Shown piece after piece: positions 1 through 64,000 of a stretch of 64,000 bases of DNA; position 1 is the first letter of the stretch, and every line of letters begins with the position of its first letter. The stretch lies in IMG/VR virus record IMGVR_UViG_3300045988_092720; one strand, 5' to 3'. The notes beneath the pieces were generated by a model. That model was not told the origin of the DNA and ran no database searches. It saw only the letters and a list, made by a program, of their open reading frames with translations. The stretch comes from a virus. The translations under genes and the position numbers were made by a program.

Positions 1-154
1 AGAGCAATGCTATGTCTATTTATTGTGAGACACGAGCCTCATTTAGCATGTTTTATATCTAATAGAGGATATTATAGAACTCACCTCATAGCACCTTACG
101 GTATATTTTATAAAAAATATTCTAATTTATTACATCCCGTGGAGGTGGTAAAAC

Positions 155-331
155 ATGATTGATACAAGAAAAGTAGCATACACAAGACATATATACGCAC
201 ATCATTATCTTCAACAGCCTCGCAAAATATGGCACTTTAATATATACGATAATCCTGCATTTATAATTAAGGACTTGTTTTACAGGCAATATAGAATTGG
301 CTTAATTACCTATGCTGGATATGTTAAATAA
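155..331 (+). CDS. hypothetical small early protein (58 aa)
   Basis: ATG at 155 preceded by GGAGGTGG RBS; the intact ORF ends with TAA at 329-331; it is <60 aa so not in the ORF track. Confidence 0.4.
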   Translation: MIDTRKVAYTRHIYAHHYLQQPRKIWHFNIYDNPAFIIKDLFYRQYRIGLITYAGYVK

Positions 332-342
332 GGAGGTAATGT

Positions 343-516
343 ATGATATATAAAGAATTTGCATGTGATACGAAAACTACCAGATATGATAGGTATATTG
401 GAAATAGTGTATGTATTGCTAAACAAATGCAATTTGGACGAGCTTCTTTTAAAAACTTTTTTATATATCAATATTTAGGTGTATCTTTTTATGAAGTAGA
501 GGTGATTATGTGGTAA
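343..516 (+). CDS. hypothetical small early protein (57 aa)
   Basis: ATG at 343 preceded by AAGGAGGT RBS; intact ORF to TAA at 514-516. Confidence 0.4.
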   Translation: MIYKEFACDTKTTRYDRYIGNSVCIAKQMQFGRASFKNFFIYQYLGVSFYEVEVIMW

Positions 517-697
517 ATAGACATAAATTAATGCATATAAAATTTTATAGGACAGTTAAGACATGTGGACATACAGATATAGCACATAACGATACTGCTA
601 ATCTCGTTGCCCATGTTGTATATGACCATCAATATCAACATAGTAAAAATTGTTGGATATATAAGGTGACAAAATAATAAATAAACATAATTGCGAA

Positions 698-838
698 ATG
701 ATATATCTGAGTACTGAATTAGTAAGATTTCTAGGTCCACAATATCTTGATGAAGATAATGCTATTATCAGTCTAATAGAAGCATTTCGATATGCATATG
801 GGAAACTGCCACATGTAAAAGTAGTGGAGGTAAAATGA
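698..838 (+). CDS. hypothetical small protein (46 aa)
   Basis: ORF whose stop overlaps the next start (ATGA at 835-838); weak RBS. Confidence 0.3.
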   Translation: MIYLSTELVRFLGPQYLDEDNAIISLIEAFRYAYGKLPHVKVVEVK

Positions 839-999
839 TAAAACGAGAGCAATGCAAAATGATTTTTCTTCGGAATGAGGAATGGGCTGAAAAGACCTAT
901 TTAGGTAATTGCAACAACAAAATATATCTTAATACGGTAACAATTTTCCAGTTATTATACCAACGAAGTGGTTGTATAAGAACATGGGGTGTTTTATGA
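835..999 (+). CDS. hypothetical small protein (54 aa)
   Basis: GGAGGT RBS 8 nt upstream of ATG 835; stop overlaps the next start (ATGA 996-999). Confidence 0.4.
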   Translation: MIKREQCKMIFLRNEEWAEKTYLGNCNNKIYLNTVTIFQLLYQRSGCIRTWGVL

Positions 1000-1160
1000 T
1001 AAACAAAAAACTATGCCGAGTCAAATATATTGACGTTGATACTTATAGACCTCGTGATAGAGTTTATTTAAATATCAACAAAGCCAGCCTTGATATGCGA
1101 GAAGCATACAAATATATTTATAAACAATCAAATTCGATTGTAATTTTGGAGGTACGATGA
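996..1160 (+). CDS. hypothetical small protein (54 aa)
   Basis: Same frame as track ORF 972..1160; ATG 996 overlaps the upstream stop and looks translationally coupled. Confidence 0.4.
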   Translation: MINKKLCRVKYIDVDTYRPRDRVYLNINKASLDMREAYKYIYKQSNSIVILEVR

Positions 1161-1324
1161 TAGAACCTAAAGACACGATTGCATTTATGTATTTACACTG
1201 GATACGTACTCATGAGGGTGTTCTTGTATTGGAACGAAAATGGAAACAAAATCAAGCTAGAATAGCATACGGCTTCATGTATGAAAAGTCACCCATCCCT
1301 ATTGTTTATATTCGTAATTTATAA
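1157..1324 (+). CDS. hypothetical small protein (55 aa)
   Basis: GGAGGT RBS; ATGA overlap with the upstream gene. Confidence 0.4.
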   Translation: MIEPKDTIAFMYLHWIRTHEGVLVLERKWKQNQARIAYGFMYEKSPIPIVYIRNL

Positions 1325-1344
1325 TAAGTTAGAAAGTAGGTATT

Positions 1345-1650
1345 ATGCAACGAAAATGTCATAGTTGTAACCACTTATTTGAGGTTACAAATAATGAAAC
1401 ATTATGCGAATGCTGTCGCAACCCAACAACACGTAGAACTTTTGAACAACCGAAAGATGAATTAACGTGGCGACAGAAATTCGATTTAAAATGGGAACAA
1501 TATGATAAAGAACATGGTGATACTGAAACAGGTAGAAAAGTATCTAAATCAGCAACTCATTGCTGTGTTTGTGGTATTAGACTACCACCAGTACAAGAAC
1601 GTGTTTATGGTAGATTTTGTAGTAGTAAATGTAAAAGGAGTGCACAATGA
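1345..1650 (+). CDS. Cys-rich zinc-finger-like small protein (101 aa)
   Basis: Several Cys pairs (CHSCNH, CECC, CCVC, CSSKC); AGTAGG RBS. Confidence 0.5.
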   Translation: MQRKCHSCNHLFEVTNNETLCECCRNPTTRRTFEQPKDELTWRQKFDLKWEQYDKEHGDTETGRKVSKSATHCCVCGIRLPPVQERVYGRFCSSKCKRSAQ

Positions 1651-2012
1651 AATGTAAAATCAATCATAAATTTGATGGTACGATTAATGGTGTCCACTTC
1701 GACAACGAAATCTTATATTATGGTGTTCAATACATTTTAGATGAATTTGAAATGCACTTTGATGTAGATGTTCCATATACATTAGTCGAAGATTTTAAAA
1801 ATGCTCTTAGTAGAATATACGAAGATGCTGACCAAGTTACGATTGGAGAACTCGAATGGGAAATTATTTCCTCGTTTAGAGAGGCTATGTCTGTCAATAA
1901 TATGAAATTTGATATATGGGGATATGGCAATGACCAGCAATTTGCCAAAATCAATAAAAAGTTATCCAATTGGGATAAAACTTATGCCAAAGATAATATA
2001 ATTAAAATGTAA
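1647..2012 (+). CDS. hypothetical protein (121 aa)
   Basis: ATGA overlap with the upstream gene; AAAGGAG RBS. Confidence 0.5.
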   Translation: MKCKINHKFDGTINGVHFDNEILYYGVQYILDEFEMHFDVDVPYTLVEDFKNALSRIYEDADQVTIGELEWEIISSFREAMSVNNMKFDIWGYGNDQQFAKINKKLSNWDKTYAKDNIIKM

Positions 2013-2025
2013 AGGAGAACACAAA

Positions 2026-2268
2026 ATGGCAAAAGAATTCAAAGCAACAATTACAGTAAGCAAAGATGACATTCAATACGAATTTGAAAATGGAACATTA
2101 CAAGATATGTACACAATTGCTTGTTATGTAACAGCACGTTATATGTTACAAGGCTTGGCAATGGGCATGACTAAAGAAGAAATGAAGAAACAATTAGAAA
2201 AATTACCTATTTATGCTGCACAAGCTGGTCTTAAATTGAAACAGGAGGATGAAGAAAATGGCAAATAA
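2026..2268 (+). CDS. hypothetical protein (80 aa), paralog of the next gene
   Basis: AAAGGAGAA RBS; C-terminal EKLPIYAAQAGL matches DKLPLAAAMVGL in the next gene. Confidence 0.5.
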   Translation: MAKEFKATITVSKDDIQYEFENGTLQDMYTIACYVTARYMLQGLAMGMTKEEMKKQLEKLPIYAAQAGLKLKQEDEENGK

Positions 2269-2548
2269 ATTTGACGCAATGGAATTAATCAAAAATATTG
2301 ACGCATCTAAACTAAAAGGTGAAATTGAAGCAACATTCAAAGATGGTACTGCACAGGTTGATGTTAAGAATTGCACTGTACAAGAATTAATTTTATTCGC
2401 TATTGCAGTAGATTTACGTTTGTTGGAAGCATTTGCCGAAGCAGAAGTACCACCTGAACATGCAAAAGAAATCTTTGATAAATTACCATTAGCAGCTGCT
2501 ATGGTTGGTCTTGATAAGACAATGAAAGCAATGATGGAACGCATTTAA
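2249..2548 (+). CDS. hypothetical protein (99 aa), paralog of the previous gene
   Basis: CAGGAGG RBS; shared helical pattern with 2026..2268. Confidence 0.5.
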   Translation: MKKMANKFDAMELIKNIDASKLKGEIEATFKDGTAQVDVKNCTVQELILFAIAVDLRLLEAFAEAEVPPEHAKEIFDKLPLAAAMVGLDKTMKAMMERI

Positions 2549-2555
2549 ACAAAAA

Positions 2556-2581
2556 GAGCCCCTTAACTGGGGCTTTTTTTA
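2556..2581. terminator. bidirectional intrinsic terminator between converging operons
   Basis: GAGCCCC-ttaact-GGGGCT hairpin flanked by A5 on the left and T7 on the right. Confidence 0.6.
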
Positions 2582-2590
2582 TGTCCATTT

Positions 2591-3112
2591 TTAACTATTA
2601 TTGTCTAGCTCTTTAATACGATTAAAACGTGCCAACATATCTTGTGTAACACGAGCTTCAACAGTAGTAAATCTGGTTTCGTTTACTGTTTTTTGTTCTG
2701 GTGCAAAGCCAGCTCTGTCTAATAAATCCTTAGTAGCTTGGAATTTAACTTGGTCAGAACGTGCATTTAATGCTAGATGATACATTTGGTCTGCCATTTC
2801 TTCTGCACGTTGTACAAATTTATTCTGTACTGTTTGTTTAGCTTTTTCTAAAGCAATTTCCATTGTATCAGTATGCTCAAGCAATTTAGTTGGATAATTA
2901 GGAGAATAACCTGCCGCCTCTTTTGCCTTTTGAGTGCTACCAGTTTCTGCCTTTACCATGGCGTATAATTCTTGTTGTGCACTAGGCTTCGGCTTCTTCT
3001 TGTATTCCGAGGGTCTTGGCTTTTTCACACGCTCTTCTATATTCTTCCTCTGTTTTATATCCATGTTCATACCCCCATTTATAATAACGAATTCGACCTT
3101 TTGCCTTTTCAA
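2591..3112 (-). CDS. hypothetical basic protein
   Basis: Track start is a TTG; ATG at 3070 (MNMDIK, GGGGT RBS) would give 159 aa; overlaps the upstream ORF 2982..3398. Confidence 0.4.
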   Translation of the reverse strand: MKRQKVEFVIINGGMNMDIKQRKNIEERVKKPRPSEYKKKPKPSAQQELYAMVKAETGSTQKAKEAAGYSPNYPTKLLEHTDTMEIALEKAKQTVQNKFVQRAEEMADQMYHLALNARSDQVKFQATKDLLDRAGFAPEQKTVNETRFTTVEARVTQDMLARFNRIKELDNNS

Positions 3113-3398
3113 TCTTATCTTGTTCTAATAGCTTTTCTGGTATTTCATCATCTACATTTAAGCCTAACAAATATTCAGGTGGAAATGCAGATAGAATACC
3201 CATTTTATCTTTCGTAACAATCAGACTGCGACACTTTCTACGTTTAGTGGCATCAAGTTTTATTAAACCATCTTTTTTCATCGCAATGACTAGGCGTTTG
3301 TATCGTTGTTCTGTGCTATCTAGGATATAATCAATACTATCAAGTGGTACATACGTTTTAAAACCTACGTTAATATAGGCTGTATTTAATAAACTCAT
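2982..3398 (-). CDS. hypothetical protein (138 aa)
   Basis: GAGGGGG RBS before ATG 3398. Confidence 0.45.
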   Translation of the reverse strand: MSLLNTAYINVGFKTYVPLDSIDYILDSTEQRYKRLVIAMKKDGLIKLDATKRRKCRSLIVTKDKMGILSAFPPEYLLGLNVDDEIPEKLLEQDKIEKAKGRIRYYKWGYEHGYKTEEEYRRACEKAKTLGIQEEAEA

Positions 3399-4201
3399 AG
3401 TGTGTACCCCCTCTCAATTAAAGAGTGTAATTGGTGGTCTAAATAAGGAATTACTTGCCGTTGATGTTCATTCCCACTCATTTCAGCAATATAAAAGCCA
3501 CCAATAGTAGGTCTGATACCACTTGCTTTACAGTAATCAGGATACACTTGGAATGAACCTTGATGTAATTCCCAAATTTCTTTAGCCACTGGTTTTTTAA
3601 CGTATTTATTATGCTCAATAACTAATTTAGGAACTGCATATGGTTCGTGAAAATGTTCATACCATGTTACATCAGCATTAAAATAATCATAATGATTTTT
3701 AGCCTTTTTATGTTTATGTAAGATATGATGAACGTAGCAATTTTTATTCACATTAAAATACACAACACCAAATTCACCTTTGTAGAGACTTCTATCTCCA
3801 AGTAAACTTGCAATCATCATTTCAACATTAATAAATGCATCATTATACGCACGTGCACCATGATTACCAGCGGTAATACCAATAAGCTGACCGCTTTCAT
3901 ATAATGGCTTCAAGTCATCTACAATAGCGTATACTTGTTCATCACCACTAGCCCATTCTTCCAATACATTACCTTTAGAATTACGAGTAGTAGTATTGGT
4001 ACTATCACCACCAAGGATAACTTTACAATTCGGACCTAGGTGCAATAGCATATCAACTGCTTCTTGTAATTGTCTACGATTATTTAAGCCCTCATGCACG
4101 TCAGATAATACAGCCAATGCTGCTTTATCGCCATCTACACGTACTTGCATAATATGCTTTTCATAACTATCGTTTAGACTTTTTATTTTTCTTGCTAACA
4201 C
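3395..4201 (-). CDS. calcineurin-like metallophosphoesterase
   Basis: LSDVHEG, ILGGDSTN and TAGNHG motifs match phosphoesterase motifs I-III. Confidence 0.6.
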   Translation of the reverse strand: MLARKIKSLNDSYEKHIMQVRVDGDKAALAVLSDVHEGLNNRRQLQEAVDMLLHLGPNCKVILGGDSTNTTTRNSKGNVLEEWASGDEQVYAIVDDLKPLYESGQLIGITAGNHGARAYNDAFINVEMMIASLLGDRSLYKGEFGVVYFNVNKNCYVHHILHKHKKAKNHYDYFNADVTWYEHFHEPYAVPKLVIEHNKYVKKPVAKEIWELHQGSFQVYPDYCKASGIRPTIGGFYIAEMSGNEHQRQVIPYLDHQLHSLIERGYTL

Positions 4202-4700
4202 GCTTAATATACTCCTTTACATCATCATCAATCGTGGCATCTTGTTCGACATACATACAAATAAATGTACGCAATTTCTTTAACAAGGTGTGTATTCTTT
4301 GTCTAATCGGTCTTAATTTAGTTCCATTATGATTGGGTGGTTCTTGATAATTTTTCTTTTGTAATTTCTTTTGACAGAATACAACCCACGCCTCTGCATC
4401 ACACGTCATAGCATATGCGTGTACGGCTTGAATAATTTTATTTACTGATTGTTGGTAAGATAATTTACTAATATGTTCGTACGGGTCGATTACTTCTTTA
4501 CGTTCTTTATTTTTTAAATATTGACCAGTTTTATAAAACCATTTTTTGTCTCTCATATATGCCGTAGCATCTGCCCAACTCTCACGTTTACGCATTAATT
4601 TACATATAGTATTAATTCCATGTTCTACTGTATCGGCATTCTTCATTATCTCCTCGTACCATTGGTCGTAGTCTTTAGCCATTTGTAGAACCGATACCAC
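4167..4700 (-). CDS. hypothetical protein (177 aa)
   Basis: ORF in the operon; no recognisable motif. Confidence 0.4.
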   Translation of the reverse strand: MVSVLQMAKDYDQWYEEIMKNADTVEHGINTICKLMRKRESWADATAYMRDKKWFYKTGQYLKNKERKEVIDPYEHISKLSYQQSVNKIIQAVHAYAMTCDAEAWVVFCQKKLQKKNYQEPPNHNGTKLRPIRQRIHTLLKKLRTFICMYVEQDATIDDDVKEYIKRVSKKNKKSKR

Positions 4701-5106
4701 CTTTACGTTCTTTTACTACTGTTTCACCAGTACATAAATAATTTACAAACACGCCTTGTGCAACATTATCACCATTATTAACAGTAATAGCTTCATCTGT
4801 ATTATTATGCAACGCCAACATAATATGTCCTTCGTTATCTTCGTTATCAACATAGTCAGCGTCAATTACAGCTGTGCCATTGGCAAGTGTAATGCCACGT
4901 TTAATACCTATTGATGAACGCACAAAAATTAATAATACTTCATTATCTTCCATGTATACCTTAATCCCTGTATTAAAGATTTTGGTAGTATGAGGTGGGA
5001 TTATCCCACCCTCAACTACTGCGAAATCATAACCAGCAGAATATTTTGTTTTCCTTTCTGGTAAGATACCGTTAGGAATATAAGATACTCTTTGAAATAA
5101 TCTCAT
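4675..5106 (-). CDS. dut: dUTP diphosphatase (dUTPase)
   Basis: AGYDF and RSSIGIKRGITLANGTAVIDADY match dUTPase motifs. Confidence 0.65.
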   Translation of the reverse strand: MRLFQRVSYIPNGILPERKTKYSAGYDFAVVEGGIIPPHTTKIFNTGIKVYMEDNEVLLIFVRSSIGIKRGITLANGTAVIDADYVDNEDNEGHIMLALHNNTDEAITVNNGDNVAQGVFVNYLCTGETVVKERKGGIGSTNG

Positions 5107-5114
5107 ATTTTCTC

Positions 5115-5405
5115 CTATTTATTTACATTTACTTCTGTTACATAATGTTTTCTGCCATCTTTTTCGTAGCTACGTGTTGTTAGGCGACCCTCTACATTAA
5201 CAGGTTCATCAACCATTGCACTAATATATTGGTCTGCATATTCATTCCACGCAACACAATTTACGTAAGAGGTAAGTTCTTTTGGTGTGCCATTTACATC
5301 TACTGTATCTGTACATTTTACTGTGAAATTGCATACTTTACCATTACCTACTTCTCTTACTTGTGGTTCACGAGCCATAACGCCTTCAAGAATTACTTTG
5401 TTCAT
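5115..5405 (-). CDS. single-stranded DNA-binding protein-like (short OB-fold)
   Basis: MNKVILEGVMAREPQVREV...VAWNEYADQ...VEGRLTTRSYEKDG resembles an SSB OB-fold core. Confidence 0.4.
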   Translation of the reverse strand: MNKVILEGVMAREPQVREVGNGKVCNFTVKCTDTVDVNGTPKELTSYVNCVAWNEYADQYISAMVDEPVNVEGRLTTRSYEKDGRKHYVTEVNVNK

Positions 5406-5416
5406 GTTGTTACTCC

Positions 5417-5761
5417 TTAATTAATATAAACTATGGCATTTTGTCTGCCGAATTCGATAGCCTCATCATAGCTATCCATAAAAATATCAATGACACCATA
5501 GATGCCATCTGCCATTCTGTCTGCTACGACATATGGCTGACCATAAATATATACAGTCGTTCCTAAAGGGTAGTCGTTAGATGCTACTGCACCAACATAT
5601 GGATATTGTCCATTTGCCATAGGACTACCCGTGTGTGTATAACCAGTCAATTCTACATTAACTGGATAAGCGAATGTCAAGAGCGGTGTTAATACCGCTA
5701 ATACTGTGAGAATAAATAATCTTACCTGTTTAATAAAATCATCCTTTCTAAAACTTCTCAA
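5417..5761 (-). CDS. secreted 3D-domain (MltA/YocH-like) protein
   Basis: N-terminal signal/TM segment, then TGYTHTGSPMANG...VAS...GTTVYIYG...VVADRMADGIYGVIDIF matching the 3D domain. Confidence 0.5.
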   Translation of the reverse strand: MRSFRKDDFIKQVRLFILTVLAVLTPLLTFAYPVNVELTGYTHTGSPMANGQYPYVGAVASNDYPLGTTVYIYGQPYVVADRMADGIYGVIDIFMDSYDEAIEFGRQNAIVYIN

Positions 5762-5993
5762 CGATAAGACGAAGTAATTCTCGACAAGCGTCTGACTTGG
5801 CTTCGTAATACCTCATGTTAATATCATCATGAATTTGAGCGTAATAATCTCTTTTATCTTGATAAATACGTAATTCAGCCTCAATTATGTTGGTAAATAC
5901 AGATGGGCTGTATTTCATAATTGGTGCGTTAGCTGTGTTATAAACACTTGTTTCTGCACTCATATTGTAGCCATACTCCTTTTGAGAATTCAT
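5748..5993 (-). CDS. hypothetical protein
   Basis: ORF; start uncertain; overlaps the upstream gene. Confidence 0.3.
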   Translation of the reverse strand: MNSQKEYGYNMSAETSVYNTANAPIMKYSPSVFTNIIEAELRIYQDKRDYYAQIHDDINMRYYEAKSDACRELLRLIVEKF

Positions 5994-6399
5994 ATCTTTT
6001 CATTTCTTGCATTAAACCATTAATGATTTGAATAAATTTTACTACTGTTATATCTTCTTCTAGTTTACCATTTATATAGTCAAATGTCAACCCAATTACT
6101 GACGGTGGAACATCAAACACTGATACAACTTCACTTCCTGTTTCACTATCTGTAATAAATGCAATTTTATCTCCTTGTCTTACAAGGAAACGACCTTTTA
6201 AGCCATCCATAATAGCTTCGTCATCTAATACATCAACAGTATGATACATTTGTAAAAGTGCATCTAAATCATCACGACATTGATTTAATAAGTATTCTAC
6301 TTCCATAAAATCATCATGTAAAGTCGCAACATTATTAATCTCTTTCATACGACTATTAAGTATTGTCATCTTATTCCGTAATTTTATCAGTGTATTCAT
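5938..6399 (-). CDS. hypothetical protein (153 aa)
   Basis: ORF in the operon. Confidence 0.45.
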   Translation of the reverse strand: MNTLIKLRNKMTILNSRMKEINNVATLHDDFMEVEYLLNQCRDDLDALLQMYHTVDVLDDEAIMDGLKGRFLVRQGDKIAFITDSETGSEVVSVFDVPPSVIGLTFDYINGKLEEDITVVKFIQIINGLMQEMKRYEFSKGVWLQYECRNKCL

Positions 6400-6664
6400 T
6401 AAGATACTTCACCTCAATTCTGTTTTTAGGTTTATTAATGAAGTATGGTACATATCCATTACCAACACAAATTTGCAATGTATTCCAATCAACCGCACGC
6501 ACTTCAATTTTGAGCGTTTCTCCATGAAGTTCATCTAATGTATAATCAGATGGATTGCGGATGCCTGTAGTTAATATAAAACCAGCTCTACCTGTTTGGT
6601 CAACATGCACTGTTCCATATACCCATTCTCTGTTTTTATCTAATGCTCTAAATAGTGATTTCAT
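6371..6664 (-). CDS. hypothetical protein (97 aa)
   Basis: ORF in the operon. Confidence 0.4.
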   Translation of the reverse strand: MKSLFRALDKNREWVYGTVHVDQTGRAGFILTTGIRNPSDYTLDELHGETLKIEVRAVDWNTLQICVGNGYVPYFINKPKNRIEVKYLNEYTDKITE

Positions 6665-6665
6665 T

Positions 6666-7067
6666 TTATTTTACCTTGTTAATACCGTCTACAATAATAT
6701 TGATATAATCTTGCAAATTAGTTTTAATTACTTCGTTAGCACCATGTAAATTGTCAGGTGTAACATAGCTAGAAATAAGCATTGCTGTAGCGACCTGTTT
6801 ACTAGGAATTAATGCACCTAATATACCTGCGATAACACCACATATTAAACTATATTTTCCCACTTTTATACATTTTCTCATGGTATTGTTTGTGCTATCG
6901 CTATCACTCCATACATCGGTTGCAGCTGCTAAATATATTGACGCTGATATTAATGTAATTGTTGCAGAAGTAATAGCAAATAGATTTAACAACCATTGAA
7001 CATTGGCTGAAATTTCAATTAAATATATAAACAATGGGCTAATTATCGGTTCCATTATTGCCTCCAA
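6666..7067 (-). CDS. membrane protein (133 aa)
   Basis: Multiple hydrophobic helices. Confidence 0.45.
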   Translation of the reverse strand: MEAIMEPIISPLFIYLIEISANVQWLLNLFAITSATITLISASIYLAAATDVWSDSDSTNNTMRKCIKVGKYSLICGVIAGILGALIPSKQVATAMLISSYVTPDNLHGANEVIKTNLQDYINIIVDGINKVK

Positions 7068-7293
7068 ATTCTGCGATTACTGCGATAAGGATTGGTAAAA
7101 TTAAAATACTTAAGCCACTAGCAATAGTTCCAACAAATAGCCATACAACTGTCATGCCAGTGATACCAAACAATCCTAATAGCCAACATGCTGCACCAAC
7201 AACAGTTAAAACAGATAATAATTTAGTTAAAAGAGCACATACTACTGTGAGTAGTGATAGAATAGTTACGATGATAATAATTAATGTATTCAT
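7039..7293 (-). CDS. small membrane protein (84 aa)
   Basis: Two or three hydrophobic helices. Confidence 0.4.
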   Translation of the reverse strand: MNTLIIIIVTILSLLTVVCALLTKLLSVLTVVGAACWLLGLFGITGMTVVWLFVGTIASGLSILILPILIAVIAEFGGNNGTDN

Positions 7294-7976
7294 TGTAGTT
7301 CCTTTCTTACAGGTGTCTTAGGTTGTTTTTTATGAGATGTGAAATCACATGATGTTTCTTTACAACCCTCACACATACCTAAAATTTCTAATGTAAATAA
7401 ATCTGGATATGCCTTGTTTAATTGTTTGTAAATTTCACGAGCAATTGCTTGATGCTCACGAGAAGCACGTTTACATAATCGTTTAGGCAAATATTCCAAC
7501 CACGCTCTAAGATTGCCAGTAACTGTCATGGTAACATTTGTAGCTAATGGTAATACATAAGCGGCAATTTGGTATGGAACGCCATCTTCAACTAATTGTT
7601 GGTATTTTTTAATCTGTTCTTCAATAGTACTATTAATATGTTCAGCGATTAGTGTTTTATTAACAACTCCAGTCCAATCATGTTCATGAGAGTCAAAATA
7701 ACCGCCATCACTGAAATCTGTACCACGTGTAGACTTTACTGTAAAAGATAATTGTCTATGACGTGTAATTTGTGCTAAACATTTTTGGCTCATTTCGATA
7801 TCAAATGTAGCATATCCATGTTCTAATAAAGATAAATGACCAGCTTTGCACGCATTAATTAAAGACTTCTCTGTGGTATTAAAACCATAGCACTTGCTCA
7901 TAGCATGTACTGGTAATTCTAACACAGTATTTGCTATTAATTCTACTTTCATTATTTCACCTCGTATTTTATCCAT
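7290..7976 (-). CDS. thyX: flavin-dependent thymidylate synthase ThyX
   Basis: ThyX signature RHRQLSFTVKSTR (RHR-X7-S...S.R). Confidence 0.7.
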   Translation of the reverse strand: MDKIRGEIMKVELIANTVLELPVHAMSKCYGFNTTEKSLINACKAGHLSLLEHGYATFDIEMSQKCLAQITRHRQLSFTVKSTRGTDFSDGGYFDSHEHDWTGVVNKTLIAEHINSTIEEQIKKYQQLVEDGVPYQIAAYVLPLATNVTMTVTGNLRAWLEYLPKRLCKRASREHQAIAREIYKQLNKAYPDLFTLEILGMCEGCKETSCDFTSHKKQPKTPVRKELQ

Positions 7977-8233
7977 TGTCCGTTTAAATTAAATTCCAAT
8001 GTACTCCAATCAATTTCAACTGTACCAACATCCCAATTGTCATAATACTCATCATCTGCGTACCCATCTTCATCAAATACTACTTCCCATCTTTCAGAGA
8101 ATTCGATATCAGTTATGAAAAAATGAGTATTTTCTTGGTTTTCTGCCCAATATTCTGGTATAGATTTACCATAGACAACCGAACCGTATACTAAGTTACC
8201 ATCTTCGTCTTTTGCTCGGAATAAATGTTTCAT
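7952..8233 (-). CDS. hypothetical protein (93 aa)
   Basis: ATG 8233 with AGGAGGG RBS directly downstream of a promoter; track ORF 7952..8350 runs upstream through the promoter and the RNR stop codon. Confidence 0.45.
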   Translation of the reverse strand: MKHLFRAKDEDGNLVYGSVVYGKSIPEYWAENQENTHFFITDIEFSERWEVVFDEDGYADDEYYDNWDVGTVEIDWSTLEFNLNGQWIKYEVK

Positions 8234-8254
8234 GTACCGCCCTCCTATGCATTC

Positions 8255-8283
8255 ATTGTAGCAAAAGGAGAGGGGGCTGTCAA
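8255..8283 (-). promoter_or_regulatory. sigma70-like promoter TTGACAGC-17-TACAAT, -35 in the loop of a 7-bp GC hairpin
   Basis: Minus-sense gagggggTTGACAgccccctctccttttgcTACAAT; hairpin GAGGGGG/CCCCCTC at 8270-8290. Confidence 0.55.
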
Positions 8284-8297
8284 CCCCCTCGCTGACA

Positions 8298-10694
8298 CTA
8301 CCGAACTGGGCAATGTCCATCCTCGCATTCACTATCTTCATCAATCTCAAAATCTTTACCTACTGTTTGTAGTTCAAATTCATAACGATTAACTAAATCA
8401 TGGTCTAATGGTTCCATATTTGTTTTGAGCTCAATATACTCTTCACGTGTACATTCTTCATATGGCATTAATGGATAATAATCTTGATTTAAAGATAGGA
8501 AAGAAATACCAACTACGTATTTCCAGTTATTATCTAACCAGTCAATTACGTCTTCCCATTCATCTTCTTTAACCGTAACAGTAATAGATGTGTTATGGTC
8601 CACGTAATATCGTTGCATCATTTTATATTGCTCTAATTGTTCTAACGCCGATACGTTGTTTTTTGTAACAAGCGACTTAGACTTACAAGGGAAAGTAATA
8701 ACCTTAGTATTGCCATCGTCATCCTGACCAACTTCATTGTCAATTTTCCAACCTTTCAAATGTTTAACTGCTTGATATAAAGGAGAGTTTGTAGAAATAC
8801 GCACTCGTCTATAATAATATGGAGAGTGATTATAATGAACACCTGCGGAACAACCACTGATTAAGCCACCAGTACCATCTGGTTGTACTGTTGTATACAA
8901 TACAGGTCTAGGAGATTGATTAGCATCAGCGTATTCATTTGCAGCATCGTTAATCCACATCTTCATTAATACAAGCAGAGCTTCTTGGTCTGATTTACTT
9001 AAATTACCAGTAACAGCATCTTGCCAACCCGTAATAGAACAACCAATCAAACGGTCTCTATGGTGAATTTCTGACCAATCTTTCAATTCTAATTCAGGTT
9101 CTGTTAAACGATAACAAGCACGAGCAGATAATCTGCAAGCCTCTTTAAGCTGAGGTATCATTACATTACCACGTTCGTCGATAAATTTAGATACGTTAAT
9201 ATTAGTAAGATTACACACAGCTTTATTTGGCAACATAATTTCCGCACAGGGGTTGACAATAGCAAAATCAGTCCTACGTTCTTTAGCTGCTTTCACATTG
9301 ATAAAGCCAGGTTCTCCAGTTTCTTTAATAGAATACATCAATTTAGATAATTCTTCACGGCTCGGCTTTTCTTCTAAATACATAGAATTGTTAGACATAT
9401 AGCGGAAGTAATGCTCTGGGTCTAAATTCTCTTTAGCATGTAGCATTTCTTCGTCATCTGGACTGAATAAAATAAGTTCAGCCGTTCTTCGTGTACCACC
9501 AGCTACTACATTTTGTCCTACAATATTACAAATATCAGATACATTAATAGGTCTTAATTTGCCATTTGTACTTTCTTTAGTGATGATTTTATGGATTTTA
9601 TCAAACATCTCTTTAAGAGATTTAAAACCACTAGCATAACCACCAAATGTTTTAAGTGGGGCACCTTGAGGTCTAATATAACTGTAATCTAAAGAGATAG
9701 AACGAATTGTAACATCAGTCATAGCAGTAAGGTATTCATGTAAAGCCTCACACCAACCCTCTTTGCTATCACCAACAGTAATTACAAGGCTATTACCATA
9801 TTTTTTAGAGTTAGTATGTTCCAAAGTAGAACCCTGTGGGATTGGAGTTTTTACATGATAAATTTCTTTATCGGTATGGAAGTGCGGTAGTTTAGCCACA
9901 TCTTCTTTTAGTACACGGCAACCTACGCCAGTACCAACCATTAACAAATAGAACAATTCAGAGAATGCTCCTAATGTATCCATTACCATGCCAGAGCAGT
10001 TATACGCCGCTAATGGTGTTTTTTCTAACGCCTCAGTTCCGCCCATCCATAACATACGACCAGAAACACGTTGTCGTAAATTAAACATATTGTCAAATAG
10101 TTTTTCAGGCTCACCATCTTCGGTAGGCAGATACGAACAGTTACCATTAACAGCACGAGCACACGTTTCTTTCCATGTTTCACGTCTGTTTTTATCTGGT
10201 AGCCAACGAGAGTATGTACGAATGTAAACAAATTTAGCTAACTCATCCATACAATCTGGATAGTCAGGATACTGTGCTAAAAATGCGTCAGTTAATTTAT
10301 GTTTACTACGTGCCACGTCACGTTTTGTTTTGTATTCAATATATTTAATGGCGGCATCGCCATAACCATCATCATATAATTTATTATAAATTAAACGCTC
10401 AATATCATGAATTGTAACGTCCTTTTTTACATCTTTAATAATATTCCATACGTGCAAAGATACTTGGAATGGTTCTGCCAACATAGTTGGTTCCATAGCC
10501 ATATATGTAGCAAACATTGCTTTCTCTACTGCACGCTCAATTTTTTGACCTAAGTATTCCTCTTTTGTGCCATCACGCTTAATTACTTGCATCTTCCACC
10601 TCGTCATATAACAATTTAAAAATCTCTTTATCACAAGGGTATTGTTCATTATTGACACCAATAATAATTTTATCACCCTCGTTACAATGTACAA
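8298..10694 (-). CDS. ribonucleotide reductase large subunit with N-terminal ATP cone; likely class II (B12-dependent, NrdJ-like)
   Basis: ATP-cone VIKRDGTKEEYLGQKIERAV; active-site IVNPCAEIMLP (NPC.E rather than class I NLC.E); C-terminal CEDGHC Cys pair; likely true start MQVIKRDG at 10592 (GAGGTGG RBS). Confidence 0.6.
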   Translation of the reverse strand: MYIVTRVIKLLLVSIMNNTLVIKRFLNCYMTRWKMQVIKRDGTKEEYLGQKIERAVEKAMFATYMAMEPTMLAEPFQVSLHVWNIIKDVKKDVTIHDIERLIYNKLYDDGYGDAAIKYIEYKTKRDVARSKHKLTDAFLAQYPDYPDCMDELAKFVYIRTYSRWLPDKNRRETWKETCARAVNGNCSYLPTEDGEPEKLFDNMFNLRQRVSGRMLWMGGTEALEKTPLAAYNCSGMVMDTLGAFSELFYLLMVGTGVGCRVLKEDVAKLPHFHTDKEIYHVKTPIPQGSTLEHTNSKKYGNSLVITVGDSKEGWCEALHEYLTAMTDVTIRSISLDYSYIRPQGAPLKTFGGYASGFKSLKEMFDKIHKIITKESTNGKLRPINVSDICNIVGQNVVAGGTRRTAELILFSPDDEEMLHAKENLDPEHYFRYMSNNSMYLEEKPSREELSKLMYSIKETGEPGFINVKAAKERRTDFAIVNPCAEIMLPNKAVCNLTNINVSKFIDERGNVMIPQLKEACRLSARACYRLTEPELELKDWSEIHHRDRLIGCSITGWQDAVTGNLSKSDQEALLVLMKMWINDAANEYADANQSPRPVLYTTVQPDGTGGLISGCSAGVHYNHSPYYYRRVRISTNSPLYQAVKHLKGWKIDNEVGQDDDGNTKVITFPCKSKSLVTKNNVSALEQLEQYKMMQRYYVDHNTSITVTVKEDEWEDVIDWLDNNWKYVVGISFLSLNQDYYPLMPYEECTREEYIELKTNMEPLDHDLVNRYEFELQTVGKDFEIDEDSECEDGHCPVR

Positions 10695-11034
10695 TACCGT
10701 TTAATGTAAAGACCAATTCACCAGCTTTACTTTCACGGTATTTTAGTTTATTCGGTTTATGAACACATTGAGTCCATTTATAACCTTTGTGTGGTCCAAC
10801 AAAATCATGCTCAATATCAGCGATAATTTTTGTGAGAGAATAAGGTGGCTTATGTCTTGCAAGAAATGGTACAAGAGTTTCAAATGTTAAATACGGTAAT
10901 GAAACCATTTGACCTTGCACATTTTTACCAAATATACTGAGCACATTATTTTCTAGGATTACAAAATTTTCAAATCCTTGTTCTGTCATCTGTCTAAATA
11001 ATCTTGTTATATTTTCTTCTTGTGAAATTCTCAT
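10579..11034 (-). CDS. hypothetical protein (151 aa)
   Basis: ORF in the operon. Confidence 0.45.
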   Translation of the reverse strand: MRISQEENITRLFRQMTEQGFENFVILENNVLSIFGKNVQGQMVSLPYLTFETLVPFLARHKPPYSLTKIIADIEHDFVGPHKGYKWTQCVHKPNKLKYRESKAGELVFTLNGIVHCNEGDKIIIGVNNEQYPCDKEIFKLLYDEVEDASN

Positions 11035-11282
11035 TTTATTTTTTCCTCTAGGTCTTTTAATTTGTAATATGTACGTTGAATATAAAATTGATTAATTAAC
11101 ACATCAAATAGAATAAGAGTTAGCATAATCATCACGCCATTTTCTAGTCGCTGATTAATAACACCAAATGCAACAGCAATACAAGCATAAATCAATAAAG
11201 CTATTGCTTCTTTAATGCCCTCTTTGTTTTTACTGGCGAACTCTTTAATTTTTTCTTTCGTCGTTTTGGTTGGTCTTTGCAT
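11031..11282 (-). CDS. small membrane protein (83 aa)
   Basis: Two hydrophobic helices. Confidence 0.4.
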   Translation of the reverse strand: MQRPTKTTKEKIKEFASKNKEGIKEAIALLIYACIAVAFGVINQRLENGVMIMLTLILFDVLINQFYIQRTYYKLKDLEEKIK

Positions 11283-11443
11283 ACTACTACTTCCTTTTCA
11301 TGAAACCACTTACATTTACTACCAAATACAGAATAAAAGTATTCATCATTCTTGGGGTCATATTTGACTAAGCCAATCTTGATAACACCTTTGGGTGTTT
11401 CTACCATTGTTCCTAATTTAATTTCTCTATTCTTTGAACTCAT
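11201..11443 (-). CDS. hypothetical protein with basic C-terminal tail (80 aa)
   Basis: Overlaps 11031..11282 by 82 nt in another frame. Confidence 0.35.
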   Translation of the reverse strand: MSSKNREIKLGTMVETPKGVIKIGLVKYDPKNDEYFYSVFGSKCKWFHEKEVVVCKDQPKRRKKKLKSSPVKTKRALKKQ

Positions 11444-11618
11444 ATTTCCCTACTACAACCCCATTATCTAATATTACCAATGCTTGTAATTGTACAGCAT
11501 CACATAATAAATTGACTGGGACACCGACCATACGTCTAAGAAACATAGCTTGCTCCATACAGTATTCTATAAACGCATTTTCATTCCGTGATACATATTC
11601 GTATTCTCTTAATGTCAT
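11427..11618 (-). CDS. hypothetical protein (63 aa)
   Basis: ORF. Confidence 0.3.
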   Translation of the reverse strand: MTLREYEYVSRNENAFIEYCMEQAMFLRRMVGVPVNLLCDAVQLQALVILDNGVVVGKYEFKE

Positions 11619-12055
11619 GTATGCCCCACCATCTTTTCATGTATTACTGTACGATTTTGTCTGCAAACATTTTCATAAATCATTTTACAGTCAAAATAAA
11701 CACGCTTCAATAAATCAATTTGTGTTTGAACTAATCTCTGGTTGTATACTGTTTGAGTATAATCTTTCCATGCACCTTGCACTTCTTCATGTGTAGTAGC
11801 AATACGGTCCCCCTCAGTAACCTTATTTGAACTTTCACGACTAATTTTAGCATGAGTTGCTTTTGCGAAGCGTTCTAAATCAGATGCTCTTTTGTTAATT
11901 TCGTGTGATAATTCTTCAAAACTAGGTATTAATAAGGAGGACTCTTTCATCAAATAGAATGCTGTGTCTGCATCATTATCTTGTAATGTTTTATACATTT
12001 CACAAATTTCATCAGACAATTCTTTGATTTCTTCGTATTGCATAATAATTACCAC
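11615..12055 (-). CDS. hypothetical protein (146 aa)
   Basis: ORF. Confidence 0.45.
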   Translation of the reverse strand: MVIIMQYEEIKELSDEICEMYKTLQDNDADTAFYLMKESSLLIPSFEELSHEINKRASDLERFAKATHAKISRESSNKVTEGDRIATTHEEVQGAWKDYTQTVYNQRLVQTQIDLLKRVYFDCKMIYENVCRQNRTVIHEKMVGHT

Positions 12056-12294
12056 TCCATAGCTTCAGTACAAGCACCGAATTTAATAATAAGATTGCCC
12101 ATCATCTTCTTAGCTTTGTCTTCATCATTAAATTTAGCAATCACTTCTGTTCGACCATTCGCCAAGGAGCCCTTGATATTATAACCAATAACTAAATTTT
12201 TATCTGTATCATCATACACAGCAGAGATAAAGACAGATTGGCATTCTAAGATTTTAGAACAATCTTTATTTACTATTCTCATTGGCTTCACCAC
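12049..12294 (-). CDS. hypothetical protein (81 aa)
   Basis: ORF. Confidence 0.35.
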   Translation of the reverse strand: MVKPMRIVNKDCSKILECQSVFISAVYDDTDKNLVIGYNIKGSLANGRTEVIAKFNDEDKAKKMMGNLIIKFGACTEAMEW

Positions 12295-12514
12295 CTTTTA
12301 CTACCATTTCTTCTAACGCATCTAATGTTTCTGCTACTAGAATTTCAGCCGTATCATAACGATTAGTCGCACGATTTACAATGTCAATTGTAGCAGCATT
12401 CGCTGATGCGATTACTTGCAATAAGATACCAGAGTTTTTAATATTGGTATCAAAACTTACTACACCATCTTCGCTCAATGTAATATTAAAATATTTCTTC
12501 TCTTTTAATTGCAT
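12266..12514 (-). CDS. hypothetical protein (82 aa)
   Basis: ORF. Confidence 0.35.
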   Translation of the reverse strand: MQLKEKKYFNITLSEDGVVSFDTNIKNSGILLQVIASANAATIDIVNRATNRYDTAEILVAETLDALEEMVVKGGEANENSK

Positions 12515-13160
12515 CGTATAATTCCTCTTTAATGAAAAATAATCTAGGTAAATATGGTCTACTGATTACAACCATATCACTATTATCCTGATTGAAATAT
12601 TTTTCAATCTTTTTAAGACCTTTAGGCTCTTTAGGAATTGCTTCTCCAAAGTCTACCTTATTAATCAACGCTTCAAATAAATCTTGGCGTAGCATATAAG
12701 CGAAACCTGTGTAATAAATAGGACCATCTTCGGCTTTTTTATACAACCCATCAGTATTAACATCACGTTTACTTTCGATGGTGTATATTTTGTCGCCAAT
12801 ATCCCATTTTAAATCACCAGACATTCGTTTAGCAATTTCGCTATCACCATAACCCTTAATAGCATTTGTAAGTTTAAAAGCACCTGAAGCAGGTACAGCG
12901 TGTACATTGAGGTGTTTTGACTCTAGGTATTTTAACAAATCATTCTCTGCTTTCCTACCATTACGTCTATTGGCTTTTCCTCTCTTACTTGCCGTAGTCT
13001 GCTTCTTTGCTTTCTTTGCTAACTTGCGTTCTAGCTTATCTTCCTCTTGTCGAGGTGATAAAATATTAGGGTTTTTAGGTTGATATAGGTTATAGTTATC
13101 ACAGTACCAACAACTATCCTTTGGTATTTTGCAATTCGCCTTTACCTTGCATTTCGTCAA
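12486..13160 (-). CDS. hypothetical protein (224 aa)
   Basis: ORF; N-terminal Cys cluster CKIPKDSCWYCDNY. Confidence 0.45.
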   Translation of the reverse strand: MTKCKVKANCKIPKDSCWYCDNYNLYQPKNPNILSPRQEEDKLERKLAKKAKKQTTASKRGKANRRNGRKAENDLLKYLESKHLNVHAVPASGAFKLTNAIKGYGDSEIAKRMSGDLKWDIGDKIYTIESKRDVNTDGLYKKAEDGPIYYTGFAYMLRQDLFEALINKVDFGEAIPKEPKGLKKIEKYFNQDNSDMVVISRPYLPRLFFIKEELYDAIKREEIF

Positions 13161-13434
13161 TCATCAAACTCCCTAATACGCAATAAACAATAATATCATG
13201 TAATCGTTCTTGTGCATCTGGTAATTTCAACCCATTTTCAGCCAATGCTAAATCATGTTTACCTTTATAAACAAGTAGAGCATCAAACATAGATTGGATA
13301 CTACCATCACCATGAACTAAACCAGCCTTACGGAATGCTGACAAGATATCTTTACCATCGGAATATTGTTCACTTTTCTTTACGAATAGGTCGATAATCG
13401 TATTGAGTTTATTGGTAAAATCTTTAGTCTGCAT
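13114..13434 (-). CDS. hypothetical protein (106 aa)
   Basis: ORF. Confidence 0.4.
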   Translation of the reverse strand: MQTKDFTNKLNTIIDLFVKKSEQYSDGKDILSAFRKAGLVHGDGSIQSMFDALLVYKGKHDLALAENGLKLPDAQERLHDIIVYCVLGSLMIDEMQGKGELQNTKG

Positions 13435-13936
13435 TTAAACCCTCCGCAATACCTAACAATAATTCTTGTACTTCTGTTGGCAATTCATCAAAGTCTACAT
13501 CCTTGCCATTTAAATCATAGCAACAACCGAATAAACCACTTTCTTGAATACAGTTATCTTCGAGTGGCTCTCCTGTAAATGCATCATAACCCATTTCATT
13601 TGGGTCTTCATATACTGGCTCATCTTCAAAAGTAGCACTTGTTTTTTCAAGGTGGTCAATCATTACATCATAGAATACATCAACATCAACACCTAATTCA
13701 TGTGCAACAATTTCAGAATAGATAGCAGTAATATCCTGAATGGATAAATTGCCAACCTTAACACCAACTGCACCATTTTCTTTTACTTCTGCTTTTAAAA
13801 ATCCTTTTGTTTTAATCATGTAATTCCCTTCCTTTGTCGCAAAATTGCCAAACATTACAATAACTCTTGCATTTTCTTCCTCCCCAACATTCTCTATGTC
13901 TACAAGGTGGGGGCATTTCGTTGTTTTCCAACGCAT
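13424..13936 (-). CDS. hypothetical protein (probable true start 13819, 131 aa)
   Basis: Track start overlaps the upstream gene by 125 nt; internal ATG 13819 has an AAGGAAGGGAAT RBS. Confidence 0.4.
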   Translation of the reverse strand: MRWKTTKCPHLVDIENVGEEENARVIVMFGNFATKEGNYMIKTKGFLKAEVKENGAVGVKVGNLSIQDITAIYSEIVAHELGVDVDVFYDVMIDHLEKTSATFEDEPVYEDPNEMGYDAFTGEPLEDNCIQESGLFGCCYDLNGKDVDFDELPTEVQELLLGIAEGLNAD

Positions 13937-14720
13937 ATATTAAGTCCTGACTTTTCTTTCTCATATATCTTTCGACCCAAATATCTGAGATTTTATTAAT
14001 CGGGACTAAATAACTTGGTTCTGTAATACCACGGCTAGTAGCTATATGTGTATTACCATCACGTACAAGAATTTGACAACACATATTATTTACTGGTAAT
14101 TTTAACTTACTTTCAATCTTCATACGGTAATCATTTAATTGTACAGCTAAATCAAATCTTAGGTGAACACCATCTTTGCGTAATACATTAACGGTTTTCT
14201 TTTGACCCTTTTTAGCACCAGATTTATAAATATAATCAGTTTCTACCTTTTCCATATAATACCCTAATGTATGGGCTGCTTTATAGCTACCATATGTTTT
14301 AGTATCAACTAATGTGCCACCATTTTCAGGTGTATAATAATCGAATGCACCAGTGGAATAATCATCTTCGATACGTATTTCAGCCACTTCACCATGAGCT
14401 GTGCCTACATGACTTTCTAAACCACCGTGTACTTCTGTACCAAACAACATGAATACAGAGTCTTTAGGTGAGATATGATACTTTTGTGTAAGTTCAAGGA
14501 AAACTTCACGTGTACCTTTGAGTAACTGTGTGGTAGATGGTTTACCTGTCCATTTACGTTGTTCTGAAATGGCACGTAATGTTTGTAGGCTCATACATCT
14601 ACCAGCAGGTACCCAAAGTTCTCCATCATCATTATATTCACCACATAATCTGCATTTAGAAAGGCATTCGTCAATATAAATTAAGTTTCCATCTGGACAT
14701 TTATAATTGATATATGGCAT
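13812..14720 (-). CDS. putative PD-(D/E)xK nuclease with C-terminal Cys cluster (Cas4/RecB-like)
   Basis: N-terminal CxxC pairs and C-terminal CRHRECWGGRKCKSYCNVWQFC cluster typical of Fe-S Cas4-like exonucleases; weak call. Confidence 0.35.
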   Translation of the reverse strand: MPYINYKCPDGNLIYIDECLSKCRLCGEYNDDGELWVPAGRCMSLQTLRAISEQRKWTGKPSTTQLLKGTREVFLELTQKYHISPKDSVFMLFGTEVHGGLESHVGTAHGEVAEIRIEDDYSTGAFDYYTPENGGTLVDTKTYGSYKAAHTLGYYMEKVETDYIYKSGAKKGQKKTVNVLRKDGVHLRFDLAVQLNDYRMKIESKLKLPVNNMCCQILVRDGNTHIATSRGITEPSYLVPINKISDIWVERYMRKKSQDLIYALENNEMPPPCRHRECWGGRKCKSYCNVWQFCDKGRELHD

Positions 14721-14994
14721 CTTTATCCTCTTTGTAAAAATATACTTTAATATCTTGAGGTCCTACATGACCAGTAACATAGCTATATTCAACAAGAATA
14801 ATACGACCATCATTACATTCAAAAACTTTTGTAACGTACGAACACCAATCATCATTGTCATTGGTAATATATTGACCAACCTCTTTAGCGAAACCAATAG
14901 GATAGTCAATAAACATAAGTGGGTCTTGCAAGGCACGTTTAAGTTCTTTAATATTTTCTTTTGTCATAGTTCTTTTAAATATATGTGTATGCAT
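14701..14994 (-). CDS. hypothetical protein (97 aa)
   Basis: ORF. Confidence 0.4.
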   Translation of the reverse strand: MHTHIFKRTMTKENIKELKRALQDPLMFIDYPIGFAKEVGQYITNDNDDWCSYVTKVFECNDGRIILVEYSYVTGHVGPQDIKVYFYKEDKDAIYQL

Positions 14995-15014
14995 TTATCT
15001 TAAATCACCTTTAC

Positions 15015-15191
15015 TTAATATTCAAAATCAGGCGGACCAAATACAGGGCGACGATTAAAATCAATATAATGACGATTATTACGACGCATCCATTCTAATT
15101 GTGAGCCTGTCGGACCATAACACGGTTCGCCAAAACTTCTTTTATATACTTTCTCTTGATGTTCTTCTTGGATAGATTTTACATTGTCCAT
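15015..15191 (-). CDS. hypothetical small protein (58 aa)
   Basis: AAGGAGG RBS, ATG 15191; directly downstream of a promoter; <60 aa so not in track. Confidence 0.4.
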   Translation of the reverse strand: MDNVKSIQEEHQEKVYKRSFGEPCYGPTGSQLEWMRRNNRHYIDFNRRPVFGPPDFEY

Positions 15192-15212
15192 AATAGCCTC
15201 CTTATATTATAT

Positions 15213-15241
15213 ATAATAGCATATTAATTATCAGCTGTCAA
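15213..15241 (-). promoter_or_regulatory. sigma70-like promoter TTGACAGCTGA-17-TATTAT
   Basis: Minus-sense TTGACAgctgataattaatatgcTATTAT; the -35 lies in the last codons of the primase-helicase gene. Confidence 0.45.
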
Positions 15242-17203
15242 TACTTCTTCTAATCGTGAAGTATGTATATTGTACTTTAATTCAAACATTGGTGGACCAT
15301 TCATACCATCACGTGCTTTCTCTACTTTACATCGTGTAATATTGCGAAGCTCTTGCTGTTTTTCTAATGATAAATTAGGTGCCCTATCAGGTCTCCATAT
15401 CATAAGAATATAATCAGCCGATGCCTCCAAATCACCAGTCATTCTTAATTGGTTCATTGTCGGCTCTTCGTATGTATTACCACTACGGTTAAGCTGTGAT
15501 AACATGGTGAAAATTACGTTATATCGTTTAGCAATGCCTTTCATCATAAGAGCTTGTTGGCTTGCACCATCGTAATCACCTGCACCTTTTAAATAGGTAA
15601 AGTAATCAACAACGATAACATCTACTCCGCCATCCATAATATTGCGTGTATTAATTGTATTAATATAACGCTCTATATCATGCATAGATAAATTGTTCTC
15701 ATCTACAATATACAACTTTTTACCAATTTTTTCAAGTACTTGATTGACAACTGGGTCGTTGTTCATAATCAATTCTTTAACTTCTGATATACGTTTTTTA
15801 AGTATCTTGCACACAATACGTTCCATAATTTTGCCACGTGGCATTTCTAAACTAAAGAACACTACATTAGCTTTATTTTGAACTATCTGTCGCAAGATAT
15901 ACTCAATAGCTATATCACTTTTGCCTGACGAACTGTAAGCCCCTATCAATAAAACTTGCCCTTTAGATATACCACCAATACAATTATCTAGCAACTGGAA
16001 ATGAGTAGGGTATGTACCACGCTTATAAATATCACGCAATTGATTTAAGCTACTAGACGCATCGTGTAATGTTTCAACAATATCCTCTTCAGCAGATACC
16101 CCACTATCAAAATACGCCTTTAAATCAGATACGTCTCTATCCCAAATTTGACCAAGAGCTTTAATGGCTTCTGCTCTAATCATAGGAGACCGTATTGTTT
16201 TAAGGAAAGCCTCAGCAACAACATACTGTTGTTCAATTGTCTTGTATTGTTTAATTACTTGTTTGATTGTAAAAATATCAATATGTTCCGTAGGTAAATC
16301 TTGTAAATTATATCCTGCACATAACAAGTCATTAATATCTTTACATTCTTCTGGCATAATTAGAACACGTACATTCACGCGAGGTAGCATTGCTTGGAAA
16401 TGGTCTCTTGTACGTGGTAAATGCTTAACACCAGCTTCGTCATTATCAGGACAAATTACTATCGTAATTTCTTTACGCATGAAATTACCTAATTTCTTAA
16501 TCTGGTCTTTATGTAATTCACTACCACAATAAGCTACCGTTGGAACACCCATTTGATGACCACTAATAGCATCCATATATCCCTCACATAAGTAAAGAGT
16601 ATCTTTAATATGTTTCCTAGCTAAATCTAAATTAAATAAAAACGCTGATTTCTTATATAAGATACTATTGGGAGTATTCTTATATTTAGGCTTTTTATTG
16701 AATTGTCTGATTGCCAAGCTCACATGTTGTCCATGCTCATTTCTTAAAGGAATTGTTAGACAATCATTATGGAACCCCAATTTAAAATCGTTGATTGTAT
16801 CATCTGATAGCCCACGCTTATGTAAATACTCTGTAATCTGTTTGACATTCTTGTGGTACATTTCTGCTTCTCTAGTAAATCTCATTTCTTCACTAGCTTC
16901 TAATTGGTATTCCTTGTTGTCTTTCAGACTAATATTACATTCATTTGCCAGTATTTCAGTAGCTGCACGATAACTAATCTTTTCTTTATCAGATAGAAAA
17001 TTAATTACACTACCGCCACACTCACAACTAAAGCAATAGAATGAATTAGTATCAGGGAAAACCACTAATGTTTCTGATGTATCATCACTTTCATGTAATG
17101 GACACTTCCCTTTCCAATATCGACCGCTTTGATGTAAATTAGTATATTTGCCGATAAAGTCTATAATATCTACTTGTTGCATTATAGTTTCGGTTATATT
17201 CAT
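15224..17203 (-). CDS. bifunctional DNA primase-helicase (zinc-finger + TOPRIM + DnaB/RecA-like helicase)
   Basis: CPLHESDD...CFSCECGG zinc finger; central TOPRIM-like region; C-terminal Walker A GAYSSSGKSD and DnaB-like helicase motifs. Confidence 0.7.
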   Translation of the reverse strand: MNITETIMQQVDIIDFIGKYTNLHQSGRYWKGKCPLHESDDTSETLVVFPDTNSFYCFSCECGGSVINFLSDKEKISYRAATEILANECNISLKDNKEYQLEASEEMRFTREAEMYHKNVKQITEYLHKRGLSDDTINDFKLGFHNDCLTIPLRNEHGQHVSLAIRQFNKKPKYKNTPNSILYKKSAFLFNLDLARKHIKDTLYLCEGYMDAISGHQMGVPTVAYCGSELHKDQIKKLGNFMRKEITIVICPDNDEAGVKHLPRTRDHFQAMLPRVNVRVLIMPEECKDINDLLCAGYNLQDLPTEHIDIFTIKQVIKQYKTIEQQYVVAEAFLKTIRSPMIRAEAIKALGQIWDRDVSDLKAYFDSGVSAEEDIVETLHDASSSLNQLRDIYKRGTYPTHFQLLDNCIGGISKGQVLLIGAYSSSGKSDIAIEYILRQIVQNKANVVFFSLEMPRGKIMERIVCKILKKRISEVKELIMNNDPVVNQVLEKIGKKLYIVDENNLSMHDIERYINTINTRNIMDGGVDVIVVDYFTYLKGAGDYDGASQQALMMKGIAKRYNVIFTMLSQLNRSGNTYEEPTMNQLRMTGDLEASADYILMIWRPDRAPNLSLEKQQELRNITRCKVEKARDGMNGPPMFELKYNIHTSRLEEVLTADN

Positions 17204-17210
17204 ATATACC

Positions 17211-17543
17211 TCATAAGTTTAAAACATCATCCAAGCTATAACTTTCTACTTTTTCTATCTTAACATTACGCATTTCTTTTTCATTGTGTTTCTTTATACG
17301 ATAAAGCCTATATTGTTCTGCATCATGATACATTTCAGTTAATGTCATAATTTGTTTTTCAGGCTTATCTTGTAAATATTTTAATACCTTTTCTAGCGTA
17401 TTTTCATCTTGCTTATAGAAATGTGCTCGGATTTTAAAATAGGAGGGGTTAAAACCCCTCTTTAGAAATACAGGTTCGTCAGTACATTTTTGCATGAATA
17501 ATCGTGTTATTGCATCAAAAATGTTAAACTTTTTGGTACTCAT
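17211..17543 (-). CDS. hypothetical protein (110 aa)
   Basis: ORF. Confidence 0.4.
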   Translation of the reverse strand: MSTKKFNIFDAITRLFMQKCTDEPVFLKRGFNPSYFKIRAHFYKQDENTLEKVLKYLQDKPEKQIMTLTEMYHDAEQYRLYRIKKHNEKEMRNVKIEKVESYSLDDVLNL

Positions 17544-17815
17544 TTTATCACCGCATAAGATGCTCCATGCGTTCCCCTAATATCAATACGCTCAATATAT
17601 CCTAGGTCAGAAAGAATTTTAACGCCTCGCCAAGCAGTCATACGACCAAAACCAATACCCTCTGCAATTTCTGGCATGGTTAATTTGATGAATTTTTTGC
17701 CAGCTAAATCGTATCCATCTTCTTCTGCACGTCGTTTAATATACCCATGAACCAATGCTACTGTGATATTAAGCTCATGTAATATTTTTAAATCAACAAC
17801 AACACTATCAATCAT
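17540..17815 (-). CDS. winged helix-turn-helix DNA-binding regulator
   Basis: LTMPEIAEGIGFGRMTAWRGVKILSDLGYIER, a HTH pattern. Confidence 0.45.
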   Translation of the reverse strand: MIDSVVVDLKILHELNITVALVHGYIKRRAEEDGYDLAGKKFIKLTMPEIAEGIGFGRMTAWRGVKILSDLGYIERIDIRGTHGASYAVIK

Positions 17816-18503
17816 TTAGTTCACCTAACCTTTTTTGACTATGTTTTTTAGTTTCTTCATCAAAGCTAGATTGTTCAACAACCCAACGCAAATAATTTAC
17901 ATCGCTAATTTCAGAAATTGCTTTATTCGCATATTTACCTTTTGTAAATCGTGGAGTATCATCTTGTTGTGGTTCTTCGTTTGAACTGAAAATAGGATTG
18001 TCGTCGCTTTGTACTTGTGCGTGAACTTGTTGGTGACCTTTAGGTAAAGCCCACAAAGGCAAACGAGGAGGCTCAAATTTATTATAAGGTCCAAGATTAA
18101 CCCAACTTTCAGTTAAATTATATAAATAACGACCAATGCCAAACTGAACTGCCGCACGCTTCATACTATCAGACAAACCACCTTTAATTGGTTCAATATT
18201 AGTACAGCTCGCACCGTCTTCACGTGCTAAACAACGAGGACCATCTTCGGTATCAATAATAATATTTAATTCACAAATATAACCATTATCGCCACCACGA
18301 GATGTTTCTCTATATCTGTTAAACCATTTATCTGGTCCAACTACATCATCTAGGCGGTCCATAATCGCACGGTTAGTTACATATGGTAATACCATAGCTT
18401 TTTTACCGTCTTTTGATTTTTGACAAATTCGCCACTGAATATCCTCTGGTGGAAATGGTTCTTTTAACGCATCAAATATTTCTTTCATTGTTTTCTTTGC
18501 CAT
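17808..18503 (-). CDS. Rad52/Sak-like single-strand annealing protein
   Basis: PYVTNRAIMDRLDDVVGPDKW...YICEL...KRAAVQFGIGRYLY resembles the Rad52 N-terminal fold. Confidence 0.45.
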   Translation of the reverse strand: MAKKTMKEIFDALKEPFPPEDIQWRICQKSKDGKKAMVLPYVTNRAIMDRLDDVVGPDKWFNRYRETSRGGDNGYICELNIIIDTEDGPRCLAREDGASCTNIEPIKGGLSDSMKRAAVQFGIGRYLYNLTESWVNLGPYNKFEPPRLPLWALPKGHQQVHAQVQSDDNPIFSSNEEPQQDDTPRFTKGKYANKAISEISDVNYLRWVVEQSSFDEETKKHSQKRLGELND

Positions 18504-18518
18504 AATCTTTTTCCTTTC

Positions 18519-18555
18519 ATAAAATAAAATAAGATGTAGGGGAGGCTTGCTCCCC
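18519..18555 (-). terminator. intrinsic terminator/attenuator after the polymerase gene
   Basis: GGGGAG-gcttg-CTCCCC hairpin, then T-rich tract on the minus strand. Confidence 0.45.
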
Positions 18556-18569
18556 TCGTGGACAACCTC

Positions 18570-18598
18570 AGTCTACCACCCCCTGCTCAGGCTGTCAA
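18570..18598 (-). promoter_or_regulatory. promoter-like TTGACAGC-17-TAGACT inside the 3' end of the polymerase gene
   Basis: Shares the extended -35 TTGACAGC and upstream GTCAGC element with 8255 and 23619; weaker -10. Confidence 0.35.
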
Positions 18599-21505
18599 GC
18601 GGTCGAGCTGACAAGCGTCGGTGATGACCCCTTTGCTAATTCGTAGTGCGTGTACCGTTCCCTTAGTCAGCTTAGTAAAATCAACATCAAAGGTTACTAA
18701 CTTTTCCACGCCTGAATTCGTCTGTGCGGTAATAAAAGCATAAGGTTTACCGTGTTTAGTTTTACGTGCAGTTACAGAAAGTATGATAGCAGGCACAACA
18801 TTACCCACACATATACTTGTATCGTATTCATCAAAAATACTATTGAATGTGTATCCTAATGCTTTTAACTCCATAGCACCTTTGCTCAGATTATCTTTAG
18901 AATTAGCATCAAATTTATATTCACCTTTAGATTTACGTTTATCCTTTAGCCATTGTACATATTGAATATAGTCATTCCTATCATCGCCATCGTCAATTGC
19001 ACCACTATAAATTAAACCTTTTAATTGAGTTAAATTCATAGATGCATTCTTTTCTAAGAATTCTTTACCACGTGCACATTCATATGATTTAAGATTGCTA
19101 CATCCTGCAATTGCTCCAAGACCTAAACATACTGTATTCTTAGCAGTAGTACAGTGCTTATCTCCATATATATCAGGAGGTATAACTTTAATATTATTCT
19201 GTTTAGCATTATCTATAAATACTGATAGTTTTTCTTTGTCTCCAAAGTTGTTATCAAATATAGATGCATAAAATAACTCTGGATAATGTGCTTTTAAATA
19301 TGCACATCGCCAAGCAGTTAAACCATATGCGGCACTATGCCCTCTGTTAAATACATAGGAACCACAAGCAATCATTTGGTCAGCAATAGGTCTTACCACA
19401 TCTTCTGTATATCCATGTTCACTAGCACGCTTAACAAATTCGTCTACGGCTTGATTAATTTTATCTAACTCTTTACGACCGATAATGCGTCTCATAATAT
19501 CAGCTTCACCCATTGAATAGCCAGCTAATGTACGTACAATCTGCATAATTTGTTCTTGATATAAAATAACACCCTCAGTATCTTTTAAAATCGGTTCTAA
19601 TACAGGGTGTAAATATGTTACAGGCTCTTTGCCTTGTCTTCGTGCTATAAATACCTTGTCCATACCAACATCTAATACGCCAGGTCTTCCTATAGCTACA
19701 GTATCAACTAAATCATATACGCTCTTAGAATGGATACTCTTAACAATATTTGTCATTACGTCTGACTCAATTTGGAAAATACCAATGGTATTGCCACTCT
19801 GTAACAATTCTGCTGTCACTTTATCTTCTAACGGTATACTATGTATATCAAAATCACCAATACGATTAACTGTATTTTCAATAATATCTAATGTAGCTAA
19901 ACCTAGAATATCTAATTTAAGGATACCTTGCTTTTCTAAAATATGGAAATCTTCAGCCGCTACATACTGACCGTCTTGATACTCTATTGCACACCATTGA
20001 GCAGGGTCGCTAGGGAATACTGCAACTGCACTAGCATGAGTACTATAGTTTTCTAAGCGATTTAACATACTTTCTGCCATTTTCTTTAACTTAGCATCTT
20101 TAACTTCACTAATATCGTTGATGTTTTTAGATACTTTAGTTACATCAGATGGTTTCATATTTAATGCCCTACCAGCTTTTTGTACTGCTGCTTTGTCAGA
20201 TAAGAAGCCAAATGTTCTTACTGGATACGCATGGGTGTACTTTTCTTGAATATATTGAATAACTTCTTGTCTACGAGACTGTTGAAAATCACAATCTATA
20301 TCACAAGGGGTTACACGTTCTGGGTTTGTAAATCGTTCAAATACGAGATTGTATTGTAATGGGTCAATTTCTGTAATACCCATTAAATAAGCGACTAAAC
20401 TACCACAAACAGAACCACGACCTGCACCAGTAAGCATTCCTTTAGACTTAGCCCATTGTAACATATCATGAATGATACAAAAATAGTTATTATAATCAAC
20501 TTGAGTTAATACTTCAAGTTCATGTTTAACTTGTTTTGCATATTCATCTTTGTTAGGTTTTTTAGCAATACCTAGCTTTTTATATCCATCCCTACAATGG
20601 TCTAATACATATTTTGCAGGGTCTTTTACTGGGAATACAGGATAATGATTTTGACCAAATTCAATTTCTACATTACACTTATCAATAATATTACTAACAT
20701 TATCATAGTATTTTTGTTCTGGATAAATAGCCTTAAATTCATCTACAGTCCACATATGATAATCTCTACTACCATAATATGTTGACATATGATTATATTG
20801 CTCTTGATATTTTTGTTCTTCTTTATCGGAACTAGAATTATCTATCCTATATTGTATTTCTGCTAAATCTGCATCTAATAATAAGAAATCTCTATGCGAT
20901 TGCATTTGTTCGGGATACGCATAATGACTATCACCTGTAATAATAATAGGTACATTATATTTATCGCCAAGCTCCATAACTACTTTATTGTATTCCCATT
21001 GCAAAGGAAAATCATGAGGTTGTATTTCTAAATAAAAATCATCACCAAATGTATCTAACATACGTTGTATAAATTCGTCTCTAAGTAATTCATTTGATAA
21101 TGGACCAGCAACACAAGCAGTACTAACAATAATATCTTCATGGTATTCTCTTAATGCTTTATAATCAATTAATGGTTTATAATAGTGATGGTATGCACCA
21201 TATGTAGATAGCCTACGTAAGTTGTATAAACCTTCTGTTGATTTTGCTAACAATACCAAGTGATAACTTTCTCTAGTTTTTACATCTAAATCATATGAAA
21301 AATAGGCTTCCATACCAAGTATTGGTTTAATACCTGCATTTTGACAAGCAATATAATGTGATGTTAAACCAGATGTAGTACCGTGGTCTGTTAACGATAC
21401 GGCTGAATATCCTATTTCTTTAGCACGTTGTATACGCTCTTCTAAAGATGAATAAGCATCACGCCTACTATAAAAACTATGGCTATGTAAATCTGTAAAA
21501 TTCAT
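18587..21505 (-). CDS. DNA polymerase III alpha-like replicative polymerase with N-terminal PHP domain
   Basis: PHP motifs LHSHSFYS, SLTDHG, GMEAY; palm-like PCDIDCDF matching the PDIDxDF catalytic motif; 972 aa. Confidence 0.75.
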   Translation of the reverse strand: MNFTDLHSHSFYSRRDAYSSLEERIQRAKEIGYSAVSLTDHGTTSGLTSHYIACQNAGIKPILGMEAYFSYDLDVKTRESYHLVLLAKSTEGLYNLRRLSTYGAYHHYYKPLIDYKALREYHEDIIVSTACVAGPLSNELLRDEFIQRMLDTFGDDFYLEIQPHDFPLQWEYNKVVMELGDKYNVPIIITGDSHYAYPEQMQSHRDFLLLDADLAEIQYRIDNSSSDKEEQKYQEQYNHMSTYYGSRDYHMWTVDEFKAIYPEQKYYDNVSNIIDKCNVEIEFGQNHYPVFPVKDPAKYVLDHCRDGYKKLGIAKKPNKDEYAKQVKHELEVLTQVDYNNYFCIIHDMLQWAKSKGMLTGAGRGSVCGSLVAYLMGITEIDPLQYNLVFERFTNPERVTPCDIDCDFQQSRRQEVIQYIQEKYTHAYPVRTFGFLSDKAAVQKAGRALNMKPSDVTKVSKNINDISEVKDAKLKKMAESMLNRLENYSTHASAVAVFPSDPAQWCAIEYQDGQYVAAEDFHILEKQGILKLDILGLATLDIIENTVNRIGDFDIHSIPLEDKVTAELLQSGNTIGIFQIESDVMTNIVKSIHSKSVYDLVDTVAIGRPGVLDVGMDKVFIARRQGKEPVTYLHPVLEPILKDTEGVILYQEQIMQIVRTLAGYSMGEADIMRRIIGRKELDKINQAVDEFVKRASEHGYTEDVVRPIADQMIACGSYVFNRGHSAAYGLTAWRCAYLKAHYPELFYASIFDNNFGDKEKLSVFIDNAKQNNIKVIPPDIYGDKHCTTAKNTVCLGLGAIAGCSNLKSYECARGKEFLEKNASMNLTQLKGLIYSGAIDDGDDRNDYIQYVQWLKDKRKSKGEYKFDANSKDNLSKGAMELKALGYTFNSIFDEYDTSICVGNVVPAIILSVTARKTKHGKPYAFITAQTNSGVEKLVTFDVDFTKLTKGTVHALRISKGVITDACQLDRLTA

Positions 21506-22071
21506 ATTTTTACCTCATATCTTTTTGATTGACAATATTTATCAATTAATTGAGAAATAATATGGTCGTTCATTTTTTGCCTACTTTCATTTAATACATT
21601 TTTGATTATCAAAGCTCTATATTTTGGTATTACACTACCAACTTTATATGTTTCAGTAATTGTAGTTGGTTGTACTATATTAAATGAACTATAAAAATCA
21701 ATTTGTTCTGTTGAGCTGTTGCTTGTTAGTACCATAGGTATTCTTTGTTCATAACAAGAAAAACCATCTAATAATTCATGAATTTTCATTCTTACAACAA
21801 TTAAATCGTTACCTGCATTTTCGTATTGTATATTAACTAATTCGATACCAGCTCTTGATATAAATCCATCCGCTGACAATTCATGAACAAGTAATTGATT
21901 TAATGGCACTTGATTAAGAGGAGTTTCAATAATTAAATAGTCTTTGTTCCACGTGTTTATATAATATGCATTATCATTATTACTTACTGCACTAGCAAAT
22001 GACGATAGAGTTACTTTTAATATATCCTCATCATATGTATTTATTGGTTCAAATATTCTATATCTACTCAT
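21502..22071 (-). CDS. hypothetical protein (189 aa)
   Basis: ORF overlapping the polymerase start by 4 nt. Confidence 0.45.
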   Translation of the reverse strand: MSRYRIFEPINTYDEDILKVTLSSFASAVSNNDNAYYINTWNKDYLIIETPLNQVPLNQLLVHELSADGFISRAGIELVNIQYENAGNDLIVVRMKIHELLDGFSCYEQRIPMVLTSNSSTEQIDFYSSFNIVQPTTITETYKVGSVIPKYRALIIKNVLNESRQKMNDHIISQLIDKYCQSKRYEVKI

Positions 22072-22080
22072 ATTATCTCC

Positions 22081-22272
22081 TTATAAATCTGCGTAATCAT
22101 CTTCCATATATGCTAATATTAAACTTAATTCTTCATTAGATATAGTTTCTAAACTATCACCAGTTTTACAATCATCAATATAATATGCTAACCAACTCTG
22201 ATTACCTAAACTATGATGATAACTTTCAATTAATTTAATTTGATTTTCTCGCAATATATCTTGTGTTTGCAT
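22081..22272 (-). CDS. hypothetical protein (63 aa)
   Basis: ORF. Confidence 0.35.
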   Translation of the reverse strand: MQTQDILRENQIKLIESYHHSLGNQSWLAYYIDDCKTGDSLETISNEELSLILAYMEDDYADL

Positions 22273-22290
22273 TATTTATCCTTACTTTCA

Positions 22291-22455
22291 TTATAATACC
22301 TTCTCTAAATATTCAATATCTCTCATCCAATTGTCACGTTCAGCACACAGTCGTTTATTTGTTTCTTTCAGTTGTTTAATTAACTTTTCATTTTGCTTAA
22401 TTAAAGCATTAGTAATTGCAATATTTTCTCTAGTTTTTTCTTTTGTTTGATACAT
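22291..22455 (-). CDS. hypothetical small protein (54 aa)
   Basis: ATGGAGG RBS then ATG 22455, directly downstream of a consensus promoter; not in track. Confidence 0.4.
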   Translation of the reverse strand: MYQTKEKTRENIAITNALIKQNEKLIKQLKETNKRLCAERDNWMRDIEYLEKVL

Positions 22456-22476
22456 TTTTCTACCTCCATTTACTGC

Positions 22477-22505
22477 ATTATATCATACCTAAATAAATTT
22501 GTCAA
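22477..22505 (-). promoter_or_regulatory. consensus sigma70 promoter TTGACA-17-TATAAT
   Basis: Minus-sense TTGACAaatttatttaggtatgaTATAAT, about 20 nt before the RBS of the 54-aa ORF. Confidence 0.6.
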
Positions 22506-22506
22506 A

Positions 22507-22532
22507 TAAAAAAGGACCCCATAAAGGGGTCT
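22507..22532 (-). terminator. intrinsic terminator ending the late/lysis transcript
   Basis: Minus-sense GACCCC-tttat-GGGGTC followed by TTTTTTATTT. Confidence 0.6.
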
Positions 22533-23368
22533 ACTAAGTGTAACGTATTACGAAGTGTAATTCAATATTACGCTGAGTAATGTTATTCTTCTTTGTTTTA
22601 TATACTAAGTTGTAGTAATGTTATTACGTTCTAAGTGGTAGCGTTATAAATACCTAAAATACTGATACTGTAGAACCGCTACGCTAGGTGAAATACTCAC
22701 ATCGTTAGTTGCTGTAGTTGTAGATAATACCAAGAAGGAATATCTTTGTTCGTATTTTCTTTTTCTTATGTGTATTACCAACTAATCAATATCTGAACGC
22801 TAGTGAAGATATTCTGCGAACGCACCAGTTATGAATACCAAGTAACTGTATCACTTATTGGTAGTAATGTTGAGCATCTACTCTATATCTGTTACTACGC
22901 ACTTCGTTTGTAACTACTTCGTAGTTGATTGTAGTATATATTAATTAGTGAATATCTACTGTATTCTCTACTCGATGATTGCCCCAGTTAGTGCCGAGGT
23001 ATTGCCCCAATATACATGGGAGCGTATATACTTGTTTGGTATATAATCGAAACTTCATAGTTAATACTAAGGTAGCCCAGGTGTAGCTTTACCTACCACT
23101 CAAAAGAGTTTGTTTCGACTGCCATCTACGACGGGACAAAATCTGGGAAAATTGCACGCCAAACAGCCCCTGTCTCACAGCCATATTACCGAGTTGCTAA
23201 TTCGGTTCCGTTATTTTCAGTTGGTTTACGTTCTCAACACTATTCCGATATGATGTTTTATAAACATATTTAGTCAATACTCTGGATATACATGAGACTG
23301 CATGAACTTTCAAGGTTTGCCTATCTCCGTGCAATATGTATATTAGCAACCAGATATACTGAGTTGTG

Positions 23369-23569
23369 TTATCTTACATAACACTTACGTTCAGATGTTT
23401 TCCATACACTAGAAAATCTTTTGTATTTCTTACAAAACATTTGTGTACCATTCGTAGAATACGAACAATATTTACATCCTTTGCAATATTCTTTTTTCGG
23501 CTTTCTACGAGTGTGTTCAATACGACCACCCATTGAAACGCCATGTGTTCCTTTAGACCACTTTGCCAT
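23369..23569 (-). CDS. small basic zinc-ribbon-like protein (66 aa)
   Basis: AAGGAGAAAATT-ATG at 23569; CKGCKYC...FC...KC Cys pattern, K/R-rich; track ORF 23369..23611 starts further upstream inside a hairpin. Confidence 0.45.
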   Translation of the reverse strand: MAKWSKGTHGVSMGGRIEHTRRKPKKEYCKGCKYCSYSTNGTQMFCKKYKRFSSVWKTSERKCYVR

Positions 23570-23618
23570 AATTTTCTCCTTTCGGTAGAGCAAGTTCTGT
23601 GGCTCTACCACTACTCAC

Positions 23619-23647
23619 ATTGTAGCACCCTCACTGTCAGCTGTCAA
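23619..23647 (-). promoter_or_regulatory. sigma70-like promoter TTGACAGC-17-TACAAT with upstream GTCAGC/GCTGAC hairpin
   Basis: Minus-sense gtcagcaaaggtgTTGACAgctgacagtgagggtgcTACAAT. Confidence 0.55.
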
Positions 23648-23795
23648 CACCTTTGCTGACACCGCACCGTTGCTGGGTTTGTGAGGATTGTAGCACAGCC
23701 GAGGGCGAACCGTCAAGCCCACCCCTGACCGCACCACGGAGGAGATAACATTGCCTATAGTTATAGTAACATATAAAAATCAATTTGTCAAATTT

Positions 23796-24437
23796 TTAAT
23801 TGGTATACATTTTTATGAAGTTATAGCGTACATAATATACAGGTTCTTTGTCTGTAATATCATACTTAGCACCGTATACTAATTTGCCATTTTGTTTATC
23901 AATACCAACCTGACTATGAAACTTACCTGCACGGAATTCTTCTTGACCGTATACATTCAATTCATGACGTTCTGGTACTTTAATATCAAATTCAACAGTA
24001 GATTTTTGGTCCAATACTACTTTACCATTTTCAAACTTTTGTGTTTCATTTTGCTGTAAATCAAATTTCTGCTTTTTACCATTTACTTTGACTACAACAG
24101 CTGGCTTTTCAATACTAGCTTCTACGTCTGTATCTTCTTGTACATACGTTGGTACATTATTCACATATACCAATTCTTTCTGCTTTGGAACATAAGATAC
24201 GGTAGTCTTAGTATTAAGAGTAGCCTTCTCGTTCATTATTTTAGGCTGTAAGGTGGGTGTAGATTGTTCCACGTGTGTTTGCCTATGGAGCATATAAAAC
24301 AGCCCACAGAACGCAAATAACGCAATTAAAATGATAATATAAATCTTAATCTTTACATTCTTCAGGGTGGTAATGATACCAGATAGCTTTTCCACGAATA
24401 ATAGCACCTCCGTCTCCATCTTCTTGCGGTAATGCAA
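23796..24437 (-). CDS. membrane-anchored protein (N-terminal TM), possible lysis accessory/holin-like
   Basis: Hydrophobic segment IKIYIIILIALFAFCGLFYML; overlaps the 3' end of the amidase gene by about 90 nt. Confidence 0.35.
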   Translation of the reverse strand: MHYRKKMETEVLLFVEKLSGIITTLKNVKIKIYIIILIALFAFCGLFYMLHRQTHVEQSTPTLQPKIMNEKATLNTKTTVSYVPKQKELVYVNNVPTYVQEDTDVEASIEKPAVVVKVNGKKQKFDLQQNETQKFENGKVVLDQKSTVEFDIKVPERHELNVYGQEEFRAGKFHSQVGIDKQNGKLVYGAKYDITDKEPVYYVRYNFIKMYTN

Positions 24438-24879
24438 TCAAATCCCAACGCATATCAGGGTCATCATCATAGATAGAATACCCGTCAATAATTGCCCAGT
24501 CATTGTGTGTTTTAAAATGTTCTTTATCAATTTCCCAACCTTTAGCATCAGCAATGGTTTTAACAATCATAGCCATTTTATTAACTTGTGCATCAGTTGG
24601 TGGAACAGTTCCCCATCTAACATTTCCTTCTGTATCTACGCTTGCATCTGCACAGCAAAGAATAGATACACCAATATTACCTGTATTACGATGCCATGTA
24701 TGTTTACCAGTAGCATCAAAACTGTTAAAATCAGACCATACACGCCCATCACCTAAAATATTTAAGTGGTAGTAAGGGGAGGTATTTTCATACCCCCCAC
24801 CACTCCAATGTAAGGTTACTTGGTCGGCATGGCAATTAGCTGCTAAATAAGCAATATCATTTAGAGTATAAAAAGCCAT
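24346..24879 (-). CDS. N-acetylmuramoyl-L-alanine amidase (amidase_2/PGRP, T7-lysozyme-like) endolysin
   Basis: LHWSGGG...TWHRNTGNIGVSILC...IDKEHFKTHND pattern of Zn amidase_2; no cell-wall-binding domain. Confidence 0.6.
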   Translation of the reverse strand: MAFYTLNDIAYLAANCHADQVTLHWSGGGYENTSPYYHLNILGDGRVWSDFNSFDATGKHTWHRNTGNIGVSILCCADASVDTEGNVRWGTVPPTDAQVNKMAMIVKTIADAKGWEIDKEHFKTHNDWAIIDGYSIYDDDPDMRWDLIALPQEDGDGGAIIRGKAIWYHYHPEECKD

Positions 24880-27800
24880 TATTCCTCCTCAATACCGTCA
24901 TATAAACCATCAACAAATGTGTTATAAACATTAGCTTGTTCCTTGACCTTATCAGCCTCCACGGAAGATTTTTTAGGTAAGTATTTATTAGCCTTGTCAA
25001 TCGCAGACATTTGTTTCAATTCTCTTGCATCTCTAAGCTGTTTGCCAGTTACACCAAAGTCTTTAATACGTTGTTTGTTTTCTGGAGATGGGTCACGCAA
25101 GAAGTCATTAATAGCTTCTTTCTTCCCATCTTTAAGCTCTTGATTTGCCATAGTAAGTCTATAAGCTAAATCATTTTCTATAGACTCACGAACAGGTCTG
25201 AAACCTAACAATTTCATAAAACGCTCTTCAGATGTATATGCACCTTTATTTTCAGCATTTTTCCAGTCACGCATATTACCAGTGTATGCTTGATAGAAGT
25301 TGCCAAGTTGTGGAGATAACGCATGACTTACGCCTGTTACTACATCTCGCCAATCATGACTATTCCTAGCCACATCGCCAAGAGCACCATACGTAGATAA
25401 TGTAGGACCTAGTAATTCGCTACCACTACTAGGTGTTAAATCACCAAAGCCAACATTTCGGCTAAAGTCAACTCCAAACATAGATGGTGCACCCATAATA
25501 GCCATCATCGCTATACGTTGTTTAGTTTGGTCTTTACCAGCCCAATCATACAACACATCTTTTGTTCTATCTGTTAAGCCTTTACCTGTTAGCCATTTTA
25601 ACATATCATCGCCAGCACTCATGAATGGTAACCCCATAAAGCCAGCCATACCCATTGTAATACCAATAAAGCGACTTAATCCTTTATAGTCAATGGAGCC
25701 ATCAGGACCTTTGAATGCTGTAAATAAGAACTCAGCTTCCTTAACACCGAACTTCTTAAATTGCAAGATAGTTTTACCTAGTGTACCAAACTTAGTAAAT
25801 AACTGTGGAGAGTCAATATCTGTATAGTCAAAGTTTGTTTTAACTACGAAATCTTTGGCATATTCCATAGCCTTTTTATAAGCCTCTGGATTTTTAGTGT
25901 GTAAATCAGTAGTGTCTAAACCGTGTTTAGCAGCGTATTCTTCGTATGCGTGAATAGCAGCAACCTTACGAGTATAAGCATCGGCTTTCATAAAGCCTTT
26001 CATAGAAAGGTCAAATAATTTACCGAATTTAACTCCACCGATTGTAATTCTGCGATAATCTCCACTATCTAAGAATTCAGATGCTTGGCTTGCACTTTCT
26101 TCATACACTTCTAAATCATCAAATAATTGACCATATTTACCGTTTTTGCCACTCTTACCAGCTTGTTGCATAGCGTATTTTAATTGTGGCGTAAAGCCTG
26201 TTAAAGCTGCTACGTTAGCTAAAGTACCAAACTGTGCGATAGCGGCAGTAGGTCTAAATACACCTAATTTGAATACAGCCATAGCTTGCATATTACGGTT
26301 AAGAAGTGTTGTTACCCAATTATCACCCATATGTTTTGTCATATAGGCACCGATAAATGGAATTTCACGACCGATAGTATTTAATACCTTATCAGTATTA
26401 TTTGGTGCACCTATTACACGTTGAATATAGTTATGGACAATATCTTGTCGTGCGTTTTTAGCACCTGTACCATTACGACCGTATTGTTTTTCATAATTCT
26501 CACCATATACTTGTTCATAGTAACGTGTAGCAAAATCTAAGAATGGAGCATTGCCTTGATACTTCGCTTGTGTATTTGCATAATGGTAAATCGCTTTAAT
26601 ATGGTCTTCATTATGACCAAGCACGCCAGCACGTTTAAGATTATGCTTATTCCACATTTGAGCACCAGAACTACGGTATAAATATGCACTAACATTATCG
26701 TGTGTTAATACGCCATCTTTATCTTTCTTTAAGAGCTTTTCAAAGTTAGCCATACCAGCTTCTTTTTGTAGTTTTTTATAATCTAAACCAAGCTCTTTCA
26801 TACGTTCTTTGTTGTTAATTAGGTTTTGGAAATCATCATAAGTCATTGACTTATCTTTACCTTTTAGGAAGTGGTCAATGAATTTCTTAGTTTCTGTATA
26901 ATTACCTTGTACACGATTGAATAATGCTGCGGCATCCTCATCAGACATACGCTCATATACCTTATGTAATTCAGCTTCTTCATCTGTTAAGTTCGAATAG
27001 TAACCATCATAAGATTTAGATGCATCTGCTTGATATCTTTCTCTACGAATAGTCATGTAACCAACACCTTTTTCAACAGGTCTTGAGTCTACATATTTAT
27101 TCGCATCAGCTTCTGTATCAAAAGAAGTTAGTACCGTATACTGAGGGTAATATCTACCAGTTTCTGGGCTATACTTAACTTCCATTTTGTAAACACCATA
27201 ACGCTTATGCTCACGTGGAATATAGCCCCATAAGTCAGCAGATGGGTCCTTACCTCGTGATACTTGGTTGTCATTTACGTCTTTATGGATTTGGTTAAGT
27301 ACTTGGCGAATACCAACATATTTATCCCACAACCTTTCACTATAGCCTAAGTGTTTAGCATACGCTTTAGACATTTCCATTGCCACCTTGTTTGCATTAG
27401 CTTTATCTTTGTAGGAAGGGATATTTTCCTTACTAGAGATTACTTGGTATACATCCTTATTAACGCCAATATAAACATGATTACCTTTTTCTCTTTCAGC
27501 TTTTACAAACTTACGCATACGCTTATCGTCAGCTAAACCAAATTCCGTGAATGTATCTTCTGGTTTGATAATGGCGTATTTTAATTCACCGTTTAAATTA
27601 ACTGCTACTGGTTGAGCAAATTCACGACCACGTTTATCTACTTCACCTAATAGCTCATTCATTTTTTTATCTTCACCATTTTTTACATCCAAATCTGCAA
27701 ACTGTTTATCAAGCAGTTGCACATATTCAGTTTTCTTGCGACGATATGTGCGAGCGGCTACATATGCCTCTTTAATGATTGGCTTTAATTCTGGGATTAA

Positions 27801-30800
27801 TTTACGTGCCATAGATGATGGAGATTGTAACATTTTACGGAACCATGCAAAAGATATACCGTCTTCTGATGGATTGATACGCTCAATAATACCACCGCCA
27901 TTTTCCATAATGTCAGCAAGTAATTTTTGTTCAGCTTGGTCAATTCTGTCATTCTTTCTAATTGAATAATCAGTATCTTGCTTAATTTTTGCCAAAACTT
28001 TTGCGATAGGGGCTTCAGGTGTTGTAGTAGCACGATTACGTTGGTGTAATGTATCTAGTTTTTGTACACGTTTTCTATCCGCTAAAGCATCTTGGAAATG
28101 CTCTCTAATTTGTTGTTCACTAAAGATATTTGTATTACCATATGAGAACATTTCATTAATAAACGAATAATATTTTTGGTCTAGTTGTGGATTATTACCA
28201 AGTTTTGGTACCACCATAGCAGCTAAGAATAATTTATCTTTAGTGTCCATAGGGCTATTGATAATAGCTTGTGGTACATCTAAAAAGTCATGTGCGTTTT
28301 GGTTAGCCTGAGCTAGACCCATAATTAATTTTAAGCTGTTTGTGTCGCTTTCTGGATTGTTGATGCTTTGAATAAATTGTCTAATTCTTGTTCGTTGTTG
28401 AGATTTTCCAGCGAGTGCATCAAGGTTTTTACGTCCAAATTTTCCTTGATGTGAAACTGTTCCATCTTCACTTTGATTAGAGCCATCTTTACGTACAACT
28501 CCGAATGCTCTTTTAAGATTTTTAGAGGCACGTTGTATAACATCTTCAACAGACTGTGGGTCGTTTTCGCTGACAGATGCAAGTATTTTACCGTTGCCAA
28601 CTGCTCTGTATATTTCGCCTGCAAGTCCTTCATCTTTTTCAAGCTCCTCTCTCATTAAGTCTAATGTATCATTTACTACATTTTTTAAGTCAGCTGTCTT
28701 AGTAAAGTCAGTTGCACTATGTAATAATTCATGTACAAATGTGTCATTTGTTGGTGTAATATTATCACTTGTGATATATAATCGACCAGTAGATGGCATA
28801 TATGCACCATTAAATTTCAACCCTAATGGGTCATTATTTACTAATCTATCAGCTACATAAATCTCTAAATTAGGATGTGTACGAATATAATTTAATATAG
28901 TTACATACGCTTGTTGGTCGCCATTAACTACGTGCATAATAGATTTTAAGATATTACGCATTTCTCCATTTGTAAGTTTACCTAACCCTTTGGAACGGTC
29001 TGCAACCTTTTTCATGATACCCATTTCAATTTCACTAGGTTCATGGAACTTAGCATTTTTGCTATTAGATACTTTCTTGTCGCCTGTTACAGACATTTGA
29101 ATGTCATTAGTTGGCACAATTGTATATGTATCATCATTAATAATAACTTCATAGCCTAAACGAGAAGTAAGGTCTTTGTGAGATTTAAGGTAATTTTTAC
29201 CATTTTGGTCTAGTAAATCAGCATCAATAACAATGCCTTTGTTTTGACGAGCAACTTCCGCTAGTGCATGGAATGCATAGTCAGCAACTTCACTACCGTT
29301 GTTAAATAACGCTGATGGTACATATTCCGCATTAACTATAATTTTACCATCTTTAATTTCACTATCAATAATATCATTCATGGTGATAACACCCATATCA
29401 TATAAGTAACCATCTAATACTTCTTTAAAGTCGTCAGGGTCAATAAATTCTGGCACTTTAATTTCTACTGGGAATTCTTCACCTAGTTTGATATCCATTT
29501 TAATATCTGTGGTATAGATATCACCTTGATAGTTAGGAATAGATGCATGTAAAACTCCGTCTTTATAAGCACTCAATCGTAAAGCCGTAGACACTTGATT
29601 TTTTGTCTTTTTGTCTTTTAATTTTTCTTCTGTGATTTTAGAGTTTTTGCTAATGCGGTCATCCATAACCTCTGTAACAACGTCTTTGATTTCACTATAT
29701 ACACGTTTAGCTAATGGAGAATTAATATTATGTAGACGTGGTGCACCATTTGGGAATAGTTTCTTGGCACCTACTCTGCCAGCCATTGATTTATATTTGT
29801 TCTCATTACCAATAGCAGGATAAAGATGTACTGCACGATTGACTAATCTACCTAGCAAATGGTCGCCATTTGGATTGTCAAGTTCTTCCATCAACTTATC
29901 CATGCCAATAGCTTTAACACGTGTCAAACCTTTTTGAAGTGCGTTAAGAATGATAAAATTACGCATTCTATCATATCGACTAGCTTGCGTAACATCTGAA
30001 ATATTATAATCTTTGTCGAACCATAAACGAATATTTTCATCAAAATGACTAGGGCTATTCAAGAAAGCATTCAATACAACTTGAGGTATTTTTACTTCAC
30101 CACGATTAACAGCTTCCATTAACTCACGTTGAGATGGGATTTTATAATCAGGTACATTATTGAGAATACCCTTCCAAGCTGGAGCATACATTGGTTCTTT
30201 ACGCATTAATTGATTACGCTTAGCAATAATACCGTTGAGTATTTTACGGTATTCAGACTTGGAAATAAATGGATGACTATGTAAATATTGAATAGCATCG
30301 GCAATACTATTAATAATATCCATATGTTTTTCCATAACCGCTTGTTCATCTTTAATATTATCACTAATGTCGATATCACCAGTATCTTCGTTCGCTTGAT
30401 GTTTCAAATATTCTCTGAATGCCTGTTTCTCTTTTTTACCTTTATCCGTTTCCATTTGCAAGTCATCAACCATTTTTAATGCATCGACTTCGTTGATTTG
30501 TCCGCCACTTTGGATTTGAGATTTTAATTCAGCTAATTTTTCAACGTCTCGCATTACAGCTTTTTGGTCGTCAGTGACCATGTCAACAGTTCTAGGACCC
30601 CTAGGTCTAGTTTGTTTTTTAGGTTTTGGTTGGGCTGGATTTAAGCCTAGTCGTTCTTCATATGGAGTAACAATAGGTTCTTCGCCTGTAGGATTGTCAT
30701 GTTCGATAGTTTCTGTGTGGTCTTTTTTAACTGGTCTTGCTTCCCATTTTTTATTTGGGTTTGGTACAATAACATTATACGGACCAATATTACCACCAAG

Positions 30801-33260
30801 CACATCATTATTTGCATTTCTATATTTTAGAGCCTCTTTAGTGAGTGGCATTTTCATGCCAGTTTCACGACCAGTATGAGATAGATATTGCTGTATTTTC
30901 AATAAACCATCACGTGTTACTCTATCACTATTTAGATAATCGGCAATCATTTGGTCATCACCAGCGATATTACGGTCAGATGTTGCTAATTGTGTGTTAT
31001 TAACAACTTTTTCTGGCGTGCCATTCGGACGTACTGCAACTTGTGAGTTTTTTCTACGTGTTTCTTCTGCACTACGTTTAGCTTCATCAATGTTAGCTTG
31101 TAACATTCTGCGTTCGTTAGTAGTTAAGATTTTACGTACGTTATCAAATTGAGGTCCAGTAACATCAATACCATTTGCACCTAAAGTAATAAGTGTATCT
31201 TTGATTTTACTAGCAAGAGCGTGTTTTGCTGGTAAATAATTTGCATCATCTTTTGGAGGAAGTGTATTAATTACTTCTTCCATTTTTTCAGCAACATCAC
31301 GGTTTTCGATATAGCTTTTAGCACTGTCCTGTGTACGCTCTGTATTATCCATGTGTTTAACATAGTTTGTAATACGACCAAGCTCTTCATTTGTATAGCC
31401 ATTTCTTGATTTAATACCAGCTTTAGCTAAATAGTTACGTGGGTTTTTGGCTTGTTCATTGCGTCGAATATCAGAGCTATTAGCATCACGTTTACGTGCT
31501 TGCATTGCATTATGTACACGATACGCTGCATCTCTTGCTTTGATTGGGTTATCTTTATATTCATGCTCAAAGTATGTTTTATTTGGAGAATTCTCATATC
31601 GTTCATTATGATATGCATTTCTACGTTCATTAATAGCATCAAGCTGAGCTTGGAAAGCATTCTGCTTTTCTCTTTCTTGAATTCTATTTGTAATATCACG
31701 CACAGATGTTTGGTCAGGGTTTTCACGTTCAAGGTTAGAGCGTTCTGCTTCTGTTAATTCAATACCAAGTCTATCAGCTTTTTCAGCAAGAGTTTCTTCT
31801 TGTGGTTGCTCCTGAACAGATGGTTCTTCTACTACTTCATTAGAACGTGTCATATCTTCATATAAACTACGAGAAAGTAAATTTGCTTCTTTGTTGGTAA
31901 AACCTAAATTAGCAAAGTTCTCAGCAAACATACGAGGAGATAAATCTTCAGCAGTTTTATCACCATGCAAGCCCATAATATTAGCACGCTCATCTTGTAC
32001 AGCTTCCATTGCTGCCGCATAGTCTTCTGGTGCTTTTTTATTCAATACTTGGTTTACAGAATTAGCGAAAGAACTTTCTTCCATCATTGGGGAATATGAA
32101 GCGTTAGAAATATCATCAACCTCTGTATTACCAAGAGGTGTATTATCAATAAATGTAGGTTCTTCAGCAACGATATCGCCTAAACCATCGTTTTGAACTA
32201 TAGGTCCTGCACTATCAGCAATAACATCTTCAGTTGATGTTAAGCCAGCCATTTCGTCAGCTTTATTTATGATTTTATTAGAAGCACCACGAACAGCACC
32301 ACCTACACCGCCTACAGCCATGGAGATGTTAAATGCGTCCTGTGCTGCCATATTCATATCATTGGTCCATGTAGATGGGTCTAACATAGATACTTGGTCA
32401 TAGCCCTCTTGACCTTTAATACGACCTTCAATAGCTTGTTGCCATGCTTCTGTATAGCCTTCTACTGCACTGTTAGCTGCATTACTAAGTAAACCTTTAA
32501 CCATTAGTTTACCGCCGTCTTTAGCAAATGCACTAGCTAACATGCCAACCTTACCAGATACACCGATACGGTCAGCTGCATAATCTAACATTGCAGGTCC
32601 CCAACCCTCACTCATAGATTGTCTAAAAGCATCACCTGCTACATCTGTGCCATACCCTGCATTACGATAATCATTGTAAATAGAGCCAGCATTTTGTACG
32701 TTCTCAAGACCAGAACCTACTGCAAGTTCTGTACCGTATTTAGCTACTTTACTTAAACCAGTAGCAACAGAGCCAGCTAATCCCTCAGATACGCCAGCTC
32801 TTGCTAATAAACCACCAATTTTACCTGCGTTTAAAATACCAGCAGTAGTACCGCCTGTAGACATAGCCATAGCTACTTGCGGAACGACATTACCGACAAA
32901 TTGACCACCTTGAGCCGCCCAATAGTGAGGATTTGTAACTTTATCTCCCCATGATAAATCAGCAGTATCTGGGATTGTACTTCTGTAAGCTGCTAGATTA
33001 GAATAGTAATTAGCTTCGTTTTCAGTTTTCCCACGTAGCCATTGTGCTGTATCGCTGTCAGATAGGGATAATCCATAAGATACCGCACCTAACATATCAG
33101 AACCTAAGCGGTCTAAACCAGCACTAAAGTTACCTACAAATTCATCAGCAATGCCATCATAATGTGCCTTGCCCATATAATCATATCCAAGAGTAGCAAG
33201 GTTATTACGATACTGGGCATCAGCATTTCTACTGGCTAACCCGTCTGTCCAATTTGCCAT
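24879..33260 (-). CDS. giant virion protein (2793 aa), either tape-measure-like or an ejected internal protein, with HEXXH motif
   Basis: 8.4-kb uninterrupted ORF; Gly/Ala-rich N-terminus; VHELLHSATDF (HEXXH at 28719-28733); Gly/Met-rich hydrophobic C-terminal segments; sits between the tail-lysozyme gene and the endolysin. Confidence 0.6.
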   Translation of the reverse strand: MANWTDGLASRNADAQYRNNLATLGYDYMGKAHYDGIADEFVGNFSAGLDRLGSDMLGAVSYGLSLSDSDTAQWLRGKTENEANYYSNLAAYRSTIPDTADLSWGDKVTNPHYWAAQGGQFVGNVVPQVAMAMSTGGTTAGILNAGKIGGLLARAGVSEGLAGSVATGLSKVAKYGTELAVGSGLENVQNAGSIYNDYRNAGYGTDVAGDAFRQSMSEGWGPAMLDYAADRIGVSGKVGMLASAFAKDGGKLMVKGLLSNAANSAVEGYTEAWQQAIEGRIKGQEGYDQVSMLDPSTWTNDMNMAAQDAFNISMAVGGVGGAVRGASNKIINKADEMAGLTSTEDVIADSAGPIVQNDGLGDIVAEEPTFIDNTPLGNTEVDDISNASYSPMMEESSFANSVNQVLNKKAPEDYAAAMEAVQDERANIMGLHGDKTAEDLSPRMFAENFANLGFTNKEANLLSRSLYEDMTRSNEVVEEPSVQEQPQEETLAEKADRLGIELTEAERSNLERENPDQTSVRDITNRIQEREKQNAFQAQLDAINERRNAYHNERYENSPNKTYFEHEYKDNPIKARDAAYRVHNAMQARKRDANSSDIRRNEQAKNPRNYLAKAGIKSRNGYTNEELGRITNYVKHMDNTERTQDSAKSYIENRDVAEKMEEVINTLPPKDDANYLPAKHALASKIKDTLITLGANGIDVTGPQFDNVRKILTTNERRMLQANIDEAKRSAEETRRKNSQVAVRPNGTPEKVVNNTQLATSDRNIAGDDQMIADYLNSDRVTRDGLLKIQQYLSHTGRETGMKMPLTKEALKYRNANNDVLGGNIGPYNVIVPNPNKKWEARPVKKDHTETIEHDNPTGEEPIVTPYEERLGLNPAQPKPKKQTRPRGPRTVDMVTDDQKAVMRDVEKLAELKSQIQSGGQINEVDALKMVDDLQMETDKGKKEKQAFREYLKHQANEDTGDIDISDNIKDEQAVMEKHMDIINSIADAIQYLHSHPFISKSEYRKILNGIIAKRNQLMRKEPMYAPAWKGILNNVPDYKIPSQRELMEAVNRGEVKIPQVVLNAFLNSPSHFDENIRLWFDKDYNISDVTQASRYDRMRNFIILNALQKGLTRVKAIGMDKLMEELDNPNGDHLLGRLVNRAVHLYPAIGNENKYKSMAGRVGAKKLFPNGAPRLHNINSPLAKRVYSEIKDVVTEVMDDRISKNSKITEEKLKDKKTKNQVSTALRLSAYKDGVLHASIPNYQGDIYTTDIKMDIKLGEEFPVEIKVPEFIDPDDFKEVLDGYLYDMGVITMNDIIDSEIKDGKIIVNAEYVPSALFNNGSEVADYAFHALAEVARQNKGIVIDADLLDQNGKNYLKSHKDLTSRLGYEVIINDDTYTIVPTNDIQMSVTGDKKVSNSKNAKFHEPSEIEMGIMKKVADRSKGLGKLTNGEMRNILKSIMHVVNGDQQAYVTILNYIRTHPNLEIYVADRLVNNDPLGLKFNGAYMPSTGRLYITSDNITPTNDTFVHELLHSATDFTKTADLKNVVNDTLDLMREELEKDEGLAGEIYRAVGNGKILASVSENDPQSVEDVIQRASKNLKRAFGVVRKDGSNQSEDGTVSHQGKFGRKNLDALAGKSQQRTRIRQFIQSINNPESDTNSLKLIMGLAQANQNAHDFLDVPQAIINSPMDTKDKLFLAAMVVPKLGNNPQLDQKYYSFINEMFSYGNTNIFSEQQIREHFQDALADRKRVQKLDTLHQRNRATTTPEAPIAKVLAKIKQDTDYSIRKNDRIDQAEQKLLADIMENGGGIIERINPSEDGISFAWFRKMLQSPSSMARKLIPELKPIIKEAYVAARTYRRKKTEYVQLLDKQFADLDVKNGEDKKMNELLGEVDKRGREFAQPVAVNLNGELKYAIIKPEDTFTEFGLADDKRMRKFVKAEREKGNHVYIGVNKDVYQVISSKENIPSYKDKANANKVAMEMSKAYAKHLGYSERLWDKYVGIRQVLNQIHKDVNDNQVSRGKDPSADLWGYIPREHKRYGVYKMEVKYSPETGRYYPQYTVLTSFDTEADANKYVDSRPVEKGVGYMTIRRERYQADASKSYDGYYSNLTDEEAELHKVYERMSDEDAAALFNRVQGNYTETKKFIDHFLKGKDKSMTYDDFQNLINNKERMKELGLDYKKLQKEAGMANFEKLLKKDKDGVLTHDNVSAYLYRSSGAQMWNKHNLKRAGVLGHNEDHIKAIYHYANTQAKYQGNAPFLDFATRYYEQVYGENYEKQYGRNGTGAKNARQDIVHNYIQRVIGAPNNTDKVLNTIGREIPFIGAYMTKHMGDNWVTTLLNRNMQAMAVFKLGVFRPTAAIAQFGTLANVAALTGFTPQLKYAMQQAGKSGKNGKYGQLFDDLEVYEESASQASEFLDSGDYRRITIGGVKFGKLFDLSMKGFMKADAYTRKVAAIHAYEEYAAKHGLDTTDLHTKNPEAYKKAMEYAKDFVVKTNFDYTDIDSPQLFTKFGTLGKTILQFKKFGVKEAEFLFTAFKGPDGSIDYKGLSRFIGITMGMAGFMGLPFMSAGDDMLKWLTGKGLTDRTKDVLYDWAGKDQTKQRIAMMAIMGAPSMFGVDFSRNVGFGDLTPSSGSELLGPTLSTYGALGDVARNSHDWRDVVTGVSHALSPQLGNFYQAYTGNMRDWKNAENKGAYTSEERFMKLLGFRPVRESIENDLAYRLTMANQELKDGKKEAINDFLRDPSPENKQRIKDFGVTGKQLRDARELKQMSAIDKANKYLPKKSSVEADKVKEQANVYNTFVDGLYDGIEEE

Positions 33261-33275
33261 TTAGTTCACTCCTTT

Positions 33276-34634
33276 TTATCCTGTATAAGCGGTTTGTTTT
33301 TCAACCCCCCATGCTTTAGCTTTAGCATCTTGGTCATACTTTTGCCAACCTAATACAGTTTGAATAGCATCTCTACCCTCTACTGTATCTTTATAAGGGG
33401 ATAATTTATCAATAATTTGTTGAGTTGTTTTTGTAACATTACCATTCCAGCCATCGTAGGAAGTTTGTGCCCAGTCAGCATCAGATGCTTCTGTGAACAT
33501 ACCTTGACCCTCTGCTAAGATTTTAGCAATGTCTTTTTGATGTGCAATAGTAGCACGTGGTTGACCCTCAGCATCTAAATACGAACCATCAGGTAGTTTA
33601 CTACCAGCTCCAGAACGAGCACCTGCTCTAATACTCGCTGTAGATAATGCTTGTTGCATTTTCATATTTTGTAATGCCTTTTGTTGTTCAAACTGCATAT
33701 TTGCCAATTCTTTTTTCTGAGCAAACGCTGTTTGTTGGTCTTGCAATGCTTGTTGACGTTTCATGTTAGCTAATGCCATTTGATTACTGTTCATGTAACG
33801 GTCAGCCATTGGGTCTAAACGTACACCTAAAGATGCACCTAGACTAGCTAACATTTTACTATTAGAGCTATTATGACTATTAGCAATCATTTGAGCTAGT
33901 TGACCTGCATTAGTTAATTTCTGTGTATTATTAGCTGTATTAGCCGCCGATACTGCTTGGTTTACTAATGCTTTCATTTGGTCAGCATTGTTTTTACTTA
34001 ATGCAGTTCCCATTTCTCCAAAGTAAGAGGAATTACGTAAGCCAGCAATTCTACCAGCTTGTGTTGCACGAGCAGCTTCTACTTCTGGACTAGCCACTTG
34101 ATAGTTCATTAAAGTTTGAATTTTATCCCAATCAAGTTTTTCATTTGGGTCATCAAATGCAAAACCCTGTGCATTTGGGTTATTATTTTGTAACCTCACC
34201 ATTGACGTAGGCGAGCCTGCTTGAGAAAATGCCTCACGTGCTGCATTTGTTCTGTGAGATAAATCAGTATCTGCACTCTTTTCAAAGTTATCATGGAACC
34301 ATACAGCAGCTTCTTCTGGTGTTTGCAGTTGGTTGAGTGCATTGATGCCTTCTGGACCAAGCTCTTTTAACATGTATTGGATTTGAGCCTCTGGTGTACC
34401 AGAAGAAATACCTAAAGACTTGGCAAATTCTGCCAAGCCTCTTTGTCTACCTTCGTCGGTCCATTGGAATAAACCGTAACCATGTGTACCATTAATAGGT
34501 ATTTCATTTGCACTGCCACCACCTTGAATAATAGTTGGGTCCATATTAGACTCCATCATACTATTACCAATAATGCCAGCTGCTGCCGCAGGAGTTAGTC
34601 CGTAACCTTGGAGCAATCCCATGTAGTCAGACAT
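33276..34634 (-). CDS. phage tail/tip lysozyme-like protein (N-terminal muramidase-like domain + Q/N-rich region)
   Basis: N-terminal GIIGNSMMESNMDPT...GTHGYGLFQWTD resembles the phage tail lysozyme family. Confidence 0.45.
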   Translation of the reverse strand: MSDYMGLLQGYGLTPAAAAGIIGNSMMESNMDPTIIQGGGSANEIPINGTHGYGLFQWTDEGRQRGLAEFAKSLGISSGTPEAQIQYMLKELGPEGINALNQLQTPEEAAVWFHDNFEKSADTDLSHRTNAAREAFSQAGSPTSMVRLQNNNPNAQGFAFDDPNEKLDWDKIQTLMNYQVASPEVEAARATQAGRIAGLRNSSYFGEMGTALSKNNADQMKALVNQAVSAANTANNTQKLTNAGQLAQMIANSHNSSNSKMLASLGASLGVRLDPMADRYMNSNQMALANMKRQQALQDQQTAFAQKKELANMQFEQQKALQNMKMQQALSTASIRAGARSGAGSKLPDGSYLDAEGQPRATIAHQKDIAKILAEGQGMFTEASDADWAQTSYDGWNGNVTKTTQQIIDKLSPYKDTVEGRDAIQTVLGWQKYDQDAKAKAWGVEKQTAYTG

Positions 34635-34642
34635 AGTACCTC

Positions 34643-35101
34643 CTATTTAATATTTTGTGTTAAACCACCATATGCTTGCCAATAATTAGGAAAATCTTGA
34701 TAGTTTTGGTCATGTACTCGCAAACCTTGGTTAGCTTGACCGTAACCTTTAATGTAATCAATCGCACCAGTGTTATTTGTTAAAGCACCATCAATTGTGT
34801 CGGCATTTAAGCCAAATGCATTACGATACCCACGACCAGCTAAATCAGCTTGAATACCTAATGCTTGTTGCTGTAATCCTTTATTAGTAGCATATTCTGG
34901 GTTTTGATATAAACCTTGTAAGTTTGTTAAGCCAGATGTAAAACCTTGTTGACGAGCCAATTCTTCTTTTTGTGCTTGGTTATTAGCCTCACGCAAAGCA
35001 CCTCTATCAAGTCGGTTATTAAACATCATACCACCGATAAGACCTGCTAATTTCCCTAATTGGGTTTGCCAATCGTTATCTTGTGTTTGAATTACTTGCA
35101 T
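34643..35101 (-). CDS. Q/N/G-rich hypothetical virion protein (152 aa)
   Basis: Low-complexity Q/N/G-rich ORF. Confidence 0.4.
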   Translation of the reverse strand: MQVIQTQDNDWQTQLGKLAGLIGGMMFNNRLDRGALREANNQAQKEELARQQGFTSGLTNLQGLYQNPEYATNKGLQQQALGIQADLAGRGYRNAFGLNADTIDGALTNNTGAIDYIKGYGQANQGLRVHDQNYQDFPNYWQAYGGLTQNIK

Positions 35102-35110
35102 ATTTACCTC

Positions 35111-36166
35111 CTAAAACGACTCTGCGTAAATGCCCTCTGCCAAGAACATATTGTCGTCTGTGTCTAATACTAATTCATAGACTTCTTCTTTATCATCAGT
35201 TTCAAGAATGAATGCGACCTTTTCAAAGCCATCAGCCGTCTCCACTCTATCTTTACTTGTAATTTCAGATAAAGCCTTGCGACCATTCTTCGTTTGAAAC
35301 ACCTCTGTATCAGTTGTGCGAAGTTTATGATTAGTCGTAACGAGTAAGAAGATAGGTTGGATACCCATGTTTCTGTTTTCTGTTACAGTTGCTTCCCCAT
35401 TGCGTGTTTTAACTTTATCTCCCTCTTGTACTTCAACAATTGGTTTTTCTGTTCCATCAGCCATTGTAACCAATACATAACGAGGGAAGCATGCAATGAT
35501 TGAACCAGCTAAGGATAATGCACCACCTAAGAAGCCACCACTAGAAGATTGAGTTGCGAATGTTCTACCATTATTCAACTGACCTTGAGTTTGTAATGCT
35601 TGGTTAGTGGATTGGCTTTGACCCTGTGCCAAAGACAAAGAGTTTTGTACAGGAGTAAACGATGCTTGATGTGCTTTCTGTGCGTATTCGATAGGGGTAG
35701 AAGCATATTTCATACGTTGGTCCATTAAGCCAGCCGCTGTTTTCAAGTTATTATCATAATCCTGAGACATTTGTGATGCAAAGTTCTTTTGCACGTCATT
35801 TGTAGTTGTATTAAATCTGGAGCTATCAATAACACCACGTTGAGCTAGAGATGCTAAATTCTTACCCATTGTATTTTCATACATGCGATTAAAGTAATTT
35901 TGTTTTGCATTTGCAAATACATCTGGTAAAATACCTTGGCTAAGAGGAGTAAACTCGTTCTTAATTTGTTGCATTTCGGCTGTTTGGTCATTATATAATT
36001 TTTGCCAATCAGGTGTAACAATATTACCAATTTGATTTGTACCATAATTTACTAACGCATCAATACTGGGTTGAATAGAGTCTAGGTATCTCCCTTGTAA
36101 CGCTATTAGATGGCGTTCTTCTGGTGTTAGTTGTCGCTCATGAATAGTGGTTTTAGACTTACCCAT
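35111..36166 (-). CDS. virion-module protein with C-terminal Hint (Hedgehog/intein-like) autoprocessing domain
   Basis: Residues 226-351 open with CFPRYVLVTMADGTEKPIVEVQEGDKV (Hint block A, Cys1) and carry the TxxH block (VTTNHKL); the N-terminal part is Q/N-rich. Confidence 0.55.
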   Translation of the reverse strand: MGKSKTTIHERQLTPEERHLIALQGRYLDSIQPSIDALVNYGTNQIGNIVTPDWQKLYNDQTAEMQQIKNEFTPLSQGILPDVFANAKQNYFNRMYENTMGKNLASLAQRGVIDSSRFNTTTNDVQKNFASQMSQDYDNNLKTAAGLMDQRMKYASTPIEYAQKAHQASFTPVQNSLSLAQGQSQSTNQALQTQGQLNNGRTFATQSSSGGFLGGALSLAGSIIACFPRYVLVTMADGTEKPIVEVQEGDKVKTRNGEATVTENRNMGIQPIFLLVTTNHKLRTTDTEVFQTKNGRKALSEITSKDRVETADGFEKVAFILETDDKEEVYELVLDTDDNMFLAEGIYAESF

Positions 36167-36529
36167 CTAAACCTCCTTCGTGAAATAGTAATAAGTGCCA
36201 TTTTTATTTGTACGTTCTTCATAAGAACATTTGGCTAATCTTGCATATGCTTTAGGATTGCGACTGTCAGTATAAGAAGCTATTCGTTTTAATCCTAATT
36301 TTTTAGCCATACTATGAATGCCTTTAAATCCTTCAATCATTGGGACCCCACACCCAATATCTATTTCTAAGGTATCGCCTATGATACCAAATGTTAAGAA
36401 AGAACCATCCTCTCTTAACCATACCATTGGGTGTAGCTCATAATCCCAGTCGTCTAGGTAATGTCTACCTACACGCCTTTTATATTCATCAATATGTTTT
36501 TGTATATTAGCTGTAAGGGCTACCGCCAT
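36167..36529 (-). CDS. hypothetical protein (120 aa)
   Basis: ORF. Confidence 0.4.
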   Translation of the reverse strand: MAVALTANIQKHIDEYKRRVGRHYLDDWDYELHPMVWLREDGSFLTFGIIGDTLEIDIGCGVPMIEGFKGIHSMAKKLGLKRIASYTDSRNPKAYARLAKCSYEERTNKNGTYYYFTKEV

Positions 36530-38006
36530 TTTTATGAGCTCCTTTCAGAAAATCATTTTGGCTTCTACCCTTTCTACGTTTTCTCCTATTTTGTCCACCT
36601 TTAGTATCTGCGGAGGCACTTACCATCGACTCTCTCTCAACTACAATATCGAAAGAAATATACTTAAAGATGATTGGGTCATCAGTTTCAAAACGGAATT
36701 TCAAGATAGGAGCGAGAATTTGTGTCTTAAATTCTCCTTGTAACTCTTTAACGGCCCATTTATGAGTTAATTGTACATCGTTAATGTAAATATACCCACG
36801 ACCGTCATTCTCTTCAGATTGGATATCAATATACGTTCTATATGCATTAAGGTTATGAGTGTCTCTCATTTCCTTCGATTGAATAAGTTGATGAATGGCG
36901 TAACCATTGTCAGTTGTATATTTAAAATCAAATTCGTAAATTGCACCATGAGTGTCGTCTGTGTTCATGGCTACCAATACATGATATTGGTTTTCACAAA
37001 TTGATGTAACATTATAAGGGAAAATCCATTTAGTATATCCACCAGTCCAGTAATGATATACAAACATTTCACGACCACACGAACCGCTTACTACCATCTG
37101 TTTTGTTCTACGCAAATCAGAAATAAATGGTTTGGTAACATTATTTTTAAGTTCTGGGTTGATGTTATCACCAATATCCATAACATTAAAGTTTGCATAT
37201 ACTTGAGAACTTTTAACAGATTTTAGACCACGAGTAGAAACGAATACAATATCAGTATTAATATTATCGCAAGCATGTCTACTTACTACATCAGAATTAT
37301 TAGCAAGCAATGTAATTGACCATTCTTCTGGTTCGTTTTGAACGTCGTAAATATAGCCATTACTTTTGAATACCAATACATCAGAAGCTAATTCAGCTAT
37401 AGCAACAATATCCCCACCGTCACCATAACCAATATTAACATCTTTTCGTGCAGAAGCATCGTTACTATTTTCATTCCAGCTATTCACATCACCAATAGCA
37501 GAATATATTAGTAAATCGGAGCCAGTTTTGGCTACAACTACACGAGATGAACGTGTAAATACAATATCGCAATTAGGACTACCATCAATTGTTTTAAGTG
37601 TTTGATAATTATATTCTTGTAACTTAGAGCCACTTGCAATAAGTAAAGAACCTTTCCATTTACAACAAGAAGGGCGTTCCGCATCTCCATTAATTTTACC
37701 AATTAATATTGGTTGTTTGCCAAATTCATATCTGTATACTTCTTTGTTTTTAAGAAATATGAAGAAATCATTCATTTCGTAATCATTGTATACATGTGTA
37801 ACAGGAGAATTGAAAGAAGCTAGAGGGGTACTTAAACCCCTCCGTGTTCTTAATTTACTACCTACTACATCGAATTCCATGTTTTCTAGGCGAACAACTT
37901 CATTATCTTTGATAAACTCAGGAGACTTGGCAATATTCATGCCACCAGTTAAATCATCTAATTTAACGGTAACAATTTTTTTAGTTTTGCCACGTTTTTG
38001 AGCCAT
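36507..38006 (-). CDS. hypothetical virion structural protein (499 aa)
   Basis: Large beta-rich ORF in the structural operon. Confidence 0.45.
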   Translation of the reverse strand: MAQKRGKTKKIVTVKLDDLTGGMNIAKSPEFIKDNEVVRLENMEFDVVGSKLRTRRGLSTPLASFNSPVTHVYNDYEMNDFFIFLKNKEVYRYEFGKQPILIGKINGDAERPSCCKWKGSLLIASGSKLQEYNYQTLKTIDGSPNCDIVFTRSSRVVVAKTGSDLLIYSAIGDVNSWNENSNDASARKDVNIGYGDGGDIVAIAELASDVLVFKSNGYIYDVQNEPEEWSITLLANNSDVVSRHACDNINTDIVFVSTRGLKSVKSSQVYANFNVMDIGDNINPELKNNVTKPFISDLRRTKQMVVSGSCGREMFVYHYWTGGYTKWIFPYNVTSICENQYHVLVAMNTDDTHGAIYEFDFKYTTDNGYAIHQLIQSKEMRDTHNLNAYRTYIDIQSEENDGRGYIYINDVQLTHKWAVKELQGEFKTQILAPILKFRFETDDPIIFKYISFDIVVERESMVSASADTKGGQNRRKRRKGRSQNDFLKGAHKNGGSPYS

Positions 38007-38019
38007 AATTCACCTTGTC

Positions 38020-39129
38020 TTAATAATCGAATACAGTATCTTCAAAATCAGCAGATGTTGGTAATGAACCATCGGACAATAGACCAATGCCAATCGTAGC
38101 GTATTCGTCATTTTTTAATCCATTGATTACATCCATAATAAAACCTTCAGTACTAGATTGACCTGGTGATTTAGAAACAAGTAATTTAGTAGCTAGTTTG
38201 CCATTATTTTTTGAGATATATAGATAAACATTGTTGTCTTCTACATAGATAAAACATGAGTTTTTACCGCCATTAATATTGAAGTTTACAGTCTCAACTT
38301 GCTTTAAGTACACTGGCATATCTAAGACACGGTTGTTGCCATGGGACCACACTCTTAATAGACCTCTAACGGAACGTTCTCCATTCAAGGAGTTAATATA
38401 AGAGAAAGCCTCTGGGTATGTTTCACCACCTAACATATATCTAGTTGTACCATCAACCTGTACATCAATATCTCTCCAATTATCGACATTAGAGTTTGGT
38501 TTCAAATCCTTTTCAGGTGTGTTTTCAAATGCAATAAATTGTTCTACAAAGAAAGGTTTTACTCCAGTTTGTAATCTTTTGTCTCGTACATATAGAGGAA
38601 TAGTTTTTTGAACACCACCAACTGTATAACTAATATTCACAGTAGCATCTGTTACTTCTGCTTCTATTGGCTCAATCATAAATTCATATTTTTTGTATTT
38701 AACTTCGCCTGCATCAAAATCTTGCATTCCGTTAACCGTAACTTGAGATTTCATTTTATCAGCATATAACGATTGCTGTTGGGTAATACGTGATTTGTAT
38801 GGACCATCTGGGATAGTAATATTTTCAACAGGTAACGCTGTTAACAATACTGTCTTATTATAACCGCTCATTTCAATAACTGGTTTTACTTTTGCAAAAG
38901 GTACTAAATCTGTATCATTTAATGCAAAAGCATTATTTCTATCAATATCATTAATAATCTTACGATACACATCTGTACCTTTAGAATTTACAACAATAGA
39001 GCGGATTTCAGATGGGAATTTAGAGAATTTTCTTTCTGATGTTACACCTTTTTCTTTAATAGCAGATGCAATATCATTTTTAGTCTTCTCTAATTCGTTA
39101 AAACTTACAATTACGCTTTGAATATCCAT
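38020..39129 (-). CDS. hypothetical virion structural protein (369 aa)
   Basis: ORF in the structural operon. Confidence 0.45.
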   Translation of the reverse strand: MDIQSVIVSFNELEKTKNDIASAIKEKGVTSERKFSKFPSEIRSIVVNSKGTDVYRKIINDIDRNNAFALNDTDLVPFAKVKPVIEMSGYNKTVLLTALPVENITIPDGPYKSRITQQQSLYADKMKSQVTVNGMQDFDAGEVKYKKYEFMIEPIEAEVTDATVNISYTVGGVQKTIPLYVRDKRLQTGVKPFFVEQFIAFENTPEKDLKPNSNVDNWRDIDVQVDGTTRYMLGGETYPEAFSYINSLNGERSVRGLLRVWSHGNNRVLDMPVYLKQVETVNFNINGGKNSCFIYVEDNNVYLYISKNNGKLATKLLVSKSPGQSSTEGFIMDVINGLKNDEYATIGIGLLSDGSLPTSADFEDTVFDY

Positions 39130-39137
39130 AATACCTC

Positions 39138-40316
39138 CTAAGCATTTAATCTATCAACGGCTTGTTTTAGAAGAGTTAAATCCTCCTCGTACTTAGCCTT
39201 AGAAATAAAATTATCGTCTACTTCTTTTTTTGTATAAAGAGTTTTAGAGTCTGTTTCTAAATCTTTAGTAGTTAATAAGGAGCGAGATTTAGAACCGTCC
39301 CACCATGTAACACGAGATGCAGATAACGCTAAAGGTTTATCTTTATGACCTGCCTCAACACCATTACCTCTGGAAAGTTTAATTAAGCTCCATTCCGTAC
39401 CAGATGTATCTTTGCCTGTTAATGGCACATTATTCTCTAATGGTGTAATACTTGGCGGAGTATAGTTAATGTTATTGAAATACTTAGTATTAGCACTGTG
39501 TTTATATACTTCAACCTTGCCATTGTTATTAGCTGTGAAATATACCTCGCCATTAGCGATAGCAAAATCTTCAACCTCAAGTGCAGATGTTACTTCTGTA
39601 TTAGTAACACTATCTTCTAAGTTTTCGATAATATAGCCACCAACAGAGAATACAATACTCTTCCCATTATATAACGCACCGTTTGTATCTTGGCTAGTAG
39701 AGATAATTGGAATTGTTGCAGTGTTTTCCAACGCTCTATTTTCATTATAATACTGAACTGTTCGTTGCTTAGTAGTGCTAGTATACAGAATAGAAACAAA
39801 CTTATTCGCCGTTTTGTCGTAAGCTAAGTTAAACACCTTATTAGGGAAGTTTACAGTACCTTCAATAGCCATGTCAGTAGTCATAACAGCTACTTGGTTA
39901 GGATTTACAGCACCATTAGTTACATAGATTTTACCTTTGTAAGCACACAATGTATTGCAATGACCCAATCTATTTTTATCTGTAAATGTTTGCTTAGACA
40001 TTAAGGTGGAAAAGTCAGCATTGTATTTATAGAATACTTGTTTGGTATTATCATTATTTACACAAGCAATATAGAAAGCATTCGCTTCTTCACTATATGT
40101 AAATCCTTGACATTGGTTTACACCACTATCTAAAGGAATTTCTAATACCTTAACAATGTTATCTGCACTCTTGAATAATGTCGGTGCAGAGCCTTTAAGA
40201 CTTTTAATGAAGTCAGCTTCTGTGCCTGTATTACCAAGCTCTAACCAAGATTGATAAGCACTTTTACCAACATCGCCCTTAGGACCTTTAATATTACCTA
40301 ATTTAACTCTTGGCAT
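39138..40316 (-). CDS. tail fibre/receptor-binding-like protein (392 aa)
   Basis: N-terminal GNIKGPKGDVGKSAY fibre-like motif; beta-rich; adjacent to the collagen-like fibre gene. Confidence 0.45.
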   Translation of the reverse strand: MPRVKLGNIKGPKGDVGKSAYQSWLELGNTGTEADFIKSLKGSAPTLFKSADNIVKVLEIPLDSGVNQCQGFTYSEEANAFYIACVNNDNTKQVFYKYNADFSTLMSKQTFTDKNRLGHCNTLCAYKGKIYVTNGAVNPNQVAVMTTDMAIEGTVNFPNKVFNLAYDKTANKFVSILYTSTTKQRTVQYYNENRALENTATIPIISTSQDTNGALYNGKSIVFSVGGYIIENLEDSVTNTEVTSALEVEDFAIANGEVYFTANNNGKVEVYKHSANTKYFNNINYTPPSITPLENNVPLTGKDTSGTEWSLIKLSRGNGVEAGHKDKPLALSASRVTWWDGSKSRSLLTTKDLETDSKTLYTKKEVDDNFISKAKYEEDLTLLKQAVDRLNA

Positions 40317-41668
40317 TACTGACCTCCTTCCCAGAAACCAACAATATCTAAAATGTAGCGTTTGTTATTACCTGCTACGCCCCAACCTTTGATATTACGA
40401 GAGTTAGGCTCAACGTAAACGCTATTATTATTGGCATCAATAGATACTTCTAATAACCGTTTAGGAACAGGAGAACTATTAGGTAATGTACATAATACAC
40501 CACCATTACCAGAACCATTACCAGTTACTTTCATATCTAAGTGCAATTTGCCGAAGCCTGTAGCAGGGTTGAATTCGAGATAACCCCGACCATTACCTGC
40601 GGCTCCTGCCTGTGCAACACCCCACACAACATCGTATGTTTTAACTGCACTTGTATTTACAGCATTAGGTGCAACAGCATTACTAGGTGCAAGGTTAGAA
40701 TAAGCAATATCTACAAACAAATCACCATTTTCATCTAGTGTAAATGTTAATTCTGGTTGCGTACCATTATCGCCTTTATCCCCCTTAGGACCTGTGGGAC
40801 CTATGTCACCTTTCGGTCCTCGTTCTCCTGCTTCTCCTTTTGGTCCTACGTTACCTTGTGGTCCTTGTGGTCCTACATTACCTTGTAAACCTTGTGGACC
40901 ATCTACACCTCTAGGTCCTTGTGGACCAGTAGGACCTATTGGACCTTGTGGACCAATATCGCCTTTGTCACCTTTTACGCCAGACATAGTAATGAGGTAT
41001 TCCATTACTCCGCCATTTTTAACAAATACTTTACCGTTATCGGCATCATTAGAACGAACCATAACTAAGCTGTATTCAGAGAATGTGGAAGCGTTGTTAT
41101 GCACAGATGCTACAGATGGTTGGATAGAGCTGATTTTAAAAGGCTCCCCTCGTTCACCTCTTGGACCTTGTAAGCCAGTAGGACCGATAGGACCTATAGG
41201 ACCACGCTCACCCTGTACGCCACGAGGACCTTGTGGACCAATTTCCCCACGTATACCTTGAATACCTTGCAAGCCTTGAGGGCCGATAGGACCAACATCA
41301 CCACGTTCACCTTTAGGACCTGCTTCACCACGTTCGCCGTTATCCCCTTTAGGTCCAATAGGACCTGCGGGACCAGTTGGTCCAGTTAGACCTTGTGGAC
41401 CTACATCACCTTTTGGACCCGCTTGACCATCGTTACCTTTTGGACCAGTTAAACCTCTAGGACCTTCTGGACCCATAGGACCTTGAGAGCCATCTTCCCC
41501 TTTAGGACCTGCTTCACCTTTAGGTCCTTTTAGTTTTTCCAATTGTTCTGGCGTAAAGTCTTCAAACTTAAAGTCTTTGCCATTTTTGCCATCTTTCCCA
41601 TCACGATTGTGATTAATCGTAATACTAGGAGAAGAGGGTTGGATAATTTTAATAATTTTGTCAGCCAT
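40316..41668 (-). CDS. collagen-like repeat tail fibre protein (450 aa)
   Basis: Two long Gly-X-Y tracts ([25 protein letters not shown]..., [16 protein letters not shown]...). Confidence 0.65.
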
Positions 41669-41677
41669 TTATACCTC

Positions 41678-42058
41678 CTAGTGGAAAGAAATACCAGGAC
41701 TTACAATAAACTTGCCCTGTACAATACGTTCTTTACGACCGTTTGTGTTAATTTGCTGAACATCATAATAGTAAGAGTTTGTTTCTCCGTAATAATCACC
41801 ATCTGTGTCAATTTGACTGGTAACTTCAGAGGAGAAGTTAATGTCTAACACGCCTTTTGTCGCATCACGAATGACACATTCAGCTTCGGCAATTACATCT
41901 TGGTTTTCAGCTGTTTCTCTTACCTTACAAACAAACTGATATCCAGTAATGTCAATGGGTTTGTTTTGCCCATCGCTGACAACCATCTGCAAGGAAAAAT
42001 CATCACCTTGATTGACGGTAATATCATATACTGGAACTGTAGATTTAAACTTTGCCAC
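41678..42058 (-). CDS. hypothetical protein (126 aa)
   Basis: ORF. Confidence 0.4.
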   Translation of the reverse strand: MAKFKSTVPVYDITVNQGDDFSLQMVVSDGQNKPIDITGYQFVCKVRETAENQDVIAEAECVIRDATKGVLDINFSSEVTSQIDTDGDYYGETNSYYYDVQQINTNGRKERIVQGKFIVSPGISFH

Positions 42059-42315
42059 TACTCAGCACCAGACCTTTCTTTGTAGCTTCCTACCTCAGAA
42101 TTATATTTAGAGTTAATGTATTTATTGGCTACTTGAGTCATAGGACCACCACCTGCCGCCATAGTAGCAAGCGTTTCGTAATGGTCCCATCTAGCATCAA
42201 AGAATACCAAGTAGATTGTAACTCCAATAAATAATAATACGAACAACATAGAGATTGTTCTAGTGAGTGAAAGTCCGCCATTTTCAAACATTAGCATTTC
42301 AAATAAACGCTTCAA
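42058..42315 (-). CDS. small single-TM membrane protein (85 aa), holin-like candidate
   Basis: One TM helix (ISMLFVLLFIGVTIYLVFF) with a charged C-terminus. Confidence 0.35.
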   Translation of the reverse strand: MKRLFEMLMFENGGLSLTRTISMLFVLLFIGVTIYLVFFDARWDHYETLATMAAGGGPMTQVANKYINSKYNSEVGSYKERSGAE

Positions 42316-42860
42316 TTTTTTATCACCTCTTTGGTTTCCTTGATAAATTCACGTAACTCTTTAAACCATTTAAAGGCTTCTGCGTCTAGTTCATTTAATT
42401 TTTCGATAATAGATACAATCTCACATAACATCGGTGCTAACATAAATAGCATTGATAAAAGTGCATCTATTCTAAATCCCATAACAGGAACATCAGGTAA
42501 TGACCATGCTGTAGCTGCTAGAGTGAAGAAAATAGGATATTCAAAAGATACCTTAGAAAATAAAGATTTACGGAATGCTTTACTAACCAAAAATCTTTTC
42601 TTTGTCCCATTCGAGAGAGTAACAGTTCCCCAACCAAGGAATAACGCTTTAAACATATTCCATGCGGTACATTCTTTACCAACCGCCTTGTTGTATTCAA
42701 CAAGTTCAATAACAAACCGTAATGCAATATCTATTAATAATAGAATTGTTACAGCTAAAATACAGAAAATAATATCGTACACAGCATTATCTGGTGTACT
42801 TTGATATAAGTAGGAAAGAATGCTATCCCTTGGTGGTGGCAGCATTATTTCAATCATCAA
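42312..42860 (-). CDS. multi-pass membrane protein (182 aa)
   Basis: Three or four hydrophobic helices. Confidence 0.4.
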   Translation of the reverse strand: MMIEIMLPPPRDSILSYLYQSTPDNAVYDIIFCILAVTILLLIDIALRFVIELVEYNKAVGKECTAWNMFKALFLGWGTVTLSNGTKKRFLVSKAFRKSLFSKVSFEYPIFFTLAATAWSLPDVPVMGFRIDALLSMLFMLAPMLCEIVSIIEKLNELDAEAFKWFKELREFIKETKEVIKN

Positions 42861-42871
42861 ACCTCCAATTA

Positions 42872-43696
42872 TTAAATTATATTATCATAACTAACTGGAA
42901 TATCAGAACAATTATCAACGTCGGCAACTAAAATTATTGTGCCTTGTTCAGGTATATATGAATAGGTAGTACCTCTACCATTTTTTTGATATGTTCCATA
43001 AATAGAATTTCCATCTATATTAATACGTTGAAGGTGAGCATAGTTCCCTTCTGACGATGCTTTTAACAAAACAGCGACAGCCATTTTTTTAATAGATGGG
43101 TATTGATATGCAGGAAAATCATACTGTTTGTCTCCTTGGTCGTAGTGTTTAGTAATAATGTCTTTGACTTGCAGATATCTGTAGTTGCTATTAAATAATA
43201 CATCACCATTACTATTCATAACCTCAAATCCATTTTCGCCCTTGTGAATAATATTATCAGTATAGACATAAATTTTAATATATTTATGTCCGTCGTACTG
43301 ATGGTCAGTATTTTTAAATTTTACATACAGTTCTAGCCTACGACCACCTTTGTCGCTCATAACCAAACCATTTTTTCCCCAACTCTCTATTGTCCCGTAT
43401 ACTTCGTTAATCTGGAAGTCTTCGATAGGAGCACTACTTTCAACGACATACAACAAATTTTCAGAATTAATATCGGATGTAATGTTAACACGTGCGTACC
43501 ATACATTACTTGATTGACCGTTAGGATATTTTACCCAGTATGCACCAACTGGATAACCATTCTTTTCATAAAAGTTATCTTTCGGACCAATTTTCTGTGT
43601 AGAATGGAACCCTATAACCTTTTTCAAAACCATATTTTGATATTGGTCACTAATCTGCAAAATATTATTGTCATTAGTAATTTCTACATACTTCAT
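42872..43696 (-). CDS. hypothetical virion protein (274 aa)
   Basis: Beta-rich ORF. Confidence 0.45.
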   Translation of the reverse strand: MKYVEITNDNNILQISDQYQNMVLKKVIGFHSTQKIGPKDNFYEKNGYPVGAYWVKYPNGQSSNVWYARVNITSDINSENLLYVVESSAPIEDFQINEVYGTIESWGKNGLVMSDKGGRRLELYVKFKNTDHQYDGHKYIKIYVYTDNIIHKGENGFEVMNSNGDVLFNSNYRYLQVKDIITKHYDQGDKQYDFPAYQYPSIKKMAVAVLLKASSEGNYAHLQRINIDGNSIYGTYQKNGRGTTYSYIPEQGTIILVADVDNCSDIPVSYDNII

Positions 43697-44071
43697 TTAG
43701 CATACCCCATATATAATTTTTAAAATACACCCACCATTTTTATAGGCATCAATATAACCCCGTTTACTTTCCATAATTTTATAATGAATAGTATTACCGC
43801 TAACCCACATTAAGTAAGGATTTTCATATAAACCATAAAGATTAATACTAAACCAAATTTTCGCTCCACTAATTACAGGAACGTCAATACTACCAGACTC
43901 CTCTATTTTTGTTAGAGTTTTAACACCGACAATTTGTGTTAATCTATCTGTAATATCTACAACAGTTTTGCCATTCTCATCAAATATTTGTATACCTTGT
44001 GGCACTTTATCCTCCTTTTTAAAGAAAGATTTGATTTTTTCTTTAATTTTTTTAAACCAGCTCAATTCCAC
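43697..44071 (-). CDS. hypothetical protein (124 aa)
   Basis: ORF. Confidence 0.4.
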   Translation of the reverse strand: MELSWFKKIKEKIKSFFKKEDKVPQGIQIFDENGKTVVDITDRLTQIVGVKTLTKIEESGSIDVPVISGAKIWFSINLYGLYENPYLMWVSGNTIHYKIMESKRGYIDAYKNGGCILKIIYGVC

Positions 44072-46002
44072 ACCCCCACTCTAACACGCAACCGATTATT
44101 TTCATCATATACCTCAATTAAATTATCTCTGATTTCAGTCCTAGCACCAGTAGTAGCTGTTCTTAATATACCAATTTTAGCACTAAGGCTTGACAAGCTA
44201 TTAACATTTAACTTATCAGCAGAAATAGAATTTGCTTTAATTTTATCAGCATCGACCGCTCCTGCTTTAAGTTTATTAGTATCAATTGCACCTGCTTGGA
44301 TTTTATCACCACTAATTGTATTAGCTGCAATTTTATCACCAACCAAAGTTCCAGTCTTAATAGCAGAACCATCTAGTGTATTGGTAATGATTTTTGTTCC
44401 CTCAATACTATTAGCAGCTATATGGCTTGACTTAATCTCGCCAGCTTTAATCTTATCTGCGGTAATTGCATTGGCGGCAATCTTATTACCAGTAACTGCA
44501 TTAGCTACTAACTTATCTGTACTAATCGCACCATCAGCAATCTTAGTGCCTACAACAGCGTTATCTCCGATATACTTAGATACTATTACACCATTATCAA
44601 ATACTGTTTGACCAGTGATATGAATGTATTTACCAGAAATACTAACAGTATCAGGTGCTAGATTAATACGAGACACAATCTCTTGACCAGTTAGTTTATC
44701 AACGCCTGCTTTAACTTTAATCTCAATGCTATTAGCTACTTGCGTAATGCTAGTTTGTAAGTTATTAAAGTTGTTCGATACAGTAGAGTTGATTGCCTTT
44801 GCAGTAGCTGTCAATCTACTTTCAGCCGTATCTTTAGCATCTTTAACCTTGGCATCAATAATACCATTCATAGAAGTTAGTGATGTTTGTAATCCGCCAA
44901 TCTTCTTGTCAATCTCTTTACGAGCATTATTAATATCTGTGATACCTTGGTTAATAGCATTAATACCTAACTTTTCTTTATTGAGCATTTCTATTGGTAT
45001 TTCTTCAACAGTACTAATAGTTACTGGGTCAGACATTTCGCCATTACCAAAAATATCAACGTAACAAACCTTAACAGTGTAAGTGCCAGTAGAACAGAGG
45101 TAATTAAGACTGTTGTCCACCACAAAGTTTTCTTCATTATTAACATAGACAATAGCTCCTGTACAATCTTCTGGAATACTAGCAAATGTAATATTAAGAC
45201 CTTCAATTACTGGTTTAACTACTAACTGTGTTGGTTTGGCAGGTACAGCCTTACTGTAATTTACAGTAGCAGGTACTGAATACGAATTACCAACACCTTT
45301 ATTGTAAATATAACCAGTGCCAACACGTGCATATGGTTTAGCAGTAGAGTGCCAATCAGTAGTCAAATCTAATCTATTATGTAACTCACCCACATGTTCA
45401 TCTAAACGGAGTTCTGTCCATTGATAATCATTTTGTGGTCTTTGTTTCCACGACCAATAAGCACCACGTTTATCAAATACAACAGTTGCTTCATATGGAG
45501 CTTCTGGCACATGAGTTTGCTCAGATACATAATAATATGTGATAGGGGCTCTAGCCTTTTCAGAAAGTGCATTACGAATATCTCTACCACGAATTACAAA
45601 TTCATATTTCTTACCAATCTCTACGTTTGGTATTGTAAAGATATTTGTTTTGCCTGTATCGTAATGTTGATGTACCTGTTTATCAGCAAATTGGTCTACT
45701 GTATCGTGGAAATCACCAACTTTAACATCTATACTTACGCCTGCATATTGTTTAATAGGAGTACTATCCCATTTAAGAATTAGAGATACACTACCATTAA
45801 CTGAGCGTTCGTCTATGGTAATATTACGGACTTGTTCAGAAATGGTATCAGGGTTGTCAGCAATACCATTCCAAATCTTTGTAGCCTCATTGATTTGGTC
45901 TTCTAAAGAAGCCTTAATATCGTTTAAATACCCTTTTAGCAAGGAGATAAATTTACGACCATCACCATTTATCGTAGATGGTAGGTTATTTTGTTTGTCC
46001 AT
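44062..46002 (-). CDS. tail fibre/appendage protein with C-terminal 11-residue repeats (646 aa)
   Basis: About ten tandem xxKIxAxAIxx repeats at the C-terminus (NAVTGNKIAANAITADKIKAGEIKSSHIAANSIEGTKI...). Confidence 0.5.
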   Translation of the reverse strand: MDKQNNLPSTINGDGRKFISLLKGYLNDIKASLEDQINEATKIWNGIADNPDTISEQVRNITIDERSVNGSVSLILKWDSTPIKQYAGVSIDVKVGDFHDTVDQFADKQVHQHYDTGKTNIFTIPNVEIGKKYEFVIRGRDIRNALSEKARAPITYYYVSEQTHVPEAPYEATVVFDKRGAYWSWKQRPQNDYQWTELRLDEHVGELHNRLDLTTDWHSTAKPYARVGTGYIYNKGVGNSYSVPATVNYSKAVPAKPTQLVVKPVIEGLNITFASIPEDCTGAIVYVNNEENFVVDNSLNYLCSTGTYTVKVCYVDIFGNGEMSDPVTISTVEEIPIEMLNKEKLGINAINQGITDINNARKEIDKKIGGLQTSLTSMNGIIDAKVKDAKDTAESRLTATAKAINSTVSNNFNNLQTSITQVANSIEIKVKAGVDKLTGQEIVSRINLAPDTVSISGKYIHITGQTVFDNGVIVSKYIGDNAVVGTKIADGAISTDKLVANAVTGNKIAANAITADKIKAGEIKSSHIAANSIEGTKIITNTLDGSAIKTGTLVGDKIAANTISGDKIQAGAIDTNKLKAGAVDADKIKANSISADKLNVNSLSSLSAKIGILRTATTGARTEIRDNLIEVYDENNRLRVRVGVWN

Positions 46003-46010
46003 TTATCCTC

Positions 46011-46475
46011 CTATAAATAATTAATAATAGCCTCCACAAAGTCTTGTTCTACTGTCATATCGAATTCATGATTACTCATTGCAAATACGATAGTTAATTG
46101 AGCAAGAATATTAGAGAATGCTTCATTTGTCCACGGTAATTCATCATTAACTGTAGACACAAATTGAGGTCTGCGATAGTATCTCACAGTATATGGCAAT
46201 TCACCATAACATTCAATTGTTTTACCTTTGTTTTTTAAAAGCAATGGTGCTTGATTGGTAGCTTTATACCAATCATCTGGTGTCGGCGTTTCCTTTTGTG
46301 TGAAAGTAATATCACCGATAACCTCATAATAATTATTGTCGATGAGTACATGCCATACAAAATCAATTGCATCATTAAAGTATGCAATCAATTCATCATC
46401 ATCATACCCACTTTCAATACTATCAGATAAGCGGTTCCTCAATGCCGCTTTTGTCATTAATTCTTTTACTGTCAT
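46011..46475 (-). CDS. head-tail connector/completion-size protein (154 aa)
   Basis: Small ORF between capsid and fibre genes. Confidence 0.4.
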   Translation of the reverse strand: MTVKELMTKAALRNRLSDSIESGYDDDELIAYFNDAIDFVWHVLIDNNYYEVIGDITFTQKETPTPDDWYKATNQAPLLLKNKGKTIECYGELPYTVRYYRRPQFVSTVNDELPWTNEAFSNILAQLTIVFAMSNHEFDMTVEQDFVEAIINYL

Positions 46476-46483
46476 ATTACCTC

Positions 46484-46951
46484 CTAGCCTTGGTCAGCTG
46501 GTGTAGTATTGCTCCCATCAGACTCTTTTTCAAGAGATGGTTTAGCTTCATACAGCAAAAATTGCAATAATTGTTTGTTGAACATAACACGTTTGAATGG
46601 GATTTCATCTTCAAGAGATTTAACATGTGGCATTGCAACATAGTATACAATCTCTAATTCACCATCAAATTCTGGGTCTAAGTGTTTCATAACTGGACCA
46701 TCAACTCTATATTCAAACTCAACAGGGAATTGACCTTGGAATGCGATAAAATCATCTGGTCTTTTTACTTCAGTTGTACCAGTTAATGTTAATTTCTTCG
46801 TCAATTCAGGGTCATTTTGATGAGATAATTCATAGGATAAGCGGTCAATTGCGTTATTTAAACAGTAAATCAACTCAATATCAGAGTATGATGTTTTCTG
46901 CATATCACCAAGACGTTGCCGTGCTAGAATTAACATCTCTTTTACTTTCAT
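46484..46951 (-). CDS. head-tail connector/completion-size protein (155 aa)
   Basis: As above. Confidence 0.4.
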   Translation of the reverse strand: MKVKEMLILARQRLGDMQKTSYSDIELIYCLNNAIDRLSYELSHQNDPELTKKLTLTGTTEVKRPDDFIAFQGQFPVEFEYRVDGPVMKHLDPEFDGELEIVYYVAMPHVKSLEDEIPFKRVMFNKQLLQFLLYEAKPSLEKESDGSNTTPADQG

Positions 46952-46960
46952 GCTTACTCC

Positions 46961-47485
46961 TTATACATAAAACTGCATAGGTCGCTCAATAGGTCTACTA
47001 GCATCACTGGCTGTCATTTTGCGAATTTCTTCTGCAATCATTTTAGCCATACCGTCAGAACCACCTGTTTTATCAGGCTCTTTACGGAGCAACATAGTAG
47101 CAAAGCGTACAAATAAATCAAATAAAATTGGAGGTAAATCAATTTCGTCTGTTACATCTTCAACTTCATCAATGATGCGGTAATACTTTAAAGTAGTATC
47201 ATTTTTGATGTATATTTTTTTGCCCATGATTTCATAAGTATCATTTGTATCTTCTTCTATGGAGTCAAATTTACCGAAATCACTTGGTAGCTTAGCAACG
47301 CCATTATTCGGCTTTAACGGTACTTTATTCGCAATGTAAGAGCTCTCGACGTTGATAAGGGACAAATTGACATATCTCAATACCGTATTAATTGCATCAA
47401 TGAGTTCACTGTTGGAGTGTTGACGATTATATGCCTCATCTAAGTTATATAAAATACTCTCAACGATGGACTGTACTCTAATCAT
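46961..47485 (-). CDS. head-tail connector/completion-size protein (174 aa)
   Basis: As above. Confidence 0.4.
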   Translation of the reverse strand: MIRVQSIVESILYNLDEAYNRQHSNSELIDAINTVLRYVNLSLINVESSYIANKVPLKPNNGVAKLPSDFGKFDSIEEDTNDTYEIMGKKIYIKNDTTLKYYRIIDEVEDVTDEIDLPPILFDLFVRFATMLLRKEPDKTGGSDGMAKMIAEEIRKMTASDASRPIERPMQFYV

Positions 47486-47838
47486 TAAACGCCTCCATAT
47501 TTGGCTGTAGATTTAATAATTTTACCTGTATTTTCAGAGTAGATTGTGTTAGTGGTGCGGAATTCTGGATTTTTAGCCAACCAGATGTTTAGCCATTTAG
47601 CTGCTTCAATATTATCTTTACCTTGACATTGTTGATATTGCATTAATTCAAAGTCAGTAGCAAATCTGTGTCTAGGTATCATGGCAATCTTCTTGGCTTT
47701 ACCATCATGAATGCGACCTTCTTCCATGCTATCACGCATACGCTGACATTCACGAAGTACTACACCTTCATCATATGTTTGTTTGATTTTCCAATCACCA
47801 GTTTTAGGGTCAATTTCTACTTGTGTGCCTATATTCAT
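47485..47838 (-). CDS. hypothetical structural protein (117 aa; track ORF 47485..47883 starts inside the terminator)
   Basis: AGGAGGT RBS then ATG 47838 (MNIGTQ), immediately after a terminator hairpin. Confidence 0.45.
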   Translation of the reverse strand: MNIGTQVEIDPKTGDWKIKQTYDEGVVLRECQRMRDSMEEGRIHDGKAKKIAMIPRHRFATDFELMQYQQCQGKDNIEAAKWLNIWLAKNPEFRTTNTIYSENTGKIIKSTAKYGGV

Positions 47839-47849
47839 AGTACCTCCTA

Positions 47850-47875
47850 AAAAAAATAGGGGAGGTCGCCCTCCC
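47850..47875 (-). terminator. intrinsic terminator/attenuator right after the major capsid gene
   Basis: Minus-sense GGGGAGG-gcga-CCTCCCC followed by TATTTTTTTT. Confidence 0.55.
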
Positions 47876-47886
47876 CATATCATTTA

Positions 47887-49056
47887 TTATTTTGTGATGT
47901 TGTAAATACGAGCGTTAGCAATAGGTGCAGTACATTCTAAAGTAGCATCACCAGTGATGTATTTAGATTTGTAAGTACCTTTACGCAAACCATTTTCAAC
48001 GTGGAATGGAATTAAGTAACCCAATTTCCAGTATTGTGCTTCGATTAAGTCTACTACGTCATCTGTGTACATACGATGGGAAACTAAGTCGATACGACCG
48101 AAATCTGTTTCCAATACATCTACAACTTCTACCAATTCTTTAGAAGTTTGTTCACGGTTTTTAGTAGTACCTTGAGTGAAACCAGAGCATACACGTTTGT
48201 TTTTACCAGACATTACAGCGAAATCAATGGAACCGCCACGGGACCAAGCTGCTTGCATAGCATCATTAATAATGTCGAATGTCAATTTACCAGCATTTGC
48301 ACCAGTAATAGCACCAGCATCTACTGCGTTGCCAGAAGTTAATTCGCATTTACCAGCGGAAATAGCAGCAGCAGGTTTAATAACAGTAGGTGCAGTTGCA
48401 GTTGTTTCTTGCTCAGTTGCACAAATGTTGAAAGTATTAGCATCAATAACTTTTACGAAGTATTGAGTGTTAGCTTTCAAGTTAGCATCAAGTGTATTAC
48501 CTGCTTTACCACGGAATACAACAACATCGCCATTTACAAATTTATGGTTTGTAAGTGTGAATACACCAGTAGTTGCAGCAGTTACCTCTTTGAAGTTTTC
48601 TAAGAAGTAAGGGATACCACCCATTTTACCAGCGATTGCATCATCACCCATAACTTTGGATTTGTTGCGAACGATAGCATATTCAAGGTCACGACCAATT
48701 TCTTTAGTCGCTTTTACCATTTGGTAACCCAACTCATCTGCTACGCCATATTTAGCGATTGCTTGAGTTGTATCAGTAACGGAGTAACCATGTAAGAATT
48801 TTTGTACATAGTTAGAGTCACGTTTACGTGGATTTGCCTTTTGAGAGTCGAAGTCAACTGCTTCTTGGAAGGCATTTTCCATAGCAGGACGCAAGGAGTC
48901 ATTCAACCATGCGTGCTCAGTGGAAGTAACTTTAGTTTTACCAAACTTATTAGTTAATAGTGTTTGGTCAGGGTCAATTGCTGTAACAAAATCAGTAATG
49001 TCCTCTTTTTTACCTACAACGGTAAAGGAACGGACAGCCATATCTTTATCTGCCAA
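47887..49056 (-). CDS. major capsid protein (389 aa)
   Basis: Sits after the scaffold-like gene; terminator directly downstream; composition typical of a major capsid protein. Confidence 0.5.
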   Translation of the reverse strand: MADKDMAVRSFTVVGKKEDITDFVTAIDPDQTLLTNKFGKTKVTSTEHAWLNDSLRPAMENAFQEAVDFDSQKANPRKRDSNYVQKFLHGYSVTDTTQAIAKYGVADELGYQMVKATKEIGRDLEYAIVRNKSKVMGDDAIAGKMGGIPYFLENFKEVTAATTGVFTLTNHKFVNGDVVVFRGKAGNTLDANLKANTQYFVKVIDANTFNICATEQETTATAPTVIKPAAAISAGKCELTSGNAVDAGAITGANAGKLTFDIINDAMQAAWSRGGSIDFAVMSGKNKRVCSGFTQGTTKNREQTSKELVEVVDVLETDFGRIDLVSHRMYTDDVVDLIEAQYWKLGYLIPFHVENGLRKGTYKSKYITGDATLECTAPIANARIYNITK

Positions 49057-49078
49057 TTTTCATACCTCTTTCAAAAAA

Positions 49079-50140
49079 TTATAGCTGGGTCAAGCCAGTC
49101 TTTTGGAATAATTGTACCAACTGGTCATTAGTCATTTTACCCATCGCCTTGAAATCTACATCTTGTGTAACAGACGTTGGAGGTCGTGTACCACTACCTG
49201 CTTGTTCAAGGACAGGTGGCTTTGGTTTTGCAGTTGGTTGTGGAATATTTGGTACCACTTGTTGTGGTGGATTTTGCTGATTATGTTGTGCATTCAACAT
49301 TCCGTAATATTCATTACGAGCTGCTGTCATAAATTGTGCTACTGTATCAGCATCGTAATTGTTTAAAGCATTTTGAATTTTTACTGCTTGTTGATAAGGC
49401 ATGTTTTGTAAACGCCATTCAGCATAGCGGTCAATTTCTTCAAAGTTCGGGTCTTGTCGGAACTGGTTGACTACGTTAGCAAAATTCTTCTGGATAGATT
49501 GTTGTTCATAGATTTGTGCCTTAATTGTAGCAACACTATCAGTTAAAGCAGCAATATGAACTGGATTGAGTTCATCAAACTCAACACCTAAATTACGCTC
49601 AACTTCGCCCTTAGCAAACTCTGCAAGTTTATTATAATATTCCGCTTGGGTAAATTGTGGTTGTTGCGGCTCTTGTGGTTCAGGTTGTACTTGTGGTTGT
49701 TGATACTGAGCATATTGTTGTTGTAACTGTCTACGTTCATCAGCTAATGCTTGTGTCTTACGAGAATAATCTGCTTGGCGTTGGTAGCCATTCAAAAGTT
49801 CTTCAAGTGGAACTTGCATTTCTTGACCGTCAACTTTGACTGTATACATCTGTGGTTCTGGTGTCGCATTTTGTGGTTCTGTTGGTTCTACTTGTCCTTC
49901 GTCAGAGTCCTGCGTTTCTGGTTCAGGGGCATGTTCTTCATCACCATCAAAAGCAAACATTCGATTGCCATTGAAGAATACATCTCCGTTTTCGTCAATA
50001 CCAAAATCAAAATCAGCAGGTTCAGTCTGAGGCTCTACCTCAGGTGCATCACCAGTTGTTTCTGTTGGTGTAGCGTCTGTTGCAGGTACTTCAGCTTCAC
50101 CCTCTGCAAATAATTGCAAATCAAATTCAAAATCCTTCAT
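49079..50140 (-). CDS. scaffolding-like protein (353 aa)
   Basis: Acidic N-terminus (DLQLFAEGEAE), Q/P-rich coiled-coil centre. Confidence 0.45.
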   Translation of the reverse strand: MKDFEFDLQLFAEGEAEVPATDATPTETTGDAPEVEPQTEPADFDFGIDENGDVFFNGNRMFAFDGDEEHAPEPETQDSDEGQVEPTEPQNATPEPQMYTVKVDGQEMQVPLEELLNGYQRQADYSRKTQALADERRQLQQQYAQYQQPQVQPEPQEPQQPQFTQAEYYNKLAEFAKGEVERNLGVEFDELNPVHIAALTDSVATIKAQIYEQQSIQKNFANVVNQFRQDPNFEEIDRYAEWRLQNMPYQQAVKIQNALNNYDADTVAQFMTAARNEYYGMLNAQHNQQNPPQQVVPNIPQPTAKPKPPVLEQAGSGTRPPTSVTQDVDFKAMGKMTNDQLVQLFQKTGLTQL

Positions 50141-50180
50141 TACGTTCTCCTTTCACTCCCTAGTGGGTTGGTGAATAATC

Positions 50181-51320
50181 TTAAATTAATCCAGCAGGGT
50201 TCGATGCATAATAATCACGAACATTATCACTACCACCGCTACCACCTAAGCCATTGAAAAATCTACCGATGGCAGAGCCTTCCCAAATAGACTCATGTTT
50301 AGGAGCAGTGTATACTGGTTGTTGGTAATGCATCATCGCACGTTGGGTACTCACCTCTGGTTCATAGCTTACACTAGGTGCCTCATCATAAGATGGTTCA
50401 TAAGAACCACCATAAGAAGCAGCTCTAGCTTGTGCCACTCTAGCAGCTTCGGCTTCTGCTTGTTGACGTAAGCGTTCTTGTTCTGCTAGATATTCACGAT
50501 ATGGTGCACGAATGGCTCCTTGCCGATATAACTCTTCGATTTCTTGTGGGTGGAATTCAGTACGTGCTTTCATAGACGTAATATCATCTGCACCCCAACC
50601 AAGTTCTCCGAGTTTTTTGTCATCTGCCCATTGATAACCCATCTCTTTAGAGAATGGATTTTGTCGTGCCCATGCCATATCTTGAGGAATTGCATCCATA
50701 CGTTGCTGAGCAATCTGTCCCATTGTTAATGGGGTATAGTTTCCTTCAGCTGCGTTTCGGAATTTTTCCTCTAAAGCCTTACCTTGTTGCAAAATATCAT
50801 AAATAGCACTAGGATTAGACAAGCCTTGATGGCTGGCTGCAAATTCTTGACTACCATCACTTTGGAATTTAGGTGCCATACTCACAGATGTAAAATCTTG
50901 TGATGGCTTATACATGCCGTCTTTAGGGAAGCCTTGAGTAGCCTCATATTGAGCTTTCGCCTGATTAATCGGTTCTCTTTGCTTCATAAAATCTTGGTAG
51001 TTAGGAACAGCAGCTTGAACACCAGCTTGTTTTGCCAATTGTTCTGCAATTGGAGCATAGCCCATACGTGGTGTCAAATCCATATGTGGTTGACTAGGTG
51101 TAGGGTTAGCTGTCATAACCTGATGCTGTGGTTTTGCATTAGGGCTAGGTTTTTTATCTAGCAAGGCTTGTTGTTCTGCCGAAAAATTTTGCCTTTCACT
51201 ATATTCTTCTTTTTCTGGCGTTTTGTCCATTTTTTGTTTCTCTTGAGATAATGGAGTAAATGTACCAGAGTTAATGTCATATTGAAAAGGCAATTTTGTT
51301 GGACTGTAAGAAATCTTCAA
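50181..51320 (-). CDS. hypothetical head-module protein (379 aa)
   Basis: Q/P-rich ORF downstream of the portal. Confidence 0.4.
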   Translation of the reverse strand: MKISYSPTKLPFQYDINSGTFTPLSQEKQKMDKTPEKEEYSERQNFSAEQQALLDKKPSPNAKPQHQVMTANPTPSQPHMDLTPRMGYAPIAEQLAKQAGVQAAVPNYQDFMKQREPINQAKAQYEATQGFPKDGMYKPSQDFTSVSMAPKFQSDGSQEFAASHQGLSNPSAIYDILQQGKALEEKFRNAAEGNYTPLTMGQIAQQRMDAIPQDMAWARQNPFSKEMGYQWADDKKLGELGWGADDITSMKARTEFHPQEIEELYRQGAIRAPYREYLAEQERLRQQAEAEAARVAQARAASYGGSYEPSYDEAPSVSYEPEVSTQRAMMHYQQPVYTAPKHESIWEGSAIGRFFNGLGGSGGSDNVRDYYASNPAGLI

Positions 51321-51448
51321 AATACATTATCCTTTCTATAAATTTGTTCATTACCCAGAACGTGGGAGATAATAGGACCACCTCCGTCATACTACGCCAA
51401 ATATGAATTCAGTCATCTTACTATCACCCCCAATCATGAGTTGTATAA

Positions 51449-51787
51449 CTAAACTGGATAATAACCACGTTGATTTTCAAATTTGTGTTTTTCCAGTAAA
51501 GTTGCCAGTTCTTGTTCGGCAATTACGCCATTTGTAATAATAGCATTCAAGAAGTCATTAAAAGCCTCCGACGCTACGAGAAGGTTCCGTTGGTGCTCCA
51601 TTTCCGTTACGTGGCACGATTTGAGGCGATTGATTATCAGTTCTTGATAAGCCCCCAACCAGTCCTTGAGCAAGGTTTGGACCGCCAAAGCTAAATCCTT
51701 GTCCGCCATTTCCGCCTTGAGTTGCTCCGTTTCCTTGTAGAGTGTTGAATAATCCTGTTTGTTCTGTTCCATTTCCTTCTCCTCCAA
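51449..51787 (-). CDS. hypothetical protein (112 aa) overlapping the portal 3' end
   Basis: Non-low-complexity ORF overlapping 51558..53699 by 230 nt in another frame. Confidence 0.3.
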   Translation of the reverse strand: MEEKEMEQNKQDYSTLYKETEQLKAEMADKDLALAVQTLLKDWLGAYQELIINRLKSCHVTEMEHQRNLLVASEAFNDFLNAIITNGVIAEQELATLLEKHKFENQRGYYPV

Positions 51788-53699
51788 ATAATAACTGTAG
51801 TTCTGGTGGTAGCATCAATAAGTATTGAGGTGGTAATACACCAAATGTCATATATGCTTGTAATGCTTCTGGTGGTAAACTACCAAGGACTTGTTGTTTA
51901 AGTTGCATATCCATAATTGCACGTTGTTGTACAACAGCAGGGTCTGTAACATAATCATTGTAATTTTTAAAACCAGCACTTTCAATCCATTTTTTGAATA
52001 GATTGTAAATGTTTTGTGGTGTAACAATAGGAATACCAGCTGCTTGTGTTTGCATTAAAGCTGTAAGCATTGTTTGCAAAGTCATAATAGTAGACTCTTT
52101 AGTAGAAATACTGATACCAGCATTGACAACCAAATCGAAATTGCCATTTAAGTCGTCAGGGCTAATACGTAACTGTTTGTTAGTTAGTCGAACCACTGTT
52201 TCTTGGTCTACGAATTTTTGGTTCAAGCTAACCATAAAACGAAACAGTTCCGATATCCCTGTCTCCGCAAACATACGAGCAATTAATTCAAGCCGTTGTG
52301 CAGATTGTCCTAAAATAGCACTAATGCCTGTAGCCGTTTTGTTTAGGCTGTTAGCATCAAGACCTTGGTTATACCGTGTAATACCAGTGCGATTTTCCTT
52401 TTGCCCCTCTAGCCACTCTAAAAATTGGAAAGTTTGTGGGGATAATTGGTTTACAGGCATAGACATAGCTACGTCACCCATACTAGCACCTGGTTTTTTA
52501 CGAATAACCTTACGACCTTCAATATAGTCAGAGATGTTAATACTATCTTCAGACAAAATCATTTTAGGGTCATTTGTCAATGCAATATTTTGTACGATTT
52601 GGCGAGTTAAAGCTACTTTCATATCTTGTAATTCACCAATAAGTTCTGCATAAGAACGCTTAACCCAAATACGATGTGGGTCTTTAGTTGGAGAAATAGA
52701 GAAGAATGGGTGTCTACCCATGTAATTAGGCTCAGCACGTAGGATTACATCACCAGCAACGGTAATAATCATATCCTCAAGAATACCATCGTTATTGAAG
52801 TCAATCTTGGTATAGCACTCATAAATTGTAACTTCATCACGTGCTTTTTCTTGATTATTTTTATTAAGAGGAGTGTAATTATCGCCAATAGCTTGTTCTA
52901 CTTCGTTAGATAGCCAAGATGTAGGACCATTATCTGGTTTAACCATATCTACATTAGCGTAAATACCCTCTTTTTCTTTTTGACGAAGATGAGACATGGT
53001 AACTTTTTTACGGTGTGCCACGAAATTCGCATCTTCGAGGTTTTTAGCATCAGGAGAATATAGAAATTCTGATACTAAGATGTTCTCAATTTTAGGACTA
53101 TTCTTAATATAATACGGAGAATTCCATGTAACCATGAAGTCACCCATCATATCTGGACCTTGTACATTGGTAATTTCAACACCAGTATGAGCTAATAACT
53201 GTAAAGCCTCGGCATTGAGCTTTTGTGTTTCTGGTGTCCACCCCTCTGTACGTTCCCAATAGCATTTGATAATACCCATACCTGTAATCAAAGAGTCTTT
53301 CATCCAATTATACAGAATAGGGAAGAATTTGTTTTGGCGTTGCAATTGATATACAAGTAAACTTTGCATAACTTCTGCATTTTGGTCATCTTCTTCAGTA
53401 ACACCAGCTACTGTAATTACTTCGTCAGAGCCAGTAAATACCTTCATCAAAGATGGTAACGCCCATTCAATAGTATCCGCCACATCTGTAGATACCAAAG
53501 AAGAAGTTTTACTTAAAATAGGGAATTTATTAGCGTAGTAATCTTTATCAGCATAGTAAATCTGATAACGCTCACGGACAGTAGGCTCAATAATAGATTG
53601 TTGATATGCCTCAGCTTCCGCAATGTCAGCTTGTACAGACTTTAATAAAGCCTTATCCGCTTCTTCACCTGTTAATTCAACCATATATTCATCAGCCAA
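51558..53699 (-). CDS. portal protein (713 aa)
   Basis: Size and position right after the large terminase; Gly-rich C-terminal tail. Confidence 0.55.
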   Translation of the reverse strand: MADEYMVELTGEEADKALLKSVQADIAEAEAYQQSIIEPTVRERYQIYYADKDYYANKFPILSKTSSLVSTDVADTIEWALPSLMKVFTGSDEVITVAGVTEEDDQNAEVMQSLLVYQLQRQNKFFPILYNWMKDSLITGMGIIKCYWERTEGWTPETQKLNAEALQLLAHTGVEITNVQGPDMMGDFMVTWNSPYYIKNSPKIENILVSEFLYSPDAKNLEDANFVAHRKKVTMSHLRQKEKEGIYANVDMVKPDNGPTSWLSNEVEQAIGDNYTPLNKNNQEKARDEVTIYECYTKIDFNNDGILEDMIITVAGDVILRAEPNYMGRHPFFSISPTKDPHRIWVKRSYAELIGELQDMKVALTRQIVQNIALTNDPKMILSEDSINISDYIEGRKVIRKKPGASMGDVAMSMPVNQLSPQTFQFLEWLEGQKENRTGITRYNQGLDANSLNKTATGISAILGQSAQRLELIARMFAETGISELFRFMVSLNQKFVDQETVVRLTNKQLRISPDDLNGNFDLVVNAGISISTKESTIMTLQTMLTALMQTQAAGIPIVTPQNIYNLFKKWIESAGFKNYNDYVTDPAVVQQRAIMDMQLKQQVLGSLPPEALQAYMTFGVLPPQYLLMLPPELQLLFGGEGNGTEQTGLFNTLQGNGATQGGNGGQGFSFGGPNLAQGLVGGLSRTDNQSPQIVPRNGNGAPTEPSRSVGGF

Positions 53700-53701
53700 T
53701 A

Positions 53702-55138
53702 TTACATTGCACCTCCCATCGGTATGTCAGCAGTATTAACTGTTCCAAATGTTCCTACAGGTGGACTAGCAATAGCTGAAATGTGTGCTAAACTGTCAAT
53801 TAAATCGTCATGTAAAGATTTAGGGAACGATAAAAACTCGCTCTCAAGTTCTACTAAGAAGTCTTTGCCCATAGGGAACCACAATGTGCCAGCCTTAAAG
53901 CGTGGTTGCAATGCGGCAATACGAATTTCTTTCTTCTCCTTAGCCTCTAATGGCTTAACTGTGAACCAAGTATTACGAGCAATCATTTCTTTCTCCACAA
54001 AATGAATTAAAGCCGCCTGATAAGCGACCTTTTCAATACCAACAAAGATTGGTCGGTATTTTTGTACCATTCTAAAGATGGTGTCAATTGTTTTCGTTGG
54101 GTCCCATCGTCCATAATCAATTTCTAATAGGAACCAATGGTTTTCTGGATTTACGGCAACAGCACAGACAGATGTAAAGTCAGCTGTTTCCTTTTCAGAA
54201 ATAGCTAAATCGCAAGCGATAAAGATAGAACAATCTTCGATATTCAATACGTTAGGGTCATAATAGCGGAAGTATTCTTTTTTGAAGATTTGGCTTTCAG
54301 GAGAGATAGCAATACATAGTTTCTCACGTTCCCAAATATCTAACTGACCAAGTTTACGCCACTTTTCTCGTTCATCATTAATCGCTTCTACTGGATACAT
54401 CTCTTCCCAGTTAGATTGACCATCTTCATTTAATACAGGAATACGCTCAGCATCAAAACCTAATTCCTCTTTGTTGGATATTACCTGTTCAATAATACAC
54501 TTTTCACCAAGATTATTACCGATGAAGAATATCCGTGTGTTCTTGCCAAGGAAATACACATCAGATAAGAACCATTGATAGTCAGATTTTTGCACTGTAT
54601 CAGATAAACTATCTTCCAAGTCTTGAGGGTCATCTATGAGGATAATATCAGGTCGTCTATCCTTGTTATTCAAACCACGGACACTAGAACCCTTACCATA
54701 CGCTTCCATACGCACAGTGATTTCTTCACCGTTTTTATCCTTCACCACAATTTCAAATGCCTTCTCAGACTGTTCTTTAATACGAACAAGATTAAGGTTC
54801 ATTAATTCATTACTGGTGTATTCTTCTGCAATATCTTTAAGCCTTCGGCTGGCTGCCCGTTGGTTAGCCATGATAAATACGATGTATTGCTTCTTCTTGG
54901 ATGGAAATACCAAACAGTGAATTGGGAAAGCTCTTAATACGTACGACGTTTTCGCACTCTCACGGAAGCCCTCTACCGCATAATGTCTATCTCCGTTTAG
55001 TAATACCTCTCCCCATTTACGGTGAAACCAAGCAGGCTTTACTTCGTTCTCCGCTGGAAGAAACATCTGCCTAAATAATACCAAGTCATTCTCACATCTA
55101 TCGTAAATCTCAGCTAATTGTTCAATCTCTTTCGACAT
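53702..55138 (-). CDS. terL: terminase large subunit (478 aa)
   Basis: Walker-A-like EGFRESAKTSY; C-terminal nuclease-like acidic residues; AAAGGAGAG RBS; first gene of the late operon. Confidence 0.6.
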   Translation of the reverse strand: MSKEIEQLAEIYDRCENDLVLFRQMFLPAENEVKPAWFHRKWGEVLLNGDRHYAVEGFRESAKTSYVLRAFPIHCLVFPSKKKQYIVFIMANQRAASRRLKDIAEEYTSNELMNLNLVRIKEQSEKAFEIVVKDKNGEEITVRMEAYGKGSSVRGLNNKDRRPDIILIDDPQDLEDSLSDTVQKSDYQWFLSDVYFLGKNTRIFFIGNNLGEKCIIEQVISNKEELGFDAERIPVLNEDGQSNWEEMYPVEAINDEREKWRKLGQLDIWEREKLCIAISPESQIFKKEYFRYYDPNVLNIEDCSIFIACDLAISEKETADFTSVCAVAVNPENHWFLLEIDYGRWDPTKTIDTIFRMVQKYRPIFVGIEKVAYQAALIHFVEKEMIARNTWFTVKPLEAKEKKEIRIAALQPRFKAGTLWFPMGKDFLVELESEFLSFPKSLHDDLIDSLAHISAIASPPVGTFGTVNTADIPMGGAM

Positions 55139-55319
55139 TACATCTCTCCTTTCTTACCCTTTCATTACTTTCTCCTAAAAATACAATTTTGTAGCGTATT
55201 TGTTACTCTACAGATAATTACAGAAAGAAAATACTCTACGTTTCTGCTTTCGTAATACCACTCTGAAGTGTATCCCTGAGAAAGCTGATACGTATTTTTT
55301 CTGACGAGTATTACAATAC

Positions 55320-55386
55320 GAGGAAGAAAAAAGAAAAAGAAAAGAAAGAAATATATAAAGAAAGAAAAGACAAAGAAAAAAGACTA
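55320..55386. repeat. polypurine (AG) tract of about 65 nt
   Basis: aggaagaaaaaagaaaaagaaaagaaagaaa...agaaagaaaagacaaagaaaaaagac. Confidence 0.8.
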
Positions 55387-55916
55387 GTAAACCACACTAT
55401 ACATAGTTTGCCATTTTTTGGTACTTACGATACCCCAACCCACCATTTCAACCGTATTACAATATCCACCTGTCAATTAAAAATAGCGTCCATTTTCGTA
55501 TTCTGGGGAGATACAATTACTTCATGTTACATTCATTTATAGTACTACCCTTTTTAGAAGCCCCACCCCTTTGGATTTTTGTATAAGCATGATTTCAGAA
55601 GTCTTTGAATTTTTGTATAAGCAGTCTCTATTTTCTATGTCCAGCCCCCACGCCCCGAATGCGAAGCCCCACCCCCTGAAGTGTGGAAGAGAAAGAGCAA
55701 ACAGATGTACGATAGAAAGGGCAAAATTCACAGTATTACAACGCACTATATAAAGTGGGGGGGTAATGTCGGAAAACACGGGGTAAATACAACGCATTAC
55801 ACTATATGATTGGATATGTGGCATAGTTTAGTCAAGGCAACTGACTAAGGGTTGCAGGATACACAAACAAGTATCCAGTTATATTACTTGCCCTCAAGGG
55901 CGGAAAGAGGTCTAAA

Positions 55917-56345
55917 ATGGCTAAAACTACAACAACAAATATCGTAACTGATTTCAAGGCTTTGCTTGAAAAAGCTCACAAACTATCTGAGGGCGAACGC
56001 TTGCCAATGGTAGAGCGTAAATATCAAGCTGTAACAGATACAAAAAATCTAACTGTATCCGTAACACTTGAATTGCCACTCAGTGAAGTAATGAAATCCG
56101 CAAAGGGCTCTAATTACATTGTCCCTATGGGCAATGTAAAAGGTGCTAGAGGCTCAAATGTGATTGAGGCTCACACTGAGGATGGGCTTATTATCAAATT
56201 ATACGCTGATAGAGCCTATATTTCAAGCGAAGCTCAAGAAAAAGAAAAAGCAGTGAAAAACGCTACTAATTCTGAAAAAGAGCTATTAAAAGAGCAAAAT
56301 AAAATGCTCATGGCTCTATTAGCTAAAAATGGTATTGAATTATAA
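55917..56345 (+). CDS. hypothetical protein (142 aa), monocistronic
   Basis: ORF followed immediately by a strong intrinsic terminator. Confidence 0.5.
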   Translation: MAKTTTTNIVTDFKALLEKAHKLSEGERLPMVERKYQAVTDTKNLTVSVTLELPLSEVMKSAKGSNYIVPMGNVKGARGSNVIEAHTEDGLIIKLYADRAYISSEAQEKEKAVKNATNSEKELLKEQNKMLMALLAKNGIEL

Positions 56346-56352
56346 TCCTAGG

Positions 56353-56385
56353 AGGGTAGTCTATTAAGGCTACCCTTTTTTTTTA
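56353..56385 (+). terminator. intrinsic terminator
   Basis: AGGGTAG-loop-CTACCCT hairpin followed by T9. Confidence 0.65.
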
Positions 56386-56902
56386 TTTTATATTTTAATT
56401 GTATACAATTATGTTTTATACTGTTATATTGGTATTATGGTAAATTTGATACAATGGAATTTTATATTATTCTTTTCCCCGCAAGTCAATTGTGTACAAT
56501 TGAATTGTATACTATTTTCTGGTGTTTTTTATGATGTTTAAAATCGAACATATGTTTATATACATTGTATAAAATTGAATTGTGTATAATGTAGCCTGCA
56601 ATCGAACACATTGTATGGAATTGTATTTTATGCAATTGAGTTTTATACTATTATCTTTTATAGAAATTGTATTTCATACAATTTGATTTTATTCTATTAT
56701 ATCTTATACTGTATTATCTTATATTGTTTATATTTTATAAAATGGAATTTGATACTTTTATTTTCCCCGCAACCGTATTGTATGCAATTGAATTGTATTC
56801 GATTATATTGTATTGTGTATCATCATACCCAATTAATTGTATGCAATCTTATTTTGTATTATTCAATCGTGATTATTGCTAGTTGTATAAAATTATATTT
56901 GA
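56386..56902. repeat. ORF-free iteron block (TTGTATNCAATT palindromes; two roughly 60-bp direct repeats)
   Basis: Copies such as aattgtatacaatt, gtgtacaattgaattgtatac, tgtatgcaattgaattgtat; long direct repeat aatggaattt..ttttccccgcaa..attgt.t.caattgaattgtat at about 56451 and about 56738. Confidence 0.7.
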
Positions 56903-56936
56903 GGCTATCCTATTGTGTAGGGTAGCCTTTTTTTTT
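56903..56936 (+). terminator. intrinsic terminator related to 56353..56385
   Basis: GGCTATCCTA-ttgtg-TAGGGTAGCC hairpin followed by T9. Confidence 0.6.
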
Positions 56937-57082
56937 ATGTCAAATTTTATTGTGTACAATTTAATCGTGTAATTTAAAACGCTTTATTTGCCCTGTACGG
57001 CGTTTTTATATGTTCCATGATAGATTATACCTAAAAATAGTTAGATAGGGCTTACAGCTTAAATAAATGAATTCTAGGGCTA

Positions 57083-57111
57083 TTGACAAAATTATATATA
57101 TGTGGTATTTT
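57083..57111 (+). promoter_or_regulatory. possible + strand promoter TTGACA-17-TGgTATTTT
   Basis: TTGACAaaattatatatatgtggTATTTT. Confidence 0.3.
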
Positions 57112-57467
57112 ATTATATTTACATTTAATAGAGAATACAATTCAATTTGATACAATTTAATTGATAGTAGAATAATCACGCACTATATATTTTTTATATA
57201 TTATATTTGATGCAATTTAATTTCACGCATACGTATTATATAAAATATAATTTGATGTAGCATCGAACATACGTTTGCTTTGGGTGGTTGGCTGGCTTGC
57301 TCCGTCGTCCGTCAGTTCGCATAGTTGCTGGGTTTTCAACCGATGGCTCGGAAATGTGGGATAGTCAGGTTGTCCCAACGGACAGCACCACGTTGGGTTG
57401 AGTACCTCGGTACTTCGTAGATTGGTGCGTAGTTCGCCAGAAATAAGAGGCGAGAAAGGGGTTCATT

Positions 57468-57743
57468 ATGAACATCGAAAAACAAATACAAGTGTCTTGG
57501 AAAGCCGCTATAGCGATATTATTAGGAAAAGCTGGTATTTATGACGCCAACTTAGATTACGTGCATCTTTCTGATGCAGAGGGTTTCCCAGAAGATTACG
57601 GTTGGATTGAATATCGTAGTATAGAGGGACCTGTAATTTATACTTCTACACCATTTTGTTTTATGGCTTATAAAAATAATGTAGCTCGTGCTAAAAAAGT
57701 TGGTATGAGAAAAATTATTCGTGCATACGAAGTATGTCGATAG
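57468..57743 (+). CDS. hypothetical protein (91 aa)
   Basis: AAAGGGG RBS; first ORF after a GC-rich structured leader. Confidence 0.45.
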   Translation: MNIEKQIQVSWKAAIAILLGKAGIYDANLDYVHLSDAEGFPEDYGWIEYRSIEGPVIYTSTPFCFMAYKNNVARAKKVGMRKIIRAYEVCR

Positions 57744-57762
57744 TGTATTAGGAGTGAATATT

Positions 57763-57978
57763 ATGAGACGTGAGTTTGCATCTACGTACCCAGCGGGTAC
57801 AGATTTCTTTTTAATGTTTGACTCTGCCCGTATTGTGGCAGTTCACATGGGCGAAGATGTTCCAGATGCTTTGTCTGATGCTGATTTAGAATGTTTGGCT
57901 ACGGAACGATGTGTGTCTATTCACACTATCCGTCTTGAACATCAATATTTCCAACGTGGTATTTTAGGCTGGGAGTAA
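57763..57978 (+). CDS. hypothetical protein (71 aa)
   Basis: AGGAGTG RBS then ATG 57763; the track ORF starts at a GTG further upstream. Confidence 0.4.
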   Translation: MRREFASTYPAGTDFFLMFDSARIVAVHMGEDVPDALSDADLECLATERCVSIHTIRLEHQYFQRGILGWE

Positions 57979-58005
57979 TCCCAGTCTTTTTAATTGGAGG
58001 TTATT

Positions 58006-58149
58006 ATGACACTCAAAGAATTGCGTAGAAAACAATCCAAGGATAAAGCCTTGGTGGAAGATATACTGTTTATTACAGGCGTATTTGTGTTATTAGTTAT
58101 CTGGGGACAATACTGTTTGTCCCATGGTTGGGTAATATTTTTAGATTGA
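58006..58149 (+). CDS. small membrane protein (47 aa)
   Basis: GGAGGT RBS; one hydrophobic helix; <60 aa, not in track. Confidence 0.35.
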   Translation: MTLKELRRKQSKDKALVEDILFITGVFVLLVIWGQYCLSHGWVIFLD

Positions 58150-58562
58150 GGGCTGATATGTTCAAAGTTAAAAATGCATTGGAAATCTTAACTATTCGAG
58201 CCTTTTTATCATACTTGGATAGAGGCTATGGTGTACTACCACTAGGCAATAGTATTTTTGCTGTTGCATATGAAATCTATGTTCGTGATTTTTACAATAA
58301 TATAGATTGTGATGTTACTTGCATTACCGTACAAGACCGTCATCTTTATGTAGATTACCGTAATAATATTGCAGAATGCTATGATGGTGATTATACACCA
58401 CTATGGACACCTGAAGAATGTTTATATTATACGCTCTTGTCAGTTGGTTTGGTCAATAAAGGCGATAAATACAAGAAATTTGTCGGTAAAGACCGTGAAT
58501 ATGGTAAACCTTGGAAATATTATTGGGAAATAGATTGGAACACAAAACAGGAGGATGAATAA
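58128..58562 (+). CDS. hypothetical protein (probable start 58158, 134 aa)
   Basis: Track ORF; internal ATG 58158 has a GAGGG RBS. Confidence 0.45.
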   Translation: MGNIFRLRADMFKVKNALEILTIRAFLSYLDRGYGVLPLGNSIFAVAYEIYVRDFYNNIDCDVTCITVQDRHLYVDYRNNIAECYDGDYTPLWTPEECLYYTLLSVGLVNKGDKYKKFVGKDREYGKPWKYYWEIDWNTKQEDE

Positions 58563-58654
58563 TGTATAACGATATTTGGTGGTTAATTTTCTTAATTATG
58601 GCTGGTATATTTATTATTATTATCGGACTTGGCGTAATTTATATTTTCTTATAG
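58562..58654 (+). CDS. hydrophobic peptide (30 aa)
   Basis: Strong AGGAGG RBS 7 nt upstream; TAATG overlap with the previous stop. Confidence 0.3.
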   Translation: MYNDIWWLIFLIMAGIFIIIIGLGVIYIFL

Positions 58655-58662
58655 GGGGTATT

Positions 58663-58812
58663 ATGTTAATTACGGTCGATGACATATTACGTGTTATAGA
58701 AAACAATCCGAAAACCTATACATGGTATATATATGATAGGTATACAAAAGTAACACGTGAAATCAATAATTTCCGTCTCGCCCCTGATATGCTAGTATTA
58801 TGTGATGACTGA
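58663..58812 (+). CDS. hypothetical small protein (49 aa)
   Basis: GGGGGT RBS; same frame as track ORF 58576..58812. Confidence 0.35.
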   Translation: MLITVDDILRVIENNPKTYTWYIYDRYTKVTREINNFRLAPDMLVLCDD

Positions 58813-58821
58813 GAAAACATA

Positions 58822-59013
58822 ATGAACAGCAAAGCTGTGTGCAAAGCTGTAAGATTTTTGCATTTAGATACGCTTGTAAAGGTTGGTCTATTCCATTACC
58901 AATACAGACACTATACTCTGTTTTATCATGAAAAACATATTCGTGATATTGTAATCCAAGATAAAAAAATTATCCTCGTTATCGACAGTGATGAAAGGAG
59001 ATGGGGTAAATGA
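58822..59013 (+). CDS. hypothetical protein (63 aa)
   Basis: ORF. Confidence 0.4.
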   Translation: MNSKAVCKAVRFLHLDTLVKVGLFHYQYRHYTLFYHEKHIRDIVIQDKKIILVIDSDERRWGK

Positions 59014-59366
59014 GCAAACAAGACGTAGGAAATTTGAGCTTTATTTATGATAGCAAGAAAAATCGTCCTGTATTTGCAAGACGGTTAATTAATGGTCAAG
59101 TGTGCGATATTCCATTGAAACGCACATCGTATACAGACGAACATACCGTGTTTTTAACATGGGATGGGTATCATGACCAATTAATGTCTAAGGATTTTGG
59201 TCGCATAGCCCGTAAAAATGGATATTGGATGGATGTTAAAATTCGTTCAGTTGGTATGCATTTTGTTGGCACTTGGGATATTTTTGAACAAGTAATTGAA
59301 GATGAAAAGGTATACCTATGTATCACAGATGGTACATTCCTAGAAGAAAACGGTCTATCATTATGA
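59010..59366 (+). CDS. hypothetical protein (118 aa)
   Basis: ATGA overlap with the upstream gene; GGAGATGGGG RBS. Confidence 0.45.
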   Translation: MSKQDVGNLSFIYDSKKNRPVFARRLINGQVCDIPLKRTSYTDEHTVFLTWDGYHDQLMSKDFGRIARKNGYWMDVKIRSVGMHFVGTWDIFEQVIEDEKVYLCITDGTFLEENGLSL

Positions 59367-59444
59367 TGCATGACGTAGTTTGTTTATTAATTTTATCTTA
59401 TATGCTTTATTGTGTGTATATTATTTGGAAAGGTGGTCAATAAT

Positions 59445-59960
59445 ATGGCTAGAACAATATTTGGGATTTTTAATAACGTAATCCAATTAAAAAAGGAATT
59501 TGCATCTACGCATGGTTTAGCATTTGAGGCAATTATTCCTGTGGATGAATTGAAATTCATCGCAGATACTTATAATGTAAGTGCTAATTGCGTATACTTA
59601 GCGTATAAATTATGGAAACAACCTACTTATTCCCCTAAAATTATACATGAGGTAGCTTCTAAAGCTGCTAAATTACCAGCTAAAGATAAAGTATTTTTGT
59701 ACAACTCATTAGTACCAGTGGCTGATATGGCGTTTGAAAATCTCCCTCATAATTGGGATATATGCCGAGGTAAAATGGCAACAAGTGTGTTACAAGATAG
59801 TATGGAATTAGGTGTATTCGACATTGCAGATGACTATTTCTTTCACGATAAAGACTTTGGTTTTTTGTCGTTCAATGAAATTCGTAATGTAGAACTCGCT
59901 GGTGCTATTGAAATGTGGTTATGGGAACAGACACAAGGAGGTAAACGTGGAGCTAATTAA
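59445..59960 (+). CDS. hypothetical protein (171 aa)
   Basis: AGGTGG RBS then ATG 59445; the track ORF starts at 59412. Confidence 0.45.
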   Translation: MARTIFGIFNNVIQLKKEFASTHGLAFEAIIPVDELKFIADTYNVSANCVYLAYKLWKQPTYSPKIIHEVASKAAKLPAKDKVFLYNSLVPVADMAFENLPHNWDICRGKMATSVLQDSMELGVFDIADDYFFHDKDFGFLSFNEIRNVELAGAIEMWLWEQTQGGKRGAN

Positions 59961-60276
59961 TAAAACTCCGCATGATATCACTATCCTTAATGAAGATGGT
60001 GAAGTAGTGCGGATAATTGAACCTACAGGTGAGGCTTGGAGATTACAGGAAGAAGTCCATTTTTCCCATTATGAAGATGGAGTCCCTGTAACAGAAAGTA
60101 GATACACATGTATTAATTTACCTCCTGAAAAGGAGAATGTTGCATACATTGTATCCCAACTGTTTATAAACTCTTATCCTCACCGTAGGGATTTAAGAGT
60201 GCCTGCTCAAGTGATTAGAACAGGCAGTAATATTATGGGTTGTTTGTCACTAGGTAGATTACCGAAAGGAGAATAA
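59947..60276 (+). CDS. hypothetical protein (about 109 aa, GTG start)
   Basis: AGGAGG RBS then GTG 59947; the track ORF starts at 59902. Confidence 0.4.
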   Translation: MELINKTPHDITILNEDGEVVRIIEPTGEAWRLQEEVHFSHYEDGVPVTESRYTCINLPPEKENVAYIVSQLFINSYPHRRDLRVPAQVIRTGSNIMGCLSLGRLPKGE

Positions 60277-60277
60277 A

Positions 60278-61063
60278 ATGGAAAACCTAGCTGTTACAGT
60301 TAATGCAGAAACTGGTTTTTCTGCATATATTGACACAGAAAATACTGTATGTTTCACTGAATTTAGTGGAACGAAATACTCCAAAGTTGACAGATTTTCT
60401 GACATTTGCTCTAAAATAGAAAAGGGCAAATACCGTATTCATGCCACTAAGTTTTATCGCCCTGAAGTCCTGTTAGTGCGAACTGATATGGATGACGAAG
60501 CTATTAAATACGGTGGGTTACCGTATCATGTAGGCTCTCAAACTTATGATATCGGCACAGTGCGTATTGGTCAAATTAATGGCGAAAAGTATGTATCTAT
60601 GATTGCCATTCCAAGAGCACAAGTAGCTAGTATTAAAAATAGTTTGAAGCGTTTTGGTACTGATTTACGAAGTATAGGATACTTTGGTGAGGGATTATAC
60701 CAAATAACTAAACGAAAAGCAAAACCTGATACGCCAATTGTAATTATTGCCGATGATGGTATTAGTTGCTTAGGTTTGGTATTCATTAATGGCTTATTAT
60801 GTGCTGCTCGTTATTACAACGATGTGGAAATTAAATTAGGTTTTGTGGAACGCTTAGTTGCATCAACAACTTTAGCACAAGACTTATACAATCCACAAGT
60901 TGCCTTGTTTACTCCTGAAAATAATGTCTGGACAAAAGCATTAAAAGGGGTAGAAATTGTAGATATTCGTCGCTATTATAGCAAAAATAAAGAAATCACA
61001 TCACCTTTGTTTTATAATAGTGTGGGCTTACTGTTTAAAAAAGGAGGAATTTTCAATGCCTAA
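60278..61063 (+). CDS. hypothetical protein (261 aa)
   Basis: AAAGGAGAA RBS. Confidence 0.5.
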   Translation: MENLAVTVNAETGFSAYIDTENTVCFTEFSGTKYSKVDRFSDICSKIEKGKYRIHATKFYRPEVLLVRTDMDDEAIKYGGLPYHVGSQTYDIGTVRIGQINGEKYVSMIAIPRAQVASIKNSLKRFGTDLRSIGYFGEGLYQITKRKAKPDTPIVIIADDGISCLGLVFINGLLCAARYYNDVEIKLGFVERLVASTTLAQDLYNPQVALFTPENNVWTKALKGVEIVDIRRYYSKNKEITSPLFYNSVGLLFKKGGIFNA

Positions 61064-61271
61064 TTTTGAAGTAAAACGCCATTTCCGTGTAGTGTTTGCT
61101 AAACCTACACGTAGTCTTCGATACAGATTATGTCAAGTGGGACGCTCAGAAACTCTACCAAATGGTAATATTGCCATTTATGCAAATCCATTCTACACAG
61201 ACAGTGAGTTTCATCGTAAAGCATCCAATTTAGTTACAGTGGATAGAATTATGGAGGGTGATTTTCTATGA
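61056..61271 (+). CDS. hypothetical protein (71 aa)
   Basis: AAGGAGG RBS then ATG 61056. Confidence 0.4.
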   Translation: MPNFEVKRHFRVVFAKPTRSLRYRLCQVGRSETLPNGNIAIYANPFYTDSEFHRKASNLVTVDRIMEGDFL

Positions 61272-62995
61272 GATTAACTTTAGGACGTATTGTAGAACAT
61301 AACAACCGTCGTTGGCGTGTTGTTGGTGATGGCTTCGACCATGAAGATAATTTTGGTTATATCCTAAATGATGGCGTTAATACAATCTTTGTTAAAGAGG
61401 AAGAACTGCAATACAAAACTGATTATAACATCAAGCCAGAAGATTGTCAACTTGTTAGATGCAATAATGGACGAACAGTTATTAACCATGGTGCTTTCTC
61501 GAACGACCATAAGCGATTACCATGGCGAATTGGCGATATTATTAAAGACCGTTATGGCAATATTCTTACTGTTGTCACTCGTGGCGATATAGTATACTAC
61601 TTCTGTGCTCGTATTGATAGCTACATTTATCAACTACCTGATGGTAATGATAATATTAAGCTAGGTACTAATGCTACCCATTGTGCTGTTACTGGTGAAG
61701 AACTAACAGATGCAATGGAAGTTCATACTAAATGTGGTGTGATTTATATAAATAAACGTAGTAAACCAGAATTCGTAAAACAATCCTGTTTAAGTGGGAA
61801 CTGGTATGAACCACAATACTTCCATTTAGTATTAGGCAAGGATTATGAAAATCTCTACGTTGGGTTTGACGAACTGCACCTTGTTCCTAATAATCCAGAT
61901 TTGGCTATTTGTAATGTTACAAATATTCCATTTTATATTGAGGATGAAAGAGATATTGTAAAGAGCACAGGTATTCATCCAGTACTTGTAGACTCCTTAA
62001 TGGTTACTTGTCCAGTATCTAATCTCTGTGGTTTAAAAAGAGAGATGTTGGTCGGATATATCCATGGTCAAGGTGCAACATTCTTCCATCCATCTATTAA
62101 AGACCAATTGGTATGTTATAATGGTACATATGGACGTTCTGAAGGTGACTTCTTTACCGTTGAAGATACTGGCGAGAAGTACAGCTATGCCGTAGCTGAC
62201 CAATTCTTTAGAGCCAACAACGGTAAATACTATAGCTCTCAATCAGTAGCTCCAATGTTAGGTATTCACCCTTATAACTTTAAACCAGAGCCGAAATTCT
62301 TTGGTAAAGGCAAAAAGTTTATTGGTATTGAATTAGAATTCCATAGCTGTGGTGAAAGCGACCGTACTGCTGATAGAATTATTGGTCCAATGAATAATAT
62401 TATCTACGCTAAACATGATGGCTCTCTACACGATGGTATTGAGTTTGTAACACATCCATGTACTCCAGAATACCATCTAAATGATATGGACTGGAATAAC
62501 TTTATCCAACGATTAGTTGATAATAATGGTGATGCAGGTTGTGGAGCTGGTATTCACATGCATGTAAATCGTAATTATTTTAAAGACGATTTGTGCATCG
62601 CTCGAATGGTACGTTTTATTGAAAATCACCATGACACAATTCTGCATATGTCCAATCGGACAGATAGCGACCGTAACTGGTGTGAAAAGTACAGATACAC
62701 TGTGAAAGAAATCAGAAGTATCTTTAGATACGCTCAAGGCTCTGGTGCTAAGTATAGAGCTCTAAATTTATGTCCTGCACATACAATTGAGTTCCGTATG
62801 TTTAGAAGCACTGTGAATGTTAATAGATTGAAAGCATATATCCAATTTGTTGATACTTTGACTAGCGTTGCTAATATGCAAAGTATTAAGTATATTGGTT
62901 GGTCTCATATTCGTAGACAAGCTGAAAAGCGTGGATATACAGAATTAATTCAGCTATTAGACAGTAAAAATATTGGTAAAGTAAAGGAGAAATAA
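61268..62995 (+). CDS. two-domain protein: Cys-rich N-terminal domain + C-terminal amidoligase-family (glutamine-synthetase-like fold) domain
   Basis: C-terminal region (about 62300-62992) has FIGIELEFHS...DGSLHDGIEFVTHP...GIHMHV...RALNL...TIEFRMFRS, the amidoligase_2 pattern. Confidence 0.5.
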   Translation: MRLTLGRIVEHNNRRWRVVGDGFDHEDNFGYILNDGVNTIFVKEEELQYKTDYNIKPEDCQLVRCNNGRTVINHGAFSNDHKRLPWRIGDIIKDRYGNILTVVTRGDIVYYFCARIDSYIYQLPDGNDNIKLGTNATHCAVTGEELTDAMEVHTKCGVIYINKRSKPEFVKQSCLSGNWYEPQYFHLVLGKDYENLYVGFDELHLVPNNPDLAICNVTNIPFYIEDERDIVKSTGIHPVLVDSLMVTCPVSNLCGLKREMLVGYIHGQGATFFHPSIKDQLVCYNGTYGRSEGDFFTVEDTGEKYSYAVADQFFRANNGKYYSSQSVAPMLGIHPYNFKPEPKFFGKGKKFIGIELEFHSCGESDRTADRIIGPMNNIIYAKHDGSLHDGIEFVTHPCTPEYHLNDMDWNNFIQRLVDNNGDAGCGAGIHMHVNRNYFKDDLCIARMVRFIENHHDTILHMSNRTDSDRNWCEKYRYTVKEIRSIFRYAQGSGAKYRALNLCPAHTIEFRMFRSTVNVNRLKAYIQFVDTLTSVANMQSIKYIGWSHIRRQAEKRGYTELIQLLDSKNIGKVKEK

Positions 62996-62999
62996 AATA

Positions 63000-64000
63000 T
63001 GTGTGTTATCGCTTATGCAAGTAAAGGTGTTGAAATTTCTGAAAAGGAGTTTCGCAACTGCTTTATAAATAACCCAGATGGGGCAGGGTTTATGATTTAT
63101 GACCCACAGAAGAAAAAGGTACATATCCGCAAAGGGTTTATGGACTTTGAAAGTTTTTGGTCTGCCGTTAAGGACCTACCTACGGATAAAGACCGTGTGT
63201 TTCATTTCCGTATCGCAACGTCTGGTAAGGTATCACCAGAATGTTGTCATCCTTTTATCCTAACAGATAATCTTGATGATATGCGTCAAACAGATGTATA
63301 CTCTGATATTGGTTTCTCCCATAATGGTGTAATGGCTGACTTCACTCCTACCGCAGCATTAAATGCACCTTATAGTGATACAATGCACTTTGGTGCTGAA
63401 ATTTTATATCCTTTACGTTCTAAGTTATACGAAGAAAGCACTCAATATCTTTTGAAAAAAGCCATGGGTAACAATAAGTATGCTATCCTTGGTAAAAAGG
63501 GTGCCATTATTCTTGGTGCTTGGAATACATCCAAAGAAACAGGTGTTCAATACTCTAATACATCCTACGAAGAACGCAAGAAATACTATGATTATGGTTC
63601 TTGTGGCAATTATGGATATGGTAGTTATAACAACTCCTATACATATTCTGTAGATGCAGATGCCGATGTTGATAAATTATCTGCCAAAATCAAAACATAT
63701 GGTGGTATTGTATCTTCTTGGTACTACGATACAGATAAAATTTACTTTACTGTAACAAAGTATTTGTATCCAACTAATTTCTCTGAGTACAATCTTCGTT
63801 ATGTTGGTTTTGGTGCAGGTTATTCTATCCCAAAGAAAGAAAAGAAAGTCGAAACTACGTATACAATGATACGTTGTTCGGCTGGTAATGTTCCAATGAA
63901 CCAAGAGAAAATCGAAATGATGATGCAATTCGTCGAAGATTGTGGTGGTTCTGTTTGGGATATGACAGAAAATACAGTATCGAAAGACATTGTATTGTAT
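63000..64000 (+). CDS. N-terminal-nucleophile (Ntn, YafJ-like class II glutamine amidotransferase-type) hydrolase, 3'-truncated by the window edge
   Basis: Starts MCVIAY (Cys2 nucleophile after Met removal) and has NPDGAGF; open to the window end; absent from the track because it has no stop. Confidence 0.5.

Follow-up and report, generated by a model that had tools for sequence, protein, structure and literature searches.

Gene organization of the locus

The analysed stretch of 64,000 nt (hereafter the window) belongs to a human-associated phage of ~67 kb, the host of which is probably a member of the Negativicutes. Near the end of the window two genes adjoin on the plus strand: ORF A, in which a clade-specific N-terminal module precedes an Amidoligase_2 domain, and ORF B, which encodes an N-terminal nucleophile (Ntn) cysteine-hydrolase domain with a C-terminal extension. 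Their coordinates and those of their parts are collected in Table 1. The TAA stop codon of ORF A (62993-62995) is followed by one AAT codon and then by ORF B, both genes lying in the same reading frame. On its upstream side, the ATG of ORF A shares bases with the TGA of a small ORF of 71-83 aa in an ATGA overlap; the C-terminus of this small ORF reads ...GDFL.

Table 1 Features of the ligase-hydrolase locus (positions in the window).
Feature	Position	Strand	Remarks
Ribosome-binding site of ORF A, GGAGGG	61253..61258	+	Read from sequence
ORF A (575 aa)	61268..62995	+	Clade-specific N-terminal module, then Amidoligase_2 domain
N-terminal module of ORF A (aa 1-332)	61268..62263	+	
Amidoligase_2 catalytic domain of ORF A (aa 333-575)	62264..62995	+	
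Ribosome-binding site of ORF B, AAGGAG	62984..62989	+	Inside the last ORF A codons; read from sequence
ORF B (aa 1-334 of 371)	62999..64000	+	Runs past the window end
Class-II glutamine amidotransferase / Ntn Cys-hydrolase domain of ORF B (aa 1-195)	62999..63583	+	
C-terminal half of ORF B	63584..64000	+	Linker, then ferredoxin-like domains

No strong terminator-like site was found on the plus strand between 57987 and ORF A, so ORF A and the small ORFs upstream of it are probably co-transcribed, and judged on gene layout the module looks like part of an early operon. The upstream ORFs of 261 aa and 83 aa matched no PHROG family and the one of 124 aa matched only PHROGs of unknown function; as the conservation of all three is confined to the clade of the phage, they were not counted as part of the system. 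The downstream gene encodes an SNF2-type helicase that is kept beside the pair in 76 of 82 loci. It is missing at that spot in the pair loci of phages Marvin, MEP402 and C75C1, and its association is therefore probably one of synteny. A PADLOC search of ORF A, ORF B and their neighbours returned nothing except generic SNF2 helicase cores in this downstream gene, and megablast of positions 60000-64000 against INPHARED detected no near-identical DNA in cultured phages.

The genomic background was read from precomputed Pfam matches for the called genes over most of the genome, all but a stretch of the giant ORF and the opening ~450 nt of the tail-lysozyme gene. The portal and capsid genes are of the SU10/phiEco32 type, and the metabolic complement includes ThyX, dUTPase and ribonucleotide reductase.

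Domain architecture of the ligase

The original prediction had placed an amidoligase domain at the end of the 575-aa ORF; the coordinates of the ORF proved exact, and Amidoligase_2 (PF12224) matched aa 391-530 with 26.6 bits (gathering cut-off 22; E 6.5e-6). PHROG 16683 matched over aa 333-546 (4.7e-38). Further matches were to the amidoligase families 2443 and 7469 of PHROG. The PDB sequence-profile search with ORF A yielded only methyltransferase matches, which were judged spurious, and NCBIfam offered nothing useful for ORF A or ORF B. Full-length homologues numbered 40, with identities of 53-96%, while a tblastn search of INPHARED returned three distant matches only, all of them in the C-terminal domain.

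Invariant positions of the catalytic domain comprise E355, E357, D384, S386, E392, T395-H396-P397, H430, H432, R435, R449, R464, N500, T506, E508, R510 and S514, among which E355, E357, E392, H430, H432, R435, E508 and R510 were invariant in 40 sequences with two distant ones included. The acidic, histidine and arginine residues follow the pattern ExE...E...HxH..R...ExR, in which ExE, E, HxH and ExR presumably represent the metal, ATP and substrate sites of glutamine synthetase. The domain has the carboxylate-amine ligase fold of the glutamine-synthetase/glutamate-cysteine-ligase type, and ORF A is accordingly a predicted ATP-dependent carboxylate-amine ligase of the glutamine-synthetase/glutamate-cysteine-ligase/PafA fold.

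The region preceding the catalytic domain had been described as unknown and rich in cysteine. Both descriptions hold, since no family matched the N-terminal ~330 aa and the module contains 10 Cys, a share of 3.0% compared with 0.76% for 18 further long ORFs of this phage; the number of CxxC motifs in it is zero. A HMMER search of 1.84 billion representatives with the module recovered only its own cluster and fragments, and no relative outside the clade. A structural look at this domain, as had been proposed, revealed SH3/Tudor-like beta-barrels at about aa 8-120, a further beta domain at aa ~130-200 and three hairpin/helix units at aa ~210-312. MAFFT aligned the CxxC zinc-knuckle repeats of proteins P0042 and P0043 to these three units, although the region is poorly conserved, and hhalign of the hairpin/helix region against P0042 found no significant similarity. 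With the Veillonella-type ligase, hhalign of the module reached a probability of 62.6% only. P0167 is a repetitive protein and was dismissed as spurious.

Extensions of this kind are frequent among partner ligases outside the family of ORF A, 91 of 117 of which carry at least 100 additional N-terminal residues. Zinc-knuckle repeats occur in 89 of these 91, whereas the family of ORF A has SH3/Tudor-like barrels instead; both types look like macromolecule-recognition modules. Short amidoligases of ~300 aa, devoid of an N-terminal module, also occur among the relatives.

Domain architecture of the Ntn hydrolase

ORF B starts at 62999 with M-C-V-I-A-Y and contains NPDGAGF, as originally read and now confirmed in the sequence. 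An in-frame TAA lies two codons 5' of its ATG, which makes a longer N-terminus impossible. Recovery of the whole gene had been left to a longer contig; the public contig L001, which is 100% identical over 1101 nt, supplied the last 37 aa and thus the full length of 371 aa. Met1-Cys2 is kept in 96 of 96 homologues, and Cys2 could serve as the N-terminal nucleophile only if the initiator methionine is removed. Besides M1 and C2, the invariant residues are N25, G28-A29-G30, K45-G46, H69, R71, T74, H84, H108-N109-G110, D127 and S186-N187. We take C2, R71, N109-G110 (the oxyanion hole) and D127 to be the counterparts of the GlmS/PurF residues that grip the free alpha-carboxylate and the alpha-amino group of a glutamine or gamma-glutamyl ligand.

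The proposed identity of ORF B as a YafJ-like class-II glutamine amidotransferase/Ntn hydrolase was upheld by its family rather than by its own Pfam score, as GATase_4 scored 13.7 bits on the ORF B of the window, under the gathering threshold of 23. The assignment is carried by the 33 of 96 homologues that matched GATase_4 (E <= 0.01; best 8.7e-7), by the invariant motifs and by two fold searches. The sole match of the PDB profile search was YafJ-like 1te5 (E 0.2), with which the motifs of ORF B align. The structure model is that of P0044, a protein 98% identical to ORF B (pLDDT 86.6), and the four-layer alpha-beta-beta-alpha Ntn glutaminase fold was found in ORF B. The top fold matches were the glutaminase domains of GlmS, GFAT and PurF. 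Those of GlmS and PurF, which are true suppliers of ammonia, scored level with EgtC, a hydrolase, and the two kinds of enzyme therefore cannot be told apart by structure alone. ORF B is thus a predicted Ntn cysteine hydrolase of the class-II glutamine amidotransferase fold, YafJ/EgtC-like in character.

A disordered linker rich in Tyr, Gly and Asn (aa ~195-208) leads from the Ntn domain into ferredoxin-like domains of beta-alpha-beta-beta-alpha-beta topology, which are conserved only within the clade of the phage. The N-terminus of ORF A and the C-terminus of ORF B are alike fast-evolving and clade-specific.

Conservation of the gene pair

ORF A and ORF B form a tightly conserved two-gene pair. 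In 79 of 80 viral loci the ligase and Ntn genes were direct neighbours sharing one strand, a proportion that partly reflects shared ancestry, as most of these loci belong to related phages of ~65 kb. The set of genome contigs is more diverse, yet the same arrangement was seen in 59 of its 67 loci, which span Negativicutes, Clostridia, Coriobacteriia, Bacteroidota, Spirochaetes, Ignavibacteria and one archaeal MAG; relatives also occur in prophage-like loci from Veillonella to Ignavibacteria. With 40 homologues of ORF A, 365 of ORF B and a near-constant adjacency, the pairing is not a matter of chance. Relatives of ORF B alone numbered 519 on viral contigs. A seeming amidoligase-Ntn fusion in L108 (681 aa) was rejected, its linker resembling an out-of-frame translation of high-GC DNA; the Ntn part still starts with Met-Cys.

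Relation to known systems

The original prediction assigned the pair to the amidoligase plus class-II glutamine amidotransferase (GAT-II) type foreseen by comparative genomics. This agrees with the literature, in which amidoligase and GATase genes are reported with function hypotheses only from phiEco32, LUZ24-like phages, RIO-1, Marvin and the OM43 phages MEP401/402. A cassette of this type, for gamma-glutamyl amide formation or peptidoglycan modification as its presumed role, is attributed to phiEco32, 7-11, LUZ24, PaP3, tf, RIO-1, CW02 and PSA-HP1 in Hardies et al. (2013) and in the account that citing papers give of Iyer et al. (2009). As in that cassette, an Amidoligase_2 gene and a class-II GATase-like Cys enzyme stand adjacent among early/DNA-metabolism genes, and the SU10-type portal and capsid of the phage are of a structural type common to phiEco32-like phages. 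The differences are that only two of about seven genes are present here and that ORF A carries a clade-specific module of 330 aa lacking zinc knuckles; no ATP-grasp enzyme, COOH-NH2_lig second ligase or cyclotransferase was found among the precomputed Pfam matches of the called genes. The locus is therefore a pared-down, two-gene version of a phage cassette that is widespread and had been described before, predicted between 2009 and 2013. With ORF B as query, tblastn picked up Marvin gp106 and MEP402 gp07 directly, at ~30% identity; the LUZ24-type GATase (486 aa, GATase_6) lies too far off for detection in this way.

Among characterized enzymes, the class-II amidotransferases (GlmS, PurF, AsnB, GltS) and the YafJ-like 1te5 and 3mdn share with ORF B the fold, the N-terminal Cys and the HxRxATxG, HPF, HNG and Ser-Asp motifs. 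Unlike GlmS, PurF, AsnB and GltS, however, ORF B has no fused synthase domain and its Ntn part is shorter (~195 aa), followed by ferredoxin-like domains, or by GGACT in relatives. In comparison with EgtA/EgtC of mycobacterial ergothioneine biosynthesis, the phage is without EgtB or EgtD homologues, identity stays below the level of family membership, and the genes sit in an apparent phage early operon rather than a biosynthetic cluster; in comparison with EgtA/GshA, ORF A bears the Amidoligase_2 signature and the extra 330-aa module. PafA/Dop differs in that its reversing enzyme is glutamine-synthetase-like whereas that of the phage has an Ntn fold, and in that the donor there is a protein C-terminus and here, as we infer, free glutamate. 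In PuuA/PuuD, PuuD is an amidotransferase-type hydrolase of class I (triad) and not Ntn, and the routes of PuuA/PuuD, of gamma-glutamylmethylamide synthetase and of the 1-naphthylamine-specific glutamine synthetase homologue are catabolic and chromosomal.

Proposed gamma-glutamyl chemistry and mechanism

Evidence on the chemistry of the pair comes from relatives of ORF B. In phage C75C1 the same Ntn domain (hhalign 98.65%, E 5e-16, full length, with the Met-Cys start) is fused to a GGACT gamma-glutamylamine cyclotransferase (GGACT 76.8 bits), and an Amidoligase_2 gene lies 0.85 kb upstream of the fusion gene. With this fusion protein as query 252 clusters were returned; among the 120 matches listed all are 220-407 aa long, nearly all contain GGACT and some also bear GATase_4 or GATase_6. 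One further fusion locus has Amidoligase_2 1 kb upstream, and at two others the only candidate ligase is weak and divergent and matched no Pfam family. In Firmicute prophages the amidoligase is reported to be accompanied by a gamma-glutamyl cyclotransferase encoded on its own. The known mechanism of GGACT liberates no ammonia and requires that the alpha-amine of the gamma-glutamyl amide be free. The wide occurrence of Ntn-GGACT fusions beside amidoligases thus favours the formation and removal of gamma-glutamyl amides over the channelling of ammonia. It narrows the chemistry to such amides bearing an unblocked alpha-amine, while not pinpointing the target.

Inferring substrate, carboxylate donor and acceptor from fold and gene context, we give about even weight to a two-enzyme phage module in which ORF A would make gamma-glutamyl amides on its target and ORF B would cleave them. 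ORF A would activate the gamma-carboxylate of glutamate as an acyl-phosphate and join the activated glutamate to an amine of the target, yielding an N-gamma-glutamyl amide. ORF B would cleave such amides where the alpha-amino group has stayed free, either removing the group again, as a writer/eraser pair or a transient carrier might (cf. EgtA/EgtC and PafA/Dop), or trimming it. Coupling a ligase to an enzyme that undoes its product seems futile, unless regulation or some additional step gives the arrangement a purpose. Two features suggest a macromolecule or cell-wall precursor of the host as the target, in preference to a simple metabolite: the large N-terminal module of the ligase, which evolves fast, and the C-terminal domains of ORF B, which are restricted to the clade.

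A writer/eraser activity that dispenses with a tag can be conceived on the same basis, though we regard it as improbable. ORF A would use its SH3/Tudor-like module to bind a protein of the host or the phage and would link individual glutamates, through the gamma-carboxyl, to N-termini or to the epsilon-amines of lysines; ORF B would take them off, and GGACT would act as the eraser in other phages. If true, this would amount to a pupylation-like modification without Pup, serving host takeover early in infection or counter-defence.

Alternative roles of the pair

A heteromeric glutamine-dependent amidotransferase, in which the glutaminase ORF B would pass ammonia to ORF A for amidation of an activated target carboxylate, is possible but unlikely. 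Such a complex could act on the D-iso-glutamate or diaminopimelate carboxyl of peptidoglycan precursors, as MurT/GatD does, and could alter the cell surface or another host molecule, for instance blocking superinfection; a cell-wall modification that prevents superinfection is a hypothesis which the literature credits to Iyer (2009). It would accord with true amidotransferase glutaminase domains being the strongest fold matches of ORF B, with the complete invariance of its glutamine-binding and catalytic residue set, and with the adjacency and close spacing of the genes, as a complex would predict; the GGACT fusions speak for gamma-glutamyl amides instead. Small-molecule metabolism shares its chemistry with the preferred gamma-glutamyl module and differs in the target: the ligase would gamma-glutamylate a free amine (putrescine, cadaverine or spermidine) or build a glutathione-like peptide, and the hydrolase would recycle the product, reshaping the polyamine, thiol or nitrogen pools of the host during infection after the manner of PuuA/PuuD or EgtA/EgtC. 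The closest structural relatives of both enzymes all act on small molecules, several papers class the pair as auxiliary metabolic genes, and the short relatives of the ligase manage without an N-terminal module. The long extensions of most partner ligases, resembling macromolecule-recognition modules, argue against this role, and so does the rapid, clade-specific evolution of the two protein ends, which is unusual for enzymes of universal metabolites; we consider it rather doubtful.

Less probable still is a part in DNA or nucleotide hypermodification, whereby the pair would add or trim an amino-acid moiety on a 5-hydroxymethyl-pyrimidine derivative and so shield phage DNA from restriction. 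In the literature, thymidine-hypermodification clusters of viral metagenomes co-occur with amidoligase and amidotransferase genes; replication genes lie near the pair in addition to the SNF2-type helicase, and Tudor/KOW-like and zinc-knuckle modules can bind nucleic acids. However, no 5-hmdU DNA kinase, aGPT-Pplase, dUMP hydroxymethylase or TET/JBP appeared in the precomputed Pfam matches for the called genes over most of the genome, the ThyX, dUTPase and ribonucleotide reductase genes are what canonical DNA predicts, and the helicase link, gone in the three phages named above, is probably synteny.

Significance of the locus

Phages of many bacterial phyla commonly carry amidoligase and GAT-II genes, which have been annotated for more than 15 years. 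They had been called barely studied experimentally, and this is borne out by the literature searched, which holds hypotheses, no biochemical test of any family member and no reported substrate for the pairs. Should the gamma-glutamyl ligation and removal model be true, it would describe a widespread, ATP-driven and reversible phage modification system aimed at host molecules. To this the present locus adds a minimal two-gene version, the family-wide Ntn-GGACT evidence for gamma-glutamyl amide chemistry, and the observation that the parts of both proteins presumed to do the targeting evolve fast and are peculiar to the clade, as would be expected of proteins that interact with a host. The cultured cassette phages LUZ24, phiEco32, Marvin and MEP402 offer a better experimental entry than this locus.

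Domain composition of the ligase and hydrolase genes

The original prediction of an amidoligase-domain ORF followed by a Met-Cys Ntn ORF at 61268-64000 was confirmed, with the coordinates, the length of 575 aa and the MCVIAY...NPDGAGF motif all as foreseen. ORF A, the predicted amide ligase, is preceded by a GGAGGG site 10 nt upstream and its ATG overlaps the stop of a preceding small ORF. Its C-terminal ~240 aa score above the gathering score of Pfam Amidoligase_2 (26.6 bits vs 22), and the same domain matches PHROG 16683 (4.7e-38) and two PHROG families annotated as amidoligase. On contigs of ~65-68 kb, 40 full-length homologues with 53-96% identity were found, while two distant homologues have only the C-terminal domain in common with ORF A. 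Residues invariant among the 40 aligned sequences are E355, E357, D384, S386, E392, T395-H396-P397, H430 and H432 in the first half and R435, R449, R464, N500, T506, E508, R510 and S514 in the second half. To our knowledge, every characterised enzyme compared with this ligase domain makes or breaks an amide at the glutamate gamma-carboxyl.

ORF B, the adjoining Ntn hydrolase/class-II GATase gene, has an AAGGAG site 9 nt upstream, and Met-Cys is its only possible start since an in-frame TAA lies two codons upstream. Extension into a matching public contig (L001), as had been proposed, recovered the full 371 aa of ORF B and a downstream SNF2-type helicase. Pfam support anticipated for both proteins was obtained for ORF A and fell short for ORF B itself (GATase_4, 13.7 bits vs 23), though 33 of its 96 homologues do match GATase_4. 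Among 365 homologues, conservation covers the first ~195 aa. Invariant residues are M1, C2, N25, G28-A29-G30, K45-G46, H69, R71, T74, H84, H108-N109-G110, D127 and S186-N187, and the motifs align with the YafJ-like PDB entry 1te5.

A structure model of ORF B was made from P0044, a 98% identical homologue (pLDDT 86.6). Fold searches of the model, with two scores for each match, returned the GlmS glutaminase domain (3.7e-7; 13.6), EgtC (6.4e-4; 13.3), PurF (7.6e-4; 12.3) and YafJ-like 1te5 (first value not listed; 9.8). In GlmS and PurF, Arg and Asp bind glutamine by its alpha-carboxylate and alpha-amino group, and Asn-Gly forms the oxyanion hole. If these residue roles hold, the predicted substrate of ORF B should be limited to free glutamine or a gamma-glutamyl amide whose alpha-amino acid head is free, and not ordinary peptide bonds. 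Beyond the first ~195 aa, ORF B continues as a disordered linker rich in Tyr, Gly and Asn and then as ferredoxin-like domains, for which the ACT/RRM-like matches are weak; this part is common only to the closest relatives.

ORF A and ORF B share a reading frame, with TAA-AAT between them (62993-62998). Read-through of ORF A would fuse both proteins but bury Cys2, and the shared frame is probably incidental since the two genes overlap out of frame in relatives such as locus L011.

N-terminal module of the ligase

No family match was obtained for the N-terminal 330 aa of ORF A, and a profile of the region searched against 1.84 billion representative proteins returned only its own cluster, fragments and one spurious repeat protein. 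Cysteine makes up 3.0% of the region vs 0.76% in other phage proteins (~4x), and it holds no CxxC motif. At least two CxxC motifs occur in 89 of 91 partner ligases from other loci whose N-terminal extensions are 100 aa or longer (median 4 motifs, maximum 12), one extension scoring as LIM-like zinc fingers, whereas CxxC is absent from all 35 of 35 members of ORF A's own family; the CxxC-free region of ORF A is therefore unusual for partner ligases. MAFFT sets C215, C248 and C283 of ORF A against the CxxC repeats of its relatives P0042 and P0043. As this stretch is poorly conserved and hhalign of the N-terminal profile with P0042 found no significant similarity, a degenerate, metal-free zinc-knuckle module is only a lead for the region. 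Part of it aligns weakly with a Veillonella-type ligase in hhalign (62.6% probability).

Pairing across viral and cellular loci

Fetched loci were scanned with custom HMMs for both catalytic domains. In 79 of 80 viral loci the amidoligase domain and the Ntn gene are same-strand neighbours, a proportion inflated by shared ancestry as many of these are related ~65 kb phages; the sole exception has its Ntn gene at a contig end. In the much more diverse set of genome loci the pair is adjacent in 59 of 67, with the Ntn gene at a contig end in 3 more, and the adjacent cases span Negativicutes, Clostridia, Coriobacteriia, Prevotella, Treponema, Ignavibacteria, Planctomycetota, Patescibacteria and a thaumarchaeal MAG. 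The ligase and Ntn genes form a unit in which the ligase usually comes first; in one subgroup, the Ntn gene stands between a short ligase before it and a ligase of 829-869 aa after it. Among cultured phages, direct relatives of ORF B occur in Marvin-like mycobacteriophages, OM43 phages MEP401/402, Xanthomonas DES1, Sinorhizobium phiM6 and Bifidobacterium phages, and the gene preceding Ntn in both Marvin and MEP402 is a sub-threshold Amidoligase_2 match.

GGACT fusions and the predicted chemistry

The known mechanism of GGACT works through the free alpha-amine on gamma-glutamyl amides: 5-oxoproline is formed, the amine is set free and no ammonia arises. In phage C75C1, an Ntn-GGACT fusion matches the ORF B family along the full length of its Ntn domain (hhalign 98.65%, E 5e-16) and continues into a GGACT domain (76.8 bits), with a strong Amidoligase_2 gene (106 bits) 0.85 kb upstream. 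A search with this protein gave 252 clusters, and among the 120 listed (P0169-P0288) all are 220-407 aa long, nearly all carry GGACT, several also match GATase_4 or GATase_6, and many lie on marine (Tara) phage-sized contigs. Such fusions form a widespread family and are usually annotated as gamma-glutamyl cyclotransferase alone. A confident amidoligase lies near the fusion in two loci, C75C1 and one looked-up locus where Amidoligase_2 is 1 kb upstream. Two other fusion loci have only a divergent 315-320 aa candidate ligase without a Pfam match, scored very weakly by our amidoligase HMM (E 0.002 and 0.23, four-sequence search), with ExE, H and ExR picked out by eye. Firmicute prophages have been described to pair an amidoligase with a stand-alone gamma-glutamyl cyclotransferase. 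Time and again, then, the ligase is partnered by one enzyme, or by two fused enzymes, stripping gamma-glutamyl groups from amines, which favours a ligase making N-gamma-glutamyl amides and yields a sharper testable hypothesis for the biochemistry of the family.

We consider it an even call that the pair works by gamma-glutamyl ligation and hydrolysis. ORF A would phosphorylate the glutamate gamma-carboxyl with ATP and pass it to an amine, and ORF B, its Met removed, would hydrolyse gamma-glutamyl amides with Cys1. Choice of the target, or binding of the two proteins to each other, may fall to the ORF A N-terminal module and the ORF B C-terminal domains, both confined to the same clade. Both steps together could serve a transient carrier group, as in EgtA/EgtC, a writer/eraser pair, as in PafA/Dop, or protection of the phage's own components.

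An amidotransferase in which ORF B channels ammonia to the ligase is unlikely, as the GGACT fusion and replacement pattern speaks against ORF B only supplying ammonia, and a role of the pair in small-molecule amine metabolism is held to be quite improbable. DNA hypermodification, for which Lee et al. noted an unexplained co-occurrence of such genes with thymidine-hypermodification clusters, appears very unlikely here since no hydroxymethylase, 5-hmdU kinase or aGPT-Pplase is found among Pfam matches covering most of the genome.

Relation to described phage cassettes

Amidoligase and GATase genes have been reported in LUZ24-like phages, with UFV-P2 carrying COOH-NH2_lig, Amidoligase_2, GATase_6 and ATP-grasp genes, in Marvin and OM43 phages, and within a seven-gene "peptidoglycan modification cassette" of RIO-1-like phages, phiEco32, 7-11, PA11, tf, MR299-2, LUZ24, PaP3 and CW02. 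The functions proposed, as hypotheses only, are cell-wall modification blocking superinfection, secondary metabolism and auxiliary metabolism, and our literature search found no biochemical study of phage amidoligase and GATase pairs. The window locus therefore belongs to this known, computationally predicted kind, which upholds the expected amidoligase and GAT-II system at the level of domains and predicted system. It differs from the described cassettes in being reduced to two genes, in a ligase whose N-terminal module lacks zinc knuckles and detectable relatives, and in the ferredoxin-like domains of its hydrolase. The system is already described, and cultured phages give better access to it than the window phage. 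The SU10-type portal and capsid, which we take to be common to the window phage and phiEco32-like phages, would fit a distant common origin of the cassette.

Gene layout and phage genome

Coordinates of the features discussed here. Positions are those of the window unless another sequence is named.
Feature	Position	Strand	Remarks
ORF A	61268-62995	+	575 aa
ORF B	62999 to past window end	+	starts ATG-TGT, MCVIAY...NPDGAGF
SNF2-type helicase	L001 12847-14034		395 aa; just past window end, directly after ORF B
AT-rich non-coding stretch	56350-57460		~1.1 kb; between 142 aa ORF and + strand small-ORF block
Terminator-like hairpins (two, strong)	56350-56379, 56901-56929	+	in AT-rich stretch
Direct repeat, 95 nt	56441-56535 and 56729-56823		in AT-rich stretch
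Sigma-70 consensus, perfect	61422-61450	-	inside ORF A; TTGACA, 17 nt spacer, TATAAT, extended -10 TG
Giant ORF	24879-33260	-	2793 aa; between tail/structural genes and Amidase_2 lysin
RemA-like protein (PF04025)	2982-3398	-	among replication genes, beside dUTPase and SSB
EGFOA RNA (RF02955)	23046-23152	-	Rfam 73.4 bits vs gathering score 37.7; full model covered; replication-gene region
Ntn-GGACT fusion	phage C75C1 (L087) 4001-4897		298 aa; begins Met-Cys

The pair belongs to a + strand block that starts after the AT-rich repeat region and consists mainly of small ORFs without annotation, and no strong terminator-like site was found between 57987 and ORF B; from this layout, the block looks like an early operon. 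The AT-rich stretch bears at least 10 degenerate, partly palindromic copies of the iteron-like motif ATTGTATRCAATTGAATTGTATA, often spaced by 15 or 46 nt, and might act as an origin, operator array or early promoter region. The antisense sigma-70 site, the sole 12/12 match within the 9 kb scanned, has no obvious minus-strand gene downstream and may be chance or an antisense promoter. Helicases from the family of the SNF2-type gene after ORF B follow the pair in 76 of 82 loci, in some cases with a few small ORFs in between. The core of the L001 protein shows generic matches to helicase models (ZorD, DpdE and DrmD), and the position of the gene is probably synteny.

By coordinate matching to the public contig, the window represents 64.0 kb of a ~67 kb circular or permuted genome. 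L001 (ENA ERZ28658550 scaffold_156, 67,094 bp) contains an exact copy of ORF A and shows 100% identity to the window across the 1101 nt that were compared; it adds ~3 kb comprising the ORF B end, the helicase, an ORF of 180 aa and a few small ones. Precomputed Pfam matches on called genes identify a SU10-type portal, SU10-type major capsid protein and terminase; DNA polymerase III alpha, DnaG-DnaB primase-helicase, Rad52 and SSB; ribonucleotide reductase, ThyX and dUTPase; and an Amidase_2 lysin. The giant ORF has no Pfam family match on record and may function inside the virion, in the tail or in injection. The RemA family is a DNA-binding biofilm regulator of Firmicutes, and EGFOA is a structured RNA motif.

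GC content is 35.5%, the genome holds no tRNA genes, and a search with 60000-64000 of the window found no close DNA relative in cultured phage collections. Among genome assemblies, the nearest relative of ORF B comes from the isolate Veillonella sp. VA139 (contig of 247 kb, 45% identity), and others occur in Phascolarctobacterium MAGs, making a Negativicutes host plausible on sequence relationship. The VA139 relative, together with many related contigs from accession series presumed to be human-microbiome samples, hints at an oral or gut Negativicutes host.
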